Source: Myxococcota bacterium (lineage in GTDB: Bacteria > Myxococcota_A > UBA9160 > PR03). Taken from it: DNA of 64,000 nucleotides. Shown here piece by piece: positions 1 through 64,000 of this stretch. How positions within the stretch are numbered: the stretch's first letter is position 1; every line of letters starts with the position of its first letter. Made by a program: the position numbers and the translations under genes. The notes beneath the pieces were generated by a model, which was given only the letters and a program-made list of their open reading frames with translations, was not told the origin of the DNA and ran no database searches. The stretch spans positions 3,448 to 67,447 of the forward strand of contig DATJPY010000103.1 of NCBI GenBank assembly GCA_035506135.1, written 5' to 3'.

Positions 1-1965
1 GCGCTCGATGTCGCACAGAAGGGAAATGCGCCGTCGTCGGTGGTCGAGCGCGTTCGAGCCACGATCGCGTCGATCGACGCGGTGAAGCCGCTCGTCGAGC
101 AGCGGCGAGCGCGACTCCTCGTCCTCGAGGACGGCGTGAGTCGCTCGATGCAGGCGTGCGACGATGCGCTGGGTCGCATCCACGACGCGCGACGCGAGGC
201 GGTCGAGCGCATCTTCAGCGCCCACGAGCCGCCTCTCTGGAAGGCCGGAAATCTCTCGGGCGAGGCGCGCACGGAAGTGTCGCGCGCACGGCTCCTGCTC
301 GGAACGGGCCTCGACATCCTCAGCGTTTATTTCAGCGAGTACCGGGCGGGCGTCGCGCTCTCGGGGCTGCTCGTGCTCGTGCTGATCGGCGTGATGAGGC
401 GGGCGCGCTCCGAGGCGGCGAGCGTGGCAGAGCGCGACGCGTTCTTCGCGTCGGCCGCGCTGGTCTTCGAGACGCCCATCTCTGCTGCGTTTCTGCTCGG
501 CTTCGTGATCTCGCGGCCCCTGCGGCCACACCCGCCCGTGATGCTCCTGCAGCTGAACCTCGCAATCGGGATGGTCGCCGCCGTCGTTCTGCTGCGGCGC
601 TTCCTCGGTCCGGGGCTTCGGCGGGCCGCCTATGGCCTCACCGCTCTCTTCCTGCTGGACCTGACGAGCCAGACACTCGCCACGATCTCGCCGGCGCTCG
701 AGCAGGTGGTGTCGCTGGTCGAGAAGGGCGCGACGGCCGCGCTCCTCGTCGGGGTCGCCGCGCTGCTGCGGGATCCGGCGATCGTCCCCTCGTGGTCCCC
801 TCGGTCCCGCGCCACGACACGGATCGCACTCTATCTCTTCGCGCTCGCCTGTCTGACCGCCGCGGGAGCCGCCATGTTCGGCTATGTCGACTTCGCCGAC
901 TTCCTCGGCGGCGGCGCGCTGTACCTCGTCTATGCCGCCTTCGTGCTGCTCGCCTTCCGGCTTGCGGCCAATGGCCTCGTTGCGATCGCCCTGGTGAAGC
1001 AGCCGCTCGCCCGGCTCCACGCACTGGCGCGTCACCGCACCCTGGTCGAGCGCCGCATCGAGAGCTTGCTCGACCTGCTTGTGGTCGGGCTCTGGGTGTG
1101 GACCGCGCTCTACCGATTCGAGTTGCTCGGGTGGGCGAGCGAGGCGGTCGACCGCACGCTCGGCGCGAGGCTCCACGTCGGCGATCTCGACCTTGCGATC
1201 GGCCGACTGCTCGGCTTCGCCGCCGTCCTGGTCGCCGCCTACCTCGTCACCCGCGTCGTCGTCTTCCTGCTGGAGGAGGACGTCTACTCGCGCATGGAGC
1301 TGCCGCGCGGGGTGCCCTACGCGCTCTCGACCCTCACGCGCTATGCGCTGCTCCTCGCCGGGTTCCTCGTCGCGCTCGGGACGCTCGGCCTCGACCTCAC
1401 CAAGGTCACCGTGCTCGTGAGCGCGTTCGGTATCGGGATCGGGTTCGGCCTCCAGCAGATCATCAGCAACTTCGTGTCTGGACTGATCCTGCTCTTCGAG
1501 CGGCCGGTGCAGGTCGGCGACTCGGTGCAGCTCGGGGACCTCGGCGGCCAGGTCACGCGCATCGGCATCCGCTCGAGCACGGTGCTGACGCCCGAGGGCG
1601 CCGAGGTCATCGTGCCCAACTCGAAGATGATCGAGGACCGCGTCACCAACTGGACGCTCTCGGACCGCCGGCGCCGCGTCGACCTCGAGGTCGGCGTGGA
1701 GTTCGACGCCGACTCGGAGCGGATCCTCGGCCTGCTCGTCGAGGTGGCCCGCCGCGACCCCCGCGTCAGCGCCGACCGCGAGCCCGAGGCCCTCCTCGCG
1801 AAGTTCGGCGAGAAGTCGGCCGAGTTCCACCTGCGGGTCTGGACCAGCGAGCCGAACTGGATGCGGCTCCGCAGCGACCTCGGCGTCGCCGTCCAGCGGG
1901 CGCTGCGCGCGCTGCGCGAGGAATCCGCCGGCGCGGCCGGCGAGGGTGGCTCGATCCAGGCTTGA
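1..1965 (+). CDS. Mechanosensitive ion channel, MscS/MscK-type; 5' end cut by the window edge
   Basis: The frame is open from nt 1, with no stop before the GTG at 40. Several TM helices precede the MscS core LILLFERPVQVGDSVQLGD..GQVTRIGIRSSTV..PNSKMIEDRVTNWT. Stop TGA at 1963-1965. Confidence 0.85.
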   Translation, partial: ALDVAQKGNAPSSVVERVRATIASIDAVKPLVEQRRARLLVLEDGVSRSMQACDDALGRIHDARREAVERIFSAHEPPLWKAGNLSGEARTEVSRARLLLGTGLDILSVYFSEYRAGVALSGLLVLVLIGVMRRARSEAASVAERDAFFASAALVFETPISAAFLLGFVISRPLRPHPPVMLLQLNLAIGMVAAVVLLRRFLGPGLRRAAYGLTALFLLDLTSQTLATISPALEQVVSLVEKGATAALLVGVAALLRDPAIVPSWSPRSRATTRIALYLFALACLTAAGAAMFGYVDFADFLGGGALYLVYAAFVLLAFRLAANGLVAIALVKQPLARLHALARHRTLVERRIESLLDLLVVGLWVWTALYRFELLGWASEAVDRTLGARLHVGDLDLAIGRLLGFAAVLVAAYLVTRVVVFLLEEDVYSRMELPRGVPYALSTLTRYALLLAGFLVALGTLGLDLTKVTVLVSAFGIGIGFGLQQIISNFVSGLILLFERPVQVGDSVQLGDLGGQVTRIGIRSSTVLTPEGAEVIVPNSKMIEDRVTNWTLSDRRRRVDLEVGVEFDADSERILGLLVEVARRDPRVSADREPEALLAKFGEKSAEFHLRVWTSEPNWMRLRSDLGVAVQRALRALREESAGAAGEGGSIQA

Positions 1966-1990
1966 ACCGGCGCCGGGCCTCCGCAATAAT
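1962..1990 (+). promoter_or_regulatory. sigma70-type promoter: TTGAAC, 17 nt spacer, AATAAT
   Basis: TTGAAC at 1962-1967 and AATAAT at 1985-1990 with an exact 17 nt spacer. It lies in a local AT-rich island 56 nt upstream of the ATG at 2046. Confidence 0.5.
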
Positions 1991-2003
1991 GAAACACGTT
2001 TCA
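1990..2003. promoter_or_regulatory. Perfect 14-bp palindrome TGAAACACGTTTCA; candidate TetR-family (KstR/PsrA-class) operator
   Basis: Arms TGAAAC and GTTTCA are separated by a 2 nt spacer. It fits both TnnAACnnGTTnnA and (G/C)AAAC-N2-4-GTTT(G/C). It abuts the -10 element and the expected TSS of the ACAD operon. Confidence 0.55.
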
Positions 2004-2045
2004 ATCTCGAGCGGAGCCCGCCCCCCCCGATGCCCCCTGCGTCCG

Positions 2046-3209
2046 ATGAAACTTGACTTCACGGCCGAGCAGCGCGCGCTCCGCAAGGAGATCCGGAGCT
2101 ACTACCGCGAGCTGCTGACGCCCGAGGTGCGCGCCGCCTTCGACGCCGAGCGCGAGGACATGGGCGGCCCGCTCTACCGCGAGCTGGTCGGCCGCATGGG
2201 GCGCGACGGCTGGCTCGGCATCGGTTGGCCGCGCGAGTGGGGCGGCCAGGGCCGCGGTCCGATCGAGCAGTTCATCTTCTGGGACGAGACCTACCGCGCG
2301 CGCGCGCCGCTGCCCGTGATCATGGTGAACACCATCGGCCCGACCCTGATGCGCTTCGGCACCGAGGCGCAGAAGCGCGAGATCCTTCCGAGGATCCTGC
2401 GCGGTGAGCTGCACTTCGCGATCGGCTACACCGAGCCCGGCGCGGGGACCGACCTCGCCTCGCTCGCCACCCGCGCGGTCGTGGAAGGGGAGCACTGGCG
2501 GATCGACGGCCAGAAGATCTTCACCACCCATGCGCACGACGCCGACTACGTCTGGCTCGCCGCGCGCACCGACCCGGGCGCGCCCAAGCACAAGGGCATC
2601 TCGATCATCCTGGTGCCGACCGACGCCCCGGGCTTCTCGGTGACGCCGATCCGCACCCTCGGCGGGGAGCGCACCAACGCCACCTACTTCGCCGACGTCC
2701 GGGTGCCGCTGGCCAACACCGTCGGCCCCGTGCACGGCGGCTGGACCCTCATCACGGCGCAGCTCAACCACGAGCGCGTGGCGCTCGCCACCCCCGGCCT
2801 CGCCGACCGGCTGCTCGACGAGGTGTGGAGCTACGCCGTCGCGACCGGGGCGATCGGCGAGGCGTGGGTCCAGATCAACCTCGCGCGCGTCTACGCCAAG
2901 CTCGACGCGCTGAAGCTCCTCAACTGGCGCTCGGCGTGGTCGCTCGAGACCGGCAACCCGCATCCGGCCGAGGCGTCGGCGGTGAAGGTGATGGGCAGCG
3001 AGTTCTTCGTCGAGTGCTACCGCCTGCTGCTCGAGATCGCGGGCGCCGCCGGCGTGGTGCTGTCCGGCGAGCCGGGCGCGCTCTTCGGTGGGCTGCTCGA
3101 GCAGGCGTATCGCGGCGCCGTCACGCTCACGTTCGGCGGCGGTGTGAACGAGGTTCAGCGCGACATCATCGCGATGGCGGGGCTCGGGCTGCCCCGGGCG
3201 AGGCGTTAG
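2046..3209 (+). CDS. Acyl-CoA dehydrogenase (FadE-type; candidate catalytic subunit)
   Basis: Internal ATG in the 156..3209 frame. N-terminus MKLDFTAEQRALRKEIR. ACAD motifs GYTEPGAGTDLASL, WRIDGQKIFTT and C-terminal FGGGVNEVQRDIIA, which carries the catalytic Glu context. Confidence 0.9.
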   Translation: MKLDFTAEQRALRKEIRSYYRELLTPEVRAAFDAEREDMGGPLYRELVGRMGRDGWLGIGWPREWGGQGRGPIEQFIFWDETYRARAPLPVIMVNTIGPTLMRFGTEAQKREILPRILRGELHFAIGYTEPGAGTDLASLATRAVVEGEHWRIDGQKIFTTHAHDADYVWLAARTDPGAPKHKGISIILVPTDAPGFSVTPIRTLGGERTNATYFADVRVPLANTVGPVHGGWTLITAQLNHERVALATPGLADRLLDEVWSYAVATGAIGEAWVQINLARVYAKLDALKLLNWRSAWSLETGNPHPAEASAVKVMGSEFFVECYRLLLEIAGAAGVVLSGEPGALFGGLLEQAYRGAVTLTFGGGVNEVQRDIIAMAGLGLPRARR

Positions 3210-4196
3210 ATGGACAAGCGCGAGCTCGAGGCGAAGCTCCGCGCCTTCGTCGGCCAGCCGACGGGTCCCCCGTTTACGGGGCCGGAGCTCGTCAACGAGG
3301 CGATGATCCACCACTGGTGCGACGCGATGGGCGATCGCAACCCCGTGTATCGGGATGCCGACGCGGCGAAGCGGTCTGCGCACGGTGGCGTCGTCGCGCC
3401 GCCCACCATGATGCAGGTCTGGATCATGCGCGGCGTCGAGATGGCGGCGCCGCAGGCCACCTCGACCGACGGCCAGATCCAGCTCGGCCGGCTCCTGGTC
3501 GAGGCGGGCTACCCGTCGGTGGTGGCGACCAACTGCGAGCAGGAGTACGAGCGCTACCTGCGCCCCGGCGACCAGATCGTCGCGACCACCGTGTTCGAGT
3601 CGATCTCGGACGAGAAGACCACGGGGCTCGGGACGGGCTATTTCATCGACACGCGCACGACCTTCCGCGACCAGCACGGCGAGCAGGTCGGGTGGATGAC
3701 GTTCCGGATCCTGCGCTTCAAGCCGAATGCTCCACCGCCGGCTGCCTCTGCCGGCACGGCCGTGCCCGCCAAGCCGCGCCGGCTTCGCCCGCCGCTCGGA
3801 CACGACAACGCGTGGTGGTGGGAGGGCATCGAGAAGGGCGAGCTGCGCATCCAGCGCTGCAAGTCCTGCGGGACGCTCCGCCATCCGCCGCGCCCGATGT
3901 GCGGCCGCTGCCAGTCGATCGAGTGGGACTGGCTCTTGTCGAAGGGCGCCGGCTCCGTCTACAGCTACGTCGTGCTGCACCACCCGCCGATCCCCGGCTA
4001 CGACTTTCCGCTGCCGGTCGCGCTGATCGAGCTCGACGAGGGCACGCGGCTGGTGGCGAACGTCATCGGCTGCAAGCCGGCCGAGGTGCACATCGGCATG
4101 CGCGTGCAGGCGCACATCGAGAGCGCGGACGACGAGCTCTCGCTTCCGTTCTTCCGGCCGGTCGAGGCCGCCCGGCCCGGTCCGGCGGAGAGGTAG
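3210..4196 (+). CDS. Fusion of MaoC-N-type hotdog domain with DUF35 Zn-ribbon/OB-fold domain (ChsH2-like)
   Basis: The ATG follows the previous stop directly. The N-terminal half is hotdog-like (NEAMIHHWCDAMGDRNPVY). The C-terminal half has CKSCG..CGRCQS plus the OB-fold region VALIELDEGTRLVANV..VHIGMRV. Confidence 0.85.
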   Translation: MDKRELEAKLRAFVGQPTGPPFTGPELVNEAMIHHWCDAMGDRNPVYRDADAAKRSAHGGVVAPPTMMQVWIMRGVEMAAPQATSTDGQIQLGRLLVEAGYPSVVATNCEQEYERYLRPGDQIVATTVFESISDEKTTGLGTGYFIDTRTTFRDQHGEQVGWMTFRILRFKPNAPPPAASAGTAVPAKPRRLRPPLGHDNAWWWEGIEKGELRIQRCKSCGTLRHPPRPMCGRCQSIEWDWLLSKGAGSVYSYVVLHHPPIPGYDFPLPVALIELDEGTRLVANVIGCKPAEVHIGMRVQAHIESADDELSLPFFRPVEAARPGPAER

Positions 4197-4198
4197 CG

Positions 4199-5374
4199 AT
4201 GGACTTCGACCTCTCCGAGGAGCAGCGGTCGCTCGGTGAGCTGGCGCGCGGGATCTTCGAGCGCGAGGTGACGAAGGAGCGCCTGCGCGAGCTCGAGGCG
4301 AGCGGCGAGTGCGTCGACGACCGGCTGTGGGCGAAGCTCGCCGAGGCGAACCTGCTCGGCCTCGCGGTGCCCGAGGCGCACGGCGGCATGGGCTTCGGGC
4401 TCCTCGAGCTCTGCGTGCTGCTGCAGGAGGTCGGCCGCGCGCTGGCGCCGGTGCCGGTGCTCCCGGCGCTCGTGCTCGCGGGGCTGCCGCTCGCGCGCTT
4501 CGGAACCGATGCGCAGCGGCGCGCCTGGCTGGCGCCGCTGGCGGCCGGGGAGGCGATGCTGAGTGCCGCGATCGCCGATCCGGCGGGGAGCGTCCGGGCG
4601 CGCCGCGAAGGATCCGGCTGGGTTCTCGACGGCGCGAAGCGCCTCGTCTCCGCCGCGGGCCGCACGCGGCGCATCCTGGTGCCGGCGTCGACGGCGGATG
4701 GCGCGGGCATCTTCCTGCTCGATCCCGGGGCGGCCGGCGTCTCGCTCGAGGGGAGCCGGACGCGGGTACGCGGGCCGCTCTTCGCGCTCCGGCTCGCCGG
4801 CGTGCGCGTCGCCGAGGCCGACCTCCTGGGCGGCGATGCGGCCGGTGGCGAGCGCGCGCTGCGCTGGATCCGGGATTGTGCGCTCGCGGCCGTGGCATCG
4901 ACGCAGGTCGGTGTCTCCGAGCGCGCACTCGAGATCACGGCGGGGCATCTGCGCGAGCGCGTTCAGTTCGGCGCCCCGATCGGCTCCTTCCCGGCCGTGC
5001 AGCAGCGCGCCGCCGACTGCTGGATCGATCTGGCGGCGATGCGCTGGACGGCGTGGCGCGCCGCGTGGCGCATCGCGGAAGGGCTGCCCGCCGGGCGCGA
5101 GACGCTGGTCGCGAAGGTCTGGGCGGCCGAGGGCGGCTCGCGCATCGCGAATGCCGCGCAGCATCTGCACGGAGGCCTGGGCGTGGACGTCGACTATCCG
5201 ATCCACCGCTACTTCCTCTGGTCCAAGTCGCTGGAGCTCGAGCTCGGCGGCGCGGCGCCGCTCCTGGCCGAGCTCGGCCGCGACATGGCGGCGAGCGGTC
5301 CGGCGGAGATCGCCGGGCCCGCGAGCATCCCCGGTGCGCCCGCTGGGGCCAGGAGCGGGGAGGCTCGCGCGTGA
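4199..5374 (+). CDS. Acyl-CoA dehydrogenase family protein (second, beta-type subunit candidate)
   Basis: ATG at 4199, 2 nt after the previous stop. N-terminus MDFDLSEEQRSLGELARGIFE. ACAD fold; the C-terminal region LELELGGAAPLL lacks the usual YEGT-E-type catalytic context. Confidence 0.85.
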   Translation: MDFDLSEEQRSLGELARGIFEREVTKERLRELEASGECVDDRLWAKLAEANLLGLAVPEAHGGMGFGLLELCVLLQEVGRALAPVPVLPALVLAGLPLARFGTDAQRRAWLAPLAAGEAMLSAAIADPAGSVRARREGSGWVLDGAKRLVSAAGRTRRILVPASTADGAGIFLLDPGAAGVSLEGSRTRVRGPLFALRLAGVRVAEADLLGGDAAGGERALRWIRDCALAAVASTQVGVSERALEITAGHLRERVQFGAPIGSFPAVQQRAADCWIDLAAMRWTAWRAAWRIAEGLPAGRETLVAKVWAAEGGSRIANAAQHLHGGLGVDVDYPIHRYFLWSKSLELELGGAAPLLAELGRDMAASGPAEIAGPASIPGAPAGARSGEARA

Positions 5375-5790
5375 GCGTCCGCTTCGAGTCGGTCTCGGTG
5401 GGCGACGCGCTGCCCGAGCTCTCGATCCCCATCACGGCGACGCTGGTGGTCGGCGGCGCGCTCGCGTCGCGCGACTTCACGCCGGTGCACCACGATCGTG
5501 CCGCCGCGCAGGCGCAGGGCATGTCCGACGTCTTCATGAACATCCTGACGACGAACGGGCTGGTCGGTCGCTACGTCACCGATTGGGCGGGTCCCGACGC
5601 GACGCTGCGAAACGTCGCGATCAAGCTCGGCGCTCCGAACCTGCCCGGCGACACCATGAAGATGATGGGAGCCGTCCGCAGCAAGGACGAGCCGTCGGGC
5701 GAGGTGGTGGTCGAGATCACCGGCCGGAACGGCTGGGGCAACCACGTGACCGGCACGGTGCGGCTCGCGCTGCCGAGGAGCGATCGATGA
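5371..5790 (+). CDS. MaoC-like (R)-hydratase hotdog protein (ChsH1-like)
   Basis: The GTG start overlaps the previous TGA (GTGA at 5371-5374). Contains SRDFTPVHHDRAAAQAQGMSDVFMNILTTNGLVGRYVTDW. Confidence 0.85.
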   Translation: MSVRFESVSVGDALPELSIPITATLVVGGALASRDFTPVHHDRAAAQAQGMSDVFMNILTTNGLVGRYVTDWAGPDATLRNVAIKLGAPNLPGDTMKMMGAVRSKDEPSGEVVVEITGRNGWGNHVTGTVRLALPRSDR

Positions 5791-6959
5791 CGAGCCCGCT
5801 CAAGGACCGCGCCGCGATCGTCGGTATCGGGCAGACCGAGTTCTCCAAGAGCTCCGGCCGCTCGGAGCTGCAGCTCGCGTGCGAGGCCGTGCGCGCGGCG
5901 CTCGACGACGCCGGGCTGCGGCCCTCCGACGTCGACGGCATGACGTCCTTCACGATGGACACCAGCGACGAGATCGAGGTGGCGCGCGCGGTCGGCATCG
6001 GCGATCTCACCTTCTACAGCCGCGTGCCGCACGGGGGCGGCGCGGCGATCGGCGTGATCCAGCAGGCGGTGATGGCGGTGGCGACGGGCGTGGCCGAGAC
6101 CGTGGTCGTGTACCGCGCCTTCAACGAGCGCTCCGGGCGCCGCTACTCGATCGGCGTCGCCGACACGCTCGTCACCGCCGACGCGATCCACTGGAGCTGG
6201 TACATGCCCTTCGGGCTGCTCACGCCCGCCTCCTGGGTCGCGATGTACACGCAGCGCTACATGCACGAGTACGGCTGCAAGAGCACCGATCTGGCCCAAG
6301 TGGCGGTGTCGACCCGCAAGCACGCGGTCAACAACCCGGCGGCGTTCTTCTACGGCAAGCCGCTCACCGTGGAGGAGCACCAGGCCTCGCGCCTGATCGT
6401 CGACCCGCTGCGTCTCTTCGACTGCTGCCAGGAGAGCGACGGCGGCTGCGCGCAGGTGGTGACGACGGTCGAGCGTGCGCGCGACCTGCGCGCGCGCGCC
6501 GCCGTGGTGCGCGGAGTCGGCCAGGCCGCCGGGGCCGAGCAGGAGAACATGACGAGCTTCTACCGGCCGAGCATCTCGCACCTCCCGGAGATGGACCTGG
6601 TCGCCAAGCAGGTCTACGCGATGTCCGGGCTCCGCCCGTCCGACGTCGACGCGGCGATCATCTACGACGCCTTCACCCCGGTCGTGATGTGGCAGCTCGA
6701 GTCGTTCGGCTTCTGCGGTCGCGGCGAGGCCAAGGACTTCGTCGCCGACGGCAACCTCGAGGTCGGCGGGCGGCTCCCCTGCAACACGCACGGGGGCCAG
6801 CTCTCGGAGGCCTACATCCACGGCATGAACGGGGTGAACGAGGGCGTCCGCCTGATCCGGGGCACCTCGCTCAATCAGCCCGCGAAGAACGACCACGTGC
6901 TGGTGACCGCCGGCGTCGGCGTCCCCACCAGCGGCATGATCCTTGGAAAGCTCGACTAG
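5787..6959 (+). CDS. SCP-x/Ltp-type thiolase-fold protein lacking the nucleophile Cys (Ltp2-like candidate aldol-lyase)
   Basis: ATGA overlap at 5787-5790. Contains AAIVGIGQTEFSKSSGRSELQL and a C-terminal NTHGGQLSEAYIHGMNG. The expected nucleophile segment reads GGGAAIGVIQQA, with Ile where the paralog at 13008 has Cys. Confidence 0.85.
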   Translation: MTSPLKDRAAIVGIGQTEFSKSSGRSELQLACEAVRAALDDAGLRPSDVDGMTSFTMDTSDEIEVARAVGIGDLTFYSRVPHGGGAAIGVIQQAVMAVATGVAETVVVYRAFNERSGRRYSIGVADTLVTADAIHWSWYMPFGLLTPASWVAMYTQRYMHEYGCKSTDLAQVAVSTRKHAVNNPAAFFYGKPLTVEEHQASRLIVDPLRLFDCCQESDGGCAQVVTTVERARDLRARAAVVRGVGQAAGAEQENMTSFYRPSISHLPEMDLVAKQVYAMSGLRPSDVDAAIIYDAFTPVVMWQLESFGFCGRGEAKDFVADGNLEVGGRLPCNTHGGQLSEAYIHGMNGVNEGVRLIRGTSLNQPAKNDHVLVTAGVGVPTSGMILGKLD

Positions 6960-8150
<1,191 letters not shown>

Positions 8151-8213
8151 TGATCTCGCGCCGGCCGGAGGAACCGGCCGCCCAACACGGTCAAGGTGAG
8201 TAGGAGGTGCTCG

Positions 8214-9125
8214 ATGGTGCTCGACGGGAAGGTGGCGGTGGTCACGGGCGGGGCGACGGGGCTCGGGCGCTGCCACGCGCTCGAGCTGGCGCGGCAGGGA
8301 GCGCGCGTCGTGGTCAACGACCTCGGCGCGAAGGCCGACGGCAGCGGCCGCGACGAGAGCGCCGCGCGCGCGGTCTGCGACGAGATCGAGTCGCTCGGCG
8401 GCGAGGCGGTGCCGCACTTCGGCGACGCCGCGGATTGGAACACCTCGAAGGGGATGTTCGAGACCGCGGTCGAGCACTTCGGCGACGTCAACGTCGTGGT
8501 GTGCAACGCCGGCTTCATCCGCGACGCGATCCTCTTCAACATGACCGAGAAGGACTTCGACGACGTCGTGCGCGTGCACCTGAAGGGGCACTTCTGCACG
8601 ATCCGCCACGCGACGGCGTACTGGCGCGAGCGCGCGAAGGCGGGCGGCGCCGTCTACGGCCGGCTCATCGCGACGTCGTCGGAGTCGGCCTTCTTCGCCC
8701 CGCCCGGGCAGCCCAACTACTCGGCGGCCAAGGCCGGCATCATCGCGATCACGATGGGCGCGGCGCAGCTCATGCAGAAGTACGGCGTCACGGCCAACGT
8801 CATCATGCCCCGCGCGCGCACGCGCATGAACGAGGCGGGGCCGCTCGCGGCGCTCTTCAAGAAGCCGGAGGCCGGCTTCGACACCTTCGCGCCGGAGAAC
8901 GTGTCGCCGCTGGTCGGCTGGCTGGCGTCGCCGCTCGCGGCGCGCGTCTCGGGCCACGTGTTCGTGGTGTGGGCGAAGGACGTGACCGTCGTCTCGCGCC
9001 CGACGCTCGAGCAGAAGTTCCAGAGCGACGCGCGCTGGACGGTCGAGTCGCTGCAGACCGCGCTCGGACCCCACTTCGAGAAGCTCGAGCCGGTGAAGGA
9101 CGGATACACGGTTCCGGCGATGTGA
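8214..9125 (+). CDS. Short-chain dehydrogenase, MFE-2/Hsd4A-type 3-hydroxyacyl-CoA dehydrogenase
   Basis: ATG at 8214 lies 7 nt after TAGGAGG; the ORF track starts at GTG 8196. Contains GKVAVVTGGATGLGRCHALELARQGARVVVNDLG, NAGFIRD and NYSAAKAG. Confidence 0.88.
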   Translation: MVLDGKVAVVTGGATGLGRCHALELARQGARVVVNDLGAKADGSGRDESAARAVCDEIESLGGEAVPHFGDAADWNTSKGMFETAVEHFGDVNVVVCNAGFIRDAILFNMTEKDFDDVVRVHLKGHFCTIRHATAYWRERAKAGGAVYGRLIATSSESAFFAPPGQPNYSAAKAGIIAITMGAAQLMQKYGVTANVIMPRARTRMNEAGPLAALFKKPEAGFDTFAPENVSPLVGWLASPLAARVSGHVFVVWAKDVTVVSRPTLEQKFQSDARWTVESLQTALGPHFEKLEPVKDGYTVPAM

Positions 9126-9128
9126 TCC

Positions 9129-9149
9129 CCGCGCCGCGATGAGGCGCGG
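9129..9149 (+). terminator. Hairpin after the SDR gene: CCGCGCC, 7 nt loop, GGCGCGG
   Basis: Perfect 7-bp GC stem 4 nt after the stop. No clear U-tract. Confidence 0.3.
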
Positions 9150-9203
9150 TCGGCGCATCCGCTCTATGCTCGCGGTGTCCCGCGCGCCCTCGAGGAGCAC
9201 GCC

Positions 9204-9866
9204 GTGAGCTCCGCCCATCGAGCCTACGTTCCCGCCGCCGGTCGCGACTTCCTGCTTCCGTTCTATGACCCGCTCTGCCGCCTGATCGGCACCGCCGCGC
9301 TGCACGACGAGCTGATCGGGGAGGCCCACCTCGAGCCGGGGCAGCGCGTCCTCGACGTGGGCTGCGGCACGGGCACGCTCGCGGTGCGGCTGCGCGCCGC
9401 ACATCCGGATGTCGAGGTCGTCGGGCTCGATCCGGACCCGAAGGCGCTCGCGATCGCGGGGCGCAAGGCCGAGCGGGCCGGCGTCGCGGTGCGCTTCGAG
9501 CAGGGCTACGGCGATGCCCTCCCCTTCGGCGACGCCGCCTTTGATCGCGCCACCTCGTCGCTCATGTTCCATCACCTCGAACTCGCCACCCGGCGCGGGA
9601 TGCTGCGCGAGATCCTGCGCGTGCTGCGCCCGGGCGGGTCGATGCACCTGCTCGACTTCGGCCACGGCGGAGAGCGGCGATCGGATGGACTCCTCGCCCG
9701 CCTCCTCCACAGCGTCGAGCACCTGCGCGAGAACAGCGACGAGCGGGTGGCGGGGATGCTCGCCGAGGCCGGCTTCGAGGGCGTGGAGCGCGTGGCCGAC
9801 CGGCGCACGCTCTTCGGGCGGGTCGCCTTCCACCGCGCGCGCAGGCCCGGCGAGTCGGGCGCCTAG
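9204..9866 (+). CDS. Class I SAM-dependent methyltransferase
   Basis: Motif I VLDVGCGTGTLAV; post-I and motif II region LRPGGSMHLLDF. Confidence 0.85.
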   Translation: MSSAHRAYVPAAGRDFLLPFYDPLCRLIGTAALHDELIGEAHLEPGQRVLDVGCGTGTLAVRLRAAHPDVEVVGLDPDPKALAIAGRKAERAGVAVRFEQGYGDALPFGDAAFDRATSSLMFHHLELATRRGMLREILRVLRPGGSMHLLDFGHGGERRSDGLLARLLHSVEHLRENSDERVAGMLAEAGFEGVERVADRRTLFGRVAFHRARRPGESGA

Positions 9867-10477
9867 CGCTCGGAGCCGGTGACGCTGAGGTCGAGGTCCC
9901 GCAGCAGGCCGTCGCGCAGATCGTAGATCCAGCCGTGGACGACGAGCGGCCGGCCGAGCCGCCACGCGGCCTGGACGACGTCGGTCTCGCACACGGAGCG
10001 GACCTGCGCAGCGACGTTGAGCTCGCAGAGGCGCCGCCACTGGGCCTGCTGGTCGGGCAGTCGATCCAGCTCCGCCTGGTGCGCCTTGCGCACCCGGCGG
10101 ATGTGCTCGATCCAGTCGTCGAGCGGCGGCTTCACGGGGCCGCCGAACGCCGCCTGCACGCCGCCGCAGCCGTAGTGCCCGCACACGATCACGTGCGAGA
10201 CGCCGAGCGTCTCGACGGCGTACTGCAGCACCGAGCGCGCGTTCGGATCCTCGGGCGGTACGACGTTGCCGACGTTGCGATGCACGAACAGCTCGCCCGG
10301 CGCCATTCCGACGATCTGGTTGGCGGGGACCCGGCTGTCGGCGCAGCCGATCCAGAGATAGGCGGGCGACTGGATCTCGCAGAGTCGGGCGAAGAAGGCC
10401 GGGTCCTCGGCGAGGCACTTCGCCGCCCAGGCCCGATTGTTGGCGAACAGGTGGGGGAGCTGCCGCATCGCCCACAC
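9863..10477 (-). CDS. Beta-class carbonic anhydrase
   Basis: Contains CADSRVPANQI, FVHRNVGNVV and VCGHYGCGGV. Its stop shares the CTAG at 9863-9866 with the convergent methyltransferase. Confidence 0.9.
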   Translation of the reverse strand: MWAMRQLPHLFANNRAWAAKCLAEDPAFFARLCEIQSPAYLWIGCADSRVPANQIVGMAPGELFVHRNVGNVVPPEDPNARSVLQYAVETLGVSHVIVCGHYGCGGVQAAFGGPVKPPLDDWIEHIRRVRKAHQAELDRLPDQQAQWRRLCELNVAAQVRSVCETDVVQAAWRLGRPLVVHGWIYDLRDGLLRDLDLSVTGSER

Positions 10478-10523
10478 GGTACCCCATCGCGCGCGCCCGC
10501 GGCCCTCGATGCGCGCCCGGGTC

Positions 10524-11237
10524 TCAGGGGATCCAGCCCTGCTGCTCGAAGCGCGAGCGGAGCTGCTCGGCGATCTCCTCGGCGGTCTGCTCGCCGCGCC
10601 CCTCGATCGTGCTCCGACCGGTCACCTCGCCGCCGACCTTCACCGCGCTCGTGACGATGAGGCCGATCGGATTCGCCGTCGCCACGGCGACCGCGGCCGG
10701 TACTGCCGCGCCGGGTCCCTTGCTGCCGGTGGCCTCCACCGTTCCGGAGCCGAGCTTGCGCAGCCCCTGGCGAGTCATCTGATAGCCCTCGACCACGGTC
10801 GTGAGCTTCGAGCTGCCGGCGCCGAAGCCGATCGTCATGCGCTTCACCGCACTGCCCTCGTCGATCGACGCGAAGTAGCCGCGGATCACGATGTCGTCGA
10901 GCTGCGGCGTCGTGCCGCGCGTGACCCGCTGCGCGGGAAGCCCCATGGCGCGGATCTTCTCCGCCAGGTCGCGCGCGACCGCCGCGCCGAGCGCGCGGCC
11001 CGCCTCGATCTGTTCGGCGGTGGGCTGCTGGCTCGGGTCGTAGCGGCCCGCGAGCGCGGAGTCGGCGGGAACGTCGGCCGGGCTCGCGCCGAAGTCGTAC
11101 ACCAGGATGCGATCGGGACGCGGGAGCTTCTGGTTGCCGATGCGGCTCTCGCGCTGCGTCACCGACGTGGAGGCGCAGGCCGTGAGGACGATCGCGGCGA
11201 GCAGCACGCCCGCCGCCCTTCCAGGCGCTCGCATCAT
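10524..11237 (-). CDS. Lipoprotein, DUF4410-like
   Basis: Starts at the internal ATG ATG (MMRAPGRAAGVLLAAIVLTAC) after a G-rich SD. Lipobox LTAC. The family assignment is from memory only. Confidence 0.6.
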   Translation of the reverse strand: MMRAPGRAAGVLLAAIVLTACASTSVTQRESRIGNQKLPRPDRILVYDFGASPADVPADSALAGRYDPSQQPTAEQIEAGRALGAAVARDLAEKIRAMGLPAQRVTRGTTPQLDDIVIRGYFASIDEGSAVKRMTIGFGAGSSKLTTVVEGYQMTRQGLRKLGSGTVEATGSKGPGAAVPAAVAVATANPIGLIVTSAVKVGGEVTGRSTIEGRGEQTAEEIAEQLRSRFEQQGWIP

Positions 11238-11266
11238 CCCACCCCCCGGCGAGAGGGCGGCGCCCG

Positions 11267-12973
<1,707 letters not shown>

Positions 12974-13007
12974 CGCGGGCGGAATCTAGGGAACGGCTAC
13001 CCGAGCG

Positions 13008-14189
13008 TCACGCGCGGCCCAGGATCAGCGCGCTGGTCGGCACGCCGGTTCCCGCCGTCACGAGCACGTGGTTCACCGGGTCGATCTGGTTCACTGCGGT
13101 GCCGCGCACCTGCCGGACGGCCTCGGCCACGCCGTTCATGCCGTGGATGTAGGCCTCGCCGAGCTGGCCGCCGTGGGTGTTGATCGGAAGGGCCCCACCC
13201 AGCTCGATGTTCCCGCCGCGCATGAAGTCCTTGGCCTCGCCCCTCCCGCAGAACCCGAACGCCTCGAGCTGCGCCAGCACGAAGGGCGTGAAGTGGTCGT
13301 AGATCACCGCGGTCTCGAAGTCCTTGGCGCCCAGGCCCGACTGCTCGTAGAGCTGGCGCGCGACGAGCGCCATCTCGGGCAGATCCCCGATTCCGCTCCG
13401 GTAGTAGCTCGTCATCATCTGCTGGTCGTCCGAGGCGCCCTGCGCCGCGGCGCGGATCACCGCGGACGGCTGCCGCAGGTCGCGCGCGCGCTCGAGGCTC
13501 GTCACCACCACCGCGACCGCCCCGTCGCTCTCCTGGCAGCAGTCGAGCAGCCGCAGCGGGCGCACGATCCAGCGCGACGCCTGGTGATCCTCGAGCGTGA
13601 TGGGCCGCCCGTAGAACCAGGCGGTCGGGTTGGTGGCCGCGTGTCGCCGGCAGGCCACCGAGACGCGCCCGAAGTCCTCGGTGGTGGCGCCGTAGTCGTG
13701 CAGGTAGCGCTGCGCCTGCATCGCGACCCAGCCCGCCGGGGTCAGCAGGCCGAAGGGCGCGTACCAGCCGAAGTGCGCGCTCTCGGTGGTGGGCTGCGCC
13801 AGGCGGAGCTGCTGCACGCCGATGCCGAAGCGCTGCACCGAGCGCTCGTTCATCGCCCGGTAGCAGACCACGACGTCGGCGACGCCGGCCGCGACCGCGA
13901 GCGCGGCCTGCATCACCGTCGCGCAGGCGGCCCCCCCGCCGAAGTGCACGCGGCTGAAGAAGCGGAGCTCGCCGCCGCCGATCGCCCGCTGCACCTCGAT
14001 CTCGGGATTGTTGTCCATCGCGAAGGTGCACATGCCGTCGACGTCGCGCGGGTCGAGCCCCGCGTCCGCGAGCGCCGACAGCACCGCCTCGACGGCCAGC
14101 CGCAGCTCGCTGCGCCGCGAGTCCTTCGAGAACTCGGTCTGCCCGATGCCGACGATGGCGGCGCGCGACGCGAAGCCCGAGCGGCTCAT
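13008..14189 (-). CDS. SCP-x/Ltp-type thiolase-fold protein (Cys retained)
   Basis: Paralog of 5787..6959 (AAIVGIGQTEFSKDSRRSELRL, NTHGGQLGEAYIHGMNG). The nucleophile segment GGGAACATVMQA keeps a Cys. Confidence 0.88.
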   Translation of the reverse strand: MSRSGFASRAAIVGIGQTEFSKDSRRSELRLAVEAVLSALADAGLDPRDVDGMCTFAMDNNPEIEVQRAIGGGELRFFSRVHFGGGAACATVMQAALAVAAGVADVVVCYRAMNERSVQRFGIGVQQLRLAQPTTESAHFGWYAPFGLLTPAGWVAMQAQRYLHDYGATTEDFGRVSVACRRHAATNPTAWFYGRPITLEDHQASRWIVRPLRLLDCCQESDGAVAVVVTSLERARDLRQPSAVIRAAAQGASDDQQMMTSYYRSGIGDLPEMALVARQLYEQSGLGAKDFETAVIYDHFTPFVLAQLEAFGFCGRGEAKDFMRGGNIELGGALPINTHGGQLGEAYIHGMNGVAEAVRQVRGTAVNQIDPVNHVLVTAGTGVPTSALILGRA

Positions 14190-14587
14190 CGCGGCCCGCC
14201 GGCGCGCCGGAACAGGTGGAGCGTCAGGTCTCCGTCGAGGGTCTCGAAGTCGACCGCGACCGGCATCCCGATCTCGACCTCCTCCGGCTCGACGCCGGCC
14301 AGCCGCGACACGATTCGGGTGCCCTCTTCGAGGTCCACGAGCACGATCACGTTGGGATACGCGAACGGCGGGATCGGCGGGTGGTGCGCGATCGCGAAGC
14401 TGTGGACGTGCCCGCGCCCGCTCGCCTCGATCGCGTCGAGCGCGAACGAGTGGCAGGCCAGGCAGGCCGGCGCGGGCGGGTGCTGCAGCCGGTGGCAGGC
14501 GGTGCAGCGCTGGATCAGGAGCTTGCGCGCCGCGACGCCGTCCCAGAAGAAGCGGTTGTCGTGGGTGATGCCGGGCCTCGGGTGCAC
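14186..14587 (-). CDS. DUF35 Zn-ribbon/OB-fold protein (thiolase partner)
   Basis: GTG at 14587, 11 nt after the ferredoxin stop. ATGA-type overlap with the thiolase gene at 14186-14189. Contains CTACH..CLACHS and VLVDLEEGTRIVSRL. Confidence 0.8.
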   Translation of the reverse strand: MHPRPGITHDNRFFWDGVAARKLLIQRCTACHRLQHPPAPACLACHSFALDAIEASGRGHVHSFAIAHHPPIPPFAYPNVIVLVDLEEGTRIVSRLAGVEPEEVEIGMPVAVDFETLDGDLTLHLFRRAGGPR

Positions 14588-14598
14588 GGGCGCTCGGC

Positions 14599-14799
14599 CT
14601 ACTCTTCGACGATGGTGATCGCCTGGCGGGGACAGACCCGCTCCGCCTCCTTGAGCTTCTCGCGCAGCTCGACGCCGGGGCGCTCGATCAGGAGGTTCAG
14701 GTTGTCGTCGTCGTCGACCTCGAACACTTCCGGACAGACTTCCATGCAGCGCGCGTTCGCCTCGCACAGGTCGTAGTCGACCACGACTTTGAGACCCAT
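14599..14799 (-). CDS. Small single-cluster ferredoxin (66 aa)
   Basis: Contains VVDYDLCEANARCMEVCPEVFEVDDD...VCPRQAITIVE, a Cys pattern typical of small 3Fe-4S/4Fe-4S ferredoxins. Confidence 0.85.
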   Translation of the reverse strand: MGLKVVVDYDLCEANARCMEVCPEVFEVDDDDNLNLLIERPGVELREKLKEAERVCPRQAITIVEE

Positions 14800-14917
14800 C
14801 GGACCGCCCTCCGTTCGACGAGGGCCGCAACTGTACCACGCTCAAGCCGGGCCGCCGCCGTCCGAAATCGGAGGAGGCCGCGGCCTGTGTTAGCGTCGCG
14901 GCGGCGGGGCCGACTCG

Positions 14918-16144
14918 GTGCTGCGCGATCTCATCCGCACGCAGGTATTCGCACGCTTCCACGTCGCCCTCGGCGCGGCGATCGGGATGGCCGTCGCGAT
15001 CCTGGCGGCGTGGGCCACGGCCGTGGCGGTGGGACCGGCGGCCGTGGACTGGCGGTGCATGGCGGCGCTCGCCGCCGCACTCGCCGCTGCCGGCGCGCTC
15101 GCGCTGCCGCGCGCCGTCGAGCGGTCGAAGGCGAGCCCGGGCGCGCGCGCCGGCCTGCGCGCCGCCTTCGGGATCGGCTTCTCCCTGCTCGTGCTGGCGG
15201 CCGGCATCGCCGCCTTCGCAGCGAGCCTGGGCGGGCTCGCGCTGCTCCTGGCGTCGACCGGGCTCTCCTCCGAGGCGGGCGCCGCGGCGTTTCGCGGCGG
15301 TAGCGCCGCGGTTGCGGCGGGGATCGCGGTCGCGCTGGCCTGGGGCTTCGGCGTCGAGCCGCGGCGGCTCGAGGTGACACACGTAGGAGTCAGCGTGACC
15401 GGCGTCGCTCCCGCGCTGCGGATCGCGCATCTCTCCGACCTGCACATCGGGAACGGGCTCGACGGCGCCCGGCTCGACGCGCTGGTCGATCGCGCCAACG
15501 GGCTCGCGGCGGATCTCGTCGTGCTGACCGGCGACCTCTTCGACTACGACCGGAGCGCCCTCGACGCCGGCGCGCGCGCGCTCGGGAGGCTGCGCGCCCC
15601 GCTCGGCGTGTTCTCGATCCTCGGCAACCACGACATCTTCGTCGGTGCGGAGCGGGTCGCGGCGGCGCTGGCCGAACGCGCGCCCGGCATCGCGCTCCTG
15701 CGCGACGCGTGGCGGCGCATCCCGACCGGTGCGCCCCTCTACGTCGCCGGCGTCGACGATCCCGGCCGCGACTGGACTGCCCGCGGGCGCGAGCTCCCGG
15801 CGATCACGGCGCTCGCGAGCTCGATCCCGAAGGACGGCCCCGCCATCCTGCTCGTGCACCGGCCCGACGCCTTCCCGCAGGCGGCTCGGCTCGGCTTTCC
15901 GCTCGTGCTCGCCGGCCACTACCACGGCGGGCAGGTGGCGATCGGCGCGCGCGCGAACGCCGCGCGACTCCTGAGCGCCTTCCCGCGCGGCCTGTACCGC
16001 GACGGCGCCTCGCAGCTCTACGTGAGCCGCGGCCTCGGCTTCGCCGGCCCGCGCATCCGCATCGGTGCGCGCCGCGAGATCGCGCTGCTCGAGGTCGGCG
16101 CCGGGCTCAGCGGGAGCTCTTCCCGGCCGGCTTCATCGCACTGA
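14918..16144 (+). CDS. Membrane-anchored metallophosphoesterase
   Basis: N-terminal TM helices followed by IAHLSDLHIG, VLTGDLFDY, GNHD and AGHYHGGQV. Confidence 0.85.
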   Translation: MLRDLIRTQVFARFHVALGAAIGMAVAILAAWATAVAVGPAAVDWRCMAALAAALAAAGALALPRAVERSKASPGARAGLRAAFGIGFSLLVLAAGIAAFAASLGGLALLLASTGLSSEAGAAAFRGGSAAVAAGIAVALAWGFGVEPRRLEVTHVGVSVTGVAPALRIAHLSDLHIGNGLDGARLDALVDRANGLAADLVVLTGDLFDYDRSALDAGARALGRLRAPLGVFSILGNHDIFVGAERVAAALAERAPGIALLRDAWRRIPTGAPLYVAGVDDPGRDWTARGRELPAITALASSIPKDGPAILLVHRPDAFPQAARLGFPLVLAGHYHGGQVAIGARANAARLLSAFPRGLYRDGASQLYVSRGLGFAGPRIRIGARREIALLEVGAGLSGSSSRPASSH

Positions 16145-16946
16145 CCTGCGTCACCAGCTTGTTGAAGGCGTCGAGCAGGGCCGCGGCGATCAGCTTCCCC
16201 TCGGCGGTGTTGCCGTAGCCGCTCACGCCGGCGAGACCGGCGACGCCGCCGCCGAAGCCGCCGAGACCCGACATGCCGCCGAAGTCGTGCACGCGGGCCG
16301 ATCCCTCCGAGACGCCCACCTGCACGCCGCTCTGCGCGTCGGTCAGGAACAGCGTCGACTGCGCCTCCTTGATGCGCATGCTGCCCGCCACCGCGCCGGC
16401 GATCGCGCCGCCCGGTACGAGGCCCCCGAGCGCGGAGAGCGCGTTGCCTCCGCCGGCGTTCGGATTCGAGAAGATGATGTTGGGGGTGAGGAGGTAGTCG
16501 GTGGCCACCATGCGGCCGCGCGCGGTCTTGCTCCCCTTCTTGAGCATCCCGGCCTGCCGGAGGGCCTCCTCCTGCTCCATGTTGCGGAGCGCGACGCCGC
16601 GGTCGACGACCGTGAAGCAGTTCGACTGGGCCATCATGAGGCGCAGCAGGGGAAGCGGCGACTGGAGGCCGAGGCTCTGCAGGAGCGAGAGATCCTCGGA
16701 GGTCGCCTCCACCAGGGCCGCCGTGCCCAGCGGGCCCGCGCAGTGGGGGAGCTGCGGCGCCGCTCCCTGGCTGCCGGCGGCCCCCGCCGACCCCGTCACC
16801 ATCGAGCCACCCTGTCCGAGTTCCGGTGTACCCTGGCAGCCCAACCAGGCGGCGGCTGCCACGGCGACGAGCGCGACCCGAAGGCTCGCGGCTCTCGGAG
16901 AGGACCCGATCTGCTCCCTGCGCTCCGGCTTCTCCTGCTCTCGCAT
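16107..16946 (-). CDS. CsgG/HfaB-family lipoprotein (candidate secretion channel component)
   Basis: Lipobox AWLGC. By eye it resembles CsgG blocks (MMAQSNCFTVVDRGVALRNMEQEEAL, ATDYLLTPNIIFSNPNAGGG). Its 3' end overlaps the convergent gene by 38 nt. Confidence 0.6.
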   Translation of the reverse strand: MREQEKPERREQIGSSPRAASLRVALVAVAAAAWLGCQGTPELGQGGSMVTGSAGAAGSQGAAPQLPHCAGPLGTAALVEATSEDLSLLQSLGLQSPLPLLRLMMAQSNCFTVVDRGVALRNMEQEEALRQAGMLKKGSKTARGRMVATDYLLTPNIIFSNPNAGGGNALSALGGLVPGGAIAGAVAGSMRIKEAQSTLFLTDAQSGVQVGVSEGSARVHDFGGMSGLGGFGGGVAGLAGVSGYGNTAEGKLIAAALLDAFNKLVTQVSAMKPAGKSSR

Positions 16947-17065
16947 CCTGGCTCCCCACGCCCTCTCGCCGTGAATGGATCTGCGGAATCGTGTTTACCC
17001 GCAGTCGTTCGCCCGAGTCAAGCGAAAGCTGAGCCGCGCGGCGGGTCGTCGGGGGAGGTCGAGGC

Positions 17066-18133
17066 GTGATCCGCGGCATCGCGCTCGGGCTGGTGGTGGG
17101 CGCGCTCTTCCTCGCGCTGGCGCTCTGGGGCGTGCCCGTCGACGAGCTCGGGCACGCCTTCGCACAGATGCGTTGGATCTACCTGGTCCATCTCGCCGTC
17201 GCGTTCGCGGTCCAGTACGGCCTGCGCGCCTGGCGCCAGATGGTGCTGGTGCGAACGCAGGCGCCCGCGACGAGCTACCGCACGCAGCTCGGCATCCTGA
17301 TGATCGGCTTCTTCTGCGTGAACACCTTTCCCGCCCGCCTCGGCGAGGCGGTGCGCCCCTATCTCTTCTACGAGAAGGAGGGGGTTCCGCTCGGCGCGGG
17401 CTTCGGCCTCGTCTTCGTCGAGCGGCTGCTCGACGTCGTGGCGCTGTTCCTGACCGTGCTCGCCGTCCTCCTCTGGGTGGACGTGCCGGACCGGCGCATC
17501 GAGCTCGTCGGGCGCAGCGTCTCGCTGGTCGAGCTCGGGCGCGGCGCCGCGCTCCTGGTGCTGCCGCCGGTCCTGATCGCGCTCGTGGTGCTCGCCGTCT
17601 TCGGGCCCGCCGCGCTGCGCTTCGGCGAGCGCGTCGCGGCGTCCGTCGAAGCGCGCGTGCGCTCGGACGCGGTGCACCGCGCGATGCGTCTCGTGCTGCG
17701 CTTCGCGGAGAGCTTCGTCGAGGGCGTGGCCGCGCTGCGCAGCCCGCGCCGACTGGCCGCGCTCGGCGCGCTCACCGCGGCCATCTTCGCGAGCATGGGT
17801 CTCACGACGTTCTATCTGGCGCGCGCCTTCGGGCTCGAGTCGATGATCGGCTTCGGGCAGGGGATGGGCGTCCTCGCCGTCACCATGCTCGGGATCGCGC
17901 TGCCCGCGCCGCCCGGCTTCGCAGGCGTCTTCGAGGCGGCGGCGCGCGGCGGATTGGCGCTCTTCGGCGTGCAGGGCGGCGAGCTCGGCGCGCGCGCCCT
18001 GGCCTACGCGCTCGTCTTCCATTGGTGGCAGTTCCTGCTGATGGCGGCCGCGGCGGGCTACTTCCTGTGGCGCGATCGGGTGGGCCTCGGACGCCTGTTC
18101 CGCTTCGCCCGCGGCCCCGCCTCCGGCTCCTGA
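17066..18133 (+). CDS. Polytopic membrane protein, UPF0104/lysyl-PG-synthase-TM-like (flippase-like)
   Basis: About 8 TM helices. The N-terminus MIRGIALGLVVGALFLALALWGVPVDEL is typical of this family. Confidence 0.6.
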   Translation: MIRGIALGLVVGALFLALALWGVPVDELGHAFAQMRWIYLVHLAVAFAVQYGLRAWRQMVLVRTQAPATSYRTQLGILMIGFFCVNTFPARLGEAVRPYLFYEKEGVPLGAGFGLVFVERLLDVVALFLTVLAVLLWVDVPDRRIELVGRSVSLVELGRGAALLVLPPVLIALVVLAVFGPAALRFGERVAASVEARVRSDAVHRAMRLVLRFAESFVEGVAALRSPRRLAALGALTAAIFASMGLTTFYLARAFGLESMIGFGQGMGVLAVTMLGIALPAPPGFAGVFEAAARGGLALFGVQGGELGARALAYALVFHWWQFLLMAAAAGYFLWRDRVGLGRLFRFARGPASGS

Positions 18134-18180
18134 GACGCCGCGCGCTGGCGCGCCCGGGCGCCGGGCGTCATGCTGCGCCG

Positions 18181-19254
18181 ATGCGGCCGGGACGCGTGTT
18201 GCTCGCGGCGGCGCTCGGCGCGCTCGCCGTCGGTTTCGCCGTCGCGCTGGCCGTGCCCGGTCCCCTGCACACCTACTTCCTCGAGTCCAACCTGATGCCT
18301 GTGCTCGAGGGTCAGGTCTATCGGAGCGCGCAGCCGGAGCCCGACGACCTCGCGCGCTGGATCCAGACGCTCGGCCTGCGCTCGATCCTGAACCTGCGCG
18401 GCGAGCTCGGAAACCGCCGGCTCCGCGAGGAGCGACACGTCGCGGCGTCGCTCGGAGTCGCGCACTACGACATCCACCTCGACGCGGACCGCATGCCGCC
18501 GGCGCCGCTCCTGCGCGAGGTGGTGGAGGTCCTCGACCACGCGCCGCGTCCCCTGCTCCTCCACTGCAAGGGCGGGGTCGAGCGCAGCGGGCTGGTCGGC
18601 GCCGTCACCGTGCTGCTCGCCGGCGGCGACCTCGACACCGCGCGTCACCAGTTCGACGTCTCCAAGGGCTTCGTCCCCTTCATCGCCAACTCGGACCTGC
18701 CGCGGGTGATCGACGAGTACGCGGCCTGGCTCGCGGCGCAGGGTGCGGAGACGACGCCGGAGCGCTTCCGCACCTGGGTGAAGGACGTCTATGCGCCGGG
18801 CTTCTATCGCGCGGTGATCGAGCCGCTGGACGTGCCCGCGGCGATCGAGCCCGGAGCGCCGCGGCTGCTGCACTTCCGCGTCACCAACGAGAGCCTGGAG
18901 CCGATCCCGTTCGGCCGCGAGGGCGGCCGAGGCGTGCACCTCGGCGCCAGGCTCGAGCCGCCGCCGGGCAGCGCCGCGAGCCCGGTCGAGCTGCGCGGGC
19001 TCGCCGTCGATCTGCAGCTCGCGTCCGGCGCGTCGGCAGAGCTCGCGCTGCCGCTGCCCGGTCTCGACGGCGCCGGCGCCTGGCGCCTCGACGTCGACCT
19101 GGTCGACGAGGGGGTCAAGTGGTTCGCGGCGATGGGCTCGCGTCCGCTCGTGCTTCCGCTCGTGGTGCGCGCGCCCGAGGCAGCGCGAGCCGCGCCGCCC
19201 GCGGCGCCCGCCCCGGCTGCGCGCGCCGCCGTGATCTACCCTGATCTGCGATGA
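18181..19254 (+). CDS. Membrane-anchored Cys-based (PTP/DSP-type) phosphatase with C-terminal Ig-like domain
   Basis: ATG at 18181. Has a signal anchor and the CX5R P-loop HCKGGVERSG. Confidence 0.7.
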   Translation: MRPGRVLLAAALGALAVGFAVALAVPGPLHTYFLESNLMPVLEGQVYRSAQPEPDDLARWIQTLGLRSILNLRGELGNRRLREERHVAASLGVAHYDIHLDADRMPPAPLLREVVEVLDHAPRPLLLHCKGGVERSGLVGAVTVLLAGGDLDTARHQFDVSKGFVPFIANSDLPRVIDEYAAWLAAQGAETTPERFRTWVKDVYAPGFYRAVIEPLDVPAAIEPGAPRLLHFRVTNESLEPIPFGREGGRGVHLGARLEPPPGSAASPVELRGLAVDLQLASGASAELALPLPGLDGAGAWRLDVDLVDEGVKWFAAMGSRPLVLPLVVRAPEAARAAPPAAPAPAARAAVIYPDLR

Positions 19255-20264
19255 GGAGCTTCGCGGAGCGCAACCGCTTCGGCCGCGTCGGCCGCATTCC
19301 CACGCCCACGCCGACGCCGCTCGGCGTCGGCGACATCAACAGCTACCTGCTGTTCCCTCCTTCCTTCGACGGCGGCGCCGGCATCACGCTGATCGACACC
19401 GGCGTCAAGACGGACGAGGCGTTCCAGGCGCTGCGGCAGGGGTTCAAGGAGTTCGGCGTCTCGCTCGAGCAGATCGACCGGATCCTGGTGACCCACGCGC
19501 ACATGGATCACTTCGGCCAGGCGCTGCGGCTGCGCCAGCTCTCCGGCGCCCGCGTCTGGGCCTCGCGCGGCGAGGCCGCGCTGATGCGCACGCACTTCTC
19601 GCCGTCCGGGGACCGCCGCGCGGTGGTGCGCGAGTACTTCCGCCGCTGGGGCGTGCCGCTCGAGTGGTTCGATCGGGAGAGCGAGATCTCGGTGTTCGCC
19701 CGGAGGATCCAGGATCCGATCGAGGTGGACTTCCTGCTCGACGACGGCAACCGGCTCGAGATCGGCGACCTCCGGCTCACCGCGATCCATACGCCCGGCC
19801 ACTGCGACGGGCACATCGTCTTCTACGAGCCCGAGCTGCGCATCCTGTTCTCGGGCGATCATCTGCTCACGGACATCTCGCCCGTCCCGCTCCTGGTGTT
19901 CCCCGAGGACGCGAGCGCGCCGCGGCCCAAGAGCCTGGTCCGCTTCATGCAGTCGCTGGCTCGGGTCGAGGGGCTCGACTGCGAGCTGGTGTTCCCGGCG
20001 CACGGCGACGTGATCCGCGATCACCGGAAGCTGATCGCCGGCTACCGGCTCCACCACGAGCGCCGCAAGCTCCAGATGCTGCGCCAGCTGCGCGAGAAGC
20101 CGAGCACCGCGTTCGAGCTCGCCGCGAAGCTCTTCCCGAAGCACTACCAGTCGCAGGTCTTCCTGGTCATGTCGGAGGTGATCGGCCACCTCGACCTGCT
20201 GATCGACGAGGGAAGCGTGACGCTCGAGGAGCGCGGCGGGCTCGAGGTCGCGCGCGCAGCCTGA
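19251..20264 (+). CDS. MBL-fold metallo-hydrolase
   Basis: ATGA overlap with the previous gene. Contains THAHMDHFG and IHTPGHCDGH. Confidence 0.85.
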   Translation: MRSFAERNRFGRVGRIPTPTPTPLGVGDINSYLLFPPSFDGGAGITLIDTGVKTDEAFQALRQGFKEFGVSLEQIDRILVTHAHMDHFGQALRLRQLSGARVWASRGEAALMRTHFSPSGDRRAVVREYFRRWGVPLEWFDRESEISVFARRIQDPIEVDFLLDDGNRLEIGDLRLTAIHTPGHCDGHIVFYEPELRILFSGDHLLTDISPVPLLVFPEDASAPRPKSLVRFMQSLARVEGLDCELVFPAHGDVIRDHRKLIAGYRLHHERRKLQMLRQLREKPSTAFELAAKLFPKHYQSQVFLVMSEVIGHLDLLIDEGSVTLEERGGLEVARAA

Positions 20265-20279
20265 GGGAGGAGGACGTCG

Positions 20280-20501
20280 ATGTGGGTCAGCAAGGTGAAC
20301 GAGCTGATCGGCTCTTCGCCCGACGGCTTCGAGGAGGCGGCGCGCTCGGTGATCGCGCGCGCCAACCGCACGCTGCGTGGGATCACCGGCGTCGAGGTGA
20401 TCGAGAAGCGGGTCAAGATCGAGGGCGGCGGCATCCGCGAGTACCGGGTTCGGCTGCGCCTCGTGTTCGACATGGCGCCGGAGACGGTGCTGCACTGGTG
20501 A
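20280..20501 (+). CDS. Dodecin-family protein, copy 1 (Phe at the flavin-stacking position)
   Basis: GGGAGGAGG SD. Contains SKVNELIGSSPDGFEEAARSVIARANRTLRGITGVEVIEKRVKIEGGGIREYRVRLRLVF. Confidence 0.8.
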   Translation: MWVSKVNELIGSSPDGFEEAARSVIARANRTLRGITGVEVIEKRVKIEGGGIREYRVRLRLVFDMAPETVLHW

Positions 20502-20540
20502 CACACGGGTGTACGAACGCGTGAGGACGGGAGTCGATCC

Positions 20541-20753
20541 ATGGCGATCGCGTCGGTCTCGACGATCACTTCGGCCTCGGCCGTCGGCTGGCAGGACGCC
20601 ATCGAGCGGGGCTTCGAGCGCGCCAGCAAGACGCTGCGCAACATCACCGGCCTCCAAGTGCTGGAGGAGAAGGCACGCGTCGAGGATGGACGGATCACCG
20701 AGTACCTGGTGACGATGCAGGTGATCTTCATCCTCGAGGAACCGCGCGCCTGA
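20541..20753 (+). CDS. Dodecin-family protein, copy 2 (Trp retained)
   Basis: Contains ITSASAVGWQDAIERGFERASKTLRNITGLQVLEEKARVEDGRITEYLVTMQVIF. Confidence 0.8.
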   Translation: MAIASVSTITSASAVGWQDAIERGFERASKTLRNITGLQVLEEKARVEDGRITEYLVTMQVIFILEEPRA

Positions 20754-20758
20754 TCGCG

Positions 20759-21760
20759 ATGGGTGTTCCCGCGATCGTCACGGCGGGGGATCGGCGGGCG
20801 GCGAAGGCGGTGTACGGCGAGAGCAAGCCGTACCTCGAGCTCGGCGGCCGCCCGCTCGTCGCCCACGTCGTCGCGGCGCTGCAGCGCGTGCCCGAGGTCT
20901 CGTCGGTCTGGGTGGTGGGGAATGCCGAGCGCCTTGCGCCCCTGCTCGGCGACCCGGCGATGAAGGACGAGCTACGCAAGCCGCTGCACGTCGTGCCGCA
21001 GTTCCGGAACCTCTACGAGAACGGATGGGAGACCTATCGCAGGCTGCTGCCCGGGGCGGGGCCGGAAGGTCGCGACCCGGGGCCGGAGGACGCGGACACC
21101 GCGGTGCTCTATGCGTCGGCGGACCTCCCGTTCGCGACGCCGGAGGAGATCTCGGCCTTCGCGCGCCAGAGCCTGGCGCTCGACTGCGACTACGCGCTCG
21201 GCCTGTGCACGGAGGCGTCGATGCGCGACTTCTATCCGGAGGCGCCCGGCGAGCCGGGGATCCGCATGGCGTACTTCAACCTCCGCGAGGGGCGCTACCG
21301 GCAGAGCAACCTCCATTGGATCAAGCCCGCCCGCATCGGCAACCGCCAATACATCGAGGAGATGTACGAGCACCGCTACCAGCGCCAGATCGGCCAGATG
21401 ATCGCGCTCGGCTGGCGGCTGCTGCGGCTCCAGGAAGGGGGCCTCGCGGTGCTCTACTACTACGGGCTGATGCACCTCGCCGCGCTGGCCGATCGCTCGG
21501 GTCTGGCGCGCCTCTCCGACGCGATCCGCGCGCGGATCCCGATGTCGCGCGTCGAGGCGGGCTGCAGCGCGCTCCTGCGCGGGCGCTTCCGCTTCGTCGT
21601 GACGGAGGTCGGCGGCTCCGCCGTCGACATCGACAACGAGCACGACTACGACGCCGCGCGCGCTCGCTTCGACGTCTGGCGCGATCGCCAGCGGGAGCGC
21701 GCGGCGGCGCTGCTCGGTACGCCGGCGCTGGAGCGCGGCGGCAGCCGGGAGACCGCATGA
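20759..21760 (+). CDS. Nucleotidyltransferase-family protein (MobA-like NTP-transferase fold)
   Basis: The N-terminus PAIVTAGDRRAAKAVYGESKPYLELGGRPLVAHVV is typical of the NTP_transf_3-type G-loop. Confidence 0.6.
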   Translation: MGVPAIVTAGDRRAAKAVYGESKPYLELGGRPLVAHVVAALQRVPEVSSVWVVGNAERLAPLLGDPAMKDELRKPLHVVPQFRNLYENGWETYRRLLPGAGPEGRDPGPEDADTAVLYASADLPFATPEEISAFARQSLALDCDYALGLCTEASMRDFYPEAPGEPGIRMAYFNLREGRYRQSNLHWIKPARIGNRQYIEEMYEHRYQRQIGQMIALGWRLLRLQEGGLAVLYYYGLMHLAALADRSGLARLSDAIRARIPMSRVEAGCSALLRGRFRFVVTEVGGSAVDIDNEHDYDAARARFDVWRDRQRERAAALLGTPALERGGSRETA

Positions 21761-22749
21761 GCGCCGGCGACCCGGTGCGTGCGGCGCGCCGCAGCGCGGC
21801 GTTGTTCGAGCTCCCGGAGCGCGGCTTGATCGACGTGCGCGGCTCCGATCGCGTCCGCTTCCTGCAGGGTCAGCTCACCGCCGACGTCGCTGCGCTCGAC
21901 GCCGCGGGCCCGCGCTCGGGCTGCTACGCGCTCGCGCTGTCGCCGCAGGGCCGGATCGTCGTCGACCTGCACGTGATCGCGCGGCCCGATTCGATCTGGC
22001 TCGAGACCGACGCGGAGAGCGTTCCGGCGGCCATGGCGCGGCTCGCGAAGTACGTGATCGCCGACGACGTCGAGCTCGTCGACACCGGTCGCGAGCCGTC
22101 GCGCTTCGGGATCGAAGGGCCCCGCGCCGGCGACCTGCTGGAGGCGGCGGCCGGGGTGTGCCCTGCGCTCGCGCCCGAGAGCGCCGCGCCGCTGCGGATC
22201 GCGGGTGCGGACGTGCTGGCCGCAGCGTACGGCTGGAGCGGCGAGCGCGCGTTCCAGCTCTTCGTCCCGCGCGCGCAGGCATCGGCCGTCGGAGCGGCGC
22301 TGCGCGCGGCGGCCGCGGCGTGCGGCGCCGTGGAGGCGGGACCCGAGGTGCTCGAGGTGCTGCGGGTCGAGGCGGGCGTGCCTCGGGCCGGCCGCGAGCT
22401 CGGGCCCGACGTGCTGCCGGCGGAGGCGGGTGTGCTCGCGCGCGCCGTCTCCTTCACCAAGGGTTGCTACACCGGCCAGGAGGTGGTCGCGCGGATGGAG
22501 TCGCGCGGGCGGGTCGCCCACCGTCTCGTCGGCCTCGCCTTCGAGGAGCTGCCCGAGCTCGGCGCAGCACTCTCGGCGGGCGGCACGCGCGTGGGTGCGG
22601 TGACCAGCGCGGCGCAGTCGCCCACCGCAGGATCGATCGGCCTCGGCTACGTGCGAGCCGGCCACGAGGAGCCGGGGACCCGGCTCGAGGTCGGCGGCGC
22701 GGGCGCGCGCGTCGCGGCGCTCCCGTTCGTCTCGGTCCGCCGCGAGTGA
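21757..22749 (+). CDS. ygfZ: YgfZ/GcvT-like folate-binding protein
   Basis: ATGA overlap at 21757-21760. Contains GLIDVRGSDRVRFLQGQLT and the signature KGCYTGQE. Confidence 0.85.
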   Translation: MSAGDPVRAARRSAALFELPERGLIDVRGSDRVRFLQGQLTADVAALDAAGPRSGCYALALSPQGRIVVDLHVIARPDSIWLETDAESVPAAMARLAKYVIADDVELVDTGREPSRFGIEGPRAGDLLEAAAGVCPALAPESAAPLRIAGADVLAAAYGWSGERAFQLFVPRAQASAVGAALRAAAAACGAVEAGPEVLEVLRVEAGVPRAGRELGPDVLPAEAGVLARAVSFTKGCYTGQEVVARMESRGRVAHRLVGLAFEELPELGAALSAGGTRVGAVTSAAQSPTAGSIGLGYVRAGHEEPGTRLEVGGAGARVAALPFVSVRRE

Positions 22750-23507
22750 CCGTCGGGCGCTTCCCCGCGCGGCGCGGCTGGCTCGCCGTGTTCGCCAAGG
22801 CCCCGCGCTCGGGAGAGGTCAAGACGCGGCTCTGTCCGCCCTTCTCGCACGAGCAGGCGGCGGCGCTGTATCGGTGTCTCCTGGCCGACGGCCTGGAAGA
22901 GTCCGCCCACGCAGCGCGGGCGCTCGGACTCGAGCCGGTCCTCGCCGTCGATCCGCCCGAGGCCGTTCCCGAGCTGGCAGCGCTCGCCCCTCCCGGCTTC
23001 CGCGCCCTGCCCCAGCGCGGGGCCGACCTCGGCGCCCGCATGGCGCACGTTGCCCGCCAGGCCGCGGCGTCGGGGGCGCCTCTCGCCCTGCTGCGGGGAA
23101 GCGACAGCCCGACTCTCGCGCGCGCCGAGCTCGGCCACTGCGTGTGCGAGCTCGGGCGCACCGACCTGGTGGTGGGGCCCGATCGCGACGGCGGCTACCA
23201 CCTGCTCGGCCTGGGACCGCGCGCGCTCTCGCGCGCAGGCGATCTGTTCGATCATCCGATGAGCACACCGACGGTGCTGCGCGACACCGTCGCGCGCGCC
23301 GAACGCGCGGGGCTCTCGGTCGGCCGCCTCGAGACGGGGTTCGACCTCGACTCGTTCGAGGACCTCCGCTGGCTCGCGGACGCCCGACACCGGGATGGGT
23401 CGATCCCGTGCCAGAGGACGCTCGGGTTCCTGGACGAACAGCGTTTGTGGCCGGCCCGATCCGCACTGGATGCGCGTCGCTTCTCGGACCCCGATTCGGG
23501 TACTTAG
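22746..23507 (+). CDS. DUF2064-family (glycosyltransferase-like) protein
   Basis: GTGA overlap at 22746-22749. Contains the N-terminal VFAKAPRSGEVKTRLCPP and GPDRDGGYHLLGL. Confidence 0.75.
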   Translation: MTVGRFPARRGWLAVFAKAPRSGEVKTRLCPPFSHEQAAALYRCLLADGLEESAHAARALGLEPVLAVDPPEAVPELAALAPPGFRALPQRGADLGARMAHVARQAAASGAPLALLRGSDSPTLARAELGHCVCELGRTDLVVGPDRDGGYHLLGLGPRALSRAGDLFDHPMSTPTVLRDTVARAERAGLSVGRLETGFDLDSFEDLRWLADARHRDGSIPCQRTLGFLDEQRLWPARSALDARRFSDPDSGT

Positions 23508-23527
23508 CCCCGCATTCGCGCCCCCCT

Positions 23528-23543
23528 AGGCCCACCTGTTGCA
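23528..23543 (+). promoter_or_regulatory. Weak candidate sigma54 promoter: AGGCCC, N5, TTGCA
   Basis: GG-N10-GC spacing is satisfied and the -12 element TTGCA is good, but the -24 element is imperfect. It lies about 390 nt upstream of the porin-1 ATG. Confidence 0.25.
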
Positions 23544-23620
23544 CGACGAGCACAGCTAAGCTAGAGAGACCACGCGCACGCAGAATATGCGTAAAGTGCG
23601 CCTGTGCGGCTCCCGAATAG

Positions 23621-23660
23621 GGGCCTCGATCTTCGTGGGCCTCGATCTTCGTGGGCCTCG
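23621..23660. repeat. Exact 16-bp tandem duplication GGGCCTCGATCTTCGT, two full copies plus a partial third
   Basis: Copies at 23621-23636 and 23637-23652, and a partial GGGCCTCG at 23653-23660. It sits in the 422-nt intergenic region upstream of porin 1. Confidence 0.9.
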
Positions 23661-23929
23661 GCCCCTCGGGCCTTACCCGAGTCGGTCGTCGAGGGGTCGG
23701 AGTTCTCGGTGGAGGGGCTTCGCACGGTGCCCGGCATGTTACGCGGGATGGGTGGTGCCCGCGGCTTCGTCGCGGTCGGCCAGCCAATCCGGTGTCGGTC
23801 TGGAGGGAGCGGGCTCGTCAGGGGGGTGAGTTCGCAGCGCGCGAGATCGATGAGCGTGTCGATTTCGCCACATCCAGGTTTCTGACTGGATCCAGGCCGT
23901 CTCGAGGCACGCGACAAGGAGGGGTACGG

Positions 23930-25405
23930 ATGCGATCGCGGTGGATCGTCGCGCTTTCGACTCTCGGCATCATCGGATTTGCTCTGTCCGGCCTCGCGCC
24001 GTCGGCCCGAGCGGACGACGACGCGACCCAGGCCCAGCTCAAGGCGATGCAGGACCGCATGCAGTCGATGGAGGACCAGCTCCAGGCTGCGAACAAGCGG
24101 GTGGACGATCAGCAGGATCTGATCCAGCGCTCGGGTCTCTCGGAGACGCGCGGGTCGAGCTCGGGCCTGCCGGGCTTCCTGGGGTCGATCGACATCGGCG
24201 GCTGGGTGTCGGCCAGCTACTTCTACAACGTCAACGACCCGAACGACCACCAGAACCCGGACGGCGGGCTCAAGAACACCAACATCGGCTTCTCGGGGCA
24301 GAACCCGCCGCCGAATAGCTTCGGCACGACTCAGTACAATCCCAATTCGCCGCAGTTCTACCCGACGACCCCGGACCACAACAGCTTCTCGCTCGATCAG
24401 CTCTGGTTCGAGATCGAGCGCAAGGTGAGCGAGGAGAACCGCGCCGGCTTCCGCGCGGACATCCTGTACGGCACGGCGGCGGGGCTGCTGCCGAACAGCT
24501 CGTTCAACGGCAATCGCGCGAGCTTCGACTCGACGTCGTCGTTCTACGTGCAGCAGGCCTACGTCCAGTACCTCGCACCGATCGGCAGCGGCATCACCGT
24601 GAAGGCCGGGAAGTTCGGCGACCTGCTCGGCGTGGAGCGCGCGGGGACGATCTACAACTGGAACATCACGCGCGGCACGATCTGGACGCTGTTCGAGCCG
24701 ATCAACCACGTTGGCGTGTCCGTCGGCGGGCCGGTCGGCGACTCGGGCTTCGACTGGACACTGGCCGGCGTCAACGGCTTCAACCCGGACTCGCCCGACA
24801 TCAACGACGGCAAGTCGGTGACCGGCCACCTCGGCTGGCACAACGATCAGCTCACCGTCGCCGTGAACGGCATCTGGGGCCCCGAGAAGTTCGGGAACGA
24901 CGGGAGCCAGAACGGCGTCGCCAACGGGCTCATCAAGTGGACGCCCAACGACCGCTTCGGGATGTACCTGAACGGCGACTACGCCTGGGTGCAGGGCAAG
25001 TCGCAGGCCGCCTGGGGCCTCTCGCTGGCGGGCCGCTACGGGATCACGGACACCACCGGGATCGCGCTGCGCGGCGAGTACGCGCAGGACGTGCGGGGCT
25101 TCTTCGGCTTCACCGGCTGCGGCAGCGACTTCGGCAACCCCGCCTTCAGCGGGCAAGCGAACCTCTGCGGCAACACCGGGATCCAGACCTACGGCATCAC
25201 GCTGACGGTCGACCATCTGCTGACGGACCAGCTCATGATCCGCGGCGAGGGCCGCTACGACTGGATCGGGAAGGACAACGGCAAGCAGGACGAGTTCTTC
25301 GAGAACAACCGCTACAACCTGGCGGGCAGCAAGAGCATGCCGAACGATCAGCTCGTGTTCGGCGTCGAGCTCGTCTACAACTTCAACAAGTTCGGTGGCA
25401 AGTAG
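23930..25405 (+). CDS. Outer-membrane beta-barrel porin with N-terminal coiled coil (paralog 1)
   Basis: AAGGAGGGG SD. Signal peptide ..APSARA. Heptad segment DDDATQAQLKAMQDRMQSMEDQLQAANKRVDDQQDLI. Amphipathic beta strands with aromatic girdles (GWVSASYFYNV, FYVQQAYVQYLAP, VFGVELVYNF). Confidence 0.8.
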   Translation: MRSRWIVALSTLGIIGFALSGLAPSARADDDATQAQLKAMQDRMQSMEDQLQAANKRVDDQQDLIQRSGLSETRGSSSGLPGFLGSIDIGGWVSASYFYNVNDPNDHQNPDGGLKNTNIGFSGQNPPPNSFGTTQYNPNSPQFYPTTPDHNSFSLDQLWFEIERKVSEENRAGFRADILYGTAAGLLPNSSFNGNRASFDSTSSFYVQQAYVQYLAPIGSGITVKAGKFGDLLGVERAGTIYNWNITRGTIWTLFEPINHVGVSVGGPVGDSGFDWTLAGVNGFNPDSPDINDGKSVTGHLGWHNDQLTVAVNGIWGPEKFGNDGSQNGVANGLIKWTPNDRFGMYLNGDYAWVQGKSQAAWGLSLAGRYGITDTTGIALRGEYAQDVRGFFGFTGCGSDFGNPAFSGQANLCGNTGIQTYGITLTVDHLLTDQLMIRGEGRYDWIGKDNGKQDEFFENNRYNLAGSKSMPNDQLVFGVELVYNFNKFGGK

Positions 25406-25461
25406 CATCGGGCGATCCGTCGTGAGCGGATCCACCCGCCTTCCGAACCCGGCTTCCGGAT

Positions 25462-25500
25462 GGGCGCGCGCCCACAAGGGCGCGCCCCCTCTCTCGTTTT
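25462..25500 (+). terminator. Rho-independent-type terminator after porin 1
   Basis: Stem GGGCGCGC (25462-25469) pairs with GCGCGCCC (25480-25487), followed by CCTCTCTCGTTTT. Confidence 0.5.
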
Positions 25501-25519
25501 GTGCGCCAGCACGCGCACA
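25500..25519. promoter_or_regulatory. Inverted repeat TGTGCGC-N6-GCGCACA (candidate enhancer-binding-protein site)
   Basis: Perfect 7-bp arms, about 125 bp upstream of the sigma54 -24 element at 25635. Confidence 0.3.
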
Positions 25520-25634
25520 GCCCCTCTCGACCGCGGGCTGCCGCAGCGGTGGGCAGCCGAGCCTCATGGCACACCGTCGGAGCCGTCTCCGCGGCTCCGC
25601 GGCACGCCAGGCGCGGCATGGAAGCCCCAGTCAT

Positions 25635-25650
25635 TGGCATGGCGATTGCT
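25635..25650 (+). promoter_or_regulatory. sigma54 promoter TGGCAT-GGCGA-TTGCT (porin 2)
   Basis: Near-consensus -24/-12 (TGGCAC-N5-TTGCW), 158 nt upstream of the ATG at 25808. Confidence 0.7.
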
Positions 25651-25807
25651 GCCGATACGCCCGGCGCCGGCTGCCCGGCGGGTCGATTGCAAAAAAGTGT
25701 TCGCAAGGGCTCTCCCGAAGCGCCTTGCGCTCCGTTAAGTTACGGGTCCGCGCGTTGAGGGGACGCGGTTCGAATTTCGCAGGATGATGCGAGAAGGAGG
25801 GGTTGAG

Positions 25808-27280
25808 ATGCGTTCTCGGTGGACGGCCACATTGTTGGCCTTCGCCATGTTGGCCTTCGTTGGGCTCGCGCCGTCGGCCAGGGCGGACGACGACAGCACC
25901 CAGGCCCAGCTCAAGACGATGCAGGATCGCATGCAGTCGATGGAGGACCAGCTCCAGGCTGCGAACAAGCGCGTCGACGAGCAGCAGGATCTGATCCAGC
26001 GCTCGGGTCTCTCGGAGACACGCGGGGCGAGCTCGGGTCTGCCCGGCTTCCTCGGCTCGCTCGACATCAGCGGGTGGGCGGCCGCCAGCTACTTCTACAA
26101 CGTCAACGACCCGAACGACCACCAGAACCCGGACGGCGGCCTCAAGAACACCAACATCGGCTACTCGGGGCAGAACGGCTCGGTGAACGGCGACAACGCG
26201 AATGCACCGGGCTTCTATCCGCTGCACCCGGACCAGAACAGCTTCTCGCTCGACCAGCTCTGGTTCGGGATCGAGCGGAAGATCAGCGAGGAGAACCGCG
26301 CTGGCTTCCGCGCCGACATCCTGTACGGCACGACGGCGGGGCTGCTGCCGAACAGCTCGTTCAACGGCAACCGCGCGAGCTTCGACTCGACGTCGTCGTT
26401 CTACGTGCAGCAGGCCTACATCCAGTACCTCGCGCCGATCGGCAGCGGCATCACCGTGAAGGCCGGCAAGTTCGAGACGCTGCTGGGCGTGGAGACGGCC
26501 GAGACGATCTACAACTGGAACATCACGCGCGGCACGATCTGGACGCTGTTCGAGCCGATCAACCACGTCGGCGTGTCGATCGGCGGACCGATCGGCGACT
26601 CCGGCTTCGACTGGACACTCGCGGGTGTCAACGGCTTCGCTCCGGACTCGCCCGACATCAACGACGGCAAGTCGGTGATGGGCCACCTGGGCTGGAGCAA
26701 CAAGATGTTCACGGTTGCGCTGAACGGCATCTGGGGCCCCGAGAAGTTCGCCAACGACGGGAGCCAGAACGGCGTTGCCAACGCCTACATCAAGTGGAAC
26801 CCGACCGACCGCTTCGGGATGTACCTGAACGGCGACTACGCCTGGCAGCAGGGCACGTCGGCAGCCGCGTGGGGCCTCTCGCTGGCGGGCCGCTATGGGA
26901 TCACGGACAAGACCGGGGTCGCACTGCGGGCCGAGTACGCGCAGGACGTGAGGGGCTTCTTCGGCTTCACGGGCTGCGGCAGCAGCTTCGGCAATCCCGC
27001 GGATCCCGCCAACCCCAACTTCACAGGCGGTCCGAACGCCTGCGGCGCAACGGGGATCCAGACCTACGGCATCACGCTCACGGTCGACCATCAGCTCACC
27101 GACCAGCTGATGATCCGCGGCGAGGGTCGCTACGACTGGATCGGGAAGGACAACGGCAAGCAGGACGAGTTCTTCCAGAACAACCGCTACGACCTGGCGG
27201 GCAGCAAGAGCATGCCGAACAACCAGCTCGTGTTCGGCGTCGAGCTCGTCTACAACTTCAACAAGTTCGGGGCCCAGTAG
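25808..27280 (+). CDS. Outer-membrane beta-barrel porin with N-terminal coiled coil (paralog 2)
   Basis: Internal ATG after GAAGGAGGGG; the track ORF starts at 25784. Collinear with paralog 1, with most residues identical by eye. Differences cluster in two loop segments. Confidence 0.8.
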   Translation: MRSRWTATLLAFAMLAFVGLAPSARADDDSTQAQLKTMQDRMQSMEDQLQAANKRVDEQQDLIQRSGLSETRGASSGLPGFLGSLDISGWAAASYFYNVNDPNDHQNPDGGLKNTNIGYSGQNGSVNGDNANAPGFYPLHPDQNSFSLDQLWFGIERKISEENRAGFRADILYGTTAGLLPNSSFNGNRASFDSTSSFYVQQAYIQYLAPIGSGITVKAGKFETLLGVETAETIYNWNITRGTIWTLFEPINHVGVSIGGPIGDSGFDWTLAGVNGFAPDSPDINDGKSVMGHLGWSNKMFTVALNGIWGPEKFANDGSQNGVANAYIKWNPTDRFGMYLNGDYAWQQGTSAAAWGLSLAGRYGITDKTGVALRAEYAQDVRGFFGFTGCGSSFGNPADPANPNFTGGPNACGATGIQTYGITLTVDHQLTDQLMIRGEGRYDWIGKDNGKQDEFFQNNRYDLAGSKSMPNNQLVFGVELVYNFNKFGAQ

Positions 27281-27310
27281 AGCGCTTCTGGGACCCGGTT
27301 CGAGCGCCTG

Positions 27311-27340
27311 GGGGCGCGGTCCGCGAGGACCGCGCCCCTT
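27311..27340 (+). terminator. Rho-independent terminator after porin 2
   Basis: Perfect 12-bp stem GGGGCGCGGTCC / GGACCGCGCCCC with a GCGA loop, followed by TTCGCATTT. Confidence 0.7.
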
Positions 27341-27379
27341 CGCATTTCGGGGCGCCGCTGCCGCGACCCTGGGCAGGGC

Positions 27380-27396
27380 TGCACAACATTGTCGCA
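27380..27396. promoter_or_regulatory. NtrC-box-like site TGCACAACATTGTCGCA
   Basis: TGC-N11-GCA. The left half TGCAC matches the enteric NtrC consensus TGCACC-N5-GGTGCA. It lies about 70 bp upstream of the glnB sigma54 promoter. Confidence 0.3.
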
Positions 27397-27455
27397 AACA
27401 GCCCCTGTCTGCAGCCGTCGGCGGGCGCCTCCCGCGCCCTGAGCCGCGCCAACCC

Positions 27456-27471
27456 TGGCACGCCCCTTGCT
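27456..27471 (+). promoter_or_regulatory. sigma54 promoter TGGCAC-GCCCC-TTGCT (glnB-glnA)
   Basis: Perfect consensus -24/-12, 177 nt upstream of the glnB ATG. Confidence 0.8.
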
Positions 27472-27635
27472 CCGCCCGCTGTGGGACCACCGGCGGTGTG
27501 CCGGGCCTCGCACGCCGCGAGGACGTGATACCGTTGGCCCGGCCGCAGCCCACCCCGGTGTCGGGGTGGTGCCGAGAGACATCGCGTTCCCCCGAGCCGA
27601 GGACCGCGCCGCGCTAGCCGCGGGGGGGTCCCTGA

Positions 27636-27986
<351 letters not shown>

Positions 27987-28048
27987 CCCGCGTTTCCCGA
28001 GAACCCCCAACCGCGGCCCGAGGCCCGAGGAAAGGAAAGACGTCCGCA

Positions 28049-29473
28049 ATGTCCCTGAAGAACGGCAAGGAAGTCCTCGACTTCGCCAAGAAGAACAACG
28101 TCGTGATGGTCGACTGCCGCATCATCGACCTCCCTGGTCTCTGGCAGCACTGCTCGCATCCGATCGGCACGCTCCAGGAGTCGACCTTCCAGGACGGCTA
28201 CGGCTTCGACGGCTCGTCGATCCGCGGCTGGAAGGCGATCAACGAGAGCGACATGCTGATGATCCCGGACCCCACGAGCGCCTTCATCGATCCGTTCCTG
28301 GCGCATCCGACGCTGGTCCTGATCTGCGACGTGGTCGACACGCTCACGCGGCAGCCCTACGACCGCGACCCGCGCAACGTGGCGAAGAGAGCCGAGCTCT
28401 ACCTGAAGCAGAGCGGCATCGGCGACACCGCGTACTTCGGTCCGGAGGCCGAGTTCTTCGTGTTCAACAGCGTGCGCTTCGGCTCGGGGCCGAACGCTGG
28501 CTTCTACCGGATCGACTCGAACGAGGCGATCTGGAACACGGACCGCGAGGAGGATGGAGCCAACCTCGGCTACAAGATCCGCCACAAGGAGGGCTACTTC
28601 CCGGTTCCCCCGCACGACACGCAGCAGGATATCCGGACCGAGATGTGCCTCGAGATGCAGAAGATGGGGATCGAGATCGAGACCCAGCACCACGAGGTGG
28701 CGACCGGCGGCCAGGCCGAGATCGACATGGTCTTCGACACGCTGGTGTCGATGGCGGACAAGCTGCTGAAGTACAAGTACGTGGTCAAGAACGTGGCGCA
28801 CCGCCACGGCATGACCGCGACCTTCATGCCCAAGCCCCTGTTCAAGGACAACGGCTCGGGCATGCACACGCACCAGTCGATCTGGAAGGACGGCAAGCCG
28901 CTCTTCGCGGGGAGCGGCTACGCCGGGCTCTCCGACCTGGCGCTCTGGTACATCGGCGGGGTGCTCAAGCACTCGCGCGCGATCGCGGCCTTCAGCAACC
29001 CGACGACCAACTCGTACAAGCGGCTGGTTCCGGGCTACGAGGCCCCGGTGAACCTGGCGTACTCGTCGCGCAACCGATCGGCGGCGTGCCGGCTGCCCAC
29101 CTACTCGCAGAGCCCCAAGGCGAAGCGCGTGGAGGTCCGGTACCCGGACCCGGCCTGCAATCCGTACCTCGCGTTCGCGGCGATGCTGATGGCCGGGATC
29201 GACGGCGTGCTCAACAAGATCCACCCCGGCGAGCCGCTCGACAAGAACATCTACGCCCTCTCGGCGGAGGAGGCAAAGGGTGTTCCCACCATGCCGGGCA
29301 GTCTCGAGGAGGCGATCCGCGAGCTCGAGGCCGATCACGACTTCCTGCTCCAGGGAGGGGTGTTCACCGAGGACCTGCTGGACACCTGGGTCTCCTACAA
29401 GCGGGAGAACGACATCGATCCGGTCCGGCTCCGCCCGCATCCGCACGAGTTCGAGCTGTACTTCGACGTCTGA
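28049..29473 (+). CDS. glnA: Glutamine synthetase, type I
   Basis: ATG at 28049 after GAAAGGAAAG. Contains [50 protein letters not shown] and the adenylylation-loop region NIYAL. Confidence 0.95.
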
Positions 29474-29498
29474 GCCGGACGTCCCAGCACCCCGAGCA

Positions 29499-29527
29499 GC
29501 CCCGTCGGTCCGTGCGACCGGCGGGGC
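29499..29527 (+). terminator. Terminator hairpin after glnA
   Basis: 12-bp stem GCCCCGTCGGTC / GACCGGCGGGGC with one G-U pair and a 5-nt loop, followed by CCTCTCGCTTCC. Confidence 0.55.
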
Positions 29528-29630
29528 CCTCTCGCTTCCAGCCTGCCCAGCCCCTGAGCACGCGCGCCCACCGGCAGCCCAGCGGCGGCGCGATCGGCCT
29601 CGTCTCGCATTGCGTCGGAGCGCCTCGCCT

Positions 29631-29646
29631 CGGCACGTCGATTGCT
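29631..29646 (+). promoter_or_regulatory. sigma54 promoter CGGCAC-GTCGA-TTGCT (WS/DGAT gene)
   Basis: GGCAC-N5-TTGCT, 41 nt upstream of the ATG at 29687, which has a GGAGGAGG SD. Confidence 0.65.
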
Positions 29647-29686
29647 CCTGCATTCCAGGTCGTCCCCGGATCCGCGCGGAGGAGGT

Positions 29687-31081
29687 ATGGCGCGCACCCA
29701 GGTCGCGGCCCCGGCGCGGCGCATGTCGTCGCGCGACGCGGGCTTCCTATATCTCGAGCGTCCCAACGCGCTGCTCCACATCGGCTGCGTCGCGGTGGTC
29801 GACGGGTGCCTGCCTCGCGACGAGCTCGTCGCCCGGGTCGAGCGCCGCCTTCCCCGCATGCGCCGCTACGCGCAGCGCGTGACGCCCGTGCCGCTCTCGC
29901 TGGACCACCCGACCTGGGAGGACGATCCCTCGTTCGACGTCCGGCGCCACGTGCACCGGTGGGCGCTTCCCGAGCCCGGCGGCGAGGCGGAGCTCGCCGA
30001 GATGGTCGCCTCCCTCCTGGCGCAGCCGCTCGACCGCGCGCGCCCGCTCTGGGAGATGCACGTGATCGAGGGGCTCGACGGCGGCCGCTCGGCGATCTTC
30101 CAGAAGGTGCATCACTGCATGGTCGACGGGCTGGCGGGAGCCCAGCTCCTCGAGACCCTGCTCGACCCCACACAAGAGACCCACGACGAGCCTGCGCGAC
30201 CGATGGCGCTGGCGCCGCTTCCCCCCGTCGCGGAGCGCGCAGGCCGAGCGATCGCGGACGGCGTGCTCGGACAGCTCCGGCTGCTCGGCGGTGCGCTCGA
30301 GGCGGTCCGCGGGCCGGCGGCTGCGCGCCGCGTGGCGAGCCGACTGCGCGACGCGGCGTGGTCCGCCTTCCAGCTCGCGGCACGCGGGATCCCGGTGATG
30401 CCCTGGAACGAGCGCATCGGATCGGCGCGGCGGGTCTCCTTCACGCGGCTCCCGATGCGCGGGGTCCGCCGCATCCGTGCCGCGTGCGGCGGCACGGTGA
30501 ACGACGTCGTGCTCTCGGTGCTCGCCGGCGGGCTGCACCACTATCTGGTCGCGAACGGGTTTCCGACGCGTGGCCTCGAGCTCGTCGCGCTGGTTCCGGT
30601 GAGCCTGCGCGACGCGCGCTCGGCCGCCGCGCTCGGCAACCGCATCTCGGGGATGCTGGTGCCCCTCTGCGTCGACGTACTCGAGGAGCGGCCGCGCCTC
30701 GCCGCGACCCGAGCCATCACGGAGCGGCTCAAGACGAGCGCGGCCTGGACGGGGCTGGACGCGCTGCTCGGGGCGCTCGACGGCCTTCCGGCTCCGCTCG
30801 TCGCGTGGGCCGGCGCCGGGCTCCGGCCCGGCCGCCTGGCTAACCTCGTCGCGACGAACGTGCCCGGTCCGCGCGAGACGCGCTGGCTCGCCGGCCGGCG
30901 GGTGGAGGCACTGTATCCGATCGTGCCGATCATCGACGGGATCGGGCTCGGGGTGGCGGTGTTCTCGTACGACGAGGCGCTGCACGTCGGGCTCAACGCG
31001 GACGCCGTCCTGCTCCCGGACCTCGACAAGCTTCGACACGGGATCGAGACGGCCTTCGAGCGGCTCGTGCGGGGCGTGTGA
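29687..31081 (+). CDS. Wax ester synthase/diacylglycerol acyltransferase (WS/DGAT)
   Basis: Contains RDAGFLYLERPNALLHIG, the catalytic HHCMVDG (HHxxxDG), and a C-terminal ATNVPGP motif. Confidence 0.88.
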   Translation: MARTQVAAPARRMSSRDAGFLYLERPNALLHIGCVAVVDGCLPRDELVARVERRLPRMRRYAQRVTPVPLSLDHPTWEDDPSFDVRRHVHRWALPEPGGEAELAEMVASLLAQPLDRARPLWEMHVIEGLDGGRSAIFQKVHHCMVDGLAGAQLLETLLDPTQETHDEPARPMALAPLPPVAERAGRAIADGVLGQLRLLGGALEAVRGPAAARRVASRLRDAAWSAFQLAARGIPVMPWNERIGSARRVSFTRLPMRGVRRIRAACGGTVNDVVLSVLAGGLHHYLVANGFPTRGLELVALVPVSLRDARSAAALGNRISGMLVPLCVDVLEERPRLAATRAITERLKTSAAWTGLDALLGALDGLPAPLVAWAGAGLRPGRLANLVATNVPGPRETRWLAGRRVEALYPIVPIIDGIGLGVAVFSYDEALHVGLNADAVLLPDLDKLRHGIETAFERLVRGV

Positions 31082-31539
31082 TGGTGCCGCGACGGCGTGT
31101 CGGAGAGCTCATGAATCCGGACGTGGTCTCGCTGCGGCCCGACATGACGGTGCCGGAGGCCCAGGATCTGCTCGCGCGACGCTCGGTGTCGGGCGCACCC
31201 GTCGTCGATGCGCGCGGGCGCGTGCTCGGCGTCGTGTCGCAGAACGACCTGGTGCGCAGCACCGCGCACCCGGACACTGCCGCCAAGTCCGGTCAGTTCT
31301 TCACGAGCGTCGAGGAGTACGAGGAGCTCGGGCTGACCCGCGTGGCGCCGTCGTCGCAGCGTGTGGCCGACGTGATGAGCCGGCGTGTCTACCACGTGGG
31401 TCGCGACGCCAGCGCGGCCGTGGCGGCGAACATCATGCGCGAGCGCCACATCCATCGCTTGCTGGTCCTGGACAAGGGCGTCCTGGTCGGCGTGGTGACC
31501 TCGCTCGACCTGCTCCGGGTGGTCGAGGAGGTCTGCTAG
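31078..31539 (+). CDS. CBS-domain pair protein
   Basis: The GTG/ATG start overlaps the WS/DGAT TGA. It has two CBS repeats (VSGAPVVDARGRVLGVVSQNDLV and IHRLLVLDKGVLVGVVTSLDLL). Confidence 0.85.
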   Translation: MMVPRRRVGELMNPDVVSLRPDMTVPEAQDLLARRSVSGAPVVDARGRVLGVVSQNDLVRSTAHPDTAAKSGQFFTSVEEYEELGLTRVAPSSQRVADVMSRRVYHVGRDASAAVAANIMRERHIHRLLVLDKGVLVGVVTSLDLLRVVEEVC

Positions 31540-31564
31540 GAGGCCGACTCGAGAGTTGGCCTCC
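31539..31564. terminator. Hairpin between convergent genes: GGAGGCC, 12 nt loop, GGCCTCC
   Basis: Perfect 7-bp stem starting at the CBS stop. It could terminate transcription in both directions. Confidence 0.35.
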
Positions 31565-31607
31565 GCGCAGCGAAGGCGAAGTCTTCGGAGCCGAGCGAAG
31601 TCAGCAG
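31565..31607. repeat. Short extragenic motif, copy B (GCAGCGA...GAGCGAAGTCA)
   Basis: GCGCAGCGAAGGCGAAGTCTTCGGAGCCGAGCGAAGTCAGCAGC shares GCAGCGA, CGAAGGCGA and GAGCGAAGTCA with 39181-39215. Confidence 0.5.
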
Positions 31608-32405
31608 CTAGCCGAGGCCCAGCACCGACTCCATCCCGTACAGTCCGGGTGGGCGGCCCCGCAGCCAGCGGGCCGCACGCAGCGCGCCCGCGGCGAAGTG
31701 ATCGCGCGTGGCGGCCCGGTGGGCGAGCTCCAGGCGCTCGCCGCGGCCGACGAGCAGCACCGTGTGCTCGCCGGGGTTGTCGCCGCCGCGCAGCGCCATC
31801 ACGCCGATCGAGCCGGGCCGGCGCGGGCCGATGTCGCCCTGTCGCGCCGGCACCGCGGCGCTGCCGGGATCCTGGCCGCGCGCCGCGGCGACGGCCGCTG
31901 CGAGGCGGAGCGCGGTGCCGCTCGGCGCGTCGCGCTTGGCCGCGTGGTGGAGCTCCACGATCTCGGCGTCGAAGTCCGGACCGAGGAGGCGCGCCGCCTC
32001 TCCGACCAGGTGGACCAGCGCATTCACGGCGACCGAGAAGTTGGGGGTCGCCACGATCGGGATGCGCGCGGAGAGCCGCTCGATCTCCGCGCGCTGGGCG
32101 TCCGAGAGGCCCGTCGTGCCGCACACGTAGGCCACGCCGAGATCCGCCGCCGCGCGCAGCGCCCGGAGCGTCGAGTCCGGGGTGGAGAAGTCGATCGCGA
32201 CGTCGGCGCCGCCGAGGGAGCGCTTCGGATCGTCGGTCACCACCACGCCGTCCAGCTCGCGCCCGAGCCCGGGGTGGCCCGACGCCTCGAGCGCGCCGAC
32301 CAGCTCGACATCGGGCGCTGCCGCGACCGCGGCGCGCAGGCACTCACCCATCCGCCCGAGCGCGCCCACCGACGCCACCCGGAGCCGCGAGGGAGGCGCG
32401 CTCAA
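31608..32405 (-). CDS. dapB: 4-hydroxy-tetrahydrodipicolinate reductase
   Basis: Contains RVASVGALGRMG, IVATPNFSVAVN and ELHHAAKRDAPSGTA. The start is either TTG at 32405 (TTGA overlap with the dapA stop) or GTG at 32378. Confidence 0.9.
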   Translation of the reverse strand: MSAPPSRLRVASVGALGRMGECLRAAVAAAPDVELVGALEASGHPGLGRELDGVVVTDDPKRSLGGADVAIDFSTPDSTLRALRAAADLGVAYVCGTTGLSDAQRAEIERLSARIPIVATPNFSVAVNALVHLVGEAARLLGPDFDAEIVELHHAAKRDAPSGTALRLAAAVAAARGQDPGSAAVPARQGDIGPRRPGSIGVMALRGGDNPGEHTVLLVGRGERLELAHRAATRDHFAAGALRAARWLRGRPPGLYGMESVLGLG

Positions 32406-33274
32406 AGGAGCCCGTGCTCCTTCATCACGACGTGCAGGCGCTCGCGGTTCGCGTCCGAGATGGGCACCAGCGGGAGCCGCAGCTCCTCGAGGATCAGGCC
32501 GCGCATCGCGAGCGCGGCCTTCACCGGGATCGGATTGGTTTCGATGAAGAGCGCATCGATGAGCGGGAGCAGGCGCAGGTGCGCCTGGCGCGCGCGCGCC
32601 AGATCGCCCGCGCGGAAGGCGCGCACCAGCTCGACCACCTCGCCGGGCGTGACGTTCGAGACGGTGGAGATGACGCCGCGACCCCCGATGGCGAGGATCG
32701 GCAGCGCCACCGCATCGTCGCCCGCCAGCACCGAGAAGTCGGACGGACAGCGGGCGACCACCCGGGAGACCTGCGCGAGGTCGAGGCTCGCCTCCTTGCA
32801 GCCGACCACCTGATCCAGCTCGGCGATGCGCGCCATCGTCTCCGGCAGGATGTTCGACGCCGTGCGGACGGGGATGTTGTAGACGATCAGCGGGAACGAC
32901 GTCCGGCGCGCCACCTCGGCATAGTGGGCGTAGATGCCCGCTTGGGTCGGCCGGTTGTAGTACGGAGAGATCAGGAGCGCGCCGTCGGCGCCGGCCTCCT
33001 TGGCGTGCAGCGTCAGCGCCACGGCCTCGCGCGTGCTGTTCGACCCGGTGCCGGCCAGCACCTGGACGCGACCGCGCGCCGCGGCGACGGCGACCTCGAC
33101 CACGCGCTGGTGCTCGGCGTGCGAGAGCGTTGCGGCCTCGCCCGTCGACCCGCACGGCACCACCCCGTCGACGCCGGCCGCGATCTGGATCTCGATCAGC
33201 TCCTGCAGCGCCCGCTCGTCGACCGCACCGTCGCGGAAGGGCGTCACCAGCGCGGTCAGGACTCCGTCGAACAC
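32402..33274 (-). CDS. dapA: 4-hydroxy-tetrahydrodipicolinate synthase
   Basis: GTG at 33274 lies 1 nt after the dapF TAG; the track ORF extends to 33340. Contains FDGVLTALVTPF, GSTGEAATLS, YNIPVRT and the active-site CKEAS. Confidence 0.92.
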   Translation of the reverse strand: MFDGVLTALVTPFRDGAVDERALQELIEIQIAAGVDGVVPCGSTGEAATLSHAEHQRVVEVAVAAARGRVQVLAGTGSNSTREAVALTLHAKEAGADGALLISPYYNRPTQAGIYAHYAEVARRTSFPLIVYNIPVRTASNILPETMARIAELDQVVGCKEASLDLAQVSRVVARCPSDFSVLAGDDAVALPILAIGGRGVISTVSNVTPGEVVELVRAFRAGDLARARQAHLRLLPLIDALFIETNPIPVKAALAMRGLILEELRLPLVPISDANRERLHVVMKEHGLL

Positions 33275-33275
33275 C

Positions 33276-34175
33276 CTACGCTCCTCCGCCGCCCGGCGCC
33301 CTGCCCGCTGGATCATCGAGCCGGCCCTCTGGGTCATCAAGCTTGATCCGCCCCGAGAACACCTCGGCGGCGGGTCCCGTCATCGTGACGCCGGCGTCCG
33401 CGGCGGGCCAGGCGATCTGCAGGGCGCCCCCGCGCAGCTCGACGGACAGCTCGCGATCGGCGACACCGCGCAGGATCGAGGCCACCGCGGCGGCGCAGGC
33501 GCCGCTCCCGCACGCCAGCGTCTCGCCGGTGCCGCGCTCCCAGGTGCGCTGGCGGAGGCGATCCCGCCCCACGACCTGGATGAACTCCACGTTGACGCGG
33601 TTCGGGAACGCCGGATGGTGCTCGATGCGCGGGCCGAGCGACGTCACCGGCGCCTCGTCGACGTCGTCGACGAAGAGCACGGCGTGGGGATTGCCCATCG
33701 ATACTGCGGTCACGCGCCAGGTCGCGCCGCCGACCTCGAGCGGGGCGTCGACGACCGGCCCGTCGCCCGTGCCGAGTCGGGTGGGGATCTTGGCGGGCGC
33801 GAAGATCGGCCGGCCCATCTCGACACGCACCCGGTCGGCGCCCGCCCAGCTCGGCCGCACCACGCCTCCGAGCGTCTCGACCGCGAGCTCCTGCTTGTCG
33901 GTGAGCCCGCGGTCGCGCAGGTACTTGAACACGGCGCGGATGCCGTTGCCGCACATCTCCACCTGCGAGCCGTCGGCGTCGTAGATCTCCATGCGCACGT
34001 CGGCGACCCGCGAGGGCCGCAGCACCAGGATCTGATCCGCCCCGACGCCGAAGTGCCGGTCCGCCAGCCTGCGCGCCAGGCCTTCGATCGGCGGGAGCAC
34101 TCCGCGCAGGCCGTCGAGCACGACGAAGTCGTTGCCGGCACCGTGCATCTTCGTGAACTCGAGCCACTGCGTCAT
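33276..34175 (-). CDS. dapF: Diaminopimelate epimerase
   Basis: ATG at 34175. Contains FTKMHGAGNDFVV, MCGNGIR and ETLACGSGACAAA. Confidence 0.92.
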   Translation of the reverse strand: MTQWLEFTKMHGAGNDFVVLDGLRGVLPPIEGLARRLADRHFGVGADQILVLRPSRVADVRMEIYDADGSQVEMCGNGIRAVFKYLRDRGLTDKQELAVETLGGVVRPSWAGADRVRVEMGRPIFAPAKIPTRLGTGDGPVVDAPLEVGGATWRVTAVSMGNPHAVLFVDDVDEAPVTSLGPRIEHHPAFPNRVNVEFIQVVGRDRLRQRTWERGTGETLACGSGACAAAVASILRGVADRELSVELRGGALQIAWPAADAGVTMTGPAAEVFSGRIKLDDPEGRLDDPAGRAPGGGGA

Positions 34176-34483
34176 CGATCGGGCTCCGCTGGGTCCGAAT
34201 CGTCGTCGTCGTCCATCGGCCCGGGAACGCCCTGCGCCCCGGTCACTCCCGTTGCCGGCTCGCTTGCCGCAGGAGGAGTCGTCGCCGCGGGCGCCGTCCC
34301 TGCCGCCGCTCCAGCCGCCGGCGCTGTTCCGGCCGCGGGTGCCCCGGCCGCGGGAGCTGTCCCTCCGGCGGCGGCGGGGGACGGGAGCGGATGCGTCCGC
34401 TGGGGCGGACCGTACCTCCCGCAGCCAGCGGCCGCGAGGGCGGCGCCGACCATCGCGACGGCGATCCCGGTGCGGCGTCTCAA
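34172..34483 (-). CDS. lptM: Small lipoprotein, LptM(YifL)-like, with Ala/Pro repeat and poly-Asp tail
   Basis: The TTG at 34483 overlaps the argH TGA (TTGA), and its stop overlaps the dapF ATG (ATGA). Signal peptide and lipobox RRRTGIAVAMVGAALAAAGCGRYGPP. It sits directly upstream of dapF, as yifL does in E. coli. Confidence 0.6.
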   Translation of the reverse strand: MRRRTGIAVAMVGAALAAAGCGRYGPPQRTHPLPSPAAAGGTAPAAGAPAAGTAPAAGAAAGTAPAATTPPAASEPATGVTGAQGVPGPMDDDDDSDPAEPDR

Positions 34484-35904
34484 CCCGCGTCCTCCCCCTC
34501 GGCCGCCAGCGCCTCCGCCTCGGCGGCCAGCTCCGCATCCGTGTGTGCCAGCGCCTCGACGACCCGCGCGCGCGCGGTCGCGCCGGGAGCCGATCGGCGT
34601 TCGAGCGCCCCCTCGAGCGTGAGCAGCTCGGTGGCGGCCGCCGGGAACGCCGGGTGGAACGCACGCAGGTCCTCGCGCGAGAGCGAGCGCAGATCGATCT
34701 GCTTGGCGACGCAGTGGCCGACCACGCGTCCCACCGCCTCGTGCGCCTCGCGGAACGCGACGCCCTCCCGCACCAGCGTCTCGGCCAGGTCGGTGGCGAG
34801 GAGCATCGGGTCCTCGGCCGCGGCGCGCATCCGCTCGTGGCGCACGGTGAGGGTCGCGAGCGCGCCCGCCAGCACCGAGAGCGAGTCGCGCAGCGTCGCA
34901 GCCGCGTCGAACACCGGCTCCTTGTCCTCCTGGAGGTCGCGATTGTAGGCGAGCGGGAGGCCCTTCACGACGCTGAGGAGGGCGACGAGGTCGCCGATTA
35001 CGCGACCCGTCTTGCCGCGCACCAGCTCCGGCACGTCCGGATTCTTCTTCTGCGGCATCAGGCTCGAGCCGGTCGAGTAGGCGTCGGCGAGCTCGACGAA
35101 GCCGAACTCCGCGGTCGACCACAGCACGAGCTCCTCGGCCAGCCGCGACAGATTCACCATCGCGATCGCGCAGGCGGCGGCGAACTCGAGCGCCGCGTCG
35201 CGCGAGGCCACCGCGTCCAGGCTGTTGCGCGAAGGCCCCTCGAAGCCGAGCGCTGCGGCCGTCTCGTCGCGATCGATCGGGAGCGTGGTGCCCGCCAGCG
35301 CGGCGGACCCGAGCGGCGAGCGGGCCAGGCGGCCGCGCAGGTCGCGGAAGCGCGCCGCGTCGCGCCCGAGCATCTCGACGAAGGCGAGCCAGTGGTGCGC
35401 GAGCCGCACCGGCTGGGCGCGCTGGAGATGCGTGTAGCCCGGCAGCACCGTGTCGACGTGCTCGTGTGCGCGGCGCACCAGCACGTGACGCAGCTCGAGG
35501 ATTCCATGACGCGCTGCGAGCGCGGCGTCCCGCAGATAGAGCAGGAGGTCGGTGGCCACCTGGTCGTTGCGGCTGCGGCCGGTGTGGAGCCGGGAAGCGA
35601 CCGCCCCGACCCGCTCGCGCAGGCGCGCCTCGATGTTGGTGTGGACGTCCTCGAGGCGCGGATCGAAGACAAGCGAGCCGGCCTCGATCTCGCCTGCGAT
35701 GGCGGTGAGGCCCTCGACCAGCGTCTCGGCATCCGCTTTCGGGATCACGCCGGTGTGGCCGAGCATGCGCGCGTGGGCGATGGAGCCGCGCACGTCATGG
35801 CGCGCCAGCGCGCGGTCGAAGTGCACCGAGGCGGTGAAGCGTTCGACCGCGGGATCGGTGGCCTCGGAGAAGCGGCCGCCCCAGGGCTTGTCTGACTGCC
35901 CCAT
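34480..35904 (-). CDS. argH: Argininosuccinate lyase
   Basis: Contains WGGRFSE, TGRSRNDQVATD and the signature GSSLMPQKKNPD. Confidence 0.95.
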   Translation of the reverse strand: MGQSDKPWGGRFSEATDPAVERFTASVHFDRALARHDVRGSIAHARMLGHTGVIPKADAETLVEGLTAIAGEIEAGSLVFDPRLEDVHTNIEARLRERVGAVASRLHTGRSRNDQVATDLLLYLRDAALAARHGILELRHVLVRRAHEHVDTVLPGYTHLQRAQPVRLAHHWLAFVEMLGRDAARFRDLRGRLARSPLGSAALAGTTLPIDRDETAAALGFEGPSRNSLDAVASRDAALEFAAACAIAMVNLSRLAEELVLWSTAEFGFVELADAYSTGSSLMPQKKNPDVPELVRGKTGRVIGDLVALLSVVKGLPLAYNRDLQEDKEPVFDAAATLRDSLSVLAGALATLTVRHERMRAAAEDPMLLATDLAETLVREGVAFREAHEAVGRVVGHCVAKQIDLRSLSREDLRAFHPAFPAAATELLTLEGALERRSAPGATARARVVEALAHTDAELAAEAEALAAEGEDAG

Positions 35905-36067
35905 GTGCGGAATCTCGGAAAGCCCCTAGCCTTCTGCAAGTCGCCCGCTCGAGCCGCCCTCCTGTGGCCCCGGGCGTTCCCCCCAGACGGCGTCGAAGGT
36001 TGCGGGGTGCGGCTGCGTCCACTCCGCGTTCACCCTGCCGAGCCGATACGGTCGCTGGAGGACGCGG

Positions 36068-38539
36068 ATGCGGCAGCGGGGAGGTCGCTTGCCCAGGTCG
36101 GCTGCCAAGCGCGACGCGGGCGCCGCGCGCGAGGACGCGCCGCGTCGGCGAGGCCTCGGGCTCTGGCGCGCGATCGCCATCTCGGCGCTCCTCCTCGCCT
36201 TCGGCGTCGGCGTCTTCGCCGCCCGCGCCGTGGTACGGCTCGACCGCGTGGTGCAGGAGCGCTTCAGCGGCCGGCTCTTCCGGGTGCCGTCGAGGGTCTA
36301 CTCTGCGCCGACCATCGTCTACGCGGGCCTCGATCTCGATCGGGCCGACCTGCACGGGACGCTCCGCCGCCTGGGCTATCGCGAGGCCGCCGCGGACGCC
36401 GTCGACGAGCCCGGCACCTACGCCTGGGAGAGCGGGCGCATCCTGCTCTACGTGCGCGCCTTCGAGCACCCGACGCGCCCCGAGCCGGCGCACCGCATCG
36501 AGCTGCGCCTCGCAGGGACCCAGGTCGACGAGATCCGCGACACCGCGTCCGGTCGCGAGCTGGCCGTGGTGATGCTCGAGCCCGAGCTGGTGGGCGCCTA
36601 CTACGGCCCGGATCACGAGCAGCGCGAGCTGGTGCGCCTCGGCGAGCTGCCGCGGCATCTGGTCGACGCGGTGCTGGCCGTCGAGGACCAGCGCTTCGAA
36701 GAGCACCATGGCATCGATCCCGTCCGCATCGTCGGCGCGCTCTGGGCCAACTTGCGCGCCGGCGGCATTGCGCAGGGCGGAAGCACGGTCACCGAGCAGC
36801 TCGTGAAGAACTTCTTCCTGACGCCGGAGCGCACGTTCGGTCGCCGGCTGAAGACCGCCGTGATGTCGTTGATCGTCGAGGCCCGCTACAGCAAGGACGA
36901 GATCCTCGAGTGCTATCTGAACGAGATCTACCTCGGGCAGCGGGGCTCGACGGCGATCCACGGCGTCGGCGAGGCGTCGCACTTCTACTTCGGGAAGGCG
37001 GCGCGCGACCTGCGGGTCGACGAGGCCGCGCTCCTCGCCGGGCTGATCCACAGCCCCGGCGGCGACTCCCCCTTCGCCGATGCGGAGCGAGCGCGCGCGC
37101 GCCGCGACCTGGTCCTCGGGCTGATGCTGTCCCAGGGCCGGCTCGACCAATCGAGCTACGACGTGGCCCGCGCACAGCCGCTCGCGCTGGCGCCGCGCAC
37201 CCCGGAGCCCCGCGAGACCCGCTACTTCCTCGACGCCGTCCGTCGCCAGCTCCCCGAGGTCTACGTGCGCGAGACGCTCGCGAGCGAGGGCCTTCGGATC
37301 TACTCGACGCTCGACCTGCGGCTCCAGCAGCGCGCGGCGGTCGCCCTGCACGACGGGCTCGATGCGCTCGAGCGCCAGCTCCGCGGCCTGCGCGTCGAGG
37401 ACGGACCGCGGATCCAGGGCTGCCTCCTGGCGCTCCGCCCGCAGACCGGCGAGGTGCTCGCCCTCGTCGGCGGGCGCGACTACGGCGAGACCCAGTTCGA
37501 CCGCTGCACGCAGGCGCGCCGCCCCGCAGGGAGCGCATTCAAGCCGTTCGTCTACATCGCAGCTCTCGAGGCGACGAATCCGCCGCCGGTCATCACCCTC
37601 GCGAGCACCCTCGACGACAGCCCGCTCACGCTCCACACGCCGTCGGGCGACTGGTCGCCGGTGAACTACGACCACAAGTTCCACGGCCGTGTGTCGGTGC
37701 GCACGGCGATCGAGCACTCGATGAACGTCGCCACGGCGCGGCTCGCGCAGGCGGTCGGCATCGAGCGCGTCGTCGACGTAGCGCGCCGCCTCGGCATCGA
37801 GAGCGATCTCGACCCCGTCCCGAGCCTGGCGCTCGGCGCCGCCGACCTGACGCCGCTCGAGCTGGCGCGCGCCTACGCCACGATCGCCAACGGCGGCATC
37901 CGCCCCGAGGTGCGCTTCTTCGAGGATCTGACGGAGCCGGATGGGCGCGTGCTGGAGCGCCGCTCGGTCGCCTTCGAGCGCGTCCTCGACCCGGGGACCG
38001 CGTTCCTCGCGACCTCGCTGCTCGAGGGCGTCGTCGACCGCGGGACCGCGAGCGCGATCCGCAAGTCGGGCCTGCGCGGACCGCTCGCCGGGAAGACGGG
38101 GACCACCAACGACTCCAAGGACGCGTGGTTCGTCGGCTTCACCCCCGATCTCGTCGCGGTGGTCTGGGTCGGCTTCGACGACCCGCGCGGGATGCGCTAC
38201 CCGGCCGCGCGCCTCGCCGTTCCGATCTGGCAGCGCTTCATCCAGGACGCGACGGGCGGCCAGATCCGCGGCTCGTTCGTGCCGCCGCCCGAGGTGCGCG
38301 CCGTCGACATCGATCCGGAGACCGGCGCGCTCGCGCTCGACGGCTGCCCGCGCCGGCAGCCCGAGTACTTCATCGCCGGAACCGAGCCGAGCACGAGCTG
38401 TCCGGGCGGCGTCGTGCCGGTGCTGGCCGGGGAGGAGTCCCCGCACGCCGAGCCGGGCGCGCCGAACGGCGGCTCGGGCGGCCCCGGTCGGCCGACCTGG
38501 CTCGGGCGCATCGTCGAGCGCCTGTTCGGCGGCCCGTAG
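36068..38539 (+). CDS. Bifunctional class A penicillin-binding protein, PBP1B-type (GT51, UB2H-like insert, transpeptidase)
   Basis: TM anchor. UB2H-like block RVYSAPTIVYAGLDLDRADLHGTLRRLGYRE. GT51 motifs AVEDQRFEEHHGID and GGSTVTEQLVKN. Transpeptidase motifs SAFKPFVY, SMN and KTGTT. Confidence 0.9.
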   Translation: MRQRGGRLPRSAAKRDAGAAREDAPRRRGLGLWRAIAISALLLAFGVGVFAARAVVRLDRVVQERFSGRLFRVPSRVYSAPTIVYAGLDLDRADLHGTLRRLGYREAAADAVDEPGTYAWESGRILLYVRAFEHPTRPEPAHRIELRLAGTQVDEIRDTASGRELAVVMLEPELVGAYYGPDHEQRELVRLGELPRHLVDAVLAVEDQRFEEHHGIDPVRIVGALWANLRAGGIAQGGSTVTEQLVKNFFLTPERTFGRRLKTAVMSLIVEARYSKDEILECYLNEIYLGQRGSTAIHGVGEASHFYFGKAARDLRVDEAALLAGLIHSPGGDSPFADAERARARRDLVLGLMLSQGRLDQSSYDVARAQPLALAPRTPEPRETRYFLDAVRRQLPEVYVRETLASEGLRIYSTLDLRLQQRAAVALHDGLDALERQLRGLRVEDGPRIQGCLLALRPQTGEVLALVGGRDYGETQFDRCTQARRPAGSAFKPFVYIAALEATNPPPVITLASTLDDSPLTLHTPSGDWSPVNYDHKFHGRVSVRTAIEHSMNVATARLAQAVGIERVVDVARRLGIESDLDPVPSLALGAADLTPLELARAYATIANGGIRPEVRFFEDLTEPDGRVLERRSVAFERVLDPGTAFLATSLLEGVVDRGTASAIRKSGLRGPLAGKTGTTNDSKDAWFVGFTPDLVAVVWVGFDDPRGMRYPAARLAVPIWQRFIQDATGGQIRGSFVPPPEVRAVDIDPETGALALDGCPRRQPEYFIAGTEPSTSCPGGVVPVLAGEESPHAEPGAPNGGSGGPGRPTWLGRIVERLFGGP

Positions 38540-39111
38540 TGATCTCGCAGCGCGCGCCCCGGCTCGCGCTCGCGGCGCTCGTGTCCTCCCTCGGCCTGCT
38601 CGCGGCCTGCGCGTCGGGCCCGCTGCGGCCGACGTCTCCGAGACGGCCGACACCGCTCCCGGAGCAGCGGATGCCGCCGGGTGAGGTCGTGCCGATCCGA
38701 CTCACCAGCGTCGCGGGCACGGGAGACGCCGCGCGCCGCGCGTCGACGCGCCTCGCCGTCGAAGGGCTCGACGCCGACGCCTCGGCGCAGCCCGCGCTCG
38801 CCGCCGACCGCTACGCGCGCGCGCTCCAGGTCGACCCGACGAATCCGTGGGTGTATCTCGCGCTCGCGCGCCATCGACTCGACGAAGACCGTCCGGTCGA
38901 CGCGCTCTCCGCGCTCGACCAGGCCGAGTCGAGGTTGCGCGCCGAGGGCGCCGTATCCCCGGGCGTCGAGGTCGACCTGATCGGGCTGCGCGGTGCAGCG
39001 CTCGTCGCGTCCGGCAAGGCGGAGCGCGGCGAGCCCCTGCTGCGCAACGCCGCGCAGAGCGCGCCCGAGGTGTGGGGCGACGGGCGCCTGGATCCGGCGG
39101 AGCTCCGATAA
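38539..39111 (+). CDS. TPR-like lipoprotein
   Basis: The GTG shares 1 nt with the PBP TAG (TAGTG). Lipobox LGLLAACAS. TPR-like segment YARALQVDPTNPWVYLALARHRL. Confidence 0.7.
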   Translation: MISQRAPRLALAALVSSLGLLAACASGPLRPTSPRRPTPLPEQRMPPGEVVPIRLTSVAGTGDAARRASTRLAVEGLDADASAQPALAADRYARALQVDPTNPWVYLALARHRLDEDRPVDALSALDQAESRLRAEGAVSPGVEVDLIGLRGAALVASGKAERGEPLLRNAAQSAPEVWGDGRLDPAELR

Positions 39112-39180
39112 GAGCTGGAGGTCCGTCCTCTCCGGGCAATCAGATCGGCTGGAGTATCGGCCAGTGCCTGCGAAGCAGGC

Positions 39181-39215
39181 GCACGCAGCGAGCCGAAGGC
39201 GAGCGAAGTCAACGG
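39181..39215. repeat. Short extragenic motif, copy A (GCAGCGA...GAGCGAAGTCA)
   Basis: GCACGCAGCGAGCCGAAGGCGAGCGAAGTCAACGG, preceded by the perfect hairpin GCCTGC-GAA-GCAGGC at 39166-39180. Confidence 0.5.
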
Positions 39216-39253
39216 ATGCCGCCCCGCGGGTCGTGTGATAGCCTGCGCGTCGC

Positions 39254-39772
39254 ATGCCGCCGAAGACGAAGATCTTCCTCGGCGCCTTCCTCGTCGTCGC
39301 CGTCCTCGACCAGGCAACCAAGCTCTGGATCTCGAGCACGATGTCGTTCGCCGATCGCCTTCCGATGATCGACGGCTTCTTCTACATCACCAACGTGCGG
39401 AACCGCGGGGCGGCGTTCAGCCTCTTCGCCGAAGCGCCCGCGCCGGTGCGGCTCACGCTGTTCATCGGCATCACGCTGGTCGCGATCGCGCTGATCGTCT
39501 CGTTCTACCGCCGCCTCGCCCCCGGGGACCGACTCTCCGCGCTCTCGCTCGGAATGATTCTCGGCGGCGCCGTCGGAAACCTGATCGATCGAGTGGTACG
39601 CGGCGAGGTGGTCGACTTCCTCCACTTCCGACTGTGGGGCGGCTACGAGTGGCCGGACTTCAACCTCGCCGACAGCGCGATCGTCGTCGGTGTGGCGTTC
39701 CTCATCGTCGAGCTTCTCGCCACCGAGGGGGAGACGCGTTCCGACCCCGCGGGAGTCGAGCCCGGCGCCTGA
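39254..39772 (+). CDS. lspA: Lipoprotein signal peptidase (signal peptidase II)
   Basis: Contains LDQATKLW, NRGAAFS, GGAVGNLIDR and FNLADSAIVVG. Confidence 0.93.
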   Translation: MPPKTKIFLGAFLVVAVLDQATKLWISSTMSFADRLPMIDGFFYITNVRNRGAAFSLFAEAPAPVRLTLFIGITLVAIALIVSFYRRLAPGDRLSALSLGMILGGAVGNLIDRVVRGEVVDFLHFRLWGGYEWPDFNLADSAIVVGVAFLIVELLATEGETRSDPAGVEPGA

Positions 39773-39893
39773 ACGCGCGTCGCGCGCGATTCTCTCCGCA
39801 ATCTTCGGGACGTGCGGGCGAGAGCGCAGACTCTTCTTGGTGTAGCCCTATCTGGTACCGGCAAAAAACCGAGTTCACGTTGCCGACTTCTTG

Positions 39894-39921
39894 TTGACAC
39901 CCAATCAGACGCGTGTAATAC
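39894..39921 (+). promoter_or_regulatory. sigma70-type promoter: TTGACA, 16 nt spacer, TAATAC
   Basis: Consensus -35 at 39894-39899 and -10 at 39916-39921, inside an AT-richer patch. It implies a leader of about 115 nt before the iclR ATG. Confidence 0.5.
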
Positions 39922-39959
39922 AGGGGCGCCACCGACGAGGAGGGGCCCCGTCGCGGCAT

Positions 39960-39986
39960 CTTCTTCCATCGACCTTCTTCCACGAC
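39960..39986. repeat. Adjacent direct repeat CTTCTTCCA(T)CGAC, two copies, in the iclR leader
   Basis: CTTCTTCCATCGAC at 39960-39973 and CTTCTTCCACGAC at 39974-39986. Related CTTCTTG elements occur at about 39832 and 39888. Confidence 0.6.
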
Positions 39987-40042
39987 CACGGGTTTCGAGA
40001 CGGAGCGCGTCCGGGTCCGCGGGTCCTGCAAAGGGCGTGTCG

Positions 40043-40825
40043 ATGCAACGGGCCAAGAGCGAGTACGCGATCCAGACCGTCAGCAATGCGCTCCGCCTCC
40101 TCGAGGCGTTCGAGGGCGAGGAGGAGCTCGGGGTCACCGACCTCGCCAAGCGGCTCAACCTGCACAAGAACAACGTCTTTCGCCTGCTCGCCACCCTGGA
40201 GCAGAAGGGCTACGTCGAGCAGGACGAGAACGAGTGCTATCGGCTGGGGAACAGCTGCCTCCAGCTCGCCCACGCCTTCTCGCGTACGCGCGCGCTCACC
40301 CGCCTCGCCCGGGCGGTGCTCGAGGGGCTTGCGCGCGAGACCGGCGAGACCGCGCACCTGGGCGTGCTGCGGGAGTTCGAGGTCGTGCATCTCGACGGCG
40401 AGCAGGCGCAGGATCTGGTCGTGACGGCGCTTCGGGTGGGCCAACGTCTGCCCAGTCACTGCAGTGCGCTCGGCAAGGTGCTGCTGGCCTGCGCGCCTTC
40501 GTCCACCCTCGAGAGCTACGACCGGCAGGTCGCCTCGAAGGGCATCGCCGCGCGCACCGACGAGACGATCGTCGATCGCGACAAGCTGATCGAGCACCTG
40601 CGCCGGGTGGCGGCGCAGGGCTGGGCGCTCGACCTGGAGGAGTGCGGGCGCGGCCTCGCCTGCGCGGCGGCGCCCGTGCACGACGGCTCGGGGCGCATGC
40701 TCGCCGCGCTCTCGGTCTCCGGCCCGTCGTTCCGGCTCGATCGCGACGAGCTCGAGAGCCGCATCGTGCCGGCCGTCGTAAGCGCCGCGAGCCATCTCTC
40801 GCGGCGGCTCGGCAGCGCGCTCTAG
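40043..40825 (+). CDS. IclR-family transcriptional regulator
   Basis: ATG at 40043. HTH region ALRLLEAFEGEEELGVTDLAKRLNLHKNNVFRLLATLEQKGYV, followed by an IclR effector domain. Confidence 0.88.
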   Translation: MQRAKSEYAIQTVSNALRLLEAFEGEEELGVTDLAKRLNLHKNNVFRLLATLEQKGYVEQDENECYRLGNSCLQLAHAFSRTRALTRLARAVLEGLARETGETAHLGVLREFEVVHLDGEQAQDLVVTALRVGQRLPSHCSALGKVLLACAPSSTLESYDRQVASKGIAARTDETIVDRDKLIEHLRRVAAQGWALDLEECGRGLACAAAPVHDGSGRMLAALSVSGPSFRLDRDELESRIVPAVVSAASHLSRRLGSAL

Positions 40826-40998
40826 ACCCGCCCGCTCCGACGCAAATCGCCAGAATCAAAGCGGAATCGAGGCCCGCTCGCGGGGCGGGTCCGCTTCGCG
40901 GTGGATCCCTCGATCTGATAGACTGCCGCCCCCATCGCCATTCGTCGCGGTGACGCGGCGCCGGATCGCGAGCGAGACCGAGAGAAGCAGCCGAAGCC

Positions 40999-42291
40999 GT
41001 GATCACCAAGGAACAGGCACTCGCGTACCACGCCGAGGGGCGGCCCGGGAAGATCCAGGTCGTTCCAACCAAGCCGACGCTCACCGCCGACGACCTCTCG
41101 ATGGCGTACACCCCGGGCGTGGCCGAGCCGTGTCGCGAGATCGCCAAGGATCCGGAGCGGGTGTATCGCTACACCGCCCGCGGCAACCTCGTCGCCGTGG
41201 TCACCAACGGCACCGCGGTGCTCGGCCTCGGCAACATCGGCGCCCTCGCCGGCAAGCCGGTGATGGAGGGCAAGGGGGTCCTCTTCAAGCGCTTCGCCGA
41301 CGTCGACGTGTTCGACATCGAGATCGCCAGCGAGGACCCCGAAGAGGTGATCCGCGTCTGCCAGCTGATCGCCCCGACCTTCGGCGGGATCAACCTGGAG
41401 GACATCCGGGCGCCGGAGTGCTTCGAGATCGAGCGCCGGCTCGTCGAGACGCTCGACATCCCGGTGTTCCACGACGACCAGCACGGGACGGCCATCATCT
41501 CGGGCGCGGCGCTGCTGAACGCGCTCGAGCTCACCGGGAAGAAGGTGGGCGAGGTGAAGGTGGTGTTCTCGGGGGCGGGTGCCTCGGCCATCGCCTGTGG
41601 CCGGTTCTACAAGGATCTGGGCGTGCGGGCGGAGAACATCACCCTGGTCGACAGCAAGGGCGTGATCTTCGAGGGCCGCAAGGACGGGATGAACCCGTAC
41701 AAGGAGGAGTTCGCGCGGCGCACCAACGACCGCACGCTCTCCGACGCGATGCGGGGCGCGGACGTGTTCGTGGGGCTCTCCTCGGCCGGGCTGGTGACGC
41801 AGCCCATGGTGAAGGCGATGGCGCCGAAGCCGATCATCTTCGCGATGGCCAATCCCGACCCCGAGATCACCCCCGACGAGGTGGCGGCGGTGCGCGGCGA
41901 CGCGATCATGGCCACCGGACGCTCGGACTTCGCCAACCAGGTGAACAACGTGCTCGGCTTCCCGTTCATCTTCCGCGGCGCGCTCGACGTGCGGGCGCGC
42001 CAGATCAACGAGGAGATGAAGCAGGCCGCCGCGTACGGGCTGGCCGAGCTGGCGAGGCTCGGCGAGCGCGAGGGCATCCCGGACGTGGTGCGCACCGCCT
42101 ATCCCGGCGAGCGCTTCGAGTTCGGGCCCGACTATCTGATCCCGAAGCCCTTCGACCCGCGCGTCCTGGTGCACGTCGCCCTGGCGGTGGCCCGGGCCGC
42201 GGTCGAGACGGGCGTGGCGCGCGTGCACTGCGATCTCGGCGAGTACCGGCGCTCGCTCGAGGCGCGGGTCGCCGAGATCTCGAAGCTCTGA
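40999..42291 (+). CDS. NAD(P)-dependent malic enzyme (short form, no PTA domain)
   Basis: Contains [49 protein letters not shown] and ANPDPEI. Confidence 0.9.
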
Positions 42292-42328
42292 TCCGCAGGT
42301 TGCGCCGGAAGCGAGAGCCACTGCGCGC

Positions 42329-43879
42329 ATGTCGATCGAAGACAAGCTGAAGCGACTCGAGGAGCTGAACGCGCAAGCGATGCTCGGCGGCGGGCACGCG
42401 CGCATCGAGCGGCAGCACGCCGCCGGCAAGCTGTCGGCGCGCGAGCGCATCGAGCTCCTGCTCGATCCAGGCTCTTTCGTCGAGACCGATCGTTTCGTCA
42501 CCCACCGCTGCACCGACTTCGGCATGGAGGAGCAGAAGATCCCCGGCGACGGGGTGGTGACCGGCTACGGGAAGGTCGACGGGCGCCTCGTGTTCCTGTT
42601 CGCGCAGGACTTCACCGTCTTCGGGGGGAGCCTCTCCGGCGCCTTCGCCGAGAAGATCTGCAAGGTGATGGACCTCGCGGTCAAGGCCGGCGCGCCCTTC
42701 ATCGGGCTCAACGACGGCGCCGGCGCGCGTATCCAGGAGGGCGTCGTCTCGCTCGGCGGCTACGGCGACGTCTTCACGCGCAACGTGCTGGCGAGCGGCG
42801 TGATCCCGCAGATCTCGGCGATCATGGGCCCGTGTGCGGGAGGTGCGGTCTACTCGCCTGCGATGACCGACTTCATCGTGATGGTGAGGAACACCTCGAA
42901 CATGTTCATCACCGGACCCGACGTCATCAAGACCGTCACGCACGAGGAGGTCTCGGCCGAGGAGCTGGGCGGCGCACTGGCACACGCCTCGAGGAGCGGG
43001 GTCGCCGACTTCGCCGTCAACAGCGAGGAGGAGTGCATCCAGATCCTCCGGAGCCTGCTCTCCTTCATCCCGCAGAACAACCTCGAGGATCCGCCCTTCG
43101 TCGCCACCGAGGATCCCATCGACCGCCAGGATCCCGCGCTGCGCAACCTGGTGCCGGACAACCCGAACAAGCCGTACGACATCAAGGAGCTGATCAAGCT
43201 GGTCGTCGACGACGGCAACTTCCTCGAGGTCCACCCGCTCTACGGGAAGAACATCGTCGTCGGCTTCGGGCGCTTCGGCGGTCGCTCGGTCGGCATCGTG
43301 GCGAACCAGCCGGCCCACCGCGCCGGCGTGCTCGACATCGACGCCTCGCGCAAGGGCGGCCGCTTCGTGCGCTTCTGCGACGCCTTCAACCTCCCGATCA
43401 TCACCTTCGTGGACGTGCCGGGTTTCCTGCCGGGCGTCGACCAGGAGCACGGCGGCATCATCACGCACGGCTCGAAGCTGCTGTACGCCTACTGCGAGGC
43501 CACCGTGCCGCGGGTCACCGTGATCACGCGCAAGGCGTACGGCGGCGCCTACGTCGTCATGAGCTCCAAGCACACCCGCGCCGACGTGAACTTCGCCTTC
43601 CCGACCGCCGAGATCGCGGTGATGGGTCCGGACGGGGCCGTCAACATCGTGTTCCGCAAGGAGCTGCAGGAGTCCGCCGACCCGGCCGCGCGCCGCGTCG
43701 AGCTCGAGGCCGACTACCGCGAGAAGTTCGCCAATCCCTTCAAGGCAGCCGAGCTCGGCTACATCGACGAGGTGATCAAGCCGGAGGAGACGCGCGGCAA
43801 GATCATCCGCTCCCTCGAGATGCTGGCCAACAAGCGCGACCAGAACCCGCCCAAGAAGCACGGGAACATTCCGCTCTGA
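42329..43879 (+). CDS. Acyl-CoA carboxylase carboxyltransferase subunit (PccB/MmdA-like)
   Basis: Contains [36 protein letters not shown] and [18 protein letters not shown]. Confidence 0.92.
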
Positions 43880-45420
43880 TGACGTTCCGGAAGGTGCTCA
43901 TCGCCAATCGCGGCGAGATCGCAGTGCGGGTGATGCGGGCCTGCCGCGAGATGGGGATCAAGACGGTCGCCATCTACTCGGACGTCGACCGCGATGCGCT
44001 GCACGTGCGCTTCGCCGACGAGGCGTATCCGTGCGGGCCGCCGCCGGCGCGCGAGTCCTACCTGATCGGCGAGCGCATCGTGGACATCGCCAAGCGCTGC
44101 GGCGCCGAGGCGATCCACCCCGGCTACGGCTTCCTCTCGGAACGCGGCGAGTTCGCGGACCTCTGCCAGCGCGAGGGCATCGTCTTCATCGGCCCCGCCG
44201 GCTCCGTGATGCGCTCCATGGGCGACAAGGTGACGGCCCGGCAGACCATGGAGCGGGCCGGCGTTCCCATCGTGCCGGGGACGACGGAGCGCCTGACCGA
44301 CGAGGCGATCGCCCGCTGGGTGAAGGACGTGGGACCGCCCGTGATGATCAAGGCGAGCGCGGGCGGCGGCGGCAAGGGGATGCGGCTCGTGCGGCACGAG
44401 AAGGATCTCGCATCCGCCGTCGCGCGCGCGCGCTCCGAGGCGAAGAGCTCCTTCGGCGACGACTCGCTCTACGTCGAGAAGTTCGTCGAGGAGCCGCGCC
44501 ACATCGAGATCCAGATCCTGGCCGACACGCACGGCGACGTCGTGCACCTGTTCGAGCGGGAGTGCTCGATCCAGCGCCGGCATCAGAAGGTGATCGAGGA
44601 GGCGCCTGGAAACCGGATCAGCGACGACCTGCGCGCGCGGATGGGCGAGGCCGCCGTGGCGGCGGGCAAAGCGGTCGGCTACGTGGGCGCCGGCACCTGC
44701 GAGTTCCTGGTCGATCGACACGGGCACTTCTACTTCCTCGAGATGAACACGCGCGTGCAGGTCGAGCACGCCATCACCGAGGCGATCACCGGCATCGACA
44801 TCGTGAAGACGATGATCCGCGTGGCGGCGGGCGAGCCGCTCGGCCTGCGCCAGGAGGACCTCGCGATCAGCGGGCACGCCATCGAGGCGCGCATCTACGC
44901 CGAGGATCCCGACAACAACTTCGTGCCGTCGCCCGGCGAAATCGCGGTCTACCGGCCCGCGGCCGGCCCGGGCATCCGCGTCGACAGCGGCGTCTACCAG
45001 GGCGCGCGCGTCACGGTCTTCTACGACCCCATGGTCGCGAAGCTGGTCACCTGGGGGCGCGACCGCAAGGAGGCGATCGAGCGCCTGCGCCGCGCGCTCT
45101 CCGAGTTCGTGGTGAAGGGCATCAAGACCTCGATCCCGTTCCACCAGCGGGTGGTGCAGCACCCGCTCTTCCTCGAGGGGCGCTACGACACGGGCTTCAT
45201 CGAGCAGCACATGGCCGGTGGCAAGGGCGGCGGGCCGGCCGCCGCCGACGAGGATGCCGCCGAGGCGCGCCGGGTGGCCTTCATGATGGCCGCGATCGCC
45301 GCCTATCGGCGCGACAAGGCGCGCGCGGGGTCGACCAGCGCCGGCGCACCCGCCGCGGGCGGACAGGACCCGTGGAAGAGCTTCGGCCGTCGCGCGCAGA
45401 TGCGCGGGGGACTCCGGTGA
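43879..45420 (+). CDS. accC: Biotin carboxylase subunit with C-terminal extension
   Basis: The ATG shares 1 nt with the previous TGA. Contains KVLIANRGEIAVRV, IHPGYGFLSE, MIKASAGGGGKGMR and EMNTRVQVEHAITE. Confidence 0.92.
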   Translation: MTFRKVLIANRGEIAVRVMRACREMGIKTVAIYSDVDRDALHVRFADEAYPCGPPPARESYLIGERIVDIAKRCGAEAIHPGYGFLSERGEFADLCQREGIVFIGPAGSVMRSMGDKVTARQTMERAGVPIVPGTTERLTDEAIARWVKDVGPPVMIKASAGGGGKGMRLVRHEKDLASAVARARSEAKSSFGDDSLYVEKFVEEPRHIEIQILADTHGDVVHLFERECSIQRRHQKVIEEAPGNRISDDLRARMGEAAVAAGKAVGYVGAGTCEFLVDRHGHFYFLEMNTRVQVEHAITEAITGIDIVKTMIRVAAGEPLGLRQEDLAISGHAIEARIYAEDPDNNFVPSPGEIAVYRPAAGPGIRVDSGVYQGARVTVFYDPMVAKLVTWGRDRKEAIERLRRALSEFVVKGIKTSIPFHQRVVQHPLFLEGRYDTGFIEQHMAGGKGGGPAAADEDAAEARRVAFMMAAIAAYRRDKARAGSTSAGAPAAGGQDPWKSFGRRAQMRGGLR

Positions 45421-45947
45421 ACTACGAGGTCTCCGAGAAGGGCGGCGAGACCCGCACCGTCGGCCTCGTCGAGATCGGTGACAACGAGTACGAGGTGACG
45501 CTCGACGGGCGCACCGTCCGCGTCGACGCCGCGCGGAGCGGCCGCACCATCTACTCGATCATCGAGGACGGGCGCCAGTTCGAGGTGATCATCGACGAGC
45601 AGGGCGCGCACGGCTTCGACGTCCTCGTCGGCGGCCAGCTCCTCCACCTCCAGGCCCACGACGAGCGCTCCAAGCTGCTCGCCGCGACGGCGAAGGTGGT
45701 GGCGACGGGGCCGCAGCGGGTCGAGGCCGAGATGCCCGGCAAGGTCGTGAAGATCAACGTGGCCGTGGGCTCCGAGGTGCGCGAGGGCCAGGGCGTGGTG
45801 ATCCTCGAAGCCATGAAGATGGAGAACGAGATCCCCGCGCCGGTCGACGGCGTGCTCCGCGAGGTCGCCGTAACCGAGGGGCAGACGGTGGAGGGCGGCC
45901 AGCTCCTGTTCGTGGTGGAGCCGCCCGCGAAGCCGGGAGCCGCGTAG
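45417..45947 (+). CDS. Biotin carboxyl carrier protein with N-terminal BT-like region
   Basis: GTGA overlap at 45417-45420. Contains the biotinylation motif EAMKMENEI. Confidence 0.88.
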   Translation: MNYEVSEKGGETRTVGLVEIGDNEYEVTLDGRTVRVDAARSGRTIYSIIEDGRQFEVIIDEQGAHGFDVLVGGQLLHLQAHDERSKLLAATAKVVATGPQRVEAEMPGKVVKINVAVGSEVREGQGVVILEAMKMENEIPAPVDGVLREVAVTEGQTVEGGQLLFVVEPPAKPGAA

Positions 45948-45949
45948 CC

Positions 45950-46894
45950 CTGCGCCCGGTCCTGCTCGACACCGACATCGGCAGCGACGTCGACGACGCG
46001 CTGGCGCTGGCGGTGATCCTGGCGGAGCCCGACGCGCTCGAGCTGGTCGCCATCACGACGGTGTCGGGCGACACGCGGCTGCGCGCGCGCATCGCCGCGC
46101 GCCTGCTCGGCGTCGCCGGGCGGACGCGCGTCGACGTCTGCGCGGGCGAGGAGGCGCCGCTCCTGCGCGGGCGCGACCGCTTCGTCTGGTTCGGGCACGA
46201 GGGCAAGAGCCTGCCGGACGGGCCCGACGCCGGGCTCTCGGACGAAGGGGCGCCGGAGCGCATCGTGCGCGCCGCGCGCGAGCGCCCCGGGCTCGAGCTC
46301 GTCGCCATCGGCCCCCTCACGAACGTGGCGCGCGCGCTCGCGCTCGACCCGAAGCTCCCCGAGCGGGTCGGCGGCCTCAGCGTGATGGGCGGCCACGTGC
46401 GCGAGGTGCGCCTCGGGGGCAAGGCGCTGCCGCACGGCATCGACTACAACCTCTGCTCCGATCCCGAGGCGACCGTCGCGGTGCTGGGGGCCGGCTTCCG
46501 CACGACGCTGGTCACCGCCGACGTGACCCTGCAGACCTGGATGGGACCGGCCGACGTCGAGCGCCTCGCCGGCCGCGGCCCGCTGGCGCGCGCGCTCGTC
46601 CCGATGATCCGGACCTGGTCGGCTGTACAGCGCCGGCTCTTCGAGTCGTGGGGCGGACCCGAGCCCGACGACTTCGCGGCGTTCCTGCACGATCCGCTCA
46701 CCGCGCTGGCGCTCGTCGATCCGAGCCCCCTCCACTTCGAAAGGCTCCGCATCGTGCCGACGGTCCAGGCCGGCATCCTGCGCACCCTCGAGGCGCCGGC
46801 CGGCGGCGCGGTCGGCAGCGAGATGCAGGTGGCGACCGGCGTCGACGCGGCCGCCGCGCGCCGCGCGATCGTCGACCGCCTGGCCGCGCGCTAG
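45950..46894 (+). CDS. Nucleoside hydrolase (IUNH family); start uncertain (CTG 45950 or GTG 46013)
   Basis: The in-frame conserved N-terminal Asp cluster LLDTDIGSDVDDALALAV lies upstream of the first canonical start, GTG 46013. The rest is IUNH-like (AIGPLTNVA). Confidence 0.75.
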   Translation: MRPVLLDTDIGSDVDDALALAVILAEPDALELVAITTVSGDTRLRARIAARLLGVAGRTRVDVCAGEEAPLLRGRDRFVWFGHEGKSLPDGPDAGLSDEGAPERIVRAARERPGLELVAIGPLTNVARALALDPKLPERVGGLSVMGGHVREVRLGGKALPHGIDYNLCSDPEATVAVLGAGFRTTLVTADVTLQTWMGPADVERLAGRGPLARALVPMIRTWSAVQRRLFESWGGPEPDDFAAFLHDPLTALALVDPSPLHFERLRIVPTVQAGILRTLEAPAGGAVGSEMQVATGVDAAAARRAIVDRLAAR

Positions 46895-47649
46895 CGGCTC
46901 GGCACGACCGCGCTCGAGCGCGCTTCGTCGCGCTTCGGCGCGAAGAGCCAGGCCGCCAGAACGCCGAGCAGGTAGAGCAGGCACATCGGCACCGCGAGCA
47001 GGGTCTGGCTCACCCAGTCCGTCGAGGGCGTCAGCACGGCACCCAGGATGAAGCAGATCAGCACGGCGTACGGGAAGCCGCGCAGCAGGCGCTTCACGTC
47101 CACGATGCCGGCCGAGGCCAGAAAGAAGACGACCACGGGTAGCTCGAAGGCTGCGCCGAAGGCCAGGAACATGCTGGTCGTCATGCCGAAGACCTCCTCC
47201 ATGGTCCAGGCCGCCTGCACGAACTCGCTCTCGAAGTTGCCGAGGAAGGCGAACATCAGCGGAAACACGAACGTGTGTCCGAAGAATGCGCCCGAGACGA
47301 AGAGCACCGTCGAGACCACCACGAAGGGAACCGCGAACCGCTTCTCCTTCGGATAGAGCCCCGGTGCGATGAAGGCCCAGGCCTGCCAGAGGATCACGGG
47401 CAGCGCGAGCACGAAGCCGGCCAGCGCGGCGCCCTTCATGTAGGTGACGAAGATCTCGCTCGGCGCGATCGCCTGCAGGTGGCCCTTGGTTCCGAGCGCC
47501 GCGACCGCCGGCCGCAGCAGGTAGCGGAAGATCTCCTCCTTGTAGGTCCAGGCCAGCGCGACGCCGACGCCCCAGGCGAGGATCGAGCGGATCAGTCGGG
47601 TTCGGAGCTCGGCGAGGTGCTCCGTCAGCGGAAGCCGCGTCTCGTCCAT
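46891..47649 (-). CDS. tatC: Twin-arginine translocase subunit TatC
   Basis: Contains LTEHLAELRTRLI, six TM helices, and PSTDWVSQ. Confidence 0.93.
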   Translation of the reverse strand: MDETRLPLTEHLAELRTRLIRSILAWGVGVALAWTYKEEIFRYLLRPAVAALGTKGHLQAIAPSEIFVTYMKGAALAGFVLALPVILWQAWAFIAPGLYPKEKRFAVPFVVVSTVLFVSGAFFGHTFVFPLMFAFLGNFESEFVQAAWTMEEVFGMTTSMFLAFGAAFELPVVVFFLASAGIVDVKRLLRGFPYAVLICFILGAVLTPSTDWVSQTLLAVPMCLLYLLGVLAAWLFAPKRDEARSSAVVPSR

Positions 47650-47952
47650 CTAGCTCGAGCGCGGCTCGGCGGGCCTCGCGTCGGCGTGGGCGGCCGGTGC
47701 GGCCGTGGGCTCCGCCGGGGCCTGGCTCGCCGCGGAGAGCTGCGTGGGAGCCTGCGGTGCGGTCTCCGCCGGCCGCCCGCTCGGCTCGCGCATCGCCTCG
47801 TCGAAGGTGGAGCGCAGGTCCGTCGAGGCGCGCCGGAACTCGGCCATCGCCTTGCCGAGCGAGCGGGCCAGCTCGGGCAGGCGCGTCGGACCGAAGATGA
47901 TCAGCGCGACGACCAGGATCACGAGCAGCTCGGACATGCCGATGCCGAACAT
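47650..47952 (-). CDS. tatA: Twin-arginine translocase TatA/E-family protein
   Basis: Contains [42 protein letters not shown]. Its stop abuts the tatC ATG. Confidence 0.9.
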
Positions 47953-48036
47953 GGAGGGGCGACCATGGGGAGGGACCTCGCCGCGAGCGGAGGCCCGAAT
48001 CTAGCCGTGCGGAGGGGCGAGCGCCGGTCGCTCCCG

Positions 48037-48435
48037 TCAGGCGGCGGCGACGGCCACCCTGGGCGCCCGCCGCGGCTCCTGCTCCCGCTCGGCCAGCAGC
48101 GCCACCCCCATGCGCGCCTCCCCGACCCGCCCTCGGGCGCTCCAGACGACCCGCGCGAGCGACTCCAGAGAAGGCCGGCCGTCGACGCTGCGCACGATCA
48201 CCCGAAGCAGGGTTCCGACCGCGGCGGCCTCCTCTCCGCGCAGGCACGCGCCCGCGGGCGAGAGGTCGAGGGTGAAGCCCGCCTGCCACCGCTCGTCCCG
48301 ATGGGCGCGCGGAAACGGCGCGTACTGCACCAGCCGGACGGTCGTCTCCCGCCGCACCTTGCGGAGGGATCGCGACCCCGCGGAGCTCCCGCTGCTCCCG
48401 AAATCCAGCGAGAGCTGGCCCCCTGATTCGAGCAT
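48037..48435 (-). CDS. PilZ-domain protein (candidate c-di-GMP receptor)
   Basis: ATG at 48435, 14 nt after the HD-GYP gene stop. Contains the RxxxR-type RKVRRETTVR and the DxSxxG motif DLSPAGA. Confidence 0.75.
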   Translation of the reverse strand: MLESGGQLSLDFGSSGSSAGSRSLRKVRRETTVRLVQYAPFPRAHRDERWQAGFTLDLSPAGACLRGEEAAAVGTLLRVIVRSVDGRPSLESLARVVWSARGRVGEARMGVALLAEREQEPRRAPRVAVAAA

Positions 48436-48449
48436 CTCGTGCGCCCCCC

Positions 48450-49655
48450 TCAATGGATTTGCAGCGTCGACGGCGCGGCCGACTCCGGGTCCGCATCCGG
48501 CGATGTGATGGCGTCGGCGACCTGCTCCGGGTCGACGTCGCAGGCCCCGCTCTCGACCAGCGCGAGCAGCTCCTTCACCAGCCCCGGGTCGAACTGCGCG
48601 CCCGCCTCGCGCCGCAGCTCGGCGACGGCCGCGTTGTGCGTGAGCGCGCGCCGGTAGGGCCGGTCGCAGGTCATCGCATCGAACGCGTCGGCGAGGTGGA
48701 GGATGCGCGCGGCCAGCGGCGTGGTGTCGGCCGCCAGCCCGTCCGGGTATCCCTTGCCGTCCCAGCGCTCGTGGTGATGGCGGACGGCGGCGATGAGATC
48801 GTCGCTGACGCCGAGCGGTGTCAGTAGCCGGGCGCCGATGGCGGCGTGCCGCTCGACGGCCTTGCGCTCGAGCAGCGTGAGCGAGCCGCGCCGCGTGAGC
48901 AGCTCGCTCGGGACGCCGATCTTGCCGATGTCGTGCAGGAACGCCGCGATGCGCAGCGAGCGCTTCTCGGGTCCGGCCAGGCACAGGCGGTCCGCGAGCA
49001 GGCCGCTGTAGAAGGCGACGCGCCGCGCGTGGCCGCGCATGAAGGGATCCTGGACGCCGATCGTCTCCGCCAGCATCTCGAAGAACGGGAGCGCGCGCTC
49101 CGGATCGAGCGCCTGCAGCGGCTGGATGTCGGCCGCCGAGCGCGAGAGCAGCTCGCCCAGGTGGTTGCGCAGGCGGACGTCGCTCTGCACCAGGCTGACG
49201 ACGGCGGACACGTCGGTGTCACGCCCGACCGCGTCGCCGAGGTCCGCGAGGAAGCGCACCACGCGGCGGCGGCCGCGCCGTCGCGCCATCGCGCGATACA
49301 CGGCGGCCGTGACCGACACCACATCGAACGGCTTCTGCAGGTAGTCGGAGACGCCGCAGCGGATGCCCTCGGTCGCCGAGGCCAGGCTCCCGTGGCCGGT
49401 GATCACGATCACCTCGACGTCCGAGAAGTCGCTGCGGATCGCCCGCATCAGCTCCTCGCCCTGGACGCCGGGCATCGCCAGGTCGAGGGTCACGACGTCG
49501 ATCGGCGTCGTGCGCAGGAGCTCGAGCGCCTCGGCGCCGGTCGGCACCGCGAGCACGCGGTAGGCGGTCTGCAGGATCATCCGAAGCGATTCGCGGGGAC
49601 CACGCTCGTCGTCCACCACCAGCACGGTGGCGCGGGTCGAGCTCCGATCCGTCAT
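48450..49655 (-). CDS. Response regulator with HD-GYP domain (RpfG-like c-di-GMP phosphodiesterase)
   Basis: Internal ATG at 49655 after GGGGAGGTG. REC domain VLVVDDE..TLDLAMPG. HD-GYP motifs HDIGKIGVP and HHERWDGKGYPDGL. Confidence 0.88.
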   Translation of the reverse strand: MTDRSSTRATVLVVDDERGPRESLRMILQTAYRVLAVPTGAEALELLRTTPIDVVTLDLAMPGVQGEELMRAIRSDFSDVEVIVITGHGSLASATEGIRCGVSDYLQKPFDVVSVTAAVYRAMARRRGRRRVVRFLADLGDAVGRDTDVSAVVSLVQSDVRLRNHLGELLSRSAADIQPLQALDPERALPFFEMLAETIGVQDPFMRGHARRVAFYSGLLADRLCLAGPEKRSLRIAAFLHDIGKIGVPSELLTRRGSLTLLERKAVERHAAIGARLLTPLGVSDDLIAAVRHHHERWDGKGYPDGLAADTTPLAARILHLADAFDAMTCDRPYRRALTHNAAVAELRREAGAQFDPGLVKELLALVESGACDVDPEQVADAITSPDADPESAAPSTLQIH

Positions 49656-49692
49656 CCGGCACCTCCCCGCTCGCGGCCGGGGAGCGCCCTCC

Positions 49693-49707
49693 GCAACCCG
49701 TGTGCCA
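49693..49707 (-). promoter_or_regulatory. sigma54 promoter TGGCAC-ACGGG-TTGC (HD-GYP/PilZ operon)
   Basis: The plus strand reads GCAACCCGTGTGCCA. Perfect -24/-12, 38 nt upstream of the ATG at 49655. Confidence 0.8.
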
Positions 49708-49810
49708 GCTCGCAACTGGAGCCGGCAAGTATCAGATAAACCCAAGGCGGGCCGGAGGAAATCAAACTCCGTTGCGGCTCCTGGATGAAGCACGGGTGAA
49801 ATGGCGAAAT

Positions 49811-49824
49811 GTTCCGGACGGAAC
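49811..49824. promoter_or_regulatory. Palindrome GTTCCGGACGGAAC (candidate UAS 1)
   Basis: GTTCC-N4-GGAAC, about 110 bp upstream of the sigma54 promoter at 49693-49707. Confidence 0.45.
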
Positions 49825-49879
49825 GACCCCGGAGGCGGATGCGGGCCAACCCCGCGATTCGGCGAAGATCCGCCTCGGC

Positions 49880-49893
49880 GTTCCGATCGGAAC
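49880..49893. promoter_or_regulatory. Palindrome GTTCCGATCGGAAC (candidate UAS 2)
   Basis: Perfect 14-bp palindrome, 69 bp centre-to-centre from UAS 1 and 7 nt after the stop of the activator gene. Confidence 0.45.
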
Positions 49894-49899
49894 GGAGCG

Positions 49900-51318
<1,419 letters not shown>

Positions 51319-51406
51319 CGGGCGCGGGGAGAGTAACACCCGCCGACCGCGACTTCGCAACGGCGCGCAGCGGTGCGAGCGATCGCGCTCGCGCGGGTGG
51401 ATTCTC

Positions 51407-53344
51407 CTACGCCGCGGGCAGCTCGACCAGGACGAGCGTCTCGCCCGACTCCGAGGACTCGATGCGGAACGAGCCGCCCTGCGCGCGCACGACGGACTCC
51501 ACGGCGACCACCGCCAACGTGTGCTCCGACAGCGACAGCGCGCGCTCGGCAGCGCCGGGGCCGCCGCGGAAGCGCAACAGGATGCGGAGGCGCGGGTCGC
51601 CGACTCCCGAGCCGGCCTGGTGTCGGGTGGCGACGTACAGGTCGCCGCGATCGGAGATCCAATCGAGCGCCTGCTCGAAGAGCAGCCCGAACGCGAAGCG
51701 GAGCTGGTCGGCGTCTCCGAGCGCGAGCGGGTGCTCGCGGTCGAGCTCCTCGAGCACGACCAGTCGCCGCTCCTGGATGCGGCCGCGCTGCCGCTCGAGC
51801 AGGTGCGCCAGCAGCGCCGACACGTCGATGGATCGCCGCTCGGGCGGGCCGAGCGAGCCGAGCCGCTCGAGCGTGTCGATCGCGGCCTCGATCCGGTGCG
51901 TGTCGACCTCGACGCGCTCGGCGAACATGCGGCGGAACTCGGGGTCGTCGAAGCGACCGCCCAGCATCTGGGTGAAGCTGCGGATCCCGACCAGCGGGTT
52001 CCCGACCTCGTGGGCGACCGCGCTGACGAGGCGGCGGAGGTCCGACGGGGGGGTTGGTTGCTGAGCTGCAGCACGTCCTGATGAACTTCGCTCGGCCTCG
52101 CCTCGCTGCGCGCGCCCTTCGGGCGCTTGCTGGGGATGATCCAGGCGGTCGGGCTGCCCCGGAGGCGACGGGGGCGATCCGGACTGCCCTGACGAGGGCG
52201 GGGGGGATTCGTCCTCCACCAGCTCGGCGACGAGCTCGGGGGCGAGGGGAGGGACCGGGTCGAAGCGGAGGTCGCCGGCACCGATCGGGTCCGAGCGGGT
52301 GGCGGCGAGGGTGCGGCGGCCGACCGCCTCCAGCTCGCGCAGGTTCCCGGGCCAGGCATGCGCGCGGAGGCGGGCGATGGCGTCGGGCGCGAACTGGCGG
52401 CCCCGCTCGCCGCGCGCGGCGCTCCACTCGGCGGCGAGCCCGGTGGCGACGCGCTCGATCGCGTCCGGCCGATCGCGCAGCGGCGAGAGGCTGATCTCGA
52501 GCCCGGCGAGCGCGCGCGCGAGCTCGGGGTCGAGCGGGTCCGGATCGAGGCCCGCAGTCGCCATCCAGCGCACGCGCAGCGCGGGGAGCGCGCCCGCCGG
52601 CGGCCCCAGCTCGATCCAGCTCCGGAGCTGTCGCTGCGCGCCGCGGGGCAGGTGGTCGATGTCCTCGATGCAGACGGTCGCGAGATCGCCGGCGCCCAGC
52701 TCGCCCGTCTCGGGTACGAGCCTCGCGAAGAGCGACCGCGCGTCTGCGGCGGCGAGCGCCGACACCGACGCGAAGGGCCCCGGCGCGTCGGCCGCGCTCA
52801 TCCAGTGGACGTAGCGGGCGACCAGGCCTCGGCCGCTCCCCGGCTCGCCGCGCACCAGGAGGGGGACGTCGCGGCGGGTGGGATCGATCGCGCCGAGCAG
52901 GGCAGACGGCTCCAGGTCGCCGAGCCAGCGCCGGATGCGCGCCGCGAGGGCGTCGCGGCGGCGCCGCTCGGTGAGCGCCGCGCCGGGCCGGCGCGCGAGG
53001 GCGGAGCGCACGCGCCGCCGCAGCTCGTTCGCGTCGGCGGTGGTGGAGATCAGGGTCGCGGGCAGCGCGTCGAAGAGCCGGCGCACTTCGTCGAGATCCC
53101 GCGGCGACGCCAGCAGCACCCACAGCGGGCGCGCGGCCGCGAGTCGCGGCGCGAGCCGGTGTGCCAGCTCGAGCTCCGCCTCGAAATCGTCCGTGACGCC
53201 GAGCAGGATCGCGCGCGGCGGCGGCTCGCGCTCCAGGGCGGCGGCGTCGCACGGATCGGAGGTGAGCGCATCCACGTCGCCGGCCAGGCGCCGGAGAGCG
53301 TCGCGCCAGCCGCCGTCGCGGTGGATGATCCAGAGTCTCGCCAT
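51407..53344 (-). CDS. Atypical sensor protein: receiver-like N-terminus, degenerate sigma54-type AAA+ domain, HisKA, divergent HATPase-like C-terminus
   Basis: ATG at 53344. AAA+ remnants LLVRGEPGSGRGLVARYVH (no Walker A Lys), CIEDIDHL and WPGNLRELE, with no GAFTGA. A Pro/Ser linker is followed by the H-box VSAVAHEVGNPLVGI. The C-terminus ..LLFEQALDW.. lacks a clear N, G1 or G2 box. Confidence 0.8.
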   Translation of the reverse strand: MARLWIIHRDGGWRDALRRLAGDVDALTSDPCDAAALEREPPPRAILLGVTDDFEAELELAHRLAPRLAAARPLWVLLASPRDLDEVRRLFDALPATLISTTADANELRRRVRSALARRPGAALTERRRRDALAARIRRWLGDLEPSALLGAIDPTRRDVPLLVRGEPGSGRGLVARYVHWMSAADAPGPFASVSALAAADARSLFARLVPETGELGAGDLATVCIEDIDHLPRGAQRQLRSWIELGPPAGALPALRVRWMATAGLDPDPLDPELARALAGLEISLSPLRDRPDAIERVATGLAAEWSAARGERGRQFAPDAIARLRAHAWPGNLRELEAVGRRTLAATRSDPIGAGDLRFDPVPPLAPELVAELVEDESPPPSSGQSGSPPSPPGQPDRLDHPQQAPEGRAQRGEAERSSSGRAAAQQPTPPSDLRRLVSAVAHEVGNPLVGIRSFTQMLGGRFDDPEFRRMFAERVEVDTHRIEAAIDTLERLGSLGPPERRSIDVSALLAHLLERQRGRIQERRLVVLEELDREHPLALGDADQLRFAFGLLFEQALDWISDRGDLYVATRHQAGSGVGDPRLRILLRFRGGPGAAERALSLSEHTLAVVAVESVVRAQGGSFRIESSESGETLVLVELPAA

Positions 53345-53390
53345 CGATCCTCGCCAGGAGCAGGGCACACGCGCCCGCCCGGGTCGCGGG

Positions 53391-53405
53391 GCAAGCGCCG
53401 TGCCA
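53391..53405 (-). promoter_or_regulatory. sigma54 promoter TGGCAC-GGCGC-TTGC (sensor/activator operon)
   Basis: The plus strand reads GCAAGCGCCGTGCCA. Perfect -24/-12, 47 nt upstream of the ATG at 53344. Confidence 0.75.
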
Positions 53406-53545
53406 GGCGCTGCGACCTCGCTGCAGCGTGCAGCCCGGCGGCAGCGCGGCCCGCAAGCGCGCACGGCCTCGCCGGAACGGTGAATCCCGCCGCCCGCCGC
53501 GCCACCGGCCGCGCGCGGCGGCGTTGGGGCAGTCTCCTATCCAAT

Positions 53546-55156
53546 GTGGGAAGGCCGCGTTCGCTGGTTGCCCGCGATTGTACCCTCTGCCAGAGTAGAC
53601 CCATCTCCCGCGCGGAGCCCGATTTGGCCGTCCTCTCCGCCGGACCCGAGGTCCGGCTCCGGAACTGGTTCGAGCGTCCCTACGACGACGCCATCGCTGC
53701 GGCCCGCACCTGCTACTCCCCGCGCGTGATCGACGCCGACGAGGTGACCGAGGGCCAGCGGCGCAACATCGGTCCGCTCACCTTCGAGGGCGGCCATCAC
53801 ACCGTCTACCAGCACGCGACGTTCGAGTTCTCGCTGTCGGGGATCTCGCGGCAGCTCGTCTGGTGCTTCCTCCACGCGTTTCCGTTCTACAACACGGAGC
53901 AGCAGAGCCAGCGCTACGTGCGGCTCGACGAGCCGCGCGCACACGTGCCGCCCGCGCTCGGCGGCGAGGCGCGGGCGCTCTTCGAGCGGAGCGTCGAGCA
54001 GGCGTGGGAGGCCTATCGGGAGCTGACCACCCGCCTCCGGCCCGTGACGCGCGCGCTCCTCGCCGAGCTCTGGCGGCTGGACCGCAAGAGCGAGGCATTC
54101 GGGCGCAACGTCGAGAAGGAGGCCGAGAAGAAGGCGATCGAGACCGCGCGCTACGTGATCCCGATCGCCTGCCACACCGCCATGGTCTACACCGTGTCGG
54201 GCATCGTGCTGCACCGCCTGCGGCGCATGGCGGCCGCGAGCGAGGCGCCCGACGAGGCCCGCGACGTGGTGGAGCGCATGCTCGCCGAGGTGGCGCGCGT
54301 CGACCCGGCGTTCTTCGTCGAGGTGGGCGAGCCGCCGCTGCGCGCGGAGGAGGCGCTCGAGAACCAGGTCGCGCCGCCGGGGCTCGGCGATGCGGCCGCG
54401 CTCGAAGCGTTCGACAAGTCGCTGGGAGGCCGCCGCTCGCGCCTGGTCGACTGGAGCCCGCGCGCGCCGCAGCTCGTGGCCGACGCGATCCGCCGCGTGC
54501 TCGCTCGGGCCGATCTCGACGACGCCGAGGCGCTGGCCCTGGCGCTCGACCCCGCGCGCAATCCGCACCGCCTCGACACGCTCAACGTGTCGGTCCACGT
54601 CCCGGTGATGCGCGCGCTGGAGCATGCCCACTACGCCTTCCGGAAGAAGCTCTCGCACGCGGCCGACTCCCAGGACCAGCGTCACCGGATGGTGTCTGGC
54701 TCGCGGCCGCTGCTCTCGCGCAGCGTGCCGGCCGCGGTCGACGTCGTCGAGCCCGAGCTGATCCGCGCCGATCCCGCCTGCCACGCGCGCTTCCGCGAGG
54801 CCGTGGAGGCCGCGTGGGACGCGCGCGCTCGCCTGCTGGCGCTCGGCGTCGCGCCCGAGCTCGCGCTCTACGTGCTCCCCAACGCGCTCGCGGTGCGCTT
54901 CGAGGAGTCGGGCTCGCTCCTGCACCTGCTCCACAAGTGGACGATGCGCACCTGCCTGAACGCACAGCGCGAGATCTACGAGGCGTCGATGGACGAGGTC
55001 GAGCAGGTGCGCGCGGTCCACCCCGAGCTGGCCCGACACGTCGGCCCGCCCTGCTTCGTGCGCGACGGGCTCGTTCGCCCGCGCTGCACCGAGGGCAGCC
55101 ACTTCTGCGGCATCCCGGTGTGGCGGAGCTTCCCGGACGTCGAGCGGCGGATCTGA
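53546..55156 (+). CDS. thyX: ThyX-family (FAD-dependent thymidylate synthase-like) protein with duplicated domain; start uncertain
   Basis: The first half has GGHHTVYQHATFEFSLSGISRQ..EQQSQRYV. The second half has HAHYAFRKKLSHAADSQDQRHRMVSGS and LNAQREI. The start is GTG 53546 or TTG 53624. Confidence 0.7.
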   Translation: MGRPRSLVARDCTLCQSRPISRAEPDLAVLSAGPEVRLRNWFERPYDDAIAAARTCYSPRVIDADEVTEGQRRNIGPLTFEGGHHTVYQHATFEFSLSGISRQLVWCFLHAFPFYNTEQQSQRYVRLDEPRAHVPPALGGEARALFERSVEQAWEAYRELTTRLRPVTRALLAELWRLDRKSEAFGRNVEKEAEKKAIETARYVIPIACHTAMVYTVSGIVLHRLRRMAAASEAPDEARDVVERMLAEVARVDPAFFVEVGEPPLRAEEALENQVAPPGLGDAAALEAFDKSLGGRRSRLVDWSPRAPQLVADAIRRVLARADLDDAEALALALDPARNPHRLDTLNVSVHVPVMRALEHAHYAFRKKLSHAADSQDQRHRMVSGSRPLLSRSVPAAVDVVEPELIRADPACHARFREAVEAAWDARARLLALGVAPELALYVLPNALAVRFEESGSLLHLLHKWTMRTCLNAQREIYEASMDEVEQVRAVHPELARHVGPPCFVRDGLVRPRCTEGSHFCGIPVWRSFPDVERRI

Positions 55157-56124
55157 TGCGCCGGCGCGCCGCCCTCCTCCTCGCCGGCTCGCTCCTGGCG
55201 GCCGCGCCGGCCGGGGCGATCGAGCTCGAGGGCACCTGGTACGTGCTCGTGCACTTCCAGGACAAGGAGTCGCCGAAGCCCGACGCGTGGCGCTGGGAGG
55301 ACCGCGTCTGGAAGTTCGAGCAGAAGGCCGACCGGCTCGAGTGGACCGACTATCCGATCGTGGTGTTCGACGACGAGAAGGGCCGCTTCGAGTCGCTCGG
55401 CAGCAATCACGCCGCGCGGGTGGTGGAGGCCTGGGAGCCGAGCGCGGCGCAGCTCGCCGACATCAAGGACGGGCTGCAGGTCAACCCGCGCGGGATGAAG
55501 ACCAAGTCGCTGCGCGCGGTGGACGGCGGCGCCGGCTGGAGCTCGAGCGAGGGCGCGAGCGGCGCCTCCGCCACGGTCATCACCTATACCGAGCACTGGT
55601 CGATCGCGGGACTTCCGGACAAGCCCGTCTTCACCCGCGACGATTCGATGAGCGGGGGCAGCACCGAGGAGCTCTCGGGCCGCACCCAGTACAAGACCAC
55701 CGAGGTGACGGCCGACGAGCTGCACGGCAGCTTCGACCGCGACGGGACGCGCATCGGCAACTTCCGCATGATCCGCTCGGGCGACACGCAGAAGGTTCGC
55801 GGCAGCGGCCTCACCCAGGACCAGCGGGTGATGCAGATGTTCGCGTCGCAGGCCGGCCTCACGTTGGATGCGGCGCAGATCCAGGCGATCACCAGCGGCA
55901 AGGTCGCGCCCGGCTCGCCGGTGCCCGACGACGTGCGCGCCGACGTGCGCGCGCAGATCCGCCAGGGCGTCGAGGAGGCGTTCCGGCGACAGAGCACGGA
56001 TCCGCGCGCCGCGAGCGCCGAGGTCGATCGCCTCACCAGCAAGATCGAGCACCTGATCCTCGACGAAGGCAAGAGCCCCGAGCAGGTCCAGGAGATGCTC
56101 AAGCGGGGCGAGGTCACGCCCTGA
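55156..56124 (+). CDS. Secreted protein of unknown function
   Basis: The ATG shares 1 nt with the previous TGA. Signal peptide MRRRAALLLAGSLLAAAPAGA. High GC3. I recognise no motif. Confidence 0.65.
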   Translation: MRRRAALLLAGSLLAAAPAGAIELEGTWYVLVHFQDKESPKPDAWRWEDRVWKFEQKADRLEWTDYPIVVFDDEKGRFESLGSNHAARVVEAWEPSAAQLADIKDGLQVNPRGMKTKSLRAVDGGAGWSSSEGASGASATVITYTEHWSIAGLPDKPVFTRDDSMSGGSTEELSGRTQYKTTEVTADELHGSFDRDGTRIGNFRMIRSGDTQKVRGSGLTQDQRVMQMFASQAGLTLDAAQIQAITSGKVAPGSPVPDDVRADVRAQIRQGVEEAFRRQSTDPRAASAEVDRLTSKIEHLILDEGKSPEQVQEMLKRGEVTP

Positions 56125-56134
56125 GCGCGCTGCG

Positions 56135-56163
56135 TGGACGATCGGGACGCCGACCGGTATAAC
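56135..56163 (+). promoter_or_regulatory. sigma70-type promoter: TGGACG, 17 nt spacer, TATAAC
   Basis: -35 at 56135-56140 and -10 at 56158-56163, 32 nt upstream of the ATG at 56195. Confidence 0.4.
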
Positions 56164-56194
56164 TTGCGACCGCGTCGCCCGCGGAGTCCACCCG

Positions 56195-57526
56195 ATGCCC
56201 GCCAAGCTGAATCCGATCGCGCAGCAGCTCAACGAGCGGCTGACCGCGAGCGCCCCCGAGGTGCTCGCGATGCTCTCCGACCTCGGCCGCCGCCTCTACT
56301 TCCCGAAGGGCATCCTCTCCCAGACGGCGGAGGCGAAGCAGAAGGCCCGCCGCTTCAACGCGACGATCGGGATCGCGACCGAGAAGGGCGGGCCGATGTA
56401 CCTGCCCTCGATCCACCGGCACCTGGTCGACGTCGCGCCGGGCGACGCCTACGAGTACGCGCCGCCGGCCGGCCGCCCGACGCTGCGCGCGCGCTGGCGC
56501 GAGAAGCTGCTCGAGGAGAATCCGTCGCTGCGCGGCAAGGCGTTCGGCCTTCCGATCGTGACGAGCGCGCTGACGCACGGCCTCGCGCTGGTCGGCGACC
56601 TCTTCGTCGGCGCCGGCGACCGCATCCTCCTGCCCGACCAGCTCTGGGGCAACTACCGGCTCACCTACGAGGTGCGGCTCGGCGCGGAGATCGCGACCTA
56701 TCCGTTCTACGCCGGTGCGGGCTTCAACGTGAAGGGCTTCGCCGACGCGCTCGCCGCCGAGGCGCGCGGGCGCGACAAGCTCGTCGTGCTGCTGAACTTC
56801 CCCAACAACCCCACCGGCTACATGCCAACGCCGGCCGAGGGCGAAGCGCTCGCGAACGCGCTCGCCGAGCAGGCGGCGCGCGGCACGCGCATCGTCGCCG
56901 TCCTCGACGACGCCTACTTCGGCCTGTTCTACCACCTCGGCGCTCCGTCGATGACCGAGTCGCTCTTCGGCCTGATCGCGAATCGCCACCCGAACCTGCT
57001 CGCGGTGAAGCTCGACGGCGCGACCAAGGAGCTCTTCGTGTGGGGCCTGCGCTGCGGCTTCGCGACGTTCGCGCCCGGCGACGCGAAGACCGCCGAGATC
57101 GCGTGCGAGGTGCTGGACGCGAAGGCGCGCGGCGCGATCCGCGGCGCGCTCTCGAACAGCCCGATGCTGTCGCAGACGCTGGTCGAGCGGGCGATCGACG
57201 CCTCGTCGATCGCTGCCGAGCGCAAGGAGAAGGCCGAGACGCTGCGCGCGCGCGCCGCGCGCGTCCACGAGGTCGTGGGCCGCCCCGCCTTCCGCGCGAG
57301 CTTCGAGGCCTATCCCTTCAACAGCGGCTACTTCATGTGCGTCAAGGTGAAGGGCGTCGACGCGGAGGCGCTTCGCCTGCACCTGCTCGACCGGCACGGA
57401 GTCGGGCTCATCGCGACCAGCCCGACCGACATCCGCGTCGCCTTCTCGTGCCTCGAGCTCGCCGAGATCGAGCCGCTCTTCGAGACGCTGCACCAGGCGA
57501 TCCAGGAGCTACGGGGCGCCTCCTAG
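56195..57526 (+). CDS. PLP-dependent aminotransferase, class I/II
   Basis: Contains NFPNNPTGY, LDDAYFGL and the Lys region GATKELFVWGLRCG. Confidence 0.85.
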   Translation: MPAKLNPIAQQLNERLTASAPEVLAMLSDLGRRLYFPKGILSQTAEAKQKARRFNATIGIATEKGGPMYLPSIHRHLVDVAPGDAYEYAPPAGRPTLRARWREKLLEENPSLRGKAFGLPIVTSALTHGLALVGDLFVGAGDRILLPDQLWGNYRLTYEVRLGAEIATYPFYAGAGFNVKGFADALAAEARGRDKLVVLLNFPNNPTGYMPTPAEGEALANALAEQAARGTRIVAVLDDAYFGLFYHLGAPSMTESLFGLIANRHPNLLAVKLDGATKELFVWGLRCGFATFAPGDAKTAEIACEVLDAKARGAIRGALSNSPMLSQTLVERAIDASSIAAERKEKAETLRARAARVHEVVGRPAFRASFEAYPFNSGYFMCVKVKGVDAEALRLHLLDRHGVGLIATSPTDIRVAFSCLELAEIEPLFETLHQAIQELRGAS

Positions 57527-58963
57527 CACCTCGAGGATCCGCAACGTGGCGTGGACGCCGCGCTCGAGGTTGTCGACCGAGATGCGCTCATTCGGCCCGT
57601 GGATGCCGCGCGTCTCGCTCGGCGGGAGCCAGCGCGGCACGAAGCCGTAGGCGACCAGGCCGAGGTCGCGGAAGTAGTGCGAGTCGGTGAAGCCGGCGAT
57701 CACGCGCGGCAGCACCCAGGCGCCGGGATCGAGCTCGGCCGCCACCCGCTGGATCGCGTCGAACAGCTCGCTGCGAGAGGGCGAGCTGCGCGTCTCGAAC
57801 GAGAGGACCGGGTCCACCGCGATGGTCGGATCGGCGACGGCCGCGCGCAGCCGGTCGAGGAAGGCGTCGCAGCGATCGCCGGGCAGGAGCCGCACGTCGA
57901 GCGCGGCCTCGGCCGTGTCCGGCACCACGTTCACGCTGCTGTGCGAGCCCGCGGAGAGGACGGTGATCGAGATCGTGTTGCGCACGAGTGCGGCGCGCGC
58001 GGGGTCGGCGAGGAAGCGGCGGCGGAACTCGGCGTCGTTGGCGAGCGCCGCCGCGAGGTCGCGATAGCCCGCGCGGTCGGCGGGATCGGCGATCGGTGCC
58101 AGCGCGGCGAACATGCTCGCCACCTCGGGCACGACGCGCAGCTCCATCTCCATGTCGAGCCGCCGCACGCGCTCGAGCGCGGCGACCAGGCGAGGCACCG
58201 CGCCGTAGGGGCCTGCGGTCGAGGCGTGGCCGGGCGCGCCGCGCGCGACGAGCCGCGTCCAGCAGGGCGACTTCTCCGAGACGTCCACGCCCCAAACGTT
58301 CGGCGCGTTGCCGTCGCCCTGCAGGATCCCGCCGCCCTCGGTCAGCAGGAACTCGGCGCCGCCCAGAAGCTCCTTGTGCTCGCTCGCGATGAAGCCGGCG
58401 CCGTCGCGGCCGCCGGTCTCCTCGTCGGGCGTCGCCAGGAAGATCACGTCCCGGTCGAGCTTCGACTCGCGCCGCGCGAGCTGCATGAGAGCGAGCAGAT
58501 GCACGATGGCGACGCCCTTCGCATCGAGCGCGCCGCGGCCGACGACGTACCCGCCCGCGACGAGCCCCGCGAACGGATCGACGGCCCAGCCCTCGCCCTC
58601 CGCCGGCACCACGTCGAGATGGGAGAGGAGGACGATCGGGGGACGCTTTCCGGTGCCGGGGACGCGGGCCCACGCCGCCGCCCGTCCGAGCGCCGACACT
58701 CCCTTGGGGGTCGGGACGACCTTCGCCTCGATTCCCTCGGCGGCGAGGATCCCCACGAGCTGCTCCGCAAGCGGCTTCTCATCTCCAGGTGGGTTCACGG
58801 TGTCGATGCGGATCGCCTGCGCCAGCAGGGCGGCCGCAGCGCCTCCGAGATCCTTGTTCGGATCCGGATAGCTACGCCCCTGGAACGGCCAGACCGCCTC
58901 GGCCTCGGGCGCGAGCAAGAACGGCAGCAGGAAGATGGCAACGAACCGGCGCGTGTTGCGCAT
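57509..58963 (-). CDS. Secreted M20/M28-family metallopeptidase
   Basis: Starts at the internal ATG (MRNTRRFVAIFLLPFLLAPEAEA signal). Contains LLSHLDVVP, GRGALDAKG and ATPDEETGG. Its 3' end overlaps the aminotransferase gene by 18 nt. Confidence 0.85.
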   Translation of the reverse strand: MRNTRRFVAIFLLPFLLAPEAEAVWPFQGRSYPDPNKDLGGAAAALLAQAIRIDTVNPPGDEKPLAEQLVGILAAEGIEAKVVPTPKGVSALGRAAAWARVPGTGKRPPIVLLSHLDVVPAEGEGWAVDPFAGLVAGGYVVGRGALDAKGVAIVHLLALMQLARRESKLDRDVIFLATPDEETGGRDGAGFIASEHKELLGGAEFLLTEGGGILQGDGNAPNVWGVDVSEKSPCWTRLVARGAPGHASTAGPYGAVPRLVAALERVRRLDMEMELRVVPEVASMFAALAPIADPADRAGYRDLAAALANDAEFRRRFLADPARAALVRNTISITVLSAGSHSSVNVVPDTAEAALDVRLLPGDRCDAFLDRLRAAVADPTIAVDPVLSFETRSSPSRSELFDAIQRVAAELDPGAWVLPRVIAGFTDSHYFRDLGLVAYGFVPRWLPPSETRGIHGPNERISVDNLERGVHATLRILEVLGGAP

Positions 58964-59082
58964 CCATCCCCGCAGTGACGTAGGCGTCACGACCTTATGA
59001 ACAAGTGTCACTTACAGTTGCACGCCGGCGTTGCCGATGCGCTAACCGTAGCGTCCGCGCCGAGGGGACAGGAGGGGGGCCG

Positions 59083-60603
59083 TTGCGCGTCTCGGGAGAC
59101 GTACACGGCGACCTGCGGGTCGGCCAGGGGGACTTCTGGAGCCGCGGCCATGCCGTGGCAGGATTGGTGTTGGGGATCGCGCTCGCCGTCGCGTTCTCCA
59201 CCTTCGTCGGGAGCTACCACCCGCTCCGGCGCGCAGAGCCCACCCCGGTGCTCGGACCGCTGCTTCCTGCCCCCGAGCCCGAGGAGACCTCGGCCGTCCC
59301 CGAGCCGCTGGCACCGCCGCTGCTCGCGGAGGTGCCCGAGGTCGAGGCGAGCCCCGTGCCCGACGCGCAGGCGCCGGCCGTGGCCGTTGCGGACGCACCC
59401 GCGCCGCCGGCCGCGCCGTCCGCGAGCACGCCGGTCGACCCGACCGCAGCGCGTCCCGCCGCTGCCTCGATGCCGATCGACGCCGTGGTCGAGGACGAGC
59501 TTCGCTCGGGCGACACGCTCTCGACCGCGCTCGAGCGCCACGGCATCTCGGCGGCGACCGTCGCCGTGATCGGCCGCGAGCTCCGGCCCTACTTCGACTT
59601 CCGCCGCGCGCGCCCCGGCCACCGCTTCCGCCTGGTGGCGGGCGCCGAGGGCTCGCTGATCTCGTTCCACTATCGCGTGTCGGACAAGGAGCGCTACTGG
59701 CTCGAGGCCGACGGCGAGGGCTGGAAGGCGTGGCGCGCCGACGCGGGCGCGGTGCGCCGGCGGGCGCGGCTCGCGGGCACCATCTCGACCACGCTATTCG
59801 ACGCGGTGCGCGATCTCGGCGAGACCCCGCAGCTCGCGTCGGACTTCGTCGGCATCTTCGCCTGGGACGTCGACTTCGCGAAGTCGGTCCATCCCGGCGA
59901 CGAGTTCCACATCCTCTACGAGCGAAACTACGCGCCGCGCGCCGAGGGCGGCGGCGTCGAGAAGTACCTGGGTCCCGGCCGCATCCTGGCCGCGAGCTAC
60001 AAGAACGCGGCGGGCGTCGAGCGGTCGGCGGTCTACTACGAGACCGAGCCGGGGCACGGCGCCTACTACCGGACCGACGGCAGCTCCGTGAAGCAGACAT
60101 TCCTCGCCGCCCCGGTCAACTACAGCTACATCAGCTCGACGTTCAGCCACGCCCGGCTCCACCCGATCCTCGGCGTCTGGCGGCCGCATCCCGGCATCGA
60201 CTACGCGGCGCCGATGGGGACGCCGATCTGGTCGGTTGCGGACGGCCGGGTCGCCTTCATGGGCTGGGCGGAGGGCTACGGCAGGCTCGTCAAGATCGAG
60301 CACGCGGGCGGCTACGAGTCCTACTACGCCCACATGTCGCGCTTCGCGCCCGGCCTCGCGGTCGGCAAGAGCATCCGCCAGAAGCAGGTCATCGGCTACG
60401 TCGGGATGAGCGGGCTGGCGACCGGCCCGCACGTCTGCTTCCGCGTCACCAAGGACGGGAGCTACGTCGATCCGGGTCGGGTGCGGATGCCGAGCGGGGT
60501 CTCGATCCCGGTGCGGCAGCGACAGGACTTCGAGACGGTGCGGGATCACCTGCTCGCGAGCCTGCGCCCGGCCGCGGTGGCCGCCACCGACGAGGCGATG
60601 TAG
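59083..60603 (+). CDS. M23-family peptidoglycan endopeptidase with N-terminal TM anchor
   Basis: TTG at 59083 lies 4 nt after GGAGGGGGG; the track ORF starts at GTG 59005, inside an AT-rich promoter-like patch. Contains HPGIDYAAPMGTPI and GMSGLATGPHVCF. Confidence 0.85.
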   Translation: MRVSGDVHGDLRVGQGDFWSRGHAVAGLVLGIALAVAFSTFVGSYHPLRRAEPTPVLGPLLPAPEPEETSAVPEPLAPPLLAEVPEVEASPVPDAQAPAVAVADAPAPPAAPSASTPVDPTAARPAAASMPIDAVVEDELRSGDTLSTALERHGISAATVAVIGRELRPYFDFRRARPGHRFRLVAGAEGSLISFHYRVSDKERYWLEADGEGWKAWRADAGAVRRRARLAGTISTTLFDAVRDLGETPQLASDFVGIFAWDVDFAKSVHPGDEFHILYERNYAPRAEGGGVEKYLGPGRILAASYKNAAGVERSAVYYETEPGHGAYYRTDGSSVKQTFLAAPVNYSYISSTFSHARLHPILGVWRPHPGIDYAAPMGTPIWSVADGRVAFMGWAEGYGRLVKIEHAGGYESYYAHMSRFAPGLAVGKSIRQKQVIGYVGMSGLATGPHVCFRVTKDGSYVDPGRVRMPSGVSIPVRQRQDFETVRDHLLASLRPAAVAATDEAM

Positions 60604-60702
60604 GGCCGCGGTCGCCCGCTTCTTCGTACCTACCGACTCCCCGCCGCCTGTGCGAGCATCGCGGCCCATGGGCGACGGCATTCCCCCCGCCGGGGCCTTT
60701 CT

Positions 60703-62070
60703 GTGACTCTCGATCGCACCGCGGCGAGCGAGCTCGATCGGCCGATCGAGTCGCTGCAGGACCTGGTCGACTACTTCCGCTCCGGCGAGAAGCCGCGCGC
60801 GCGCTGGCGAGTCGGGATCGAGCACGAGAAGCTCTCGCTCCGCAGCGGCGCGTGGGAGCCGGTCCCCTACGACGGCGAGCGCGGCATCGAGGCGCTGCTG
60901 CGGCGCCTCGCGAACGAGCCCGGCTGGCGCGCGCTCACCGAGGACGGGCACATCGTCGGCCTGGACGGCGAGGGCCTCGGCGTCTCGCTCGAGCCCGGCG
61001 CGCAGGTGGAGCTCAACGGCCGCCCGTCGGCGAGCCTGCTCGACACCCGGCGCGAGCTGGACGCGCATCTCGCGGGCTTGCGCCGCCTCGCCGAGCCGCT
61101 CGGCATCACGTTCCTGGCCCTGGGGGCGCACCCCTTCCATCCGACCAAGGAGCTGCCGCAGGTACCGCGCGAGCGCTACCGCATCATGCGCCGCTACCTG
61201 CCCGCGCGGGGCGAGCTGTCGCTCGACATGATGCACGCGACGGCCTCGATGCAGGCGAGCTTCGACTACTCCGACGAGGCGGATCTCGTCGCCAAGATGC
61301 GCGCGGCGCTCGCCGTCACGCCGATCGCCGCGGCGCTGTTCGCGAACTCGAGCCTCGCGCTCGGCCGCCCGAGCGGCTTCGTGTCGCGCCGGCTCCACAT
61401 CTGGCACCACACCGATCCGGAGCGCACGGGGCTCCTGCCCTTCGCCTTCGACCACGACTTCGGCTACGCGCGCTACGCCGAATGGGCGCTCGACGTCCCG
61501 ATGTTCTTCCTGGTGCGCGCGGGCGGCTATCGCCCGATGGACGGCAAGACGTTCCGGCGCTTCTGGCGCGAGGGCCACGAGGGCGAGCGCGCTACGCTCG
61601 CCGACTTCGAGCGCCATCTGACGACGCTGTTCCCCGAGGTGCGGCTGAAGCGGCTGCTCGAGGTGCGCAGCGCGGACGCCGTGTCGCCGGAGCTCCTCTG
61701 CGGTGTGCCCGCCCTCTGGAAGGGCATCCTCTACGACCCGGAAGCGCTGGCGGCGGCGAGCGCGCTCACCGGCGACTGGAGCGCCGAGCAGCGCGCCGCG
61801 GTACACGCCGATGTGGCGCGGCGCGGCCTCGCCGCCGAGACCCCCGCAGGCCCCGCTCCGATCGCGGTGCTCGCCCGCGAGCTGCTGGCGATCGCGCGCC
61901 ACGGGCTGCGCCGGCAGGCGGCCACCGGCGCTCCCGACGAGGGCGTCCTGCTCGATCCCGTCGATGCGCTGGTCGAGCGGGGAAAGAGCCCCGGGCAGAT
62001 CGTGCTCGAGCGCTGGCAGGGCGAGTGGGCGGGGAGTCCGGATCGCTTGATCGAGTACGCGCGCTACTGA
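60703..62070 (+). CDS. gshA: Glutamate--cysteine ligase, plant/proteobacterial type (GCS2)
   Basis: Collinear by eye with plant GSH1: RVGIEHEKL, SLEPGAQVELNG, HLTTLFPEVRLKRLLEVRSAD, ERWQGEW. Confidence 0.9.
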   Translation: MTLDRTAASELDRPIESLQDLVDYFRSGEKPRARWRVGIEHEKLSLRSGAWEPVPYDGERGIEALLRRLANEPGWRALTEDGHIVGLDGEGLGVSLEPGAQVELNGRPSASLLDTRRELDAHLAGLRRLAEPLGITFLALGAHPFHPTKELPQVPRERYRIMRRYLPARGELSLDMMHATASMQASFDYSDEADLVAKMRAALAVTPIAAALFANSSLALGRPSGFVSRRLHIWHHTDPERTGLLPFAFDHDFGYARYAEWALDVPMFFLVRAGGYRPMDGKTFRRFWREGHEGERATLADFERHLTTLFPEVRLKRLLEVRSADAVSPELLCGVPALWKGILYDPEALAAASALTGDWSAEQRAAVHADVARRGLAAETPAGPAPIAVLARELLAIARHGLRRQAATGAPDEGVLLDPVDALVERGKSPGQIVLERWQGEWAGSPDRLIEYARY

Positions 62071-62120
62071 TAGATTCCTCCGTCCAGCCCGGCTGCTTGG
62101 CGCGGCCGAGGAGGGCTTCG

Positions 62121-62669
62121 ATGTCACAGAGCTTCAAGATCTCGTTCTCCCTCGAGGAGAACGACATCGCGTACTTCCGCAAGATCTTCAAGGACGCGCG
62201 GAGGCAGGTCGAGGACCAGGACACCGAGCAGGTGATCTCGGCCGTCCAGGCCCTGATCGCGCGGGTGCGCGAGGCGAAGAAGACACCGAGCTTCGTGCAG
62301 GACGCGATCGAGGTGCTCGAGGACCTGATCAAGATGATCCACGACCCGGACTACGAGCTGCCCCGTCTCCAGCGCACCGAGGTGCTGGCCGCGCTGTCGT
62401 ACTTCGCCGACCCCGAGGATCTGATCCCCGACCAGATCCCGGGCCTCGGCTTCCTCGACGACGCGATCATGATCAAGATCATGGAGACCGAGTTCAAGCA
62501 CGAGCTGTGGGGCTACCGGAAGTTCGCGAAGTTCCGCCAGGGCGCCGAGCAGCGGCCATGGACCGTGGTCGCCCGGCAGCGCCTGCCGCAGCGGCTCCTC
62601 GACGAACGCAAGAGGATCCGCGCCGAAGTGGACCGCCGGAAGAAGGAGCGCCCCTTCTCCTGGTGGTAG
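62121..62669 (+). CDS. DUF1232 (YkvA-like) domain protein with basic C-terminal tail
   Basis: Contains YFADPEDLIPDQIPGLGFLDDAIMI. GC content is lower than the neighbouring genes. Confidence 0.75.
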   Translation: MSQSFKISFSLEENDIAYFRKIFKDARRQVEDQDTEQVISAVQALIARVREAKKTPSFVQDAIEVLEDLIKMIHDPDYELPRLQRTEVLAALSYFADPEDLIPDQIPGLGFLDDAIMIKIMETEFKHELWGYRKFAKFRQGAEQRPWTVVARQRLPQRLLDERKRIRAEVDRRKKERPFSWW

Positions 62670-62689
62670 ACTCCCCGCGCGAGTCCCCG

Positions 62690-63838
62690 ATGAGCACGCC
62701 GCCCCGCGCTCGAATCCTGATCGTCGACGACGAGGAAGCCATCCTCGAGACGATGGCGTTCACGTTCGAGGACGACTACGAGGTCCTGACCGCCACGAAC
62801 GCCCGCGAGGCGCTCGCGGTGCTCGACGAGCGCGCGCCGGTCGCCGCGGTGGTCACCGACCAGCGCATGCCCGAGATGACCGGCGTCGAGTTCCTGGCGA
62901 TGGTGTACGAGCGGCACCCCAACACCACGCGCATCATCCTGACGGGCTACGCGGACGGCGAGGCGATGGTGCGCGCCATCAACGAGGGGCACGTCTACGC
63001 CTACGTGACGAAGCCCTGGGAGCCCGAGGAGCTGAAGCAGCTCGTGCAGCGGGCGGTCGAGCTGCACCGGCTGCGCCTGCAGAACGATCGGCTGCTCGAG
63101 GACCTGCGCCGCGCCAACGTGTTCCTCGGCGCGGCGATCGACGAGATCCCGGTAGGCGCCCTCGTGGTCGACGCGGCCGGTGTCGTGCGCGCCGCGAACC
63201 GCCCCGGGCGCGAGTACCTCGGGCTCGACGCCGACCCGAGCGGCCGTCCGCTCGACCAGGTGCTCGACACCGAGCGGCTGCGCCCGATGCGGGACGTGGC
63301 ACAGCGCCTCGCGGGCGCCGAGGCGACGCCGTACGAGGAGCTCGAGCTCGCGGCGGCCGGCGTCTCGCTGCGCCTGCGCATCTCGGTGCGCACGCTGAAC
63401 GACGCGGCGGGGCGATCGCTCGGACGCGTGGTGCTGCTGCGCGAGATCTCTCACGAGCCGCTGCGCCGGCGCTTCGAGGAGATCCTGTCCGAGATCAAGT
63501 CGGCGCGCGACGCGCTGCGGGTCCGCCTCGAGCAGGCGCAGCAGGAGCTCGCCGGCTTCTCCGGCAAGGTGAAGCACAGCGGGATCGCATCCCCCGGGAT
63601 GCTCGAGCTCGAGGAGCGCATCTCGCGCACGCGCACTGCCATCGAGAACTGGCTCGCCGTCGACGACGCGCTGGTGCGCGAGGGATACCCGGACGCGCGC
63701 CTGCTGCTCGAGCGCATGCGCGTCGCCCTGGCGCGCTGGCCGCTGCCCGAGGAGATCCCCGACCGGGTCCAGGCGCTCGCGAAGCGCGTCGAGTCCTACT
63801 ACCAGACGGGCGAGAACCCTGGCCAGCCCGTCCTCTGA
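62690..63838 (+). CDS. Response regulator: REC, PAS-like domain and coiled-coil C-terminus, with no recognisable output domain
   Basis: ATG at 62690. REC domain ILIVDDEE..VVTDQRMPEMTG..KPW. PAS-like segment IDEIPVGALVVDAAGVVRAANRPGREYLG. Confidence 0.85.
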   Translation: MSTPPRARILIVDDEEAILETMAFTFEDDYEVLTATNAREALAVLDERAPVAAVVTDQRMPEMTGVEFLAMVYERHPNTTRIILTGYADGEAMVRAINEGHVYAYVTKPWEPEELKQLVQRAVELHRLRLQNDRLLEDLRRANVFLGAAIDEIPVGALVVDAAGVVRAANRPGREYLGLDADPSGRPLDQVLDTERLRPMRDVAQRLAGAEATPYEELELAAAGVSLRLRISVRTLNDAAGRSLGRVVLLREISHEPLRRRFEEILSEIKSARDALRVRLEQAQQELAGFSGKVKHSGIASPGMLELEERISRTRTAIENWLAVDDALVREGYPDARLLLERMRVALARWPLPEEIPDRVQALAKRVESYYQTGENPGQPVL

Positions 63839-63869
63839 GACGCGGCCGGCGCTGACGCCGCCGCCGTTC

Positions 63870-64000
63870 GTGCCGGTGCGCGGCCTCCCCGCGCCGAGCG
63901 GCACCGCGCCGCTCGAGCTCGTGATCGAGCGCCTCGACCTGCACGTGCGCATGACGTGGGCGTTCCACGCGCGCGAGATCCGCTTCGAGCGCAAGGAGGC
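63870..64000 (+). CDS. 5' part of an unidentified CDS running off the window
   Basis: Nearly all third positions are G/C in this frame (..PLELVIERLDLHVRMTWAFHAREIRFERKE). The start is uncertain (GTG 63870 or 63876). Confidence 0.35.
   Translation, partial: MPVRGLPAPSGTAPLELVIERLDLHVRMTWAFHAREIRFERKE

Follow-up and report, generated by a model that had tools for sequence, protein, structure and literature searches.

The question raised by this locus is what controls the catabolic operon that begins at position 2046 of the window (the whole stretch of DNA analysed here, a 64-kb piece of a metagenome contig from an uncultured Myxococcota-like bacterium), and whether the inverted repeat just ahead of its first gene is the site through which such control would be exerted. 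A sequence-only reading had proposed a TetR-class operator of the KstR or PsrA type, overlapping a near-consensus promoter in front of a beta-oxidation operon, with the repressor encoded outside the window. Taking the promoter context, the conservation at orthologous promoters and the regulators of related genomes together, we consider it very probable that positions 1990–2003 are the operator of a dimeric KstR-like TetR repressor that is encoded elsewhere and that would block the promoter of a steroid side-chain operon.

The promoter elements and the repeat lie exactly where the sequence-only reading had placed them. On the forward strand, a −35-like hexamer, TTGAAC (1962–1967), is separated by a 17-nt spacer (1968–1984) from a −10-like hexamer, AATAAT (1985–1990), both hexamers being visible in the sequence and recovered by a promoter scan. 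To call this promoter near-consensus was generous, as 9 of 12 positions match (4/6 in TTGAAC and 5/6 in AATAAT), yet it is the sole sigma-70-like match on either strand of positions 1–12000, where 0.3 would be expected. The predicted KstR-type operator, TGAAACACGTTTCA, lies at 1990–2003, is assigned to neither strand, and was recognized from the sequence, pattern scans and conservation. The perfect palindrome described earlier holds for its two 6-nt arms, TGAAAC and GTTTCA, but not for its AC centre, which is not self-complementary; two arms around a 2-nt centre are the normal architecture of a KstR box. The last T of AATAAT is also the first base of the operator, which reaches from there across the expected transcription start (predicted at ~1997), and the repeat ends 42 nt (43 in the earlier count) ahead of the ACAD ATG at 2046. 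The segment had also been described as the only AT-rich patch, which is essentially right: positions 1978–2007, at 40% GC, tie with one other 30-mer as the lowest-GC 30-mer of a window that has 72% GC overall.

All genes of the operon lie on the forward strand. The first encodes an ACAD alpha-type subunit resembling ChsE4/FadE26 (2046–3209; Pfam, gene call, and PDB 4x28 at E 7e-131), and is followed by the gene for a ChsH2-like hydratase subunit (3210–4196; Pfam, PDB 6ok1_B, 4w78 and 4wnb), in which a FAS1-type hot-dog domain is combined with a zinc ribbon and a DUF35 OB fold. A second ACAD, a ChsE5-like beta-type subunit (4199–5374), was delimited by GC3 frame analysis, translation and a gene call with Pfam, the latter not reporting its middle domain. 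Then come a ChsH1-like MaoC hydratase subunit (5371–5790; Pfam, gene call), an Ltp2-like thiolase-fold retro-aldolase with a Thiolase_C_1 domain (5787–6959; gene call, PDB 6ok1_A at E 2e-167), and a FadA5-like steroid 3-ketoacyl-CoA thiolase (6972–8150; Pfam), which scores 618 bits against NCBIfam NF005889, above the cut-off of 515. The SDR gene at 8214–9125, with which the catabolic gene set of the operon probably ends, encodes a 3-hydroxyacyl-CoA/3-oxoacyl reductase-like protein (Pfam, gene call of 303 aa), with a score of 343 bits against NCBIfam PRK07791, below its cut-off of 373.

A heteromeric ACAD pair, a ChsH1/ChsH2-type hydratase that includes DUF35, an aldolase of the Ltp2 type and a thiolase of the steroid type are thus all present in one operon which, judged by homology, is a ChsE4/E5-, ChsH1/H2-, Ltp2- and FadA5-like steroid side-chain module and not generic beta-oxidation. 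The earlier label of beta-oxidation operon was correct as to lipid catabolism, but too generic for genes that are steroid side-chain homologues. On the same homology, the substrate would be a steroid-CoA thioester; genes for degradation of the steroid rings were not seen in the 64-kb window. The same enzyme set is encoded in Mycobacterium tuberculosis by fadE26-fadE27 (ChsE4-ChsE5), chsH1, chsH2, ltp2 and fadA5, and the ChsH1-ChsH2-Ltp2 complex of Thermomonospora curvata provides a matching set (PDB 4x28, 4w78 and 6ok1 for the compared systems). In contrast to M. tuberculosis, the gene order in the window is interleaved (ACAD-alpha, ChsH2, ACAD-beta, ChsH1, Ltp2, thiolase, SDR) and the operon is without cyp125; its ACAD pair is of the first-cycle ChsE4/E5 type, yet is joined to a last-cycle hydratase and aldolase.

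Within the window, TGAAACNNGTTTCA occurs once when up to two mismatches are allowed, compared to 0.16 occurrences expected from shuffles, and the looser box T..AAC..GTT..A likewise has a single occurrence. A search of the 64-kb window for further strict boxes returned none, and six one-mismatch box matches lie in coding or unrelated sequence. We note that, at one box per 64 kb, a local regulon is not visible in the window. Such single-window statistics are weak, and it is the conservation data that decide between an operator and chance.

These data come from 79 species-level related genomes, 42 of which have T..AAC..GTT..A in the 150 nt that precede the orthologous ACAD. Its density in these upstream regions is 3.7/kb, compared to 0.048/kb in the rest of 1.29 Mb, corresponding to an approximately 78-fold enrichment. 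Over 44 orthologous sites, the half-sites are TAGAAC (49), TGAAAC (22), TGGAAC (12) and TGTAAC (5). When the window was aligned for footprinting with relatives whose ACADs share 92, 88, 76 and 76% identity with its own, conservation was confined to TTG, C[AC]ATAA(T) and TG[AG]AACACGTTTCAAT, amid flanks that have diverged. The TTG of the −35 hexamer is invariant across the five aligned relatives, and the 17-nt spacing between the hexamers is also kept in L006 and L007.

The KstR box consensus is TnnAACnnGTTnnA, and purified KstR binds 29-bp probes with such sites; the probes listed include TGAAACGTGTTCTA from the Rv3545c/Rv3546 intergenic region (Kendall 2007, PMC1995591). Positions 1990–2003 form a 14-bp inverted repeat that fits this core and overlaps the predicted promoter of a lipid/steroid catabolic gene. 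The site shares its 14-bp architecture with the KstR (Rv3574) regulon of Mycobacterium and Rhodococcus, and its TGAAAC half-site with the Rv3545c/Rv3546 probe (PMC1995591). In both systems, the operator overlaps the −10 region of the promoter, although here it lies at or downstream of the −10 element, whereas at mycobacterial kstR it lies upstream of it, with partial overlap (PMC1995591).

The same box is found at the regulator genes of related genomes. KstR-like TetR genes lie within 10 kb of the operon at approximately 19 of 79 loci, and directly upstream of the ACAD at three of these (L022, L029 and L030). The window 14-mer, or its reverse complement, stands at the promoters of KstR-like TetR genes (at L045, L047, L073, L083, L087-L094 and L099), usually as a tandem pair of boxes 22 nt apart. 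In a reverse test, the metagenomes were scanned by the tandem DNA pattern alone; 24 loci were retrieved, and at 23 of these a KstR-like TetR gene begins approximately 10–70 nt downstream, the remaining locus being cut by a contig end. The presence of boxes at the regulators' own genes, as in the KstR regulon, would imply autoregulation, while the tandem arrangement at 22 nt and the preference for TGAAAC distinguish the regulator promoters of this lineage from those of the KstR regulon.

A KstR sequence served as the first tblastn query, solely to locate candidate regulators, which were then checked against PDB and NCBIfam; a profile search returned 2721 related proteins at E ≤ 1e-20. The best PDB match of the related TetRs is M. 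tuberculosis KstR (E approximately 1e-17 to 2e-19, with 3mnl and 5cw8 at 2e-19 and 6e-17), to which the L030 protein can be aligned almost from end to end, and their Pfam domains are TetR_N and TetR_C_20. Structures of the fatty-acid regulator FadR match the linked TetRs only over part of their length (~1e-7), and the PDB matches listed for them include no PsrA structure. The top NCBIfam model is NF033703 (KstR), matched over nearly the full profile, at scores of 103–115 bits that lie below the equivalog cut-off of 280. Identity to KstR is approximately 50–58% in the DNA-binding domains and 20–26% in the ligand-binding domains. On these comparisons, the related regulators are best described as KstR-like and not as KstR equivalogs.

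The claim that the repressor is not encoded in the window is borne out. Pfam scans of approximately 50 GC3-supported ORFs revealed no TetR in the 64 kb, the only transcription-factor-type proteins found being an IclR regulator (39773–40825) and an HD-domain response regulator, and when 18 KstR-like proteins were used as tblastn queries, the best match in the window had E 0.04. The search covered the window and flanks of 8–10 kb, with no TetR found either in the 8 kb that precede the window (L001) or in the 10 kb that follow it (L085). None of the contigs recovered by the metagenome pattern scan came from samples 3300032829 or 3300032782; the KstR-like proteins P0211, P0125 and P0237 come from other metagenome samples. 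On the related chromosome CP070734.1, a KstR-like gene with its own boxes lies approximately 220 kb from a box-bearing ACAD operon, and because of this precedent a remote regulator is plausible for the window.

We therefore envisage, as a working model, that a dimeric KstR-like TetR repressor, the gene of which would lie elsewhere in the genome, binds positions 1990–2003. Because the operator starts at the last −10 base and covers the expected transcription start, the bound repressor would block RNA polymerase at the single promoter (1962–1990). This promoter would serve an operon of seven or eight genes, extending from 2046 to ~9125 or 9866, the products of which would together degrade the side chain of a sterol or steroid. 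If M. tuberculosis KstR is taken as the analogue, the CoA thioester of an early pathway intermediate should bind the repressor, free the operator and thereby induce the operon. What the sequences show is the site with its promoter context and conservation, its link to KstR-like TetR genes, and which enzymes the operon encodes; from these we infer binding and repression, where transcription starts, that the source genome encodes the regulator, and the nature of the inducer.

Other explanations of the repeat can be weighed against the same data. An operator for a fatty-acid-responsive TetR of the PsrA or FadR type, controlling ordinary fatty-acid beta-oxidation, would accord with an operon that encodes ACADs, hydratases and thiolases, and PsrA of Pseudomonas is itself a TetR-family repressor that responds to acyl ligands and has a GAAAC...GTTTC inverted repeat over its promoters. 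The site in the window does fit the loose PsrA consensus, C/GAAAC-N2-4-GTTTG/C (PMC13104628), as had been pointed out earlier. However, it is alone in doing so: none of the 44 orthologous sites fits this consensus on both halves, most having a GAAC half-site, and the characterised Pseudomonas PsrA sites covered by a review have a 4-nt spacer (PMC13104628). The TetRs linked to the operon and box moreover match KstR best, with FadR matched only partially at ~1e-7, and the operon enzymes are of steroid side-chain types, not of FadBA/FadE types. We accordingly rejected the PsrA reading, on the orthologous sites and the KstR-like character of the linked regulators, and regard a fatty-acid-responsive regulator of either type as highly unlikely here.

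It is extremely unlikely that the repeat acts as RNA, whether as a 5′ leader hairpin or as a terminator or roadblock to read-through from the MscS-like gene upstream. No terminator parts this channel gene from the operon, and the predicted fold of positions 1975–2050 is somewhat more stable than those of shuffled controls (−22.5 kcal/mol, z −2.3), but the box alone would form only a 5-bp, A/U-rich stem with no T-run after it, and half of it would be untranscribed if transcription starts approximately 7 nt past the −10 hexamer. Conservation also tracks the identity of the DNA half-sites (TAGAAC, TGAAAC, TGGAAC), which vary independently and not in a compensatory manner, and the same box precedes unrelated genes, as well as TetR genes in either orientation. 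A hairpin or terminator was rejected on the weak stem, the lack of a T-run and the half-site conservation. A fortuitous palindrome without regulatory role, lying in an AT-rich stretch of the promoter, would be in keeping with the single copy in the window and with the 16% of shuffled 64-kb sequences that hold at least one match with up to two mismatches. Against this stand the ~78-fold enrichment upstream of orthologues, a box that is invariant while its flanks diverge, and the TetR encoded at 23 of the 24 reverse-test loci; the conservation data effectively refute chance, to which we assign a negligible probability. The KstR-type operator, in turn, is sustained both by its conservation at orthologous promoters and by the occurrence of the same box at KstR-like TetR genes.

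It is thus strongly supported that a KstR-type site, known from mycobacteria, is present in an uncultured Myxococcota-like bacterium; this host is a diderm from the Myxococcota or 'Deltaproteobacteria' and not an actinobacterium. KstR has been described as actinobacterial, and as one of very few regulators of steroid pathways known (PMC8700777), and a 2016 genomic survey of steroid degraders makes no mention of Deltaproteobacteria or Myxococcota (PMC4810484). Searching the literature on these groups for KstR or for the degradation of steroids, we found nothing relevant. Beyond the ChsE4/E5-, ChsH1/H2-, Ltp2- and FadA5-like targets in the window, related loci provide CYP125-, FadD- and EchA-like targets homologous to those of the KstR regulon: at non-actinobacterial loci, boxes precede genes for a CYP125-like P450 (E 7e-161 to CYP125MRCA), FadD-like ligases, an enoyl-CoA hydratase, DUF35 proteins and an SCP2/3-beta-HSD fusion, a gene set that by its annotation resembles the mycobacterial KstR regulon.

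From these comparisons, the same operator grammar and KstR-like repressors would appear to control cholesterol side-chain homologues in many uncultured Myxococcota/'delta' genomes. The repressor may keep the actinobacterial DNA specificity while its ligand pocket, at 20–26% identity, may sense another sterol-derived CoA thioester. It is conceivable, and we suggest this tentatively, that uncultured Myxococcota-like bacteria have a complete and widespread KstR-like regulon, comprising a CYP125-like C26-monooxygenase and FadD-like ligases, the ChsE/ChsH/Ltp2 enzymes and FadA5-like thiolase, and the SCP2/3-beta-HSD fusion; if so, sterol side-chain catabolism would exist in a lineage for which the literature searches returned no report of steroid degradation. 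The Myxococcota/'delta' group includes sterol producers as well as predators, and the locus may be a pointer to sterol turnover within it. The combination of box and TetR provides a sequence signature with which sterol-catabolic regulons could be mapped in metagenomes. For the window itself, the gain is modest: a predicted repressor site is recognized, and the annotation of the operon is sharpened.

Finally, we note several features on either side of the operator. The −35-like hexamer overlaps the TGA stop (1963–1965) of the MscS-like mechanosensitive channel gene identified by Pfam, of which the window holds the 3′ part (1–1965, forward strand); the gene begins upstream of the window and encodes 810 aa by a gene call in L001. 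This gene and the operon form a pair that is syntenic in L095 and L097, and no terminator-like site was predicted in positions 1–12000, the junction between them included. The C-rich 5′ leader (2004–2045, forward strand), examined in the sequence and by comparison of contigs, is without an obvious Shine–Dalgarno sequence beside the ATG, and contains a short uORF starting at ATG 2030 and a C8 run at 2021–2028; of the five contigs with an identical ACAD, four have C7 there. ATG 1989 was rejected as an alternative ACAD start, because it shares the ACAD frame only where the run is C8 (in the window and L003), whereas in four other contigs the frame is shifted. The start at ATG 2046 is backed by independent gene calls on five contigs with the identical protein.

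We find that the operon starting with an acyl-CoA dehydrogenase (ACAD) gene at position 2046 of the window is preceded by a candidate promoter whose -35-like hexamer, TTGAAC (1962-1967), shares bases with the stop codon of the MscS-like channel gene upstream, followed after a 17-nt spacer by the -10-like hexamer AATAAT (1985-1990). The last T of the latter is also the first T of an inverted repeat, TGAAAC-AC-GTTTCA (1990-2003), within the intergenic stretch 1966-2045 (...gcTTGAACcggcgccgggcctccgcAATAATGAAACACGTTTCAatctcgagcggagcccgccccccccgatgccccctgcgtccgATG). The hexamers match 9 of the 12 consensus positions, and this is the sole sigma-70-like match on either strand of the window's first 12 kb, where 0.3 would be expected. 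The sequence-only reading had called the repeat a perfect palindrome, which is slightly overstated: both 6-nt arms are perfect, but the 2-nt centre is not self-complementary. The stretch 1978-2007 (40% GC) is, in a tie with one other, the lowest-GC 30-mer of the 72%-GC window, and the strict core of the box recognized by the mycobacterial TetR-type cholesterol regulator KstR, T..AAC..GTT..A, occurs in the window only at 1990-2003, while the more specific box pattern with up to two mismatches is found once, against 0.16 expected. Gene calls made independently on five contigs with an identical protein confirm the ACAD start. No terminator is predicted between the channel gene and the ACAD operon, nor any intrinsic-terminator-like site on either strand of positions 1-12000 (2.3 expected from shuffles), and this organism may have few Rho-independent terminators.

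We note several features of the leader. The C-run at 2021-2028 is C8 in the window and in one of the contigs with an identical ACAD (L003) and C7 in the other four (L001, L002, L004 and L005), a difference that could be population heterogeneity or an assembly error; when the run is C8, an ATG inside the operator (1989) shares the ACAD frame and would add 19 codons, and with C7 its frame terminates at a TGA overlapping the ACAD ATG. The C-rich leader lacks a Shine-Dalgarno sequence and contains a short uORF, MPPASDET*, at 2030-2056; the related loci L097 (92% ACAD identity) and L095 (88%) have a uORF of 6-7 codons ending in an ATGA that overlaps the ACAD start codon, an arrangement suggestive of translational coupling, and a conserved GGAG lies 11-13 nt ahead of the uORF ATG. 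No uORF was found in the leaders of loci L006 and L007.

By GC3 frame analysis, translation, Pfam and public gene calls, the genes from 2046 onward form a closely spaced operon, comprising an alpha-type ACAD subunit (2046-3209), a ChsH2-like hydratase with hot-dog domain, zinc ribbon and DUF35 OB fold (3210-4196), a second, beta-type ACAD subunit (4199-5374), a ChsH1-like MaoC hydratase (5371-5790), an Ltp2-like Thiolase_C_1 protein (5787-6959), a thiolase (6972-8150), an SDR (8214-9125) and, with uncertain membership, a methyltransferase (9204-9866). Among solved structures, the first ACAD matches Mycobacterium tuberculosis 4x28 (E 7e-131), which we take to be the ChsE4-ChsE5 complex, the second gene product matches ChsH2(DUF35) and the ChsH1/ChsH2 hydratase, and for the Thiolase_C_1 protein the match is 6ok1 chain A (E 2e-167), an Ltp2 that partners ChsH2(DUF35). 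The thiolase scores 618 bits on the NCBI curated model "steroid 3-ketoacyl-CoA thiolase", passing its cut-off of 515. On the strength of these structure matches and of the thiolase score, the predicted function of the operon is that of a steroid side-chain type module rather than a generic fatty-acid operon. A second Ltp-type (Thiolase_C_1) thiolase gene lies beyond the GlnRS gene, from 13008 to about 14190 on the reverse strand, without a KstR box; its counterpart in L095 has a luciferase-like monooxygenase alongside.

The box recurs at orthologous promoters. Among 79 genome loci encoding ACAD orthologues of 52-77% identity, 42 carry a strict box (44 sites) in the 150 nt preceding the ACAD start, a density of 3.7 per kb in those upstream regions versus 0.048 per kb in the remaining 1.28 Mb or so, where the boxes are mostly of the TAGAAC or TGAAAC type and precede other genes. 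Half-site counts over the 44 sites are 49 for TAGAAC, 22 for TGAAAC, 12 for TGGAAC and 5 for TGTAAC, so that both arms of the window's box carry the half-site ranking second in frequency. The median distance from box start to ACAD start codon is about 50 nt, and a -10-like CATAAT, CATAGT or CAAGAT lies just upstream of the box in many loci. When the window is aligned with L097, L095, and L006 and L007 (both 76%), the sole conserved block is TTG, 17-18 nt, C[AC]ATAA(T)-TG[AG]AACACGTTTCAAT, the remaining intergenic DNA and the upstream gene end having diverged, which is a textbook phylogenetic footprint of a putative promoter plus operator. In place of a KstR box, loci L023 and L025 have another palindrome, TTAAACGA(T/C)CGTTTGT, which follows a TATTA-like element at the corresponding position, some 60-80 nt ahead of the ACAD start; it may serve as operator for another regulator that took over the same operon.

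Genes for KstR-like TetR proteins are present in about 19 of the 79 loci (tblastn probe), directly upstream of ACAD in L022, L029 and L030. Two of these proteins find M. tuberculosis KstR as their best PDB match (3mnl, 5cw8 and 5aqc; E 2e-19 and 6e-17), with that of L030 aligned over almost its full length, while fatty-acid FadR structures reach only about 1e-7 with partial coverage, and no PsrA entry is among the PDB matches listed for the two. Their Pfam domains are TetR_N and TetR_C_20, and a profile of 13 such proteins retrieves 2721 relatives at E <= 1e-20. The top NCBIfam model, NF033703 ("cholesterol catabolism transcriptional regulator KstR"), is matched nearly end to end, with scores of 103-115 bits that fall under its 280-bit equivalog cut-off, and we therefore regard the regulators of the related genomes as KstR-like by sequence, not as KstR orthologues. 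Identity to KstR is 47-58% in the DNA-binding domains and 20-26% in the ligand domains, which fits conservation of the operator together with, possibly, a change of effector.

Directly ahead of KstR-like TetR genes one also finds the window's 14-mer or its reverse complement TGAAACGTGTTTCA, usually as two tandem copies with a period of 22 nt (L045, L047, L073, L083, L087-L094 and L099). Scanning JGI metagenomes with this tandem DNA pattern alone returned 24 loci, in 23 of which a correctly oriented KstR-like TetR gene starts about 10-70 nt downstream, the 24th having its box at the extreme contig end; the association between box and regulator thus holds in both directions. Start to start, the pairs lie at 17933/17955 in L045, 15357/15379 in L047 and 16341/16363 in L083, and the 22-nt pair, corresponding to about two helical turns, is also found at the TetR promoters of L087-L094 and L100-L123. 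Target promoters such as that of the window usually have a single box, and the pairing suggests cooperative or tighter autoregulation. In two unrelated contigs, a MarR-family gene (L087, 106-585; L091, 7455-7919) directly precedes the KstR-like TetR gene in the same orientation, and may encode a second regulator of the same cluster.

In non-actinobacterial loci, the genes following boxes include a CYP125-family P450 (E 7e-161 to CYP125MRCA, about 1e-99 to steroid C26-monooxygenases), whose gene diverges from that of an enoyl-CoA hydratase, together with FadD-like acyl-CoA ligases, small DUF35 proteins, a luciferase-like monooxygenase, an aldehyde dehydrogenase and further ACADs, a content that we take to parallel the mycobacterial KstR regulon. 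A box also precedes a fusion of SCP2 sterol-transfer and 3-beta-hydroxysteroid dehydrogenase/epimerase domains (L036, about 260-1720), a domain arrangement that would be unusual for an enzyme of the first sterol oxidation step. Locus L091, with the order MarR, KstR-like TetR, ChsH2, MaoC, Ltp2, thiolase and SDR and a divergent ACAD pair, is the window's gene set plus an attached regulator.

The sequence-only reading placed the repressor gene outside the window, and this is borne out: no TetR was found among about 50 window ORFs, and tblastn for a KstR-like gene gave nothing better than E 0.04. There is none in the 8 kb upstream or the 10 kb downstream of the window, and looking through shared metagenome samples did not yield the organism's own regulator. 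On the complete MAG chromosome CP070734.1, TAGAACGTGTTTCA stands 24 nt ahead of the start of the ACAD operon (L015), and the autoregulated KstR-like gene is about 220 kb distant and has the box TGAAACGTGTTCTA 11 nt upstream of its own start; given this distance, the lack of a local regulator is no argument against the model.

KstR binds as a dimer to 29-bp probes bearing such boxes and represses its targets, and the probe for the Rv3545c/Rv3546 region carries TGAAACGTGTTCTA (Kendall 2007, PMC1995591). In the window, the -10 hexamer predicts a transcription start near 1997, at the box centre, and a TetR dimer on 1990-2003 would cover the -10/+1 region, excluding RNA polymerase or preventing open complex formation. 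With no terminator ahead of the operon, it could also stop read-through from the channel gene. The effector of actinobacterial KstR is 3-oxocholest-4-en-26-oyl-CoA (PMC8700777), and by analogy the inducer here may be a sterol-derived CoA thioester, although the divergent ligand domain weakens this analogy.

Taken at the sequence level, the window's site is a KstR box by definition and would work like one, as a putative repressor site; conservation and the linked TetR genes uphold the sequence-only reading in this respect. Its alternative, a PsrA operator, does not survive: the loose PsrA consensus is fitted by the window's site but by 0 of the 44 orthologous sites on both halves, the characterized Pseudomonas sites in a review have N4 spacing (PMC13104628), and the regulators linked to the box are KstR-like. 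If the repeat instead acted as an RNA hairpin or terminator, one would have to accept a weak stem of only 5 bp with no T-run, and variation that follows half-site identity rather than compensatory change. A chance palindrome is excluded by the enrichment and footprint data.

KstR has been treated as actinobacterial (PMC1995591, PMC8700777), and a 2016 genomic survey of steroid degraders makes no mention of Deltaproteobacteria or Myxococcota (PMC4810484). Our literature search for KstR or steroid degradation in Myxococcota, of partial coverage, found nothing, and an earlier description may exist. The window's site extends a putative KstR-type sterol regulon into uncultured Myxococcota-like bacteria. 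The window comes from a metagenome contig that occurs in ENA assemblies ERZ272565xx/6600 and JGI sample 3300032829. MAGs labelled Deltaproteobacteria, Myxococcota or Myxococcales supply the nearest species-level ACAD relatives, at up to 77% identity, in agreement with the adjacent housekeeping GlnRS (79% to a Deltaproteobacteria bacterium, 72% to Myxococcales/Myxococcota). The window and its flanks also encode outer-membrane beta-barrel porins, CsgG and sigma-54 activators, which indicate a diderm, not an actinobacterium.

Elsewhere in the window, the high-GC stretches 43879-46891, 21760-23600 and 49988-52190 have best ORFs without a Pfam match and with poor codon-position GC contrast, and we are not confident of gene calls there. 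The window also holds tandem paralogous OmpL-like beta-barrel porin (BBP2) genes, at 23621-25405 and 25739-27280; short identical stretches, such as TTCAACAAGTTCGG at 25382 and 27257, recur towards the 3' end of both.

Follow-up and report, generated by a model that had tools for sequence, protein, structure and literature searches.

A probable sigma-54 enhancer-promoter unit between an NtrC-family regulator gene and an HD-GYP/PilZ/tat operon in uncultured Myxococcota

Described enhancer-dependent systems and the present locus

Paired dyads upstream of a sigma-54 promoter are known from NtrC at glnAp2, from XylR at Pu and from AtoC/ZraR, and IHF assists looping at Pu and glnHp2. The same paired arrangement was observed in the window, i.e., the whole stretch of 64 kb of Myxococcota DNA analysed here, in the gap between the gene of an NtrC-family enhancer-binding protein (EBP) and an operon beginning with a REC-HD-GYP gene. 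This EBP shares the REC-AAA+-HTH_8 architecture of NtrC and the AtoC/ZraR-type EBPs, but carries the loop GAFTDA instead of the GAFTGA of NtrC-type EBPs. Moreover, the dyad is unrelated to the NtrC site, TGCACC-N5-GGTGCA, and its two copies lie 6.5 helical turns apart, whereas classic NtrC and XylR sites are separated by 2-3 turns. The cognate 'kinase' is a further difference, being a degenerate chimera of an EBP and a histidine kinase.

NifA acts through a UAS, TGT-N10-ACA, located at least 100 bp upstream and assisted by IHF (PMC2820453, PMC6296734). The locus resembles the nif promoters in the outer geometry of its dyads, (C/T)GT-N10-AC(G/A), and in its placement: the dyad precedes a GG-N10-GC promoter by 100 bp or more, and a putative IHF-like site intervenes (PMC2820453, PMC6296734). 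Indeed, the dyad is literally TGT-N10-ACA in about one third of the orthologous loci described below (e.g., L013, L029, L043 and L077). It differs from the NifA UAS in that the inner TCC/GGA bases are also fixed, and from the NifA promoters in the presence of two dyads, 69 bp apart, with a bend-like site between them, and in its targets, with c-di-GMP and Tat genes in place of nif genes. The activator is also different, being a REC-type response regulator and not a GAF-type protein (364 bits with the nifA model, versus a cutoff of 529).

The same type of inference has been drawn for EBP regulons of Desulfovibrio vulgaris, in which an EBP gene lies beside its own sigma-54 promoter and a palindromic UAS (PMC4641369). 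That paper deals with a different phylum and mentions no association with Tat, HD-GYP or IHF (PMC4641369). Our literature search returned no paper tying sigma-54 or PilZ/c-di-GMP to tat genes, and no relevant report on the dyad sequence.

The promoter, the dyads and the segment between them

The elements of the gap, with their positions in the window, were as follows.

49707-49693, minus strand: sigma-54 -24/-12 promoter, TGGCACacgggTTGC (TGGCAC-ACGGG-TTGC), matching the extended GG-N10-GC consensus
49736-49749, minus strand: ccTTGGGTTTA, a weaker second IHF-like/TTR element some 30 bp ahead of -24
49811-49824: proximal dyad, GTTCCGGACGGAAC, reading cGTTCCGTCCGGAACa on the minus strand; putative EBP site UAS-1, 117 bp (start to start) upstream of the promoter
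49832-49876, minus strand: 'nested hairpin', GAGGCGGAT...ATCCGCCTC, enclosing GCGGG-gttgg-CCCGC
49859-49847, minus strand: IHF-like motif, AATCGCGGGGTTG, matching WATCARNNNNTTR at 7/9 positions, at the dyad midpoint
49880-49893: distal dyad, GTTCCGATCGGAAC / cGTTCCGATCGGAACg; putative EBP site UAS-2, 69 bp upstream of UAS-1

Perfect copies of TGGCAC-N5-TTGC were found three times in the 64-kb window, against 0.03 expected, the other two being located at 53391-53405 (minus strand) and 27456-27470 (plus strand). The last base of the promoter studied here is separated by 37 nt from the ATG of the REC-HD-GYP gene (49655), which is preceded by a Shine-Dalgarno sequence, GGAGG (49662-49666). Transcription is predicted to start near 49681, so that the leader would be about 26 nt long; among the orthologous loci, the operon leader is characterized by a conserved CGCGAGGC and the GGAGG Shine-Dalgarno sequence. 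No rpoN gene was found within the 64-kb window; the co-occurrence of an EBP gene and three perfect promoters in this stretch indirectly implies that the source genome has one.

The sequence GTTCC-N4-GGAAC occurred exactly twice in perfect form in the 64-kb window (0.02 expected; 0 of 100 shuffles reached two copies). Both copies were upstream of this promoter, and none was found upstream of the other two sigma-54 promoters (53391 and 27456). Measured from the -24 GG, the dyad centres are about 112 and 181 bp away, and the distal dyad lies 6 bp past the EBP stop codon. The first-pass annotation, made from the sequence alone, had thus correctly described the promoter, as well as two near-identical palindromes 69 bp apart and about 110 and 180 bp upstream of it.

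To compare loci, we used as a marker the kinase-like protein encoded upstream of the EBP gene, which is unusual enough for this role. A protein search identified 161 homologues, almost all from uncultured Myxococcota, and ten loci (L004, L008-L015 and L001; 43-77% identity) were picked via this protein, blind to the DNA motif. When genome contigs were searched with the same protein, L001 was the only true orthologue; L002 and L003 were rejected as unrelated paralogues. The contig of L007 ends at the kinase-like gene and was used for the upstream promoter only. In addition, metagenomes were scanned with the pattern GTTCC-N4-GGAAC-N85-110-TGGCAY-N5-TTGC, which gave at least 119 matching stretches. 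Among the matches listed, 27 of the at least 119 corresponded to orthologous loci, each lying just past the end of an EBP gene (EBP identity of 57-100%), and one of these, L121, is the sequence of the window itself; the remaining 92 came from all GC contents and mostly looked like chance matches (about 88 out of the 92). Of the orthologous matches listed, 19 of 27 had a second dyad, versus 4 of the 92 others. The ten kinase-derived loci, together with about 22 loci from the scan, constituted a set of 32 non-redundant loci.

In all ten kinase-derived loci, the EBP stop was followed by two dyads and the promoter. Their gene order comprised a divergent thyX-like gene, the kinase-like gene, the EBP gene, the gap, the REC-HD-GYP gene (optional), the PilZ gene (optional), tatA and tatC. 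Within the gap, the layout of the orthologues ran from the EBP stop codon to the distal dyad, the proximal dyad and finally the -24/-12 promoter. The gap measured about 244-245 bp in the window and 230-255 nt across these ten loci. The promoter was kept as TGGCA[CT]-N5-TTGC at the equivalent place in 10/10 kinase-derived loci and in all 32 non-redundant loci.

In the ten kinase-derived loci, the proximal dyad was perfect in seven, carried one mismatch (GTTCG) in two, and carried two mismatches in L001, where it reads GTACGCCGCGGAAC; the degenerate GTAC..GAAC dyads of that locus are located exactly 116 (proximal) and 185 bp from the promoter. The distal dyad was found 68-69 bp further upstream in eight of the ten and 79-80 bp further upstream in L013 and L014. 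Over the 32 loci, the arms of the proximal site (cGTTCC / GGAACg) were essentially invariant and the N4 spacer was free, and degeneration of the distal site stopped at a GTTC-N6-GAAC core. The distance between the dyads was 67-69 bp in 28 of the 32 loci and 79-81 bp in L013, L014 and L029, and the dyad-to-promoter distance was either 103-107 bp (13 loci) or 112-117 bp (19 loci). Each of the two spacings thus shifts by one helical turn, a signature of elements obliged to face each other on the DNA. The dyads were found 80-200 bp upstream of the -24 element, conserved, and with a spacing stepped by the helical turn, as is characteristic of enhancers. A point against this reading is their separation of 69 bp, which corresponds to 6.5 helical turns and places the two dyads on opposite faces of the helix unless the DNA is bent.

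The segment between the dyads contained a conserved motif of the kind that could provide such a bend. The profile of matches to the IHF consensus peaked at the dyad midpoint (mean of 5.47/9, versus a background of 2.65), with 12 of the 32 loci reaching at least 7/9. This midpoint motif was conserved as (A/T)ATC(a/g)N-N4-TTG, centred between the dyads, and its TT was near-invariant (28 out of 32 loci). A second peak (4.25 versus 2.5) was located at -41/-40 from TGGCA, with TT present in 22-23 of the 32 loci. In the window, this second element is preceded by an A/T-rich stretch, GATTTCC (49757-49763), and TATCTGATACTTG (49726-49738) is an alternative match. The window's own sites were only moderately IHF-like, the first matching at 7/9 and the second poorly, and no ihf genes were found within the 64-kb window. 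Their absence there, like that of rpoN, says little either way, and the model takes both to be encoded elsewhere in the genome.

Overall, these elements are real and improbable by chance. Their position, sequence and helical phase are maintained, along with an invariant helix-turn-helix (HTH) in the adjacent EBP, over about 32 loci.

The activator, its partner and the target operon

The genes on either side of the gap, and the further elements associated with them, were as follows.

51407-53344, minus strand: partner 'sensor', a kinase-like protein (pseudo-REC, degenerate sigma-54-type AAA+, DHp and CA-like domains), whose gene directly precedes that of the EBP
53405-53391, minus strand: TGGCACggcgcTTGC, another perfect sigma-54 promoter, 46 nt ahead of the kinase-like gene
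49900-51318, minus strand: NtrC-family EBP response regulator, presumed dyad binder (Pfam Response_reg, Sigma54_activat, AAA_lid_14 and HTH_8)
48450-49655, minus strand: REC-HD-GYP response regulator, putative c-di-GMP phosphodiesterase, first gene of the operon (HDIGK and HHERWDGKGYP intact; Pfam)
48037-48435, minus strand: PilZ-domain protein (RxxxR and DxSxxG motifs present)
47996-48004: conserved -10-like element, CTAGATTCG (TAnnnT), in the PilZ-tatA gap
47952-47650, minus strand: tatA/B, co-directional with the operon
47649-46891, minus strand: tatC, co-directional with the operon

The EBP is a complete REC-AAA+(Sigma54_activat)-HTH_8 protein, as is required of an enhancer-binding protein. 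Among orthologues of 63-90% identity, the receiver residues D51, T81 and K101, the Walker A motif GESGTGKE and the Walker B motif FLDE were kept, and the recognition helix of the HTH, NQTRAA-x-LGiTRRxLKLKxDRY, was invariant. The L1 loop, GAFTDA, was also conserved among the orthologues; it is a natural variant of GAFTGA, among those judged able to activate transcription (PMC4641369). The best family scores were obtained with AtoC (453.7, versus a cutoff of 714), NtrC (430.5 versus 558.6) and the PEP-CTERM RR family, and the nearest solved structures were those of LuxO, NtrC1, ZraR and NtrX. None of the NCBIfam equivalog cutoffs for named EBP orthogroups (AtoC, NtrC, ZraR, NtrX, LuxO and PEP-CTERM RR) was reached, and the protein is therefore not considered an orthologue of any named EBP. 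It is presumed to bind the dyads mainly because an invariant HTH and invariant dyads are always found next to each other.

The kinase-like protein exhibited several degenerate features. Its receiver Asp is replaced (LLGV), the Lys of its Walker A motif is changed to Arg, and GAFTGA is missing. HisKA is present, with only H445-E-x-x-N-P-L invariant; HATPase_c gave no match in this protein even at E <= 10, and no N, G1 or G2 boxes were visible in the alignments. We therefore did not retain the gene as encoding a canonical histidine kinase, its CA domain being without recognisable ATP-binding motifs. In a confident AF2 model (pLDDT 85), REC-like, AAA+, DHp and CA-like domains were distinguished, with the N-terminal 400 residues resembling NtrX, NtrC1 and VpsR, and the C-terminal 220 residues resembling DivL, RetS and HK853. 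Instead of working as an autokinase, the protein may serve as a phosphatase, as a phosphotransfer partner or as a scaffold.

The sigma-54 promoter preceding the kinase-like/EBP operon was conserved in 11/11 orthologous loci, and no GTTCC-N4-GGAAC dyads were found upstream of it, either in the window or in the orthologous loci. The cassette is thus not fully self-contained. The first-pass annotation had suggested a compact and self-contained cassette.

Downstream of the gap, the REC-HD-GYP gene was syntenic in most orthologous loci, and tatA-tatC were syntenic with the operon in every orthologous locus whose contig reaches that far. In the window, PilZ and tatA are separated by 84 nt, and a convergent nucleoside hydrolase gene lies beyond tatC. 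The CTAGATTCG -10-like element was located 6-45 nt before the tatA start codon in all loci, including L001, which suggests that tatAC may have their own, possibly leaderless, promoter and may not depend on the sigma-54 promoter. HD-GYP was absent from about six orthologous loci (L014, L021, L034, L043, L118 and L001), in which the promoter and dyads persist, and PilZ was absent from at least L001. In that locus, tatA-tatC are the only downstream genes and are preceded by a leader of 307 nt, with the promoter and dyads kept. As the promoter and dyads outlast the loss of HD-GYP and PilZ, the target is better named an operon ending in tatAC, with the c-di-GMP genes as frequent front-end cargo.

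A more speculative view, to which we attach rather low odds, is that the Tat machinery would be the conserved output of the module, with HD-GYP and PilZ coupling c-di-GMP to Tat expression or activity. Control would then be exerted by the pseudo-receiver/pseudo-AAA+/pseudo-kinase chimera, not by a true kinase, perhaps through dephosphorylation of the EBP or co-assembly with it. This view is tenable because the promoter and dyads persist in L001 and because PilZ-tatA-tatC synteny is found in most orthologous loci.

Proposed regulation and alternative readings

We estimate a probability of roughly 0.75 that a complete sigma-54 enhancer-promoter unit, in which the adjacent EBP would act through the dyads on the HD-GYP-PilZ(-tatAC) operon, occupies the gap between the EBP and HD-GYP genes. 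The first-pass annotation had likewise proposed that the adjacent activator drives the downstream c-di-GMP genes through these sites. The proposal gains strong comparative support from the 10/10 kinase-derived loci and from the invariant HTH; its output has to be widened, as it is not the c-di-GMP genes alone and includes tatAC.

In the proposed mechanism, EBP dimers would bind via their Fis-type HTH to the two 16-bp dyads, (c/t)GTTCC-N4-GGAAC(g/a), which represent a sub-type of the GT-N10-AC geometry of the NifA UAS. A bend at the IHF-like midpoint motif would bring the dyads side by side and aid the assembly of the AAA+ ring, and a further bend or loop in the DNA separating the proximal dyad from the promoter would deliver this ring to the sigma-54 holoenzyme in the closed complex at TGGCAC-N5-TTGC. 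Following phosphorylation of D51, ATP hydrolysis would open the promoter. REC-HD-GYP and PilZ would then be transcribed, with tatA-tatC reached by read-through. From the sequence comparisons, we infer EBP binding to the dyads, IHF action at the A/T-TTG motifs, the transcription start and the co-transcription of tatAC.

Among the alternatives, the one that survives best is that the promoter is real and the dyads are bound by another regulator, either an EBP encoded elsewhere or a dimer of the Crp/Fnr type. FNR sites share the 5-N4-5 layout, as do Crp/Fnr-type sites in general, and the dyad-free promoter of the kinase-like/EBP operon indicates at least one further activator input. Moreover, similar dyads were found in other phyla near EBPs with quite different HTHs. 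Three unrelated contigs carried TGTTCC-N4-GGAACA dyads near an EBP gene and a sigma-54 promoter: L134, with an EBP gene, two dyads 21 bp apart and a sigma-54 promoter followed by a tctC-like gene; L131, with a layout of the same kind; and L079, in which a divergent AcoR-like EBP gene lies beside an alcohol dehydrogenase gene, with dyads and a sigma-54 promoter. A short contig without gene context, L088, exhibited three perfect TGTTCCACGTGGAACA sites before a sigma-54 promoter. These four contigs, clearly carrying enhancers of other EBPs, show that the dyad belongs to a class of EBP sites used elsewhere, and the diversity of the neighbouring HTHs means that dyad identity alone does not name the EBP that binds. 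However, all orthologues keep the dyads physically linked to the 3' end of this EBP gene, with an overlap of its last codons in L013, L014 and L001, and invariance of the dyads is always accompanied by invariance of the HTH. Their phased positions, 100-190 bp upstream, also fit an enhancer and not a class I or class II site for a sigma-70 activator, and no sigma-70-like promoter was detectable in the region 46500-54000. We consequently regard binding by another regulator as unlikely.

No further regulon members of the EBP were identified among the metagenome matches listed. L018 and L074 were rejected as regulon members, as they correspond to repetitive coding sequence, as were L120-type contigs, which correspond to DnaA-box regions.

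It is still less probable, and in our opinion very doubtful, that the dyads and the hairpin act at the RNA level, forming a long stem-loop that closes the EBP mRNA and serves as a terminator without a U tract, a stabiliser or a processing site. The location directly past the EBP stop codon would suit such a role, and high-GC bacteria often terminate transcription without U tracts. In addition, the 95-nt segment 49805-49899 folds at -49.5 kcal/mol (z = -2.7). This value is due to mutual pairing of the two identical dyads, but two copies of one palindrome are always complementary, so that this fold comes free. The arms never covary, being either invariant or asymmetrically degraded, and the N4 'loops' drift; invariant arms with a drifting N4 point to a protein-binding DNA site, not to an RNA hairpin. 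Phasing with respect to the promoter would be meaningless for an RNA, and neither a terminator consensus nor an Rfam family match was found in the region 46500-54000.

The hairpin between the dyads, which the first-pass annotation had reported, is present in the sequence, ending at 49876 and not at 49875. In the window, the inter-dyad segment containing it folds at -28.4 kcal/mol (z = -1.06). Over the 32 orthologous spacers the median z was 0.06, with only one locus below -2; as the structure is not conserved, we rejected the hairpin as a functional part of the unit, and the same result speaks against an RNA element. The hairpin is lineage-specific and incidental, and the IHF-like motif is the conserved inter-dyad element.

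Finally, a chance coincidence or a dispersed repeat (REP/MITE-like) with no regulatory role would find support in the approximately 88 of the 92 non-orthologous metagenome matches listed that look like random co-occurrence. It is effectively refuted by the presence of only two copies in 64 kb, both at this locus, and by the conservation of position and phase even where the flanking proteins share no more than about 43% identity.

The preferred reading, in which the adjacent EBP acts through the dyads, describes a classical enhancer-promoter of the textbook NifA/NtrC type. Three points are odd: the spacing of the dyads 69 bp apart around a central bend-like motif, the association with tat genes, and the degenerate partner. 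As an enhancer-dependent promoter of this type is textbook, the value of the locus lies in annotation, in regulon prediction and in the odd partner protein, not in a new principle. The analysis provides a testable cis-regulatory map, comprising the promoter, the dyads, the likely bend sites and the phasing rules, for an uncharacterised two-component/sigma-54 circuit. This circuit, which occurs widely among uncultured Myxococcota of soil and sediment, is tied to c-di-GMP turnover (HD-GYP and PilZ) and possibly to the Tat translocase.

The partner protein and the activator's contact loop

The NtrC-family enhancer-binding response regulator (EBP), presumed to bind the two GTTCC-N4-GGAAC dyads preceding the HD-GYP/PilZ/tatAC operon, carries an altered sigma-54 contact loop.

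50661-50678, minus strand: EBP contact loop (residues 214-219), reading GAFTDA, not GAFTGA (alignment A1)

Of the 11 EBP sequences in this alignment, 10 had GAFTDA or GSFTDA as the loop; the exception was that of locus L009, with GSFTGA. A GAFTDA variant has likewise been reported for DVU2106 of Desulfovibrio vulgaris (PMC4641369).

The partner "histidine kinase", encoded directly upstream of the EBP gene (51407-53344, minus strand), is a chimera of a pseudo-receiver, a degenerate AAA+ domain, a DHp domain and a CA-like fold. The pseudo-receiver has Gly in place of the acceptor Asp; the AAA+ domain is of the sigma-54 type but degenerate, with GxGR as Walker A and without GAFTGA; the DHp His is invariant; and the C-terminal CA-like fold is devoid of ATP-binding motifs. 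In the AF2 model (pLDDT 85), the N-terminal part came closest to the folds of NtrX/NtrC1, and the C-terminal part to those of DivL/RetS/HK853.

Further promoters and conserved intergenic motifs

Two more perfect sigma-54 promoters were found in the window, as well as several conserved motifs.

53391-53405, minus strand: second promoter, TGGCACggcgcTTGC, preceding the kinase-like gene by 46 nt
27456-27470, plus strand: third promoter, TGGCACgccccTTGC, in the intergenic gap after the gene ending at 27280
53528-53544 and 53585-53595, minus strand: motifs TTGGATAGgagacTGCC and CTCTGGCAGAG, between the kinase-like gene and the divergent thyX-like gene
49667-49675, minus strand: motif CGCGAGGC in the short operon leader, just before the GGAGG Shine-Dalgarno sequence
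47996-48004, minus strand: motif CTAGATTCG (TAnnnT, -10-like), in the PilZ-tatA gap

The kinase-like gene's promoter was kept in all 11 orthologous loci, and no GTTCC-N4-GGAAC dyads were found upstream of it; no GTTCC dyads were found near the third promoter. Most orthologues retained both motifs of the thyX-like/kinase-like gap, the first of which is a degenerate GG-N10-GC motif and the second a near-palindrome. The leader motif was also kept in the equivalent leaders of most orthologues. Every orthologous locus examined, L001 among them, carried the PilZ-tatA motif 6-45 nt ahead of the tatA start codon; the motif may be an independent tatAC promoter, near-leaderless in some loci.

The dyads in orthologous loci and on unrelated contigs

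In three orthologous loci, the distal dyad, the farther one from the promoter, lies inside the last EBP codons, so that the putative binding site is at once part of the coding sequence; in L013 and L014 it codes for V-P-x-G-T.

L013, ~10455-10468: distal dyad
L014, ~10475-10488: distal dyad
L001, 9521-9534: distal dyad

A metagenome pattern scan also returned non-orthologous contigs.

L120, 78-300: three TTATCCACA DnaA-box-like repeats, then three tandem sigma-54-like promoters (TGGCACAGATATTGC, TGGCACAGGAATTGC and TGGCATGATTATTGC)
L134 (oriented copy), ~650-810; L131, 3240-3365; L079, 4259-4374; L088, 1071-1200: TGTTCC-N4-GGAACA dyads with a sigma-54 promoter

The L120-type contig (GC near 0.44) recurred as L017, L044, L086, L091 and L111 among the matches listed. 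On the other four contigs, which are unrelated and of low GC, two to three dyad copies, spaced 21 or 41-42 bp, precede the promoters; an EBP gene adjoins them in L134, L131 and L079, and among the genes downstream are a tctC-like one and adh. Given this position upstream of sigma-54 promoters on unrelated contigs, the dyad type seems to represent a class of EBP enhancer that recurs.

Follow-up and report, generated by a model that had tools for sequence, protein, structure and literature searches.

Protein X is an uncharacterised but conserved signalling protein of uncultured Myxococcota, three of whose four enzyme-like modules have, judged from sequence, lost their catalytic residues. We favour, at a probability of roughly 45%, a role for X as the kinase-dead partner of the NtrC-type activator encoded beside it in a two-component system, probably acting as a phosphatase. 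The argument draws on motif losses that are fixed across the protein family, and on a phosphorylatable histidine that is kept or dropped according to whether the activator gene is present.

A conserved protein built from degenerate signalling modules

We analysed a 64-kb stretch of DNA (hereafter the window) in which one gene encodes a pseudo-receiver, a pseudo-AAA+ domain, a disordered linker, a DHp (HisKA) hairpin and a pseudo-CA domain, in that order, as assigned from an AlphaFold model (pLDDT 84.5) and profile alignments. The longest reading frame extends upstream to a GTG at 53464, a start that we rejected. The true start is the ATG at 53344, because the N-termini of homologues align at M1 and a sigma-54 promoter falls inside the putative extension. 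The gene and its parts are as follows.

51407..53344, minus strand: gene X, a 645-aa open reading frame (Pfam, AlphaFold model, full-length homologues)
52994..53344, minus strand: pseudo-receiver, residues 1-117 (secondary structure, column counts, alignment to the activator receiver)
52922..52981, minus strand: Arg-rich linker helix, residues 122-141, with R127, R130 and R136 invariant
52490..52909, minus strand: degenerate NtrC-type AAA+ alpha/beta subdomain, residues 146-285 (profile alignments)
52826..52849, minus strand: Walker A P-loop GEPGSGRG, residues 166-173, R172 replacing the Lys
52265..52477, minus strand: AAA+ lid, residues 290-360, with PLRDR and WPGNLRELE intact (Pfam AAA_lid_14)
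52049..52261, minus strand: disordered Pro/Ser/Gly/Ala/Glu-rich linker, residues 362-432 (pLDDT below 50 over residues 367-432)
51857..52045, minus strand: DHp (HisKA) helical hairpin, residues 434-496 (Pfam HisKA, alignment to ZraS-like kinases)
52010..52012, minus strand: codon of His445, in the H-box H445-E-V-G-N449-P-L
51413..51835, minus strand: pseudo-CA domain, residues 504-644, a Bergerat-like alpha/beta fold without N, G1 and G2 boxes

Searching Pfam with the single X sequence placed AAA_lid_14 (43.5 bits, cut-off 27) and HisKA (34.5 bits, cut-off 26.9) above threshold. Sigma54_activat (PF00158; 17.3 versus 20.2) and Sigma54_activ_2 (21.3 versus 25) fell below it, and Response_reg (PF00072), HATPase_c and HTH_8 gave no match. 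A profile built from 51 family sequences, however, matched the AAA+ domain of NtrC1 at E = 8e-29 and the DHp and CA domains of ZraS at E = 1.6e-15, and aligned residues 2-370 of X with the receiver, AAA+ and lid of the neighbouring activator. Given these family-profile matches, the domain similarities are far above chance, which settles the doubt that an earlier note, made from the sequence of this window, had attached to the AAA+ similarity. Fold comparison with Foldseek agrees: the N-terminal half superposes on the receiver and AAA+ domains of NtrC1 (1ny5, E 4e-16), and among the 50 matches listed its best were NtrC1, NtrX, VpsR and FleQ. The top matches of the C-terminal half in the same 50 were DivL, RetS and HK853 (E 2e-12 for 4q20 and 5e-12 for 6dk7, representing DivL and RetS).

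The family profile is matched at E <= 1e-30 by about 565 clusters (50% identity); the full-length members that carry an organism label are all Myxococcota, Myxococcales or Deltaproteobacteria MAGs. Full-length homologues with the same collinear order number more than 200, come from independent assemblies and share 37-80% identity; they confirm the single four-part reading frame that the earlier note had described. They also exclude the frameshift that it had raised, so we rejected a frameshift or fusion artefact. The family has 45 invariant columns, among them the replacement residues R172, H8/R9 and R591. Scans of genomes and metagenome contigs were dominated by the WPGNxREL of ordinary activators and yielded 5 and about 6 more family loci, respectively. 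Apparent AAA+/kinase 'fusions' from the genome scan, in Budvicia, Morganella, Roseomonas and others, turned out to be ordinary kinase genes lying next to activator genes in another frame. A literature search found no description of this domain combination, in line with the earlier note, whose author knew of no characterised example.

An activator-like half without catalytic residues

The pseudo-receiver keeps the (beta-alpha)5 fold, with strands and helices alternating over residues 4-117 of the model. Aligned to the activator receiver, the Asp pair has become H8/R9, D51 of the activator falls on G49 (Gly in 49 of 51 sequences) and the conserved Lys is another residue. Phosphorylation of this domain is ruled out because every phosphorylation-site residue has been replaced, which bears out the observation that it has no acidic pocket.

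The AAA+ region is degenerate in a different pattern. R172 of Walker A is Arg in all 51 aligned sequences and in 235 of 246 family sequences, with Lys in only seven; the P-loop glycines, E167 and R172 are invariant. Contact with sigma-54 requires the GAFTGA loop, and the region of X aligned with it (residues 197-221; GAFTDA in the activator) is deleted or variable, confirming that the loop is absent. Both arginine-finger positions (FRxDLYYRL) carry non-Arg, non-conserved residues. With the Walker A Lys and both fingers missing, ATP hydrolysis is very unlikely. Walker B had been listed as kept, an assignment that we revise: CIEDID places E227 before D228, the reverse of the canonical D-E, and conservation is only moderate (of 51 sequences, 44 have E at position 227, while 32 have D and 14 have E at position 228). 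The lid is intact, its WPGNLRELE kept as had been reported: R290, R292, W331, N334 and E337 are invariant, and 49 of 51 sequences have the sensor II residue R336. With its Walker A Arg invariant and its lid intact, the pseudo-AAA+ domain seems not to be merely dead but to have a selected role, possibly in ligand binding. Where a DNA-binding HTH would stand at the C terminus, none was found in X; the DHp and CA-like domains occupy this place instead.

A kept histidine and a pseudo-CA domain

The disordered linker, already recognised as Pro/Ser-rich, varies from 38 to 104 aa in the family and leads to an H-box that is kept, again as first read: H445 is present in 51 of 51 aligned sequences, E446 in 50 and N449 in 45. 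The pseudo-CA domain beyond it is a confidently modelled alpha/beta sandwich (pLDDT about 90) that superposes on kinase DHp-CA structures, and D568, R587, R591 and G624 are invariant. Alignment to ZraS-like kinases corroborates the reported loss of its nucleotide-binding boxes. The N-box Asn is Q558 in X and K, E or Q across the family, G1 (DxGxG) reads F-R-G-G-P, G2 (GxGLG) reads E-H-T-L-A, and the ATP lid is shortened. Since the ATP-binding motifs of the CA domain are lost, we predict that X does not autophosphorylate from ATP. Both nucleotide-dependent modules had been suspected of being inactive, and the profile alignments reinforce this, with motif losses that are conserved family-wide and are not lesions of one sequence.

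Some HisKA phosphatases need a nucleotide in the CA domain. A CA-bound nucleotide appears impossible in X, and we count this against the phosphatase reading. N449 occupies the H+4 position in the E/DxxT/N motif of HisKA domains, which established work has linked specifically to phosphatase activity (Willett and Kirby 2012, as cited in PMC12632262).

Across the family, His445 is kept in 83% of members. A neighbour-joining tree of 219 cluster representatives implies at least 16 gains or losses of the His state. Asn occupies position 449 in no fewer than 90% of the members that have the His but in only 6% of the His-less ones, in which F470 and F474 are down to 29% and 33%; on these alignments the H-box and DHp surface decay jointly when the His is lost. 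The P-loop, lid and D568/R587/R591 are still 86-100% conserved in the His-less members. About 17% of family representatives thus lack the His and keep the rest of the protein, from which it follows that the pseudo-AAA+/pseudo-CA core has a function independent of phosphoryl chemistry and of the neighbouring activator, a point against our main reading.

The histidine tracks the neighbouring activator

The features around gene X are listed from its promoter downstream.

53391..53405, minus strand: sigma-54 promoter (-24/-12) TGGCACGGCGCTTGC, ending 46 nt upstream of the X ATG
49900..51318, minus strand: canonical NtrC-type activator (Pfam: receiver, Sigma54_activat, lid, HTH_8)
49880..49893, no strand assigned: palindrome GTTCCGATCGGAAC, candidate binding site for the activator (UAS), distal copy, in activator-bearing loci only
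49811..49824, no strand assigned: palindrome GTTCCGGACGGAAC (plus-strand reading), candidate UAS, proximal copy (locus comparison)
49693..49707, minus strand: second sigma-54 promoter TGGCACACGGGTTGC, ending 37 nt upstream of the RR-HD-GYP gene
48450..49655, minus strand: response regulator with HD-GYP (HD_5) output (RR-HD-GYP), putative c-di-GMP phosphodiesterase (Pfam)
48037..48435, minus strand: PilZ-domain protein (Pfam PilZ 30.9 bits; syntenic PilZ genes)
47650..47952, minus strand: tatA (Pfam, synteny)
46891..47649, minus strand: tatC (Pfam, synteny)

The activator carries D51, GESGTGKE and GAFTDA, and its ATG (51318) lies 88 nt downstream of X, correcting the 89 nt first given. An activator gene sits directly downstream of X in all 14 loci with His445, and a full-length copy is found there in none of the five His-less loci (Fisher's exact test, about 1e-4 over 19 loci without phylogenetic correction). 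The proposal that X regulates this activator has thereby gained comparative support, to which the decay of the DHp surface with the His may be added. At one locus (L089) the His is lost and a receiver-only remnant of the activator is retained; we count this remnant against our main reading of X.

The sigma-54 promoter motif has three exact matches in the window where 0.03 would be expected. The position of the X promoter is conserved across homologous loci, activator-less ones included, and the second promoter, before the RR-HD-GYP, PilZ and TatAC genes, is conserved as well. A GTTCC-N4-GGAAC palindrome occurs in 8 activator-bearing loci and in none of 4 activator-less loci. We considered whether the neighbouring activator also controls the X promoter and found this unsupported: the promoter and an upstream dyad persist without the activator, and the palindrome stands only before the second promoter. 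The persistence of the X promoter in loci without an activator gene is a further point that we count against our main reading. The tatA and tatC genes lie downstream of X in every family locus compared. Among the products of the operon, Pfam recognises two canonical receivers and no kinase that could use ATP.

Proposed function and alternatives

We surmise that X, transcribed from its own sigma-54 promoter and co-transcribed with the activator, would form a DHp-mediated dimer that docks the activator's receiver. The H445-E-x-x-N449 centre would dephosphorylate the receiver Asp, possibly with transient back-transfer to the His. The activator itself would be phosphorylated by an unlinked kinase or a small-molecule donor, so that X would set the duration of the active state. 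While active, it may drive the second sigma-54 promoter, and with it RR-HD-GYP, PilZ and TatAC, through the GTTCC-N4-GGAAC sites. The pseudo-receiver/pseudo-AAA+ half would serve as regulatory input. Apart from Arg in place of Lys its P-loop is invariant, and its lid is intact; these parts may for that reason form a ligand-binding or oligomerisation site gating access to the DHp.

Phosphatase action, forward phosphotransfer and phosphoryl-independent binding are indistinguishable by sequence, as in silico are the phosphatase, phosphotransfer scaffold and oligomerisation-based regulator among which the earlier note had left the choice. X could be a dimeric phosphotransferase in the manner of ChpT and Spo0B, with His445 loaded by another receiver, either a hybrid kinase elsewhere or the RR-HD-GYP, and its phosphoryl group passed on to the activator, which X would then activate instead of silencing. 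We consider this unlikely, although three points speak for it: a conserved-His DHp followed by a CA-like domain unable to bind ATP is the ChpT layout (PMC3433190), the operon supplies two receivers and no competent kinase, and the His state co-varies with the activator. The phosphodonor is not consistently encoded, however, with no RR-HD-GYP match in several His-containing loci (L003, L008, L010 and L093), and the His is lost in L086 and L087, where the RR-HD-GYP stays and the activator is absent. The phosphatase-linked Asn449 is, moreover, selected along with the His, and ChpT and Spo0B are absent from both the 50 Foldseek matches listed for X and its best 60 sequence matches. Equally, X could act on the activator as NifL does on NifA, as a phosphoryl-independent anti-activator or scaffold whose His is kept for structure or docking. 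It would then either join the AAA+ ring of the activator in mixed oligomers that are inactive, or sequester the activator through its DHp/pseudo-CA half. The homology of its N-terminal 370 residues to the neighbouring activator fits such a role, and the lid and P-loop, the most conserved parts of X, persist without the His. Pseudokinases that act by protein-protein contacts, DivL and RetS, are among the C-terminal fold matches (PMC4211667, PMC8498467). Yet a purely structural His would not be expected to disappear along with E446, N449 and the DHp surface exactly when the activator is lost, and X is kept in loci with no neighbouring activator to inhibit; we hold this account, too, to be improbable.

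More doubtful still is a version in which the pseudo-receiver, Arg-rich helix and pseudo-AAA+ half act as a small-molecule sensor gating a DHp phosphatase or phosphotransfer site. The GExGxGR P-loop, sensor II, the lid and R127/R130/R136 would bind a second messenger of nucleotide type, such as c-di-GMP, or ADP/ATP without hydrolysis; were this so, the HD-GYP phosphodiesterase and PilZ receptor outputs would close a c-di-GMP-to-sigma-54 feedback loop. That X is an active kinase, with ATP reaching His445 via the Arg P-loop or via other CA residues, strikes us as very improbable. The invariant P-loop glycines, E167 and R172 and the largely conserved R336 may allow a phosphate-containing ligand to bind, but the Walker A Lys, arginine finger and N/G1/G2 boxes are missing, the ATP lid is shortened and 38-104 aa of disorder separate the AAA+ domain from the DHp. 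We know of no precedent for ATP supplied to a kinase His in so unorthodox a way. A frameshift-fused artefact, pseudogene or decaying relic can be dismissed with near certainty: three of the four domains do lack catalytic residues, but the collinear homologues, invariant columns, confident model and conserved promoter and synteny are not those of a relic. A kinase-dead partner of the activator, probably a phosphatase, accordingly stays our preferred reading.

Implications

To our knowledge, only a handful of bacterial two-component pseudo-enzymes are known (DivL, RetS, ChpT and pseudo-receivers). The X family has a receiver, a sigma-54 AAA+ motor and a kinase ATP-binding domain all disabled in one polypeptide, with a His as the single reactive centre, kept or dropped by the presence of a partner gene across the 19 loci compared. 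The at least 16 changes of His state amount to a natural dissection, predicting which surfaces serve the partner and which a second function. A defined circuit from an uncultured Myxococcota lineage comes with the family as well, made up of two sigma-54 promoters, a candidate UAS and outputs of the HD-GYP, PilZ and Tat kinds. Should the Arg P-loop indeed sense a ligand, it would be a new route for information into sigma-54-dependent transcription; and if the N-terminal half is a small-molecule sensor, the new principle would be an AAA+ ATPase core serving as the ligand-sensing input of a histidine (pseudo)kinase.

Comparison with known systems

Like X, ChpT of Caulobacter and Spo0B of Bacillus have a phospho-His DHp hairpin followed by a Bergerat-like domain without ATP binding (PMC3433190). 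They have no autokinase activity and act on receiver domains (PMC3433190), properties that X probably shares. X differs in adding an activator-derived N-terminal half of about 360 aa and a long disordered linker, in its standard HisKA H-box (HExxNPL, of the NtrB/ZraS/AtoS type), and in having a sigma-54 activator as its putative partner. DivL and RetS likewise have a DHp-CA module repurposed for regulation instead of autophosphorylation. DivL, however, carries Tyr in place of the His that most X family members retain; the input domains of DivL and RetS are PAS or periplasmic, whereas that of X is an activator-like module; and they act on the kinases CckA and GacS, while X is linked to an NtrC-type regulator.

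NifL is derived from a histidine kinase, is encoded immediately upstream of the sigma-54 activator NifA, is co-transcribed with it and controls it. The X-activator pair has the same arrangement, a kinase-derived gene directly upstream of a sigma-54 activator gene. The GHKL domain of NifL binds ADP and its His is unused, and NifA has a GAF domain and no receiver; X, in contrast, has a CA-like domain without nucleotide-binding motifs, and its His is kept where a receiver-containing activator is present. NtrX, VpsR and TyrR resemble X as sigma-54-activator homologues without GAFTGA, with a receiver and an NtrC-type AAA+ core unable to contact sigma-54. These are transcription factors that retain the Walker A Lys and a DNA-binding domain, whereas X has the Walker A Arg, lacks both arginine fingers and an HTH, and finishes with a DHp and a pseudo-CA. 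NmpS of the Myxococcus xanthus NmpS/NmpR pair and LvrB are receiver-kinase hybrids paired with NtrC-like regulators. They share with X an N-terminal receiver-type input to a C-terminal HisKA, a module whose cognate partner in a myxobacterium is an NtrC-like activator (PMC6211767). The Asp of NmpS can be phosphorylated and its autokinase is active, whereas in X the receiver is degenerate, a pseudo-AAA+ domain is added and the CA domain is dead. Set against these systems, the architecture of X is a new variation on the pseudo-histidine-kinase theme.

Architecture of X

The gene for X and its downstream neighbour lie on the same strand:

51407..53344 (-), X, ORF of 645 aa
49900..51318 (-), canonical NtrC-type activator (D51, GESGTGKE, GAFTDA, HTH_8)

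The longest version of the X reading frame extends to a GTG at 53464. Family N-termini that align at M1, a GAGGA 5 nt upstream of the ATG at 53344 and a sigma-54 promoter falling within the would-be extension all point to that ATG as the true start. Searched against Pfam as a single sequence, X scored above threshold for AAA_lid_14 (residues 290-360, 43.5 bits) and HisKA (residues 436-498, 34.5 bits) and just under it for Sigma54_activ_2 and Sigma54_activat, and it matched neither Response_reg nor HATPase_c. A profile built from A1, a 51-sequence alignment of the X family, matched the NtrC1 AAA+ domain (E = 8e-29) and ZraS DHp+CA (E = 1.6e-15) and, in a six-sequence test set, aligned X residues 2-370 with the neighbouring activator (E = 2.6e-33); the domain similarities are therefore significant. 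The family of mostly full-length relatives rules out a frameshift fusion as the origin of X, so neither caveat of the earlier note, insignificant AAA+ similarity or two genes split by a frameshift, holds.

We modelled X by running AlphaFold2 with A1 (mean pLDDT 84.5).

Segments of X in the AlphaFold2 model
Residues 1-117: (beta-alpha)5 domain
Residues 122-141: helix
Residues 146-285: P-loop alpha/beta domain
Residues 293-348: helical lid
Residues 367-432: disordered segment, pLDDT below 50
Residues 434-496: two long helices
Residues 504-644: alpha/beta sandwich

Foldseek against the PDB superposed the N-terminal half on the receiver+AAA+ of NtrC1 (1ny5, E = 4e-16), with other matches to NtrX, VpsR, LuxO and FleQ, and the C-terminal half on DivL, RetS, HK853 and further DHp-CA structures. 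Folds, Foldseek and profiles agree with the earlier note that one ORF joins receiver-like, sigma54-type AAA+, linker, HisKA and degenerate HATPase segments.

Residue alignment bore out most of its motif readings. The receiver-like segment does lack an acidic pocket: invariant H8/R9 align with the activator's DD pair, G49 (Gly in 49/51) stands opposite its phospho-acceptor D51, and the conserved Lys position holds a non-Lys residue. Walker A, G166-E-P-G-S-G-R172-G, carries the reported Arg for Lys in 51/51 A1 sequences; the GAFTGA loop, read as absent, is a deleted segment, and both arginine-finger positions are non-Arg. Walker B and WPGNLRELE had both been called kept. The latter (from W331) is nearly invariant, as is PLR290xR292; Walker B is a variable E227-D228, with the two canonical residues swapped. 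The Pro/Ser-rich linker is also rich in Gly, Ala and Glu and spans 38 to 104 aa across the family. The H-box is indeed retained, as a standard HisKA H445-E-[VL]-[RG]-N449-P-L. In the CA-like domain, whose lid is shortened, the N-box Asn and G1/G2 boxes are missing as described: Q558 (K/E/Q in the family) lies opposite the Mg-binding Asn, F-R-G-G-P opposite G1 DxGxG and E-H-T-L-A opposite G2 GxGLG. D568, R587, R591 and G624 are new invariant residues there, and R127, R130 and R136 are invariant in an Arg-rich helix.

Judged by these alignments, X lacks all the residues needed for receiver phosphorylation, and likewise those for AAA+ ATP hydrolysis, for sigma-54 contact or HTH DNA binding, and for binding ATP in the CA domain. 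By the defining features that we checked, X is predicted not to be a functional sigma-54 activator, histidine kinase or receiver.

Size and uniformity of the X family

Searching 5.8 billion proteins returned 171 relatives, nearly all from metagenomes or Myxococcota-labelled MAGs. At least 120 were mostly full-length (38-77% identity) and one was identical. When 1.84 billion cluster representatives were searched exhaustively with the family profile, 565 proteins matched at E <= 1e-30, the best 150 being mostly full-length; among GTDB species representatives we found only five full-length members, all Myxococcota or Myxococcales MAGs. Across 261 aligned sequences, Arg occupies position 172 in 235 and Lys in 7, and R591 is kept in 239/241. 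His445 is found in 202 of the sequences, and ~41 have R, E, A, Q, T, D or others in its place. A His-less share of ~17% is unusual, since only 0.9% of HisKA domains are without the His (pseudo-receiver review, PMC12632262).

A more distant sister clade (loci L011-L013), at ~35% identity to X over residues 4-359, likewise adjoins thyX. Its one complete member, L012 1588..3840 (+), has a Walker A with Lys kept (GERGTGKL); the H-box His, sigma-54 promoter and downstream activator gene are all absent from L012. It is labelled 'Spirochaetales', yet by G+C content and synteny it looks myxococcotal and is possibly mis-binned. The X family is a real, conserved and unusual architecture that belongs with the pseudo-histidine kinases. 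The earlier note knew of no characterised example, and our literature search likewise found no description of a receiver / NtrC-AAA+ / HisKA fusion.

Operon and sigma-54 promoters

Pfam assignments give the order thyX (divergent) / X, NtrC-type activator, RR-HD-GYP, PilZ, TatA, TatC, which is preserved in homologous loci with X identities of 37-55%. The activator is canonical, as had been proposed; its sigma-54-contacting loop reads GAFTDA instead of GAFTGA. Scanning the window for the exact sigma-54 consensus TGGCAC-N5-TTGC gave three hits versus 0.03 expected. The hits and features near them are:

53405..53391, promoter of X, ending 46 nt upstream of its ATG
49707..49693, second promoter, ending 37 nt upstream of the RR-HD-GYP gene
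27456..27470 (+), third promoter, TGGCACGCCCCTTGC, upstream of glnB-glnA
27648..27986, glnB (PII), downstream of the third promoter
~28050..29473, glnA (glutamine synthetase), paired with glnB
53541..53595, two conserved blocks in the thyX-X intergenic region

Because glnB-glnA is a classical sigma-54 target, recovering its promoter validates the scan as a positive control and shows that the organism uses sigma-54. A one-mismatch sigma-54-like site, TGGCATGGCGATTGC (25635..25649), precedes the second of two paralogous porin genes, OmpL-like beta-barrels arranged in tandem (23651..25405 (+) and 25784..27280 (+); the second has a Pfam BBP2 match). G+C in this stretch is 66-67%, lower than the ~72% of the window.

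The two operon promoters hold their positions in homologous loci. The palindrome GTTCC-N4-GGAAC occurs twice upstream of the second promoter (49811..49824 and 49880..49893), once or twice at the corresponding position in L001, L004, L008, L010, L092, L093 and L095, and in none of the four activator-less loci; we regard it as a good candidate upstream activating sequence of the activator. A different dyad, GGGAA-N-TTCCCA-like, is conserved ~130-150 bp upstream of the X promoter (perfect palindromes in L088 and L010), and a conserved non-coding block, CTCTCGCAGA, adjoins the thyX start. Both blocks also occur in L001, L004, L007, L009, L010, L086-L089, L092 and L096. Since they remain where no activator neighbours X, we do not claim that the activator autoregulates the X promoter.

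The divergent ThyX (Thy1; ~53630..55156 (+), ~508 aa) has two matched Thy1 stretches and about twice the usual length, which suggests a fused tandem ThyX; most related loci have orthologues of 511-529 aa. Downstream of it, ~55120..56124 (+) encodes a protein of 322 aa whose N-terminus resembles a signal peptide and which matched nothing in Pfam, and unannotated genes of 264-328 aa share its syntenic position in L001, L004, L086 and L087.

His445 and the downstream activator

We found a full activator gene directly downstream in 14/14 loci where X keeps His445 (the window, L001, L003, L004, L006-L010 and L091-L095) and in 0/5 His-less loci (Fisher's exact test ~1e-4; 19 loci, not phylogeny-corrected).

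His-less loci: residue 445 and genes downstream of X
L086: R; RR-HD-GYP, PilZ, TatAC
L087: T; RR-HD-GYP, TatAC
L088: E; TatAC
L089: A; 130-aa receiver, TatAC
L012: sister clade, no His; no activator gene

The stand-alone receiver of L089 (5741..6133) is 55% identical to that of the window's activator and is apparently a remnant of the activator gene, left after loss of the AAA+ and HTH parts. On a neighbour-joining tree of 219 representatives, with DHp and linker columns left out, His state changes at least 16 times by parsimony; loss therefore appears recurrent.

For positions at least 90% conserved in His-containing members, we asked how often the residue recurs in 36 His-less members. There the H-box/DHp surface collapses (N449 6%, F470 29%, F474 33%, T456 53%, R484 56%) and conservation drops on the pseudo-receiver's pseudo-active-site face (H8 61%, R9 56%, G49 67%, E57 64%, W75 67%). 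The P-loop (G166, E167, G169 and R172, 92-100%), the lid (W331, N334, E337) and R259, R290, E533, D568, R587 and R591 are retained. Because the former residues fade and the P-loop, lid and pseudo-CA residues stay, X would have two separable functions: one tied to the activator and carried by the DHp, perhaps also by the pseudo-receiver face, and another, not so tied, that resides in the pseudo-AAA+ and pseudo-CA modules. The invariant Lys-to-Arg P-loop, intact sensor II and lid, and invariant R127/R130/R136 helix look like a selected binding site, not decay. Since the outputs are HD-GYP and PilZ, c-di-GMP or some nucleotide would make an attractive candidate ligand.

Proposed mechanism and known systems

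His445 and neighbouring residues would act on the activator's receiver, and we favour, at a probability of about 0.45, X being its phosphatase. In EnvZ, the DHp alone can suffice for phosphatase activity, and no phosphodonor is consistently encoded near X in homologous loci. N449, the H+4 Asn, is moreover under the same conditional selection as the His; this Asn of the E/DxxT/N motif is specifically required for HisKA phosphatase activity, according to Willett and Kirby 2012 as cited in PMC12632262.

ChpT pairs a DHp with a Bergerat fold that is atypical and binds no ATP (PMC3433190). A comparable forward relay by X is unlikely, the lack of a consistent phosphodonor favouring a phosphatase. 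We consider a NifL-like or poison-subunit role, without phosphoryl chemistry, similarly doubtful, given the selection shared by N449 and His445. An unorthodox active kinase is very improbable for a protein with this CA-like domain, and an artefact or relic is scarcely credible beside so many full-length relatives.

Comparison of X across loci gives a clear signal, and the predictions for its biochemistry are sharp. In its proposed working, X would stand closest to DivL, RetS, ChpT and Spo0B, pseudo-histidine kinases and dimeric His phosphotransferases; its operon logic is like that of NifL-NifA. Its likeness among myxobacterial systems is to NmpS, a receiver-kinase hybrid and the cognate, active kinase of NtrC-like NmpR (PMC6211767).
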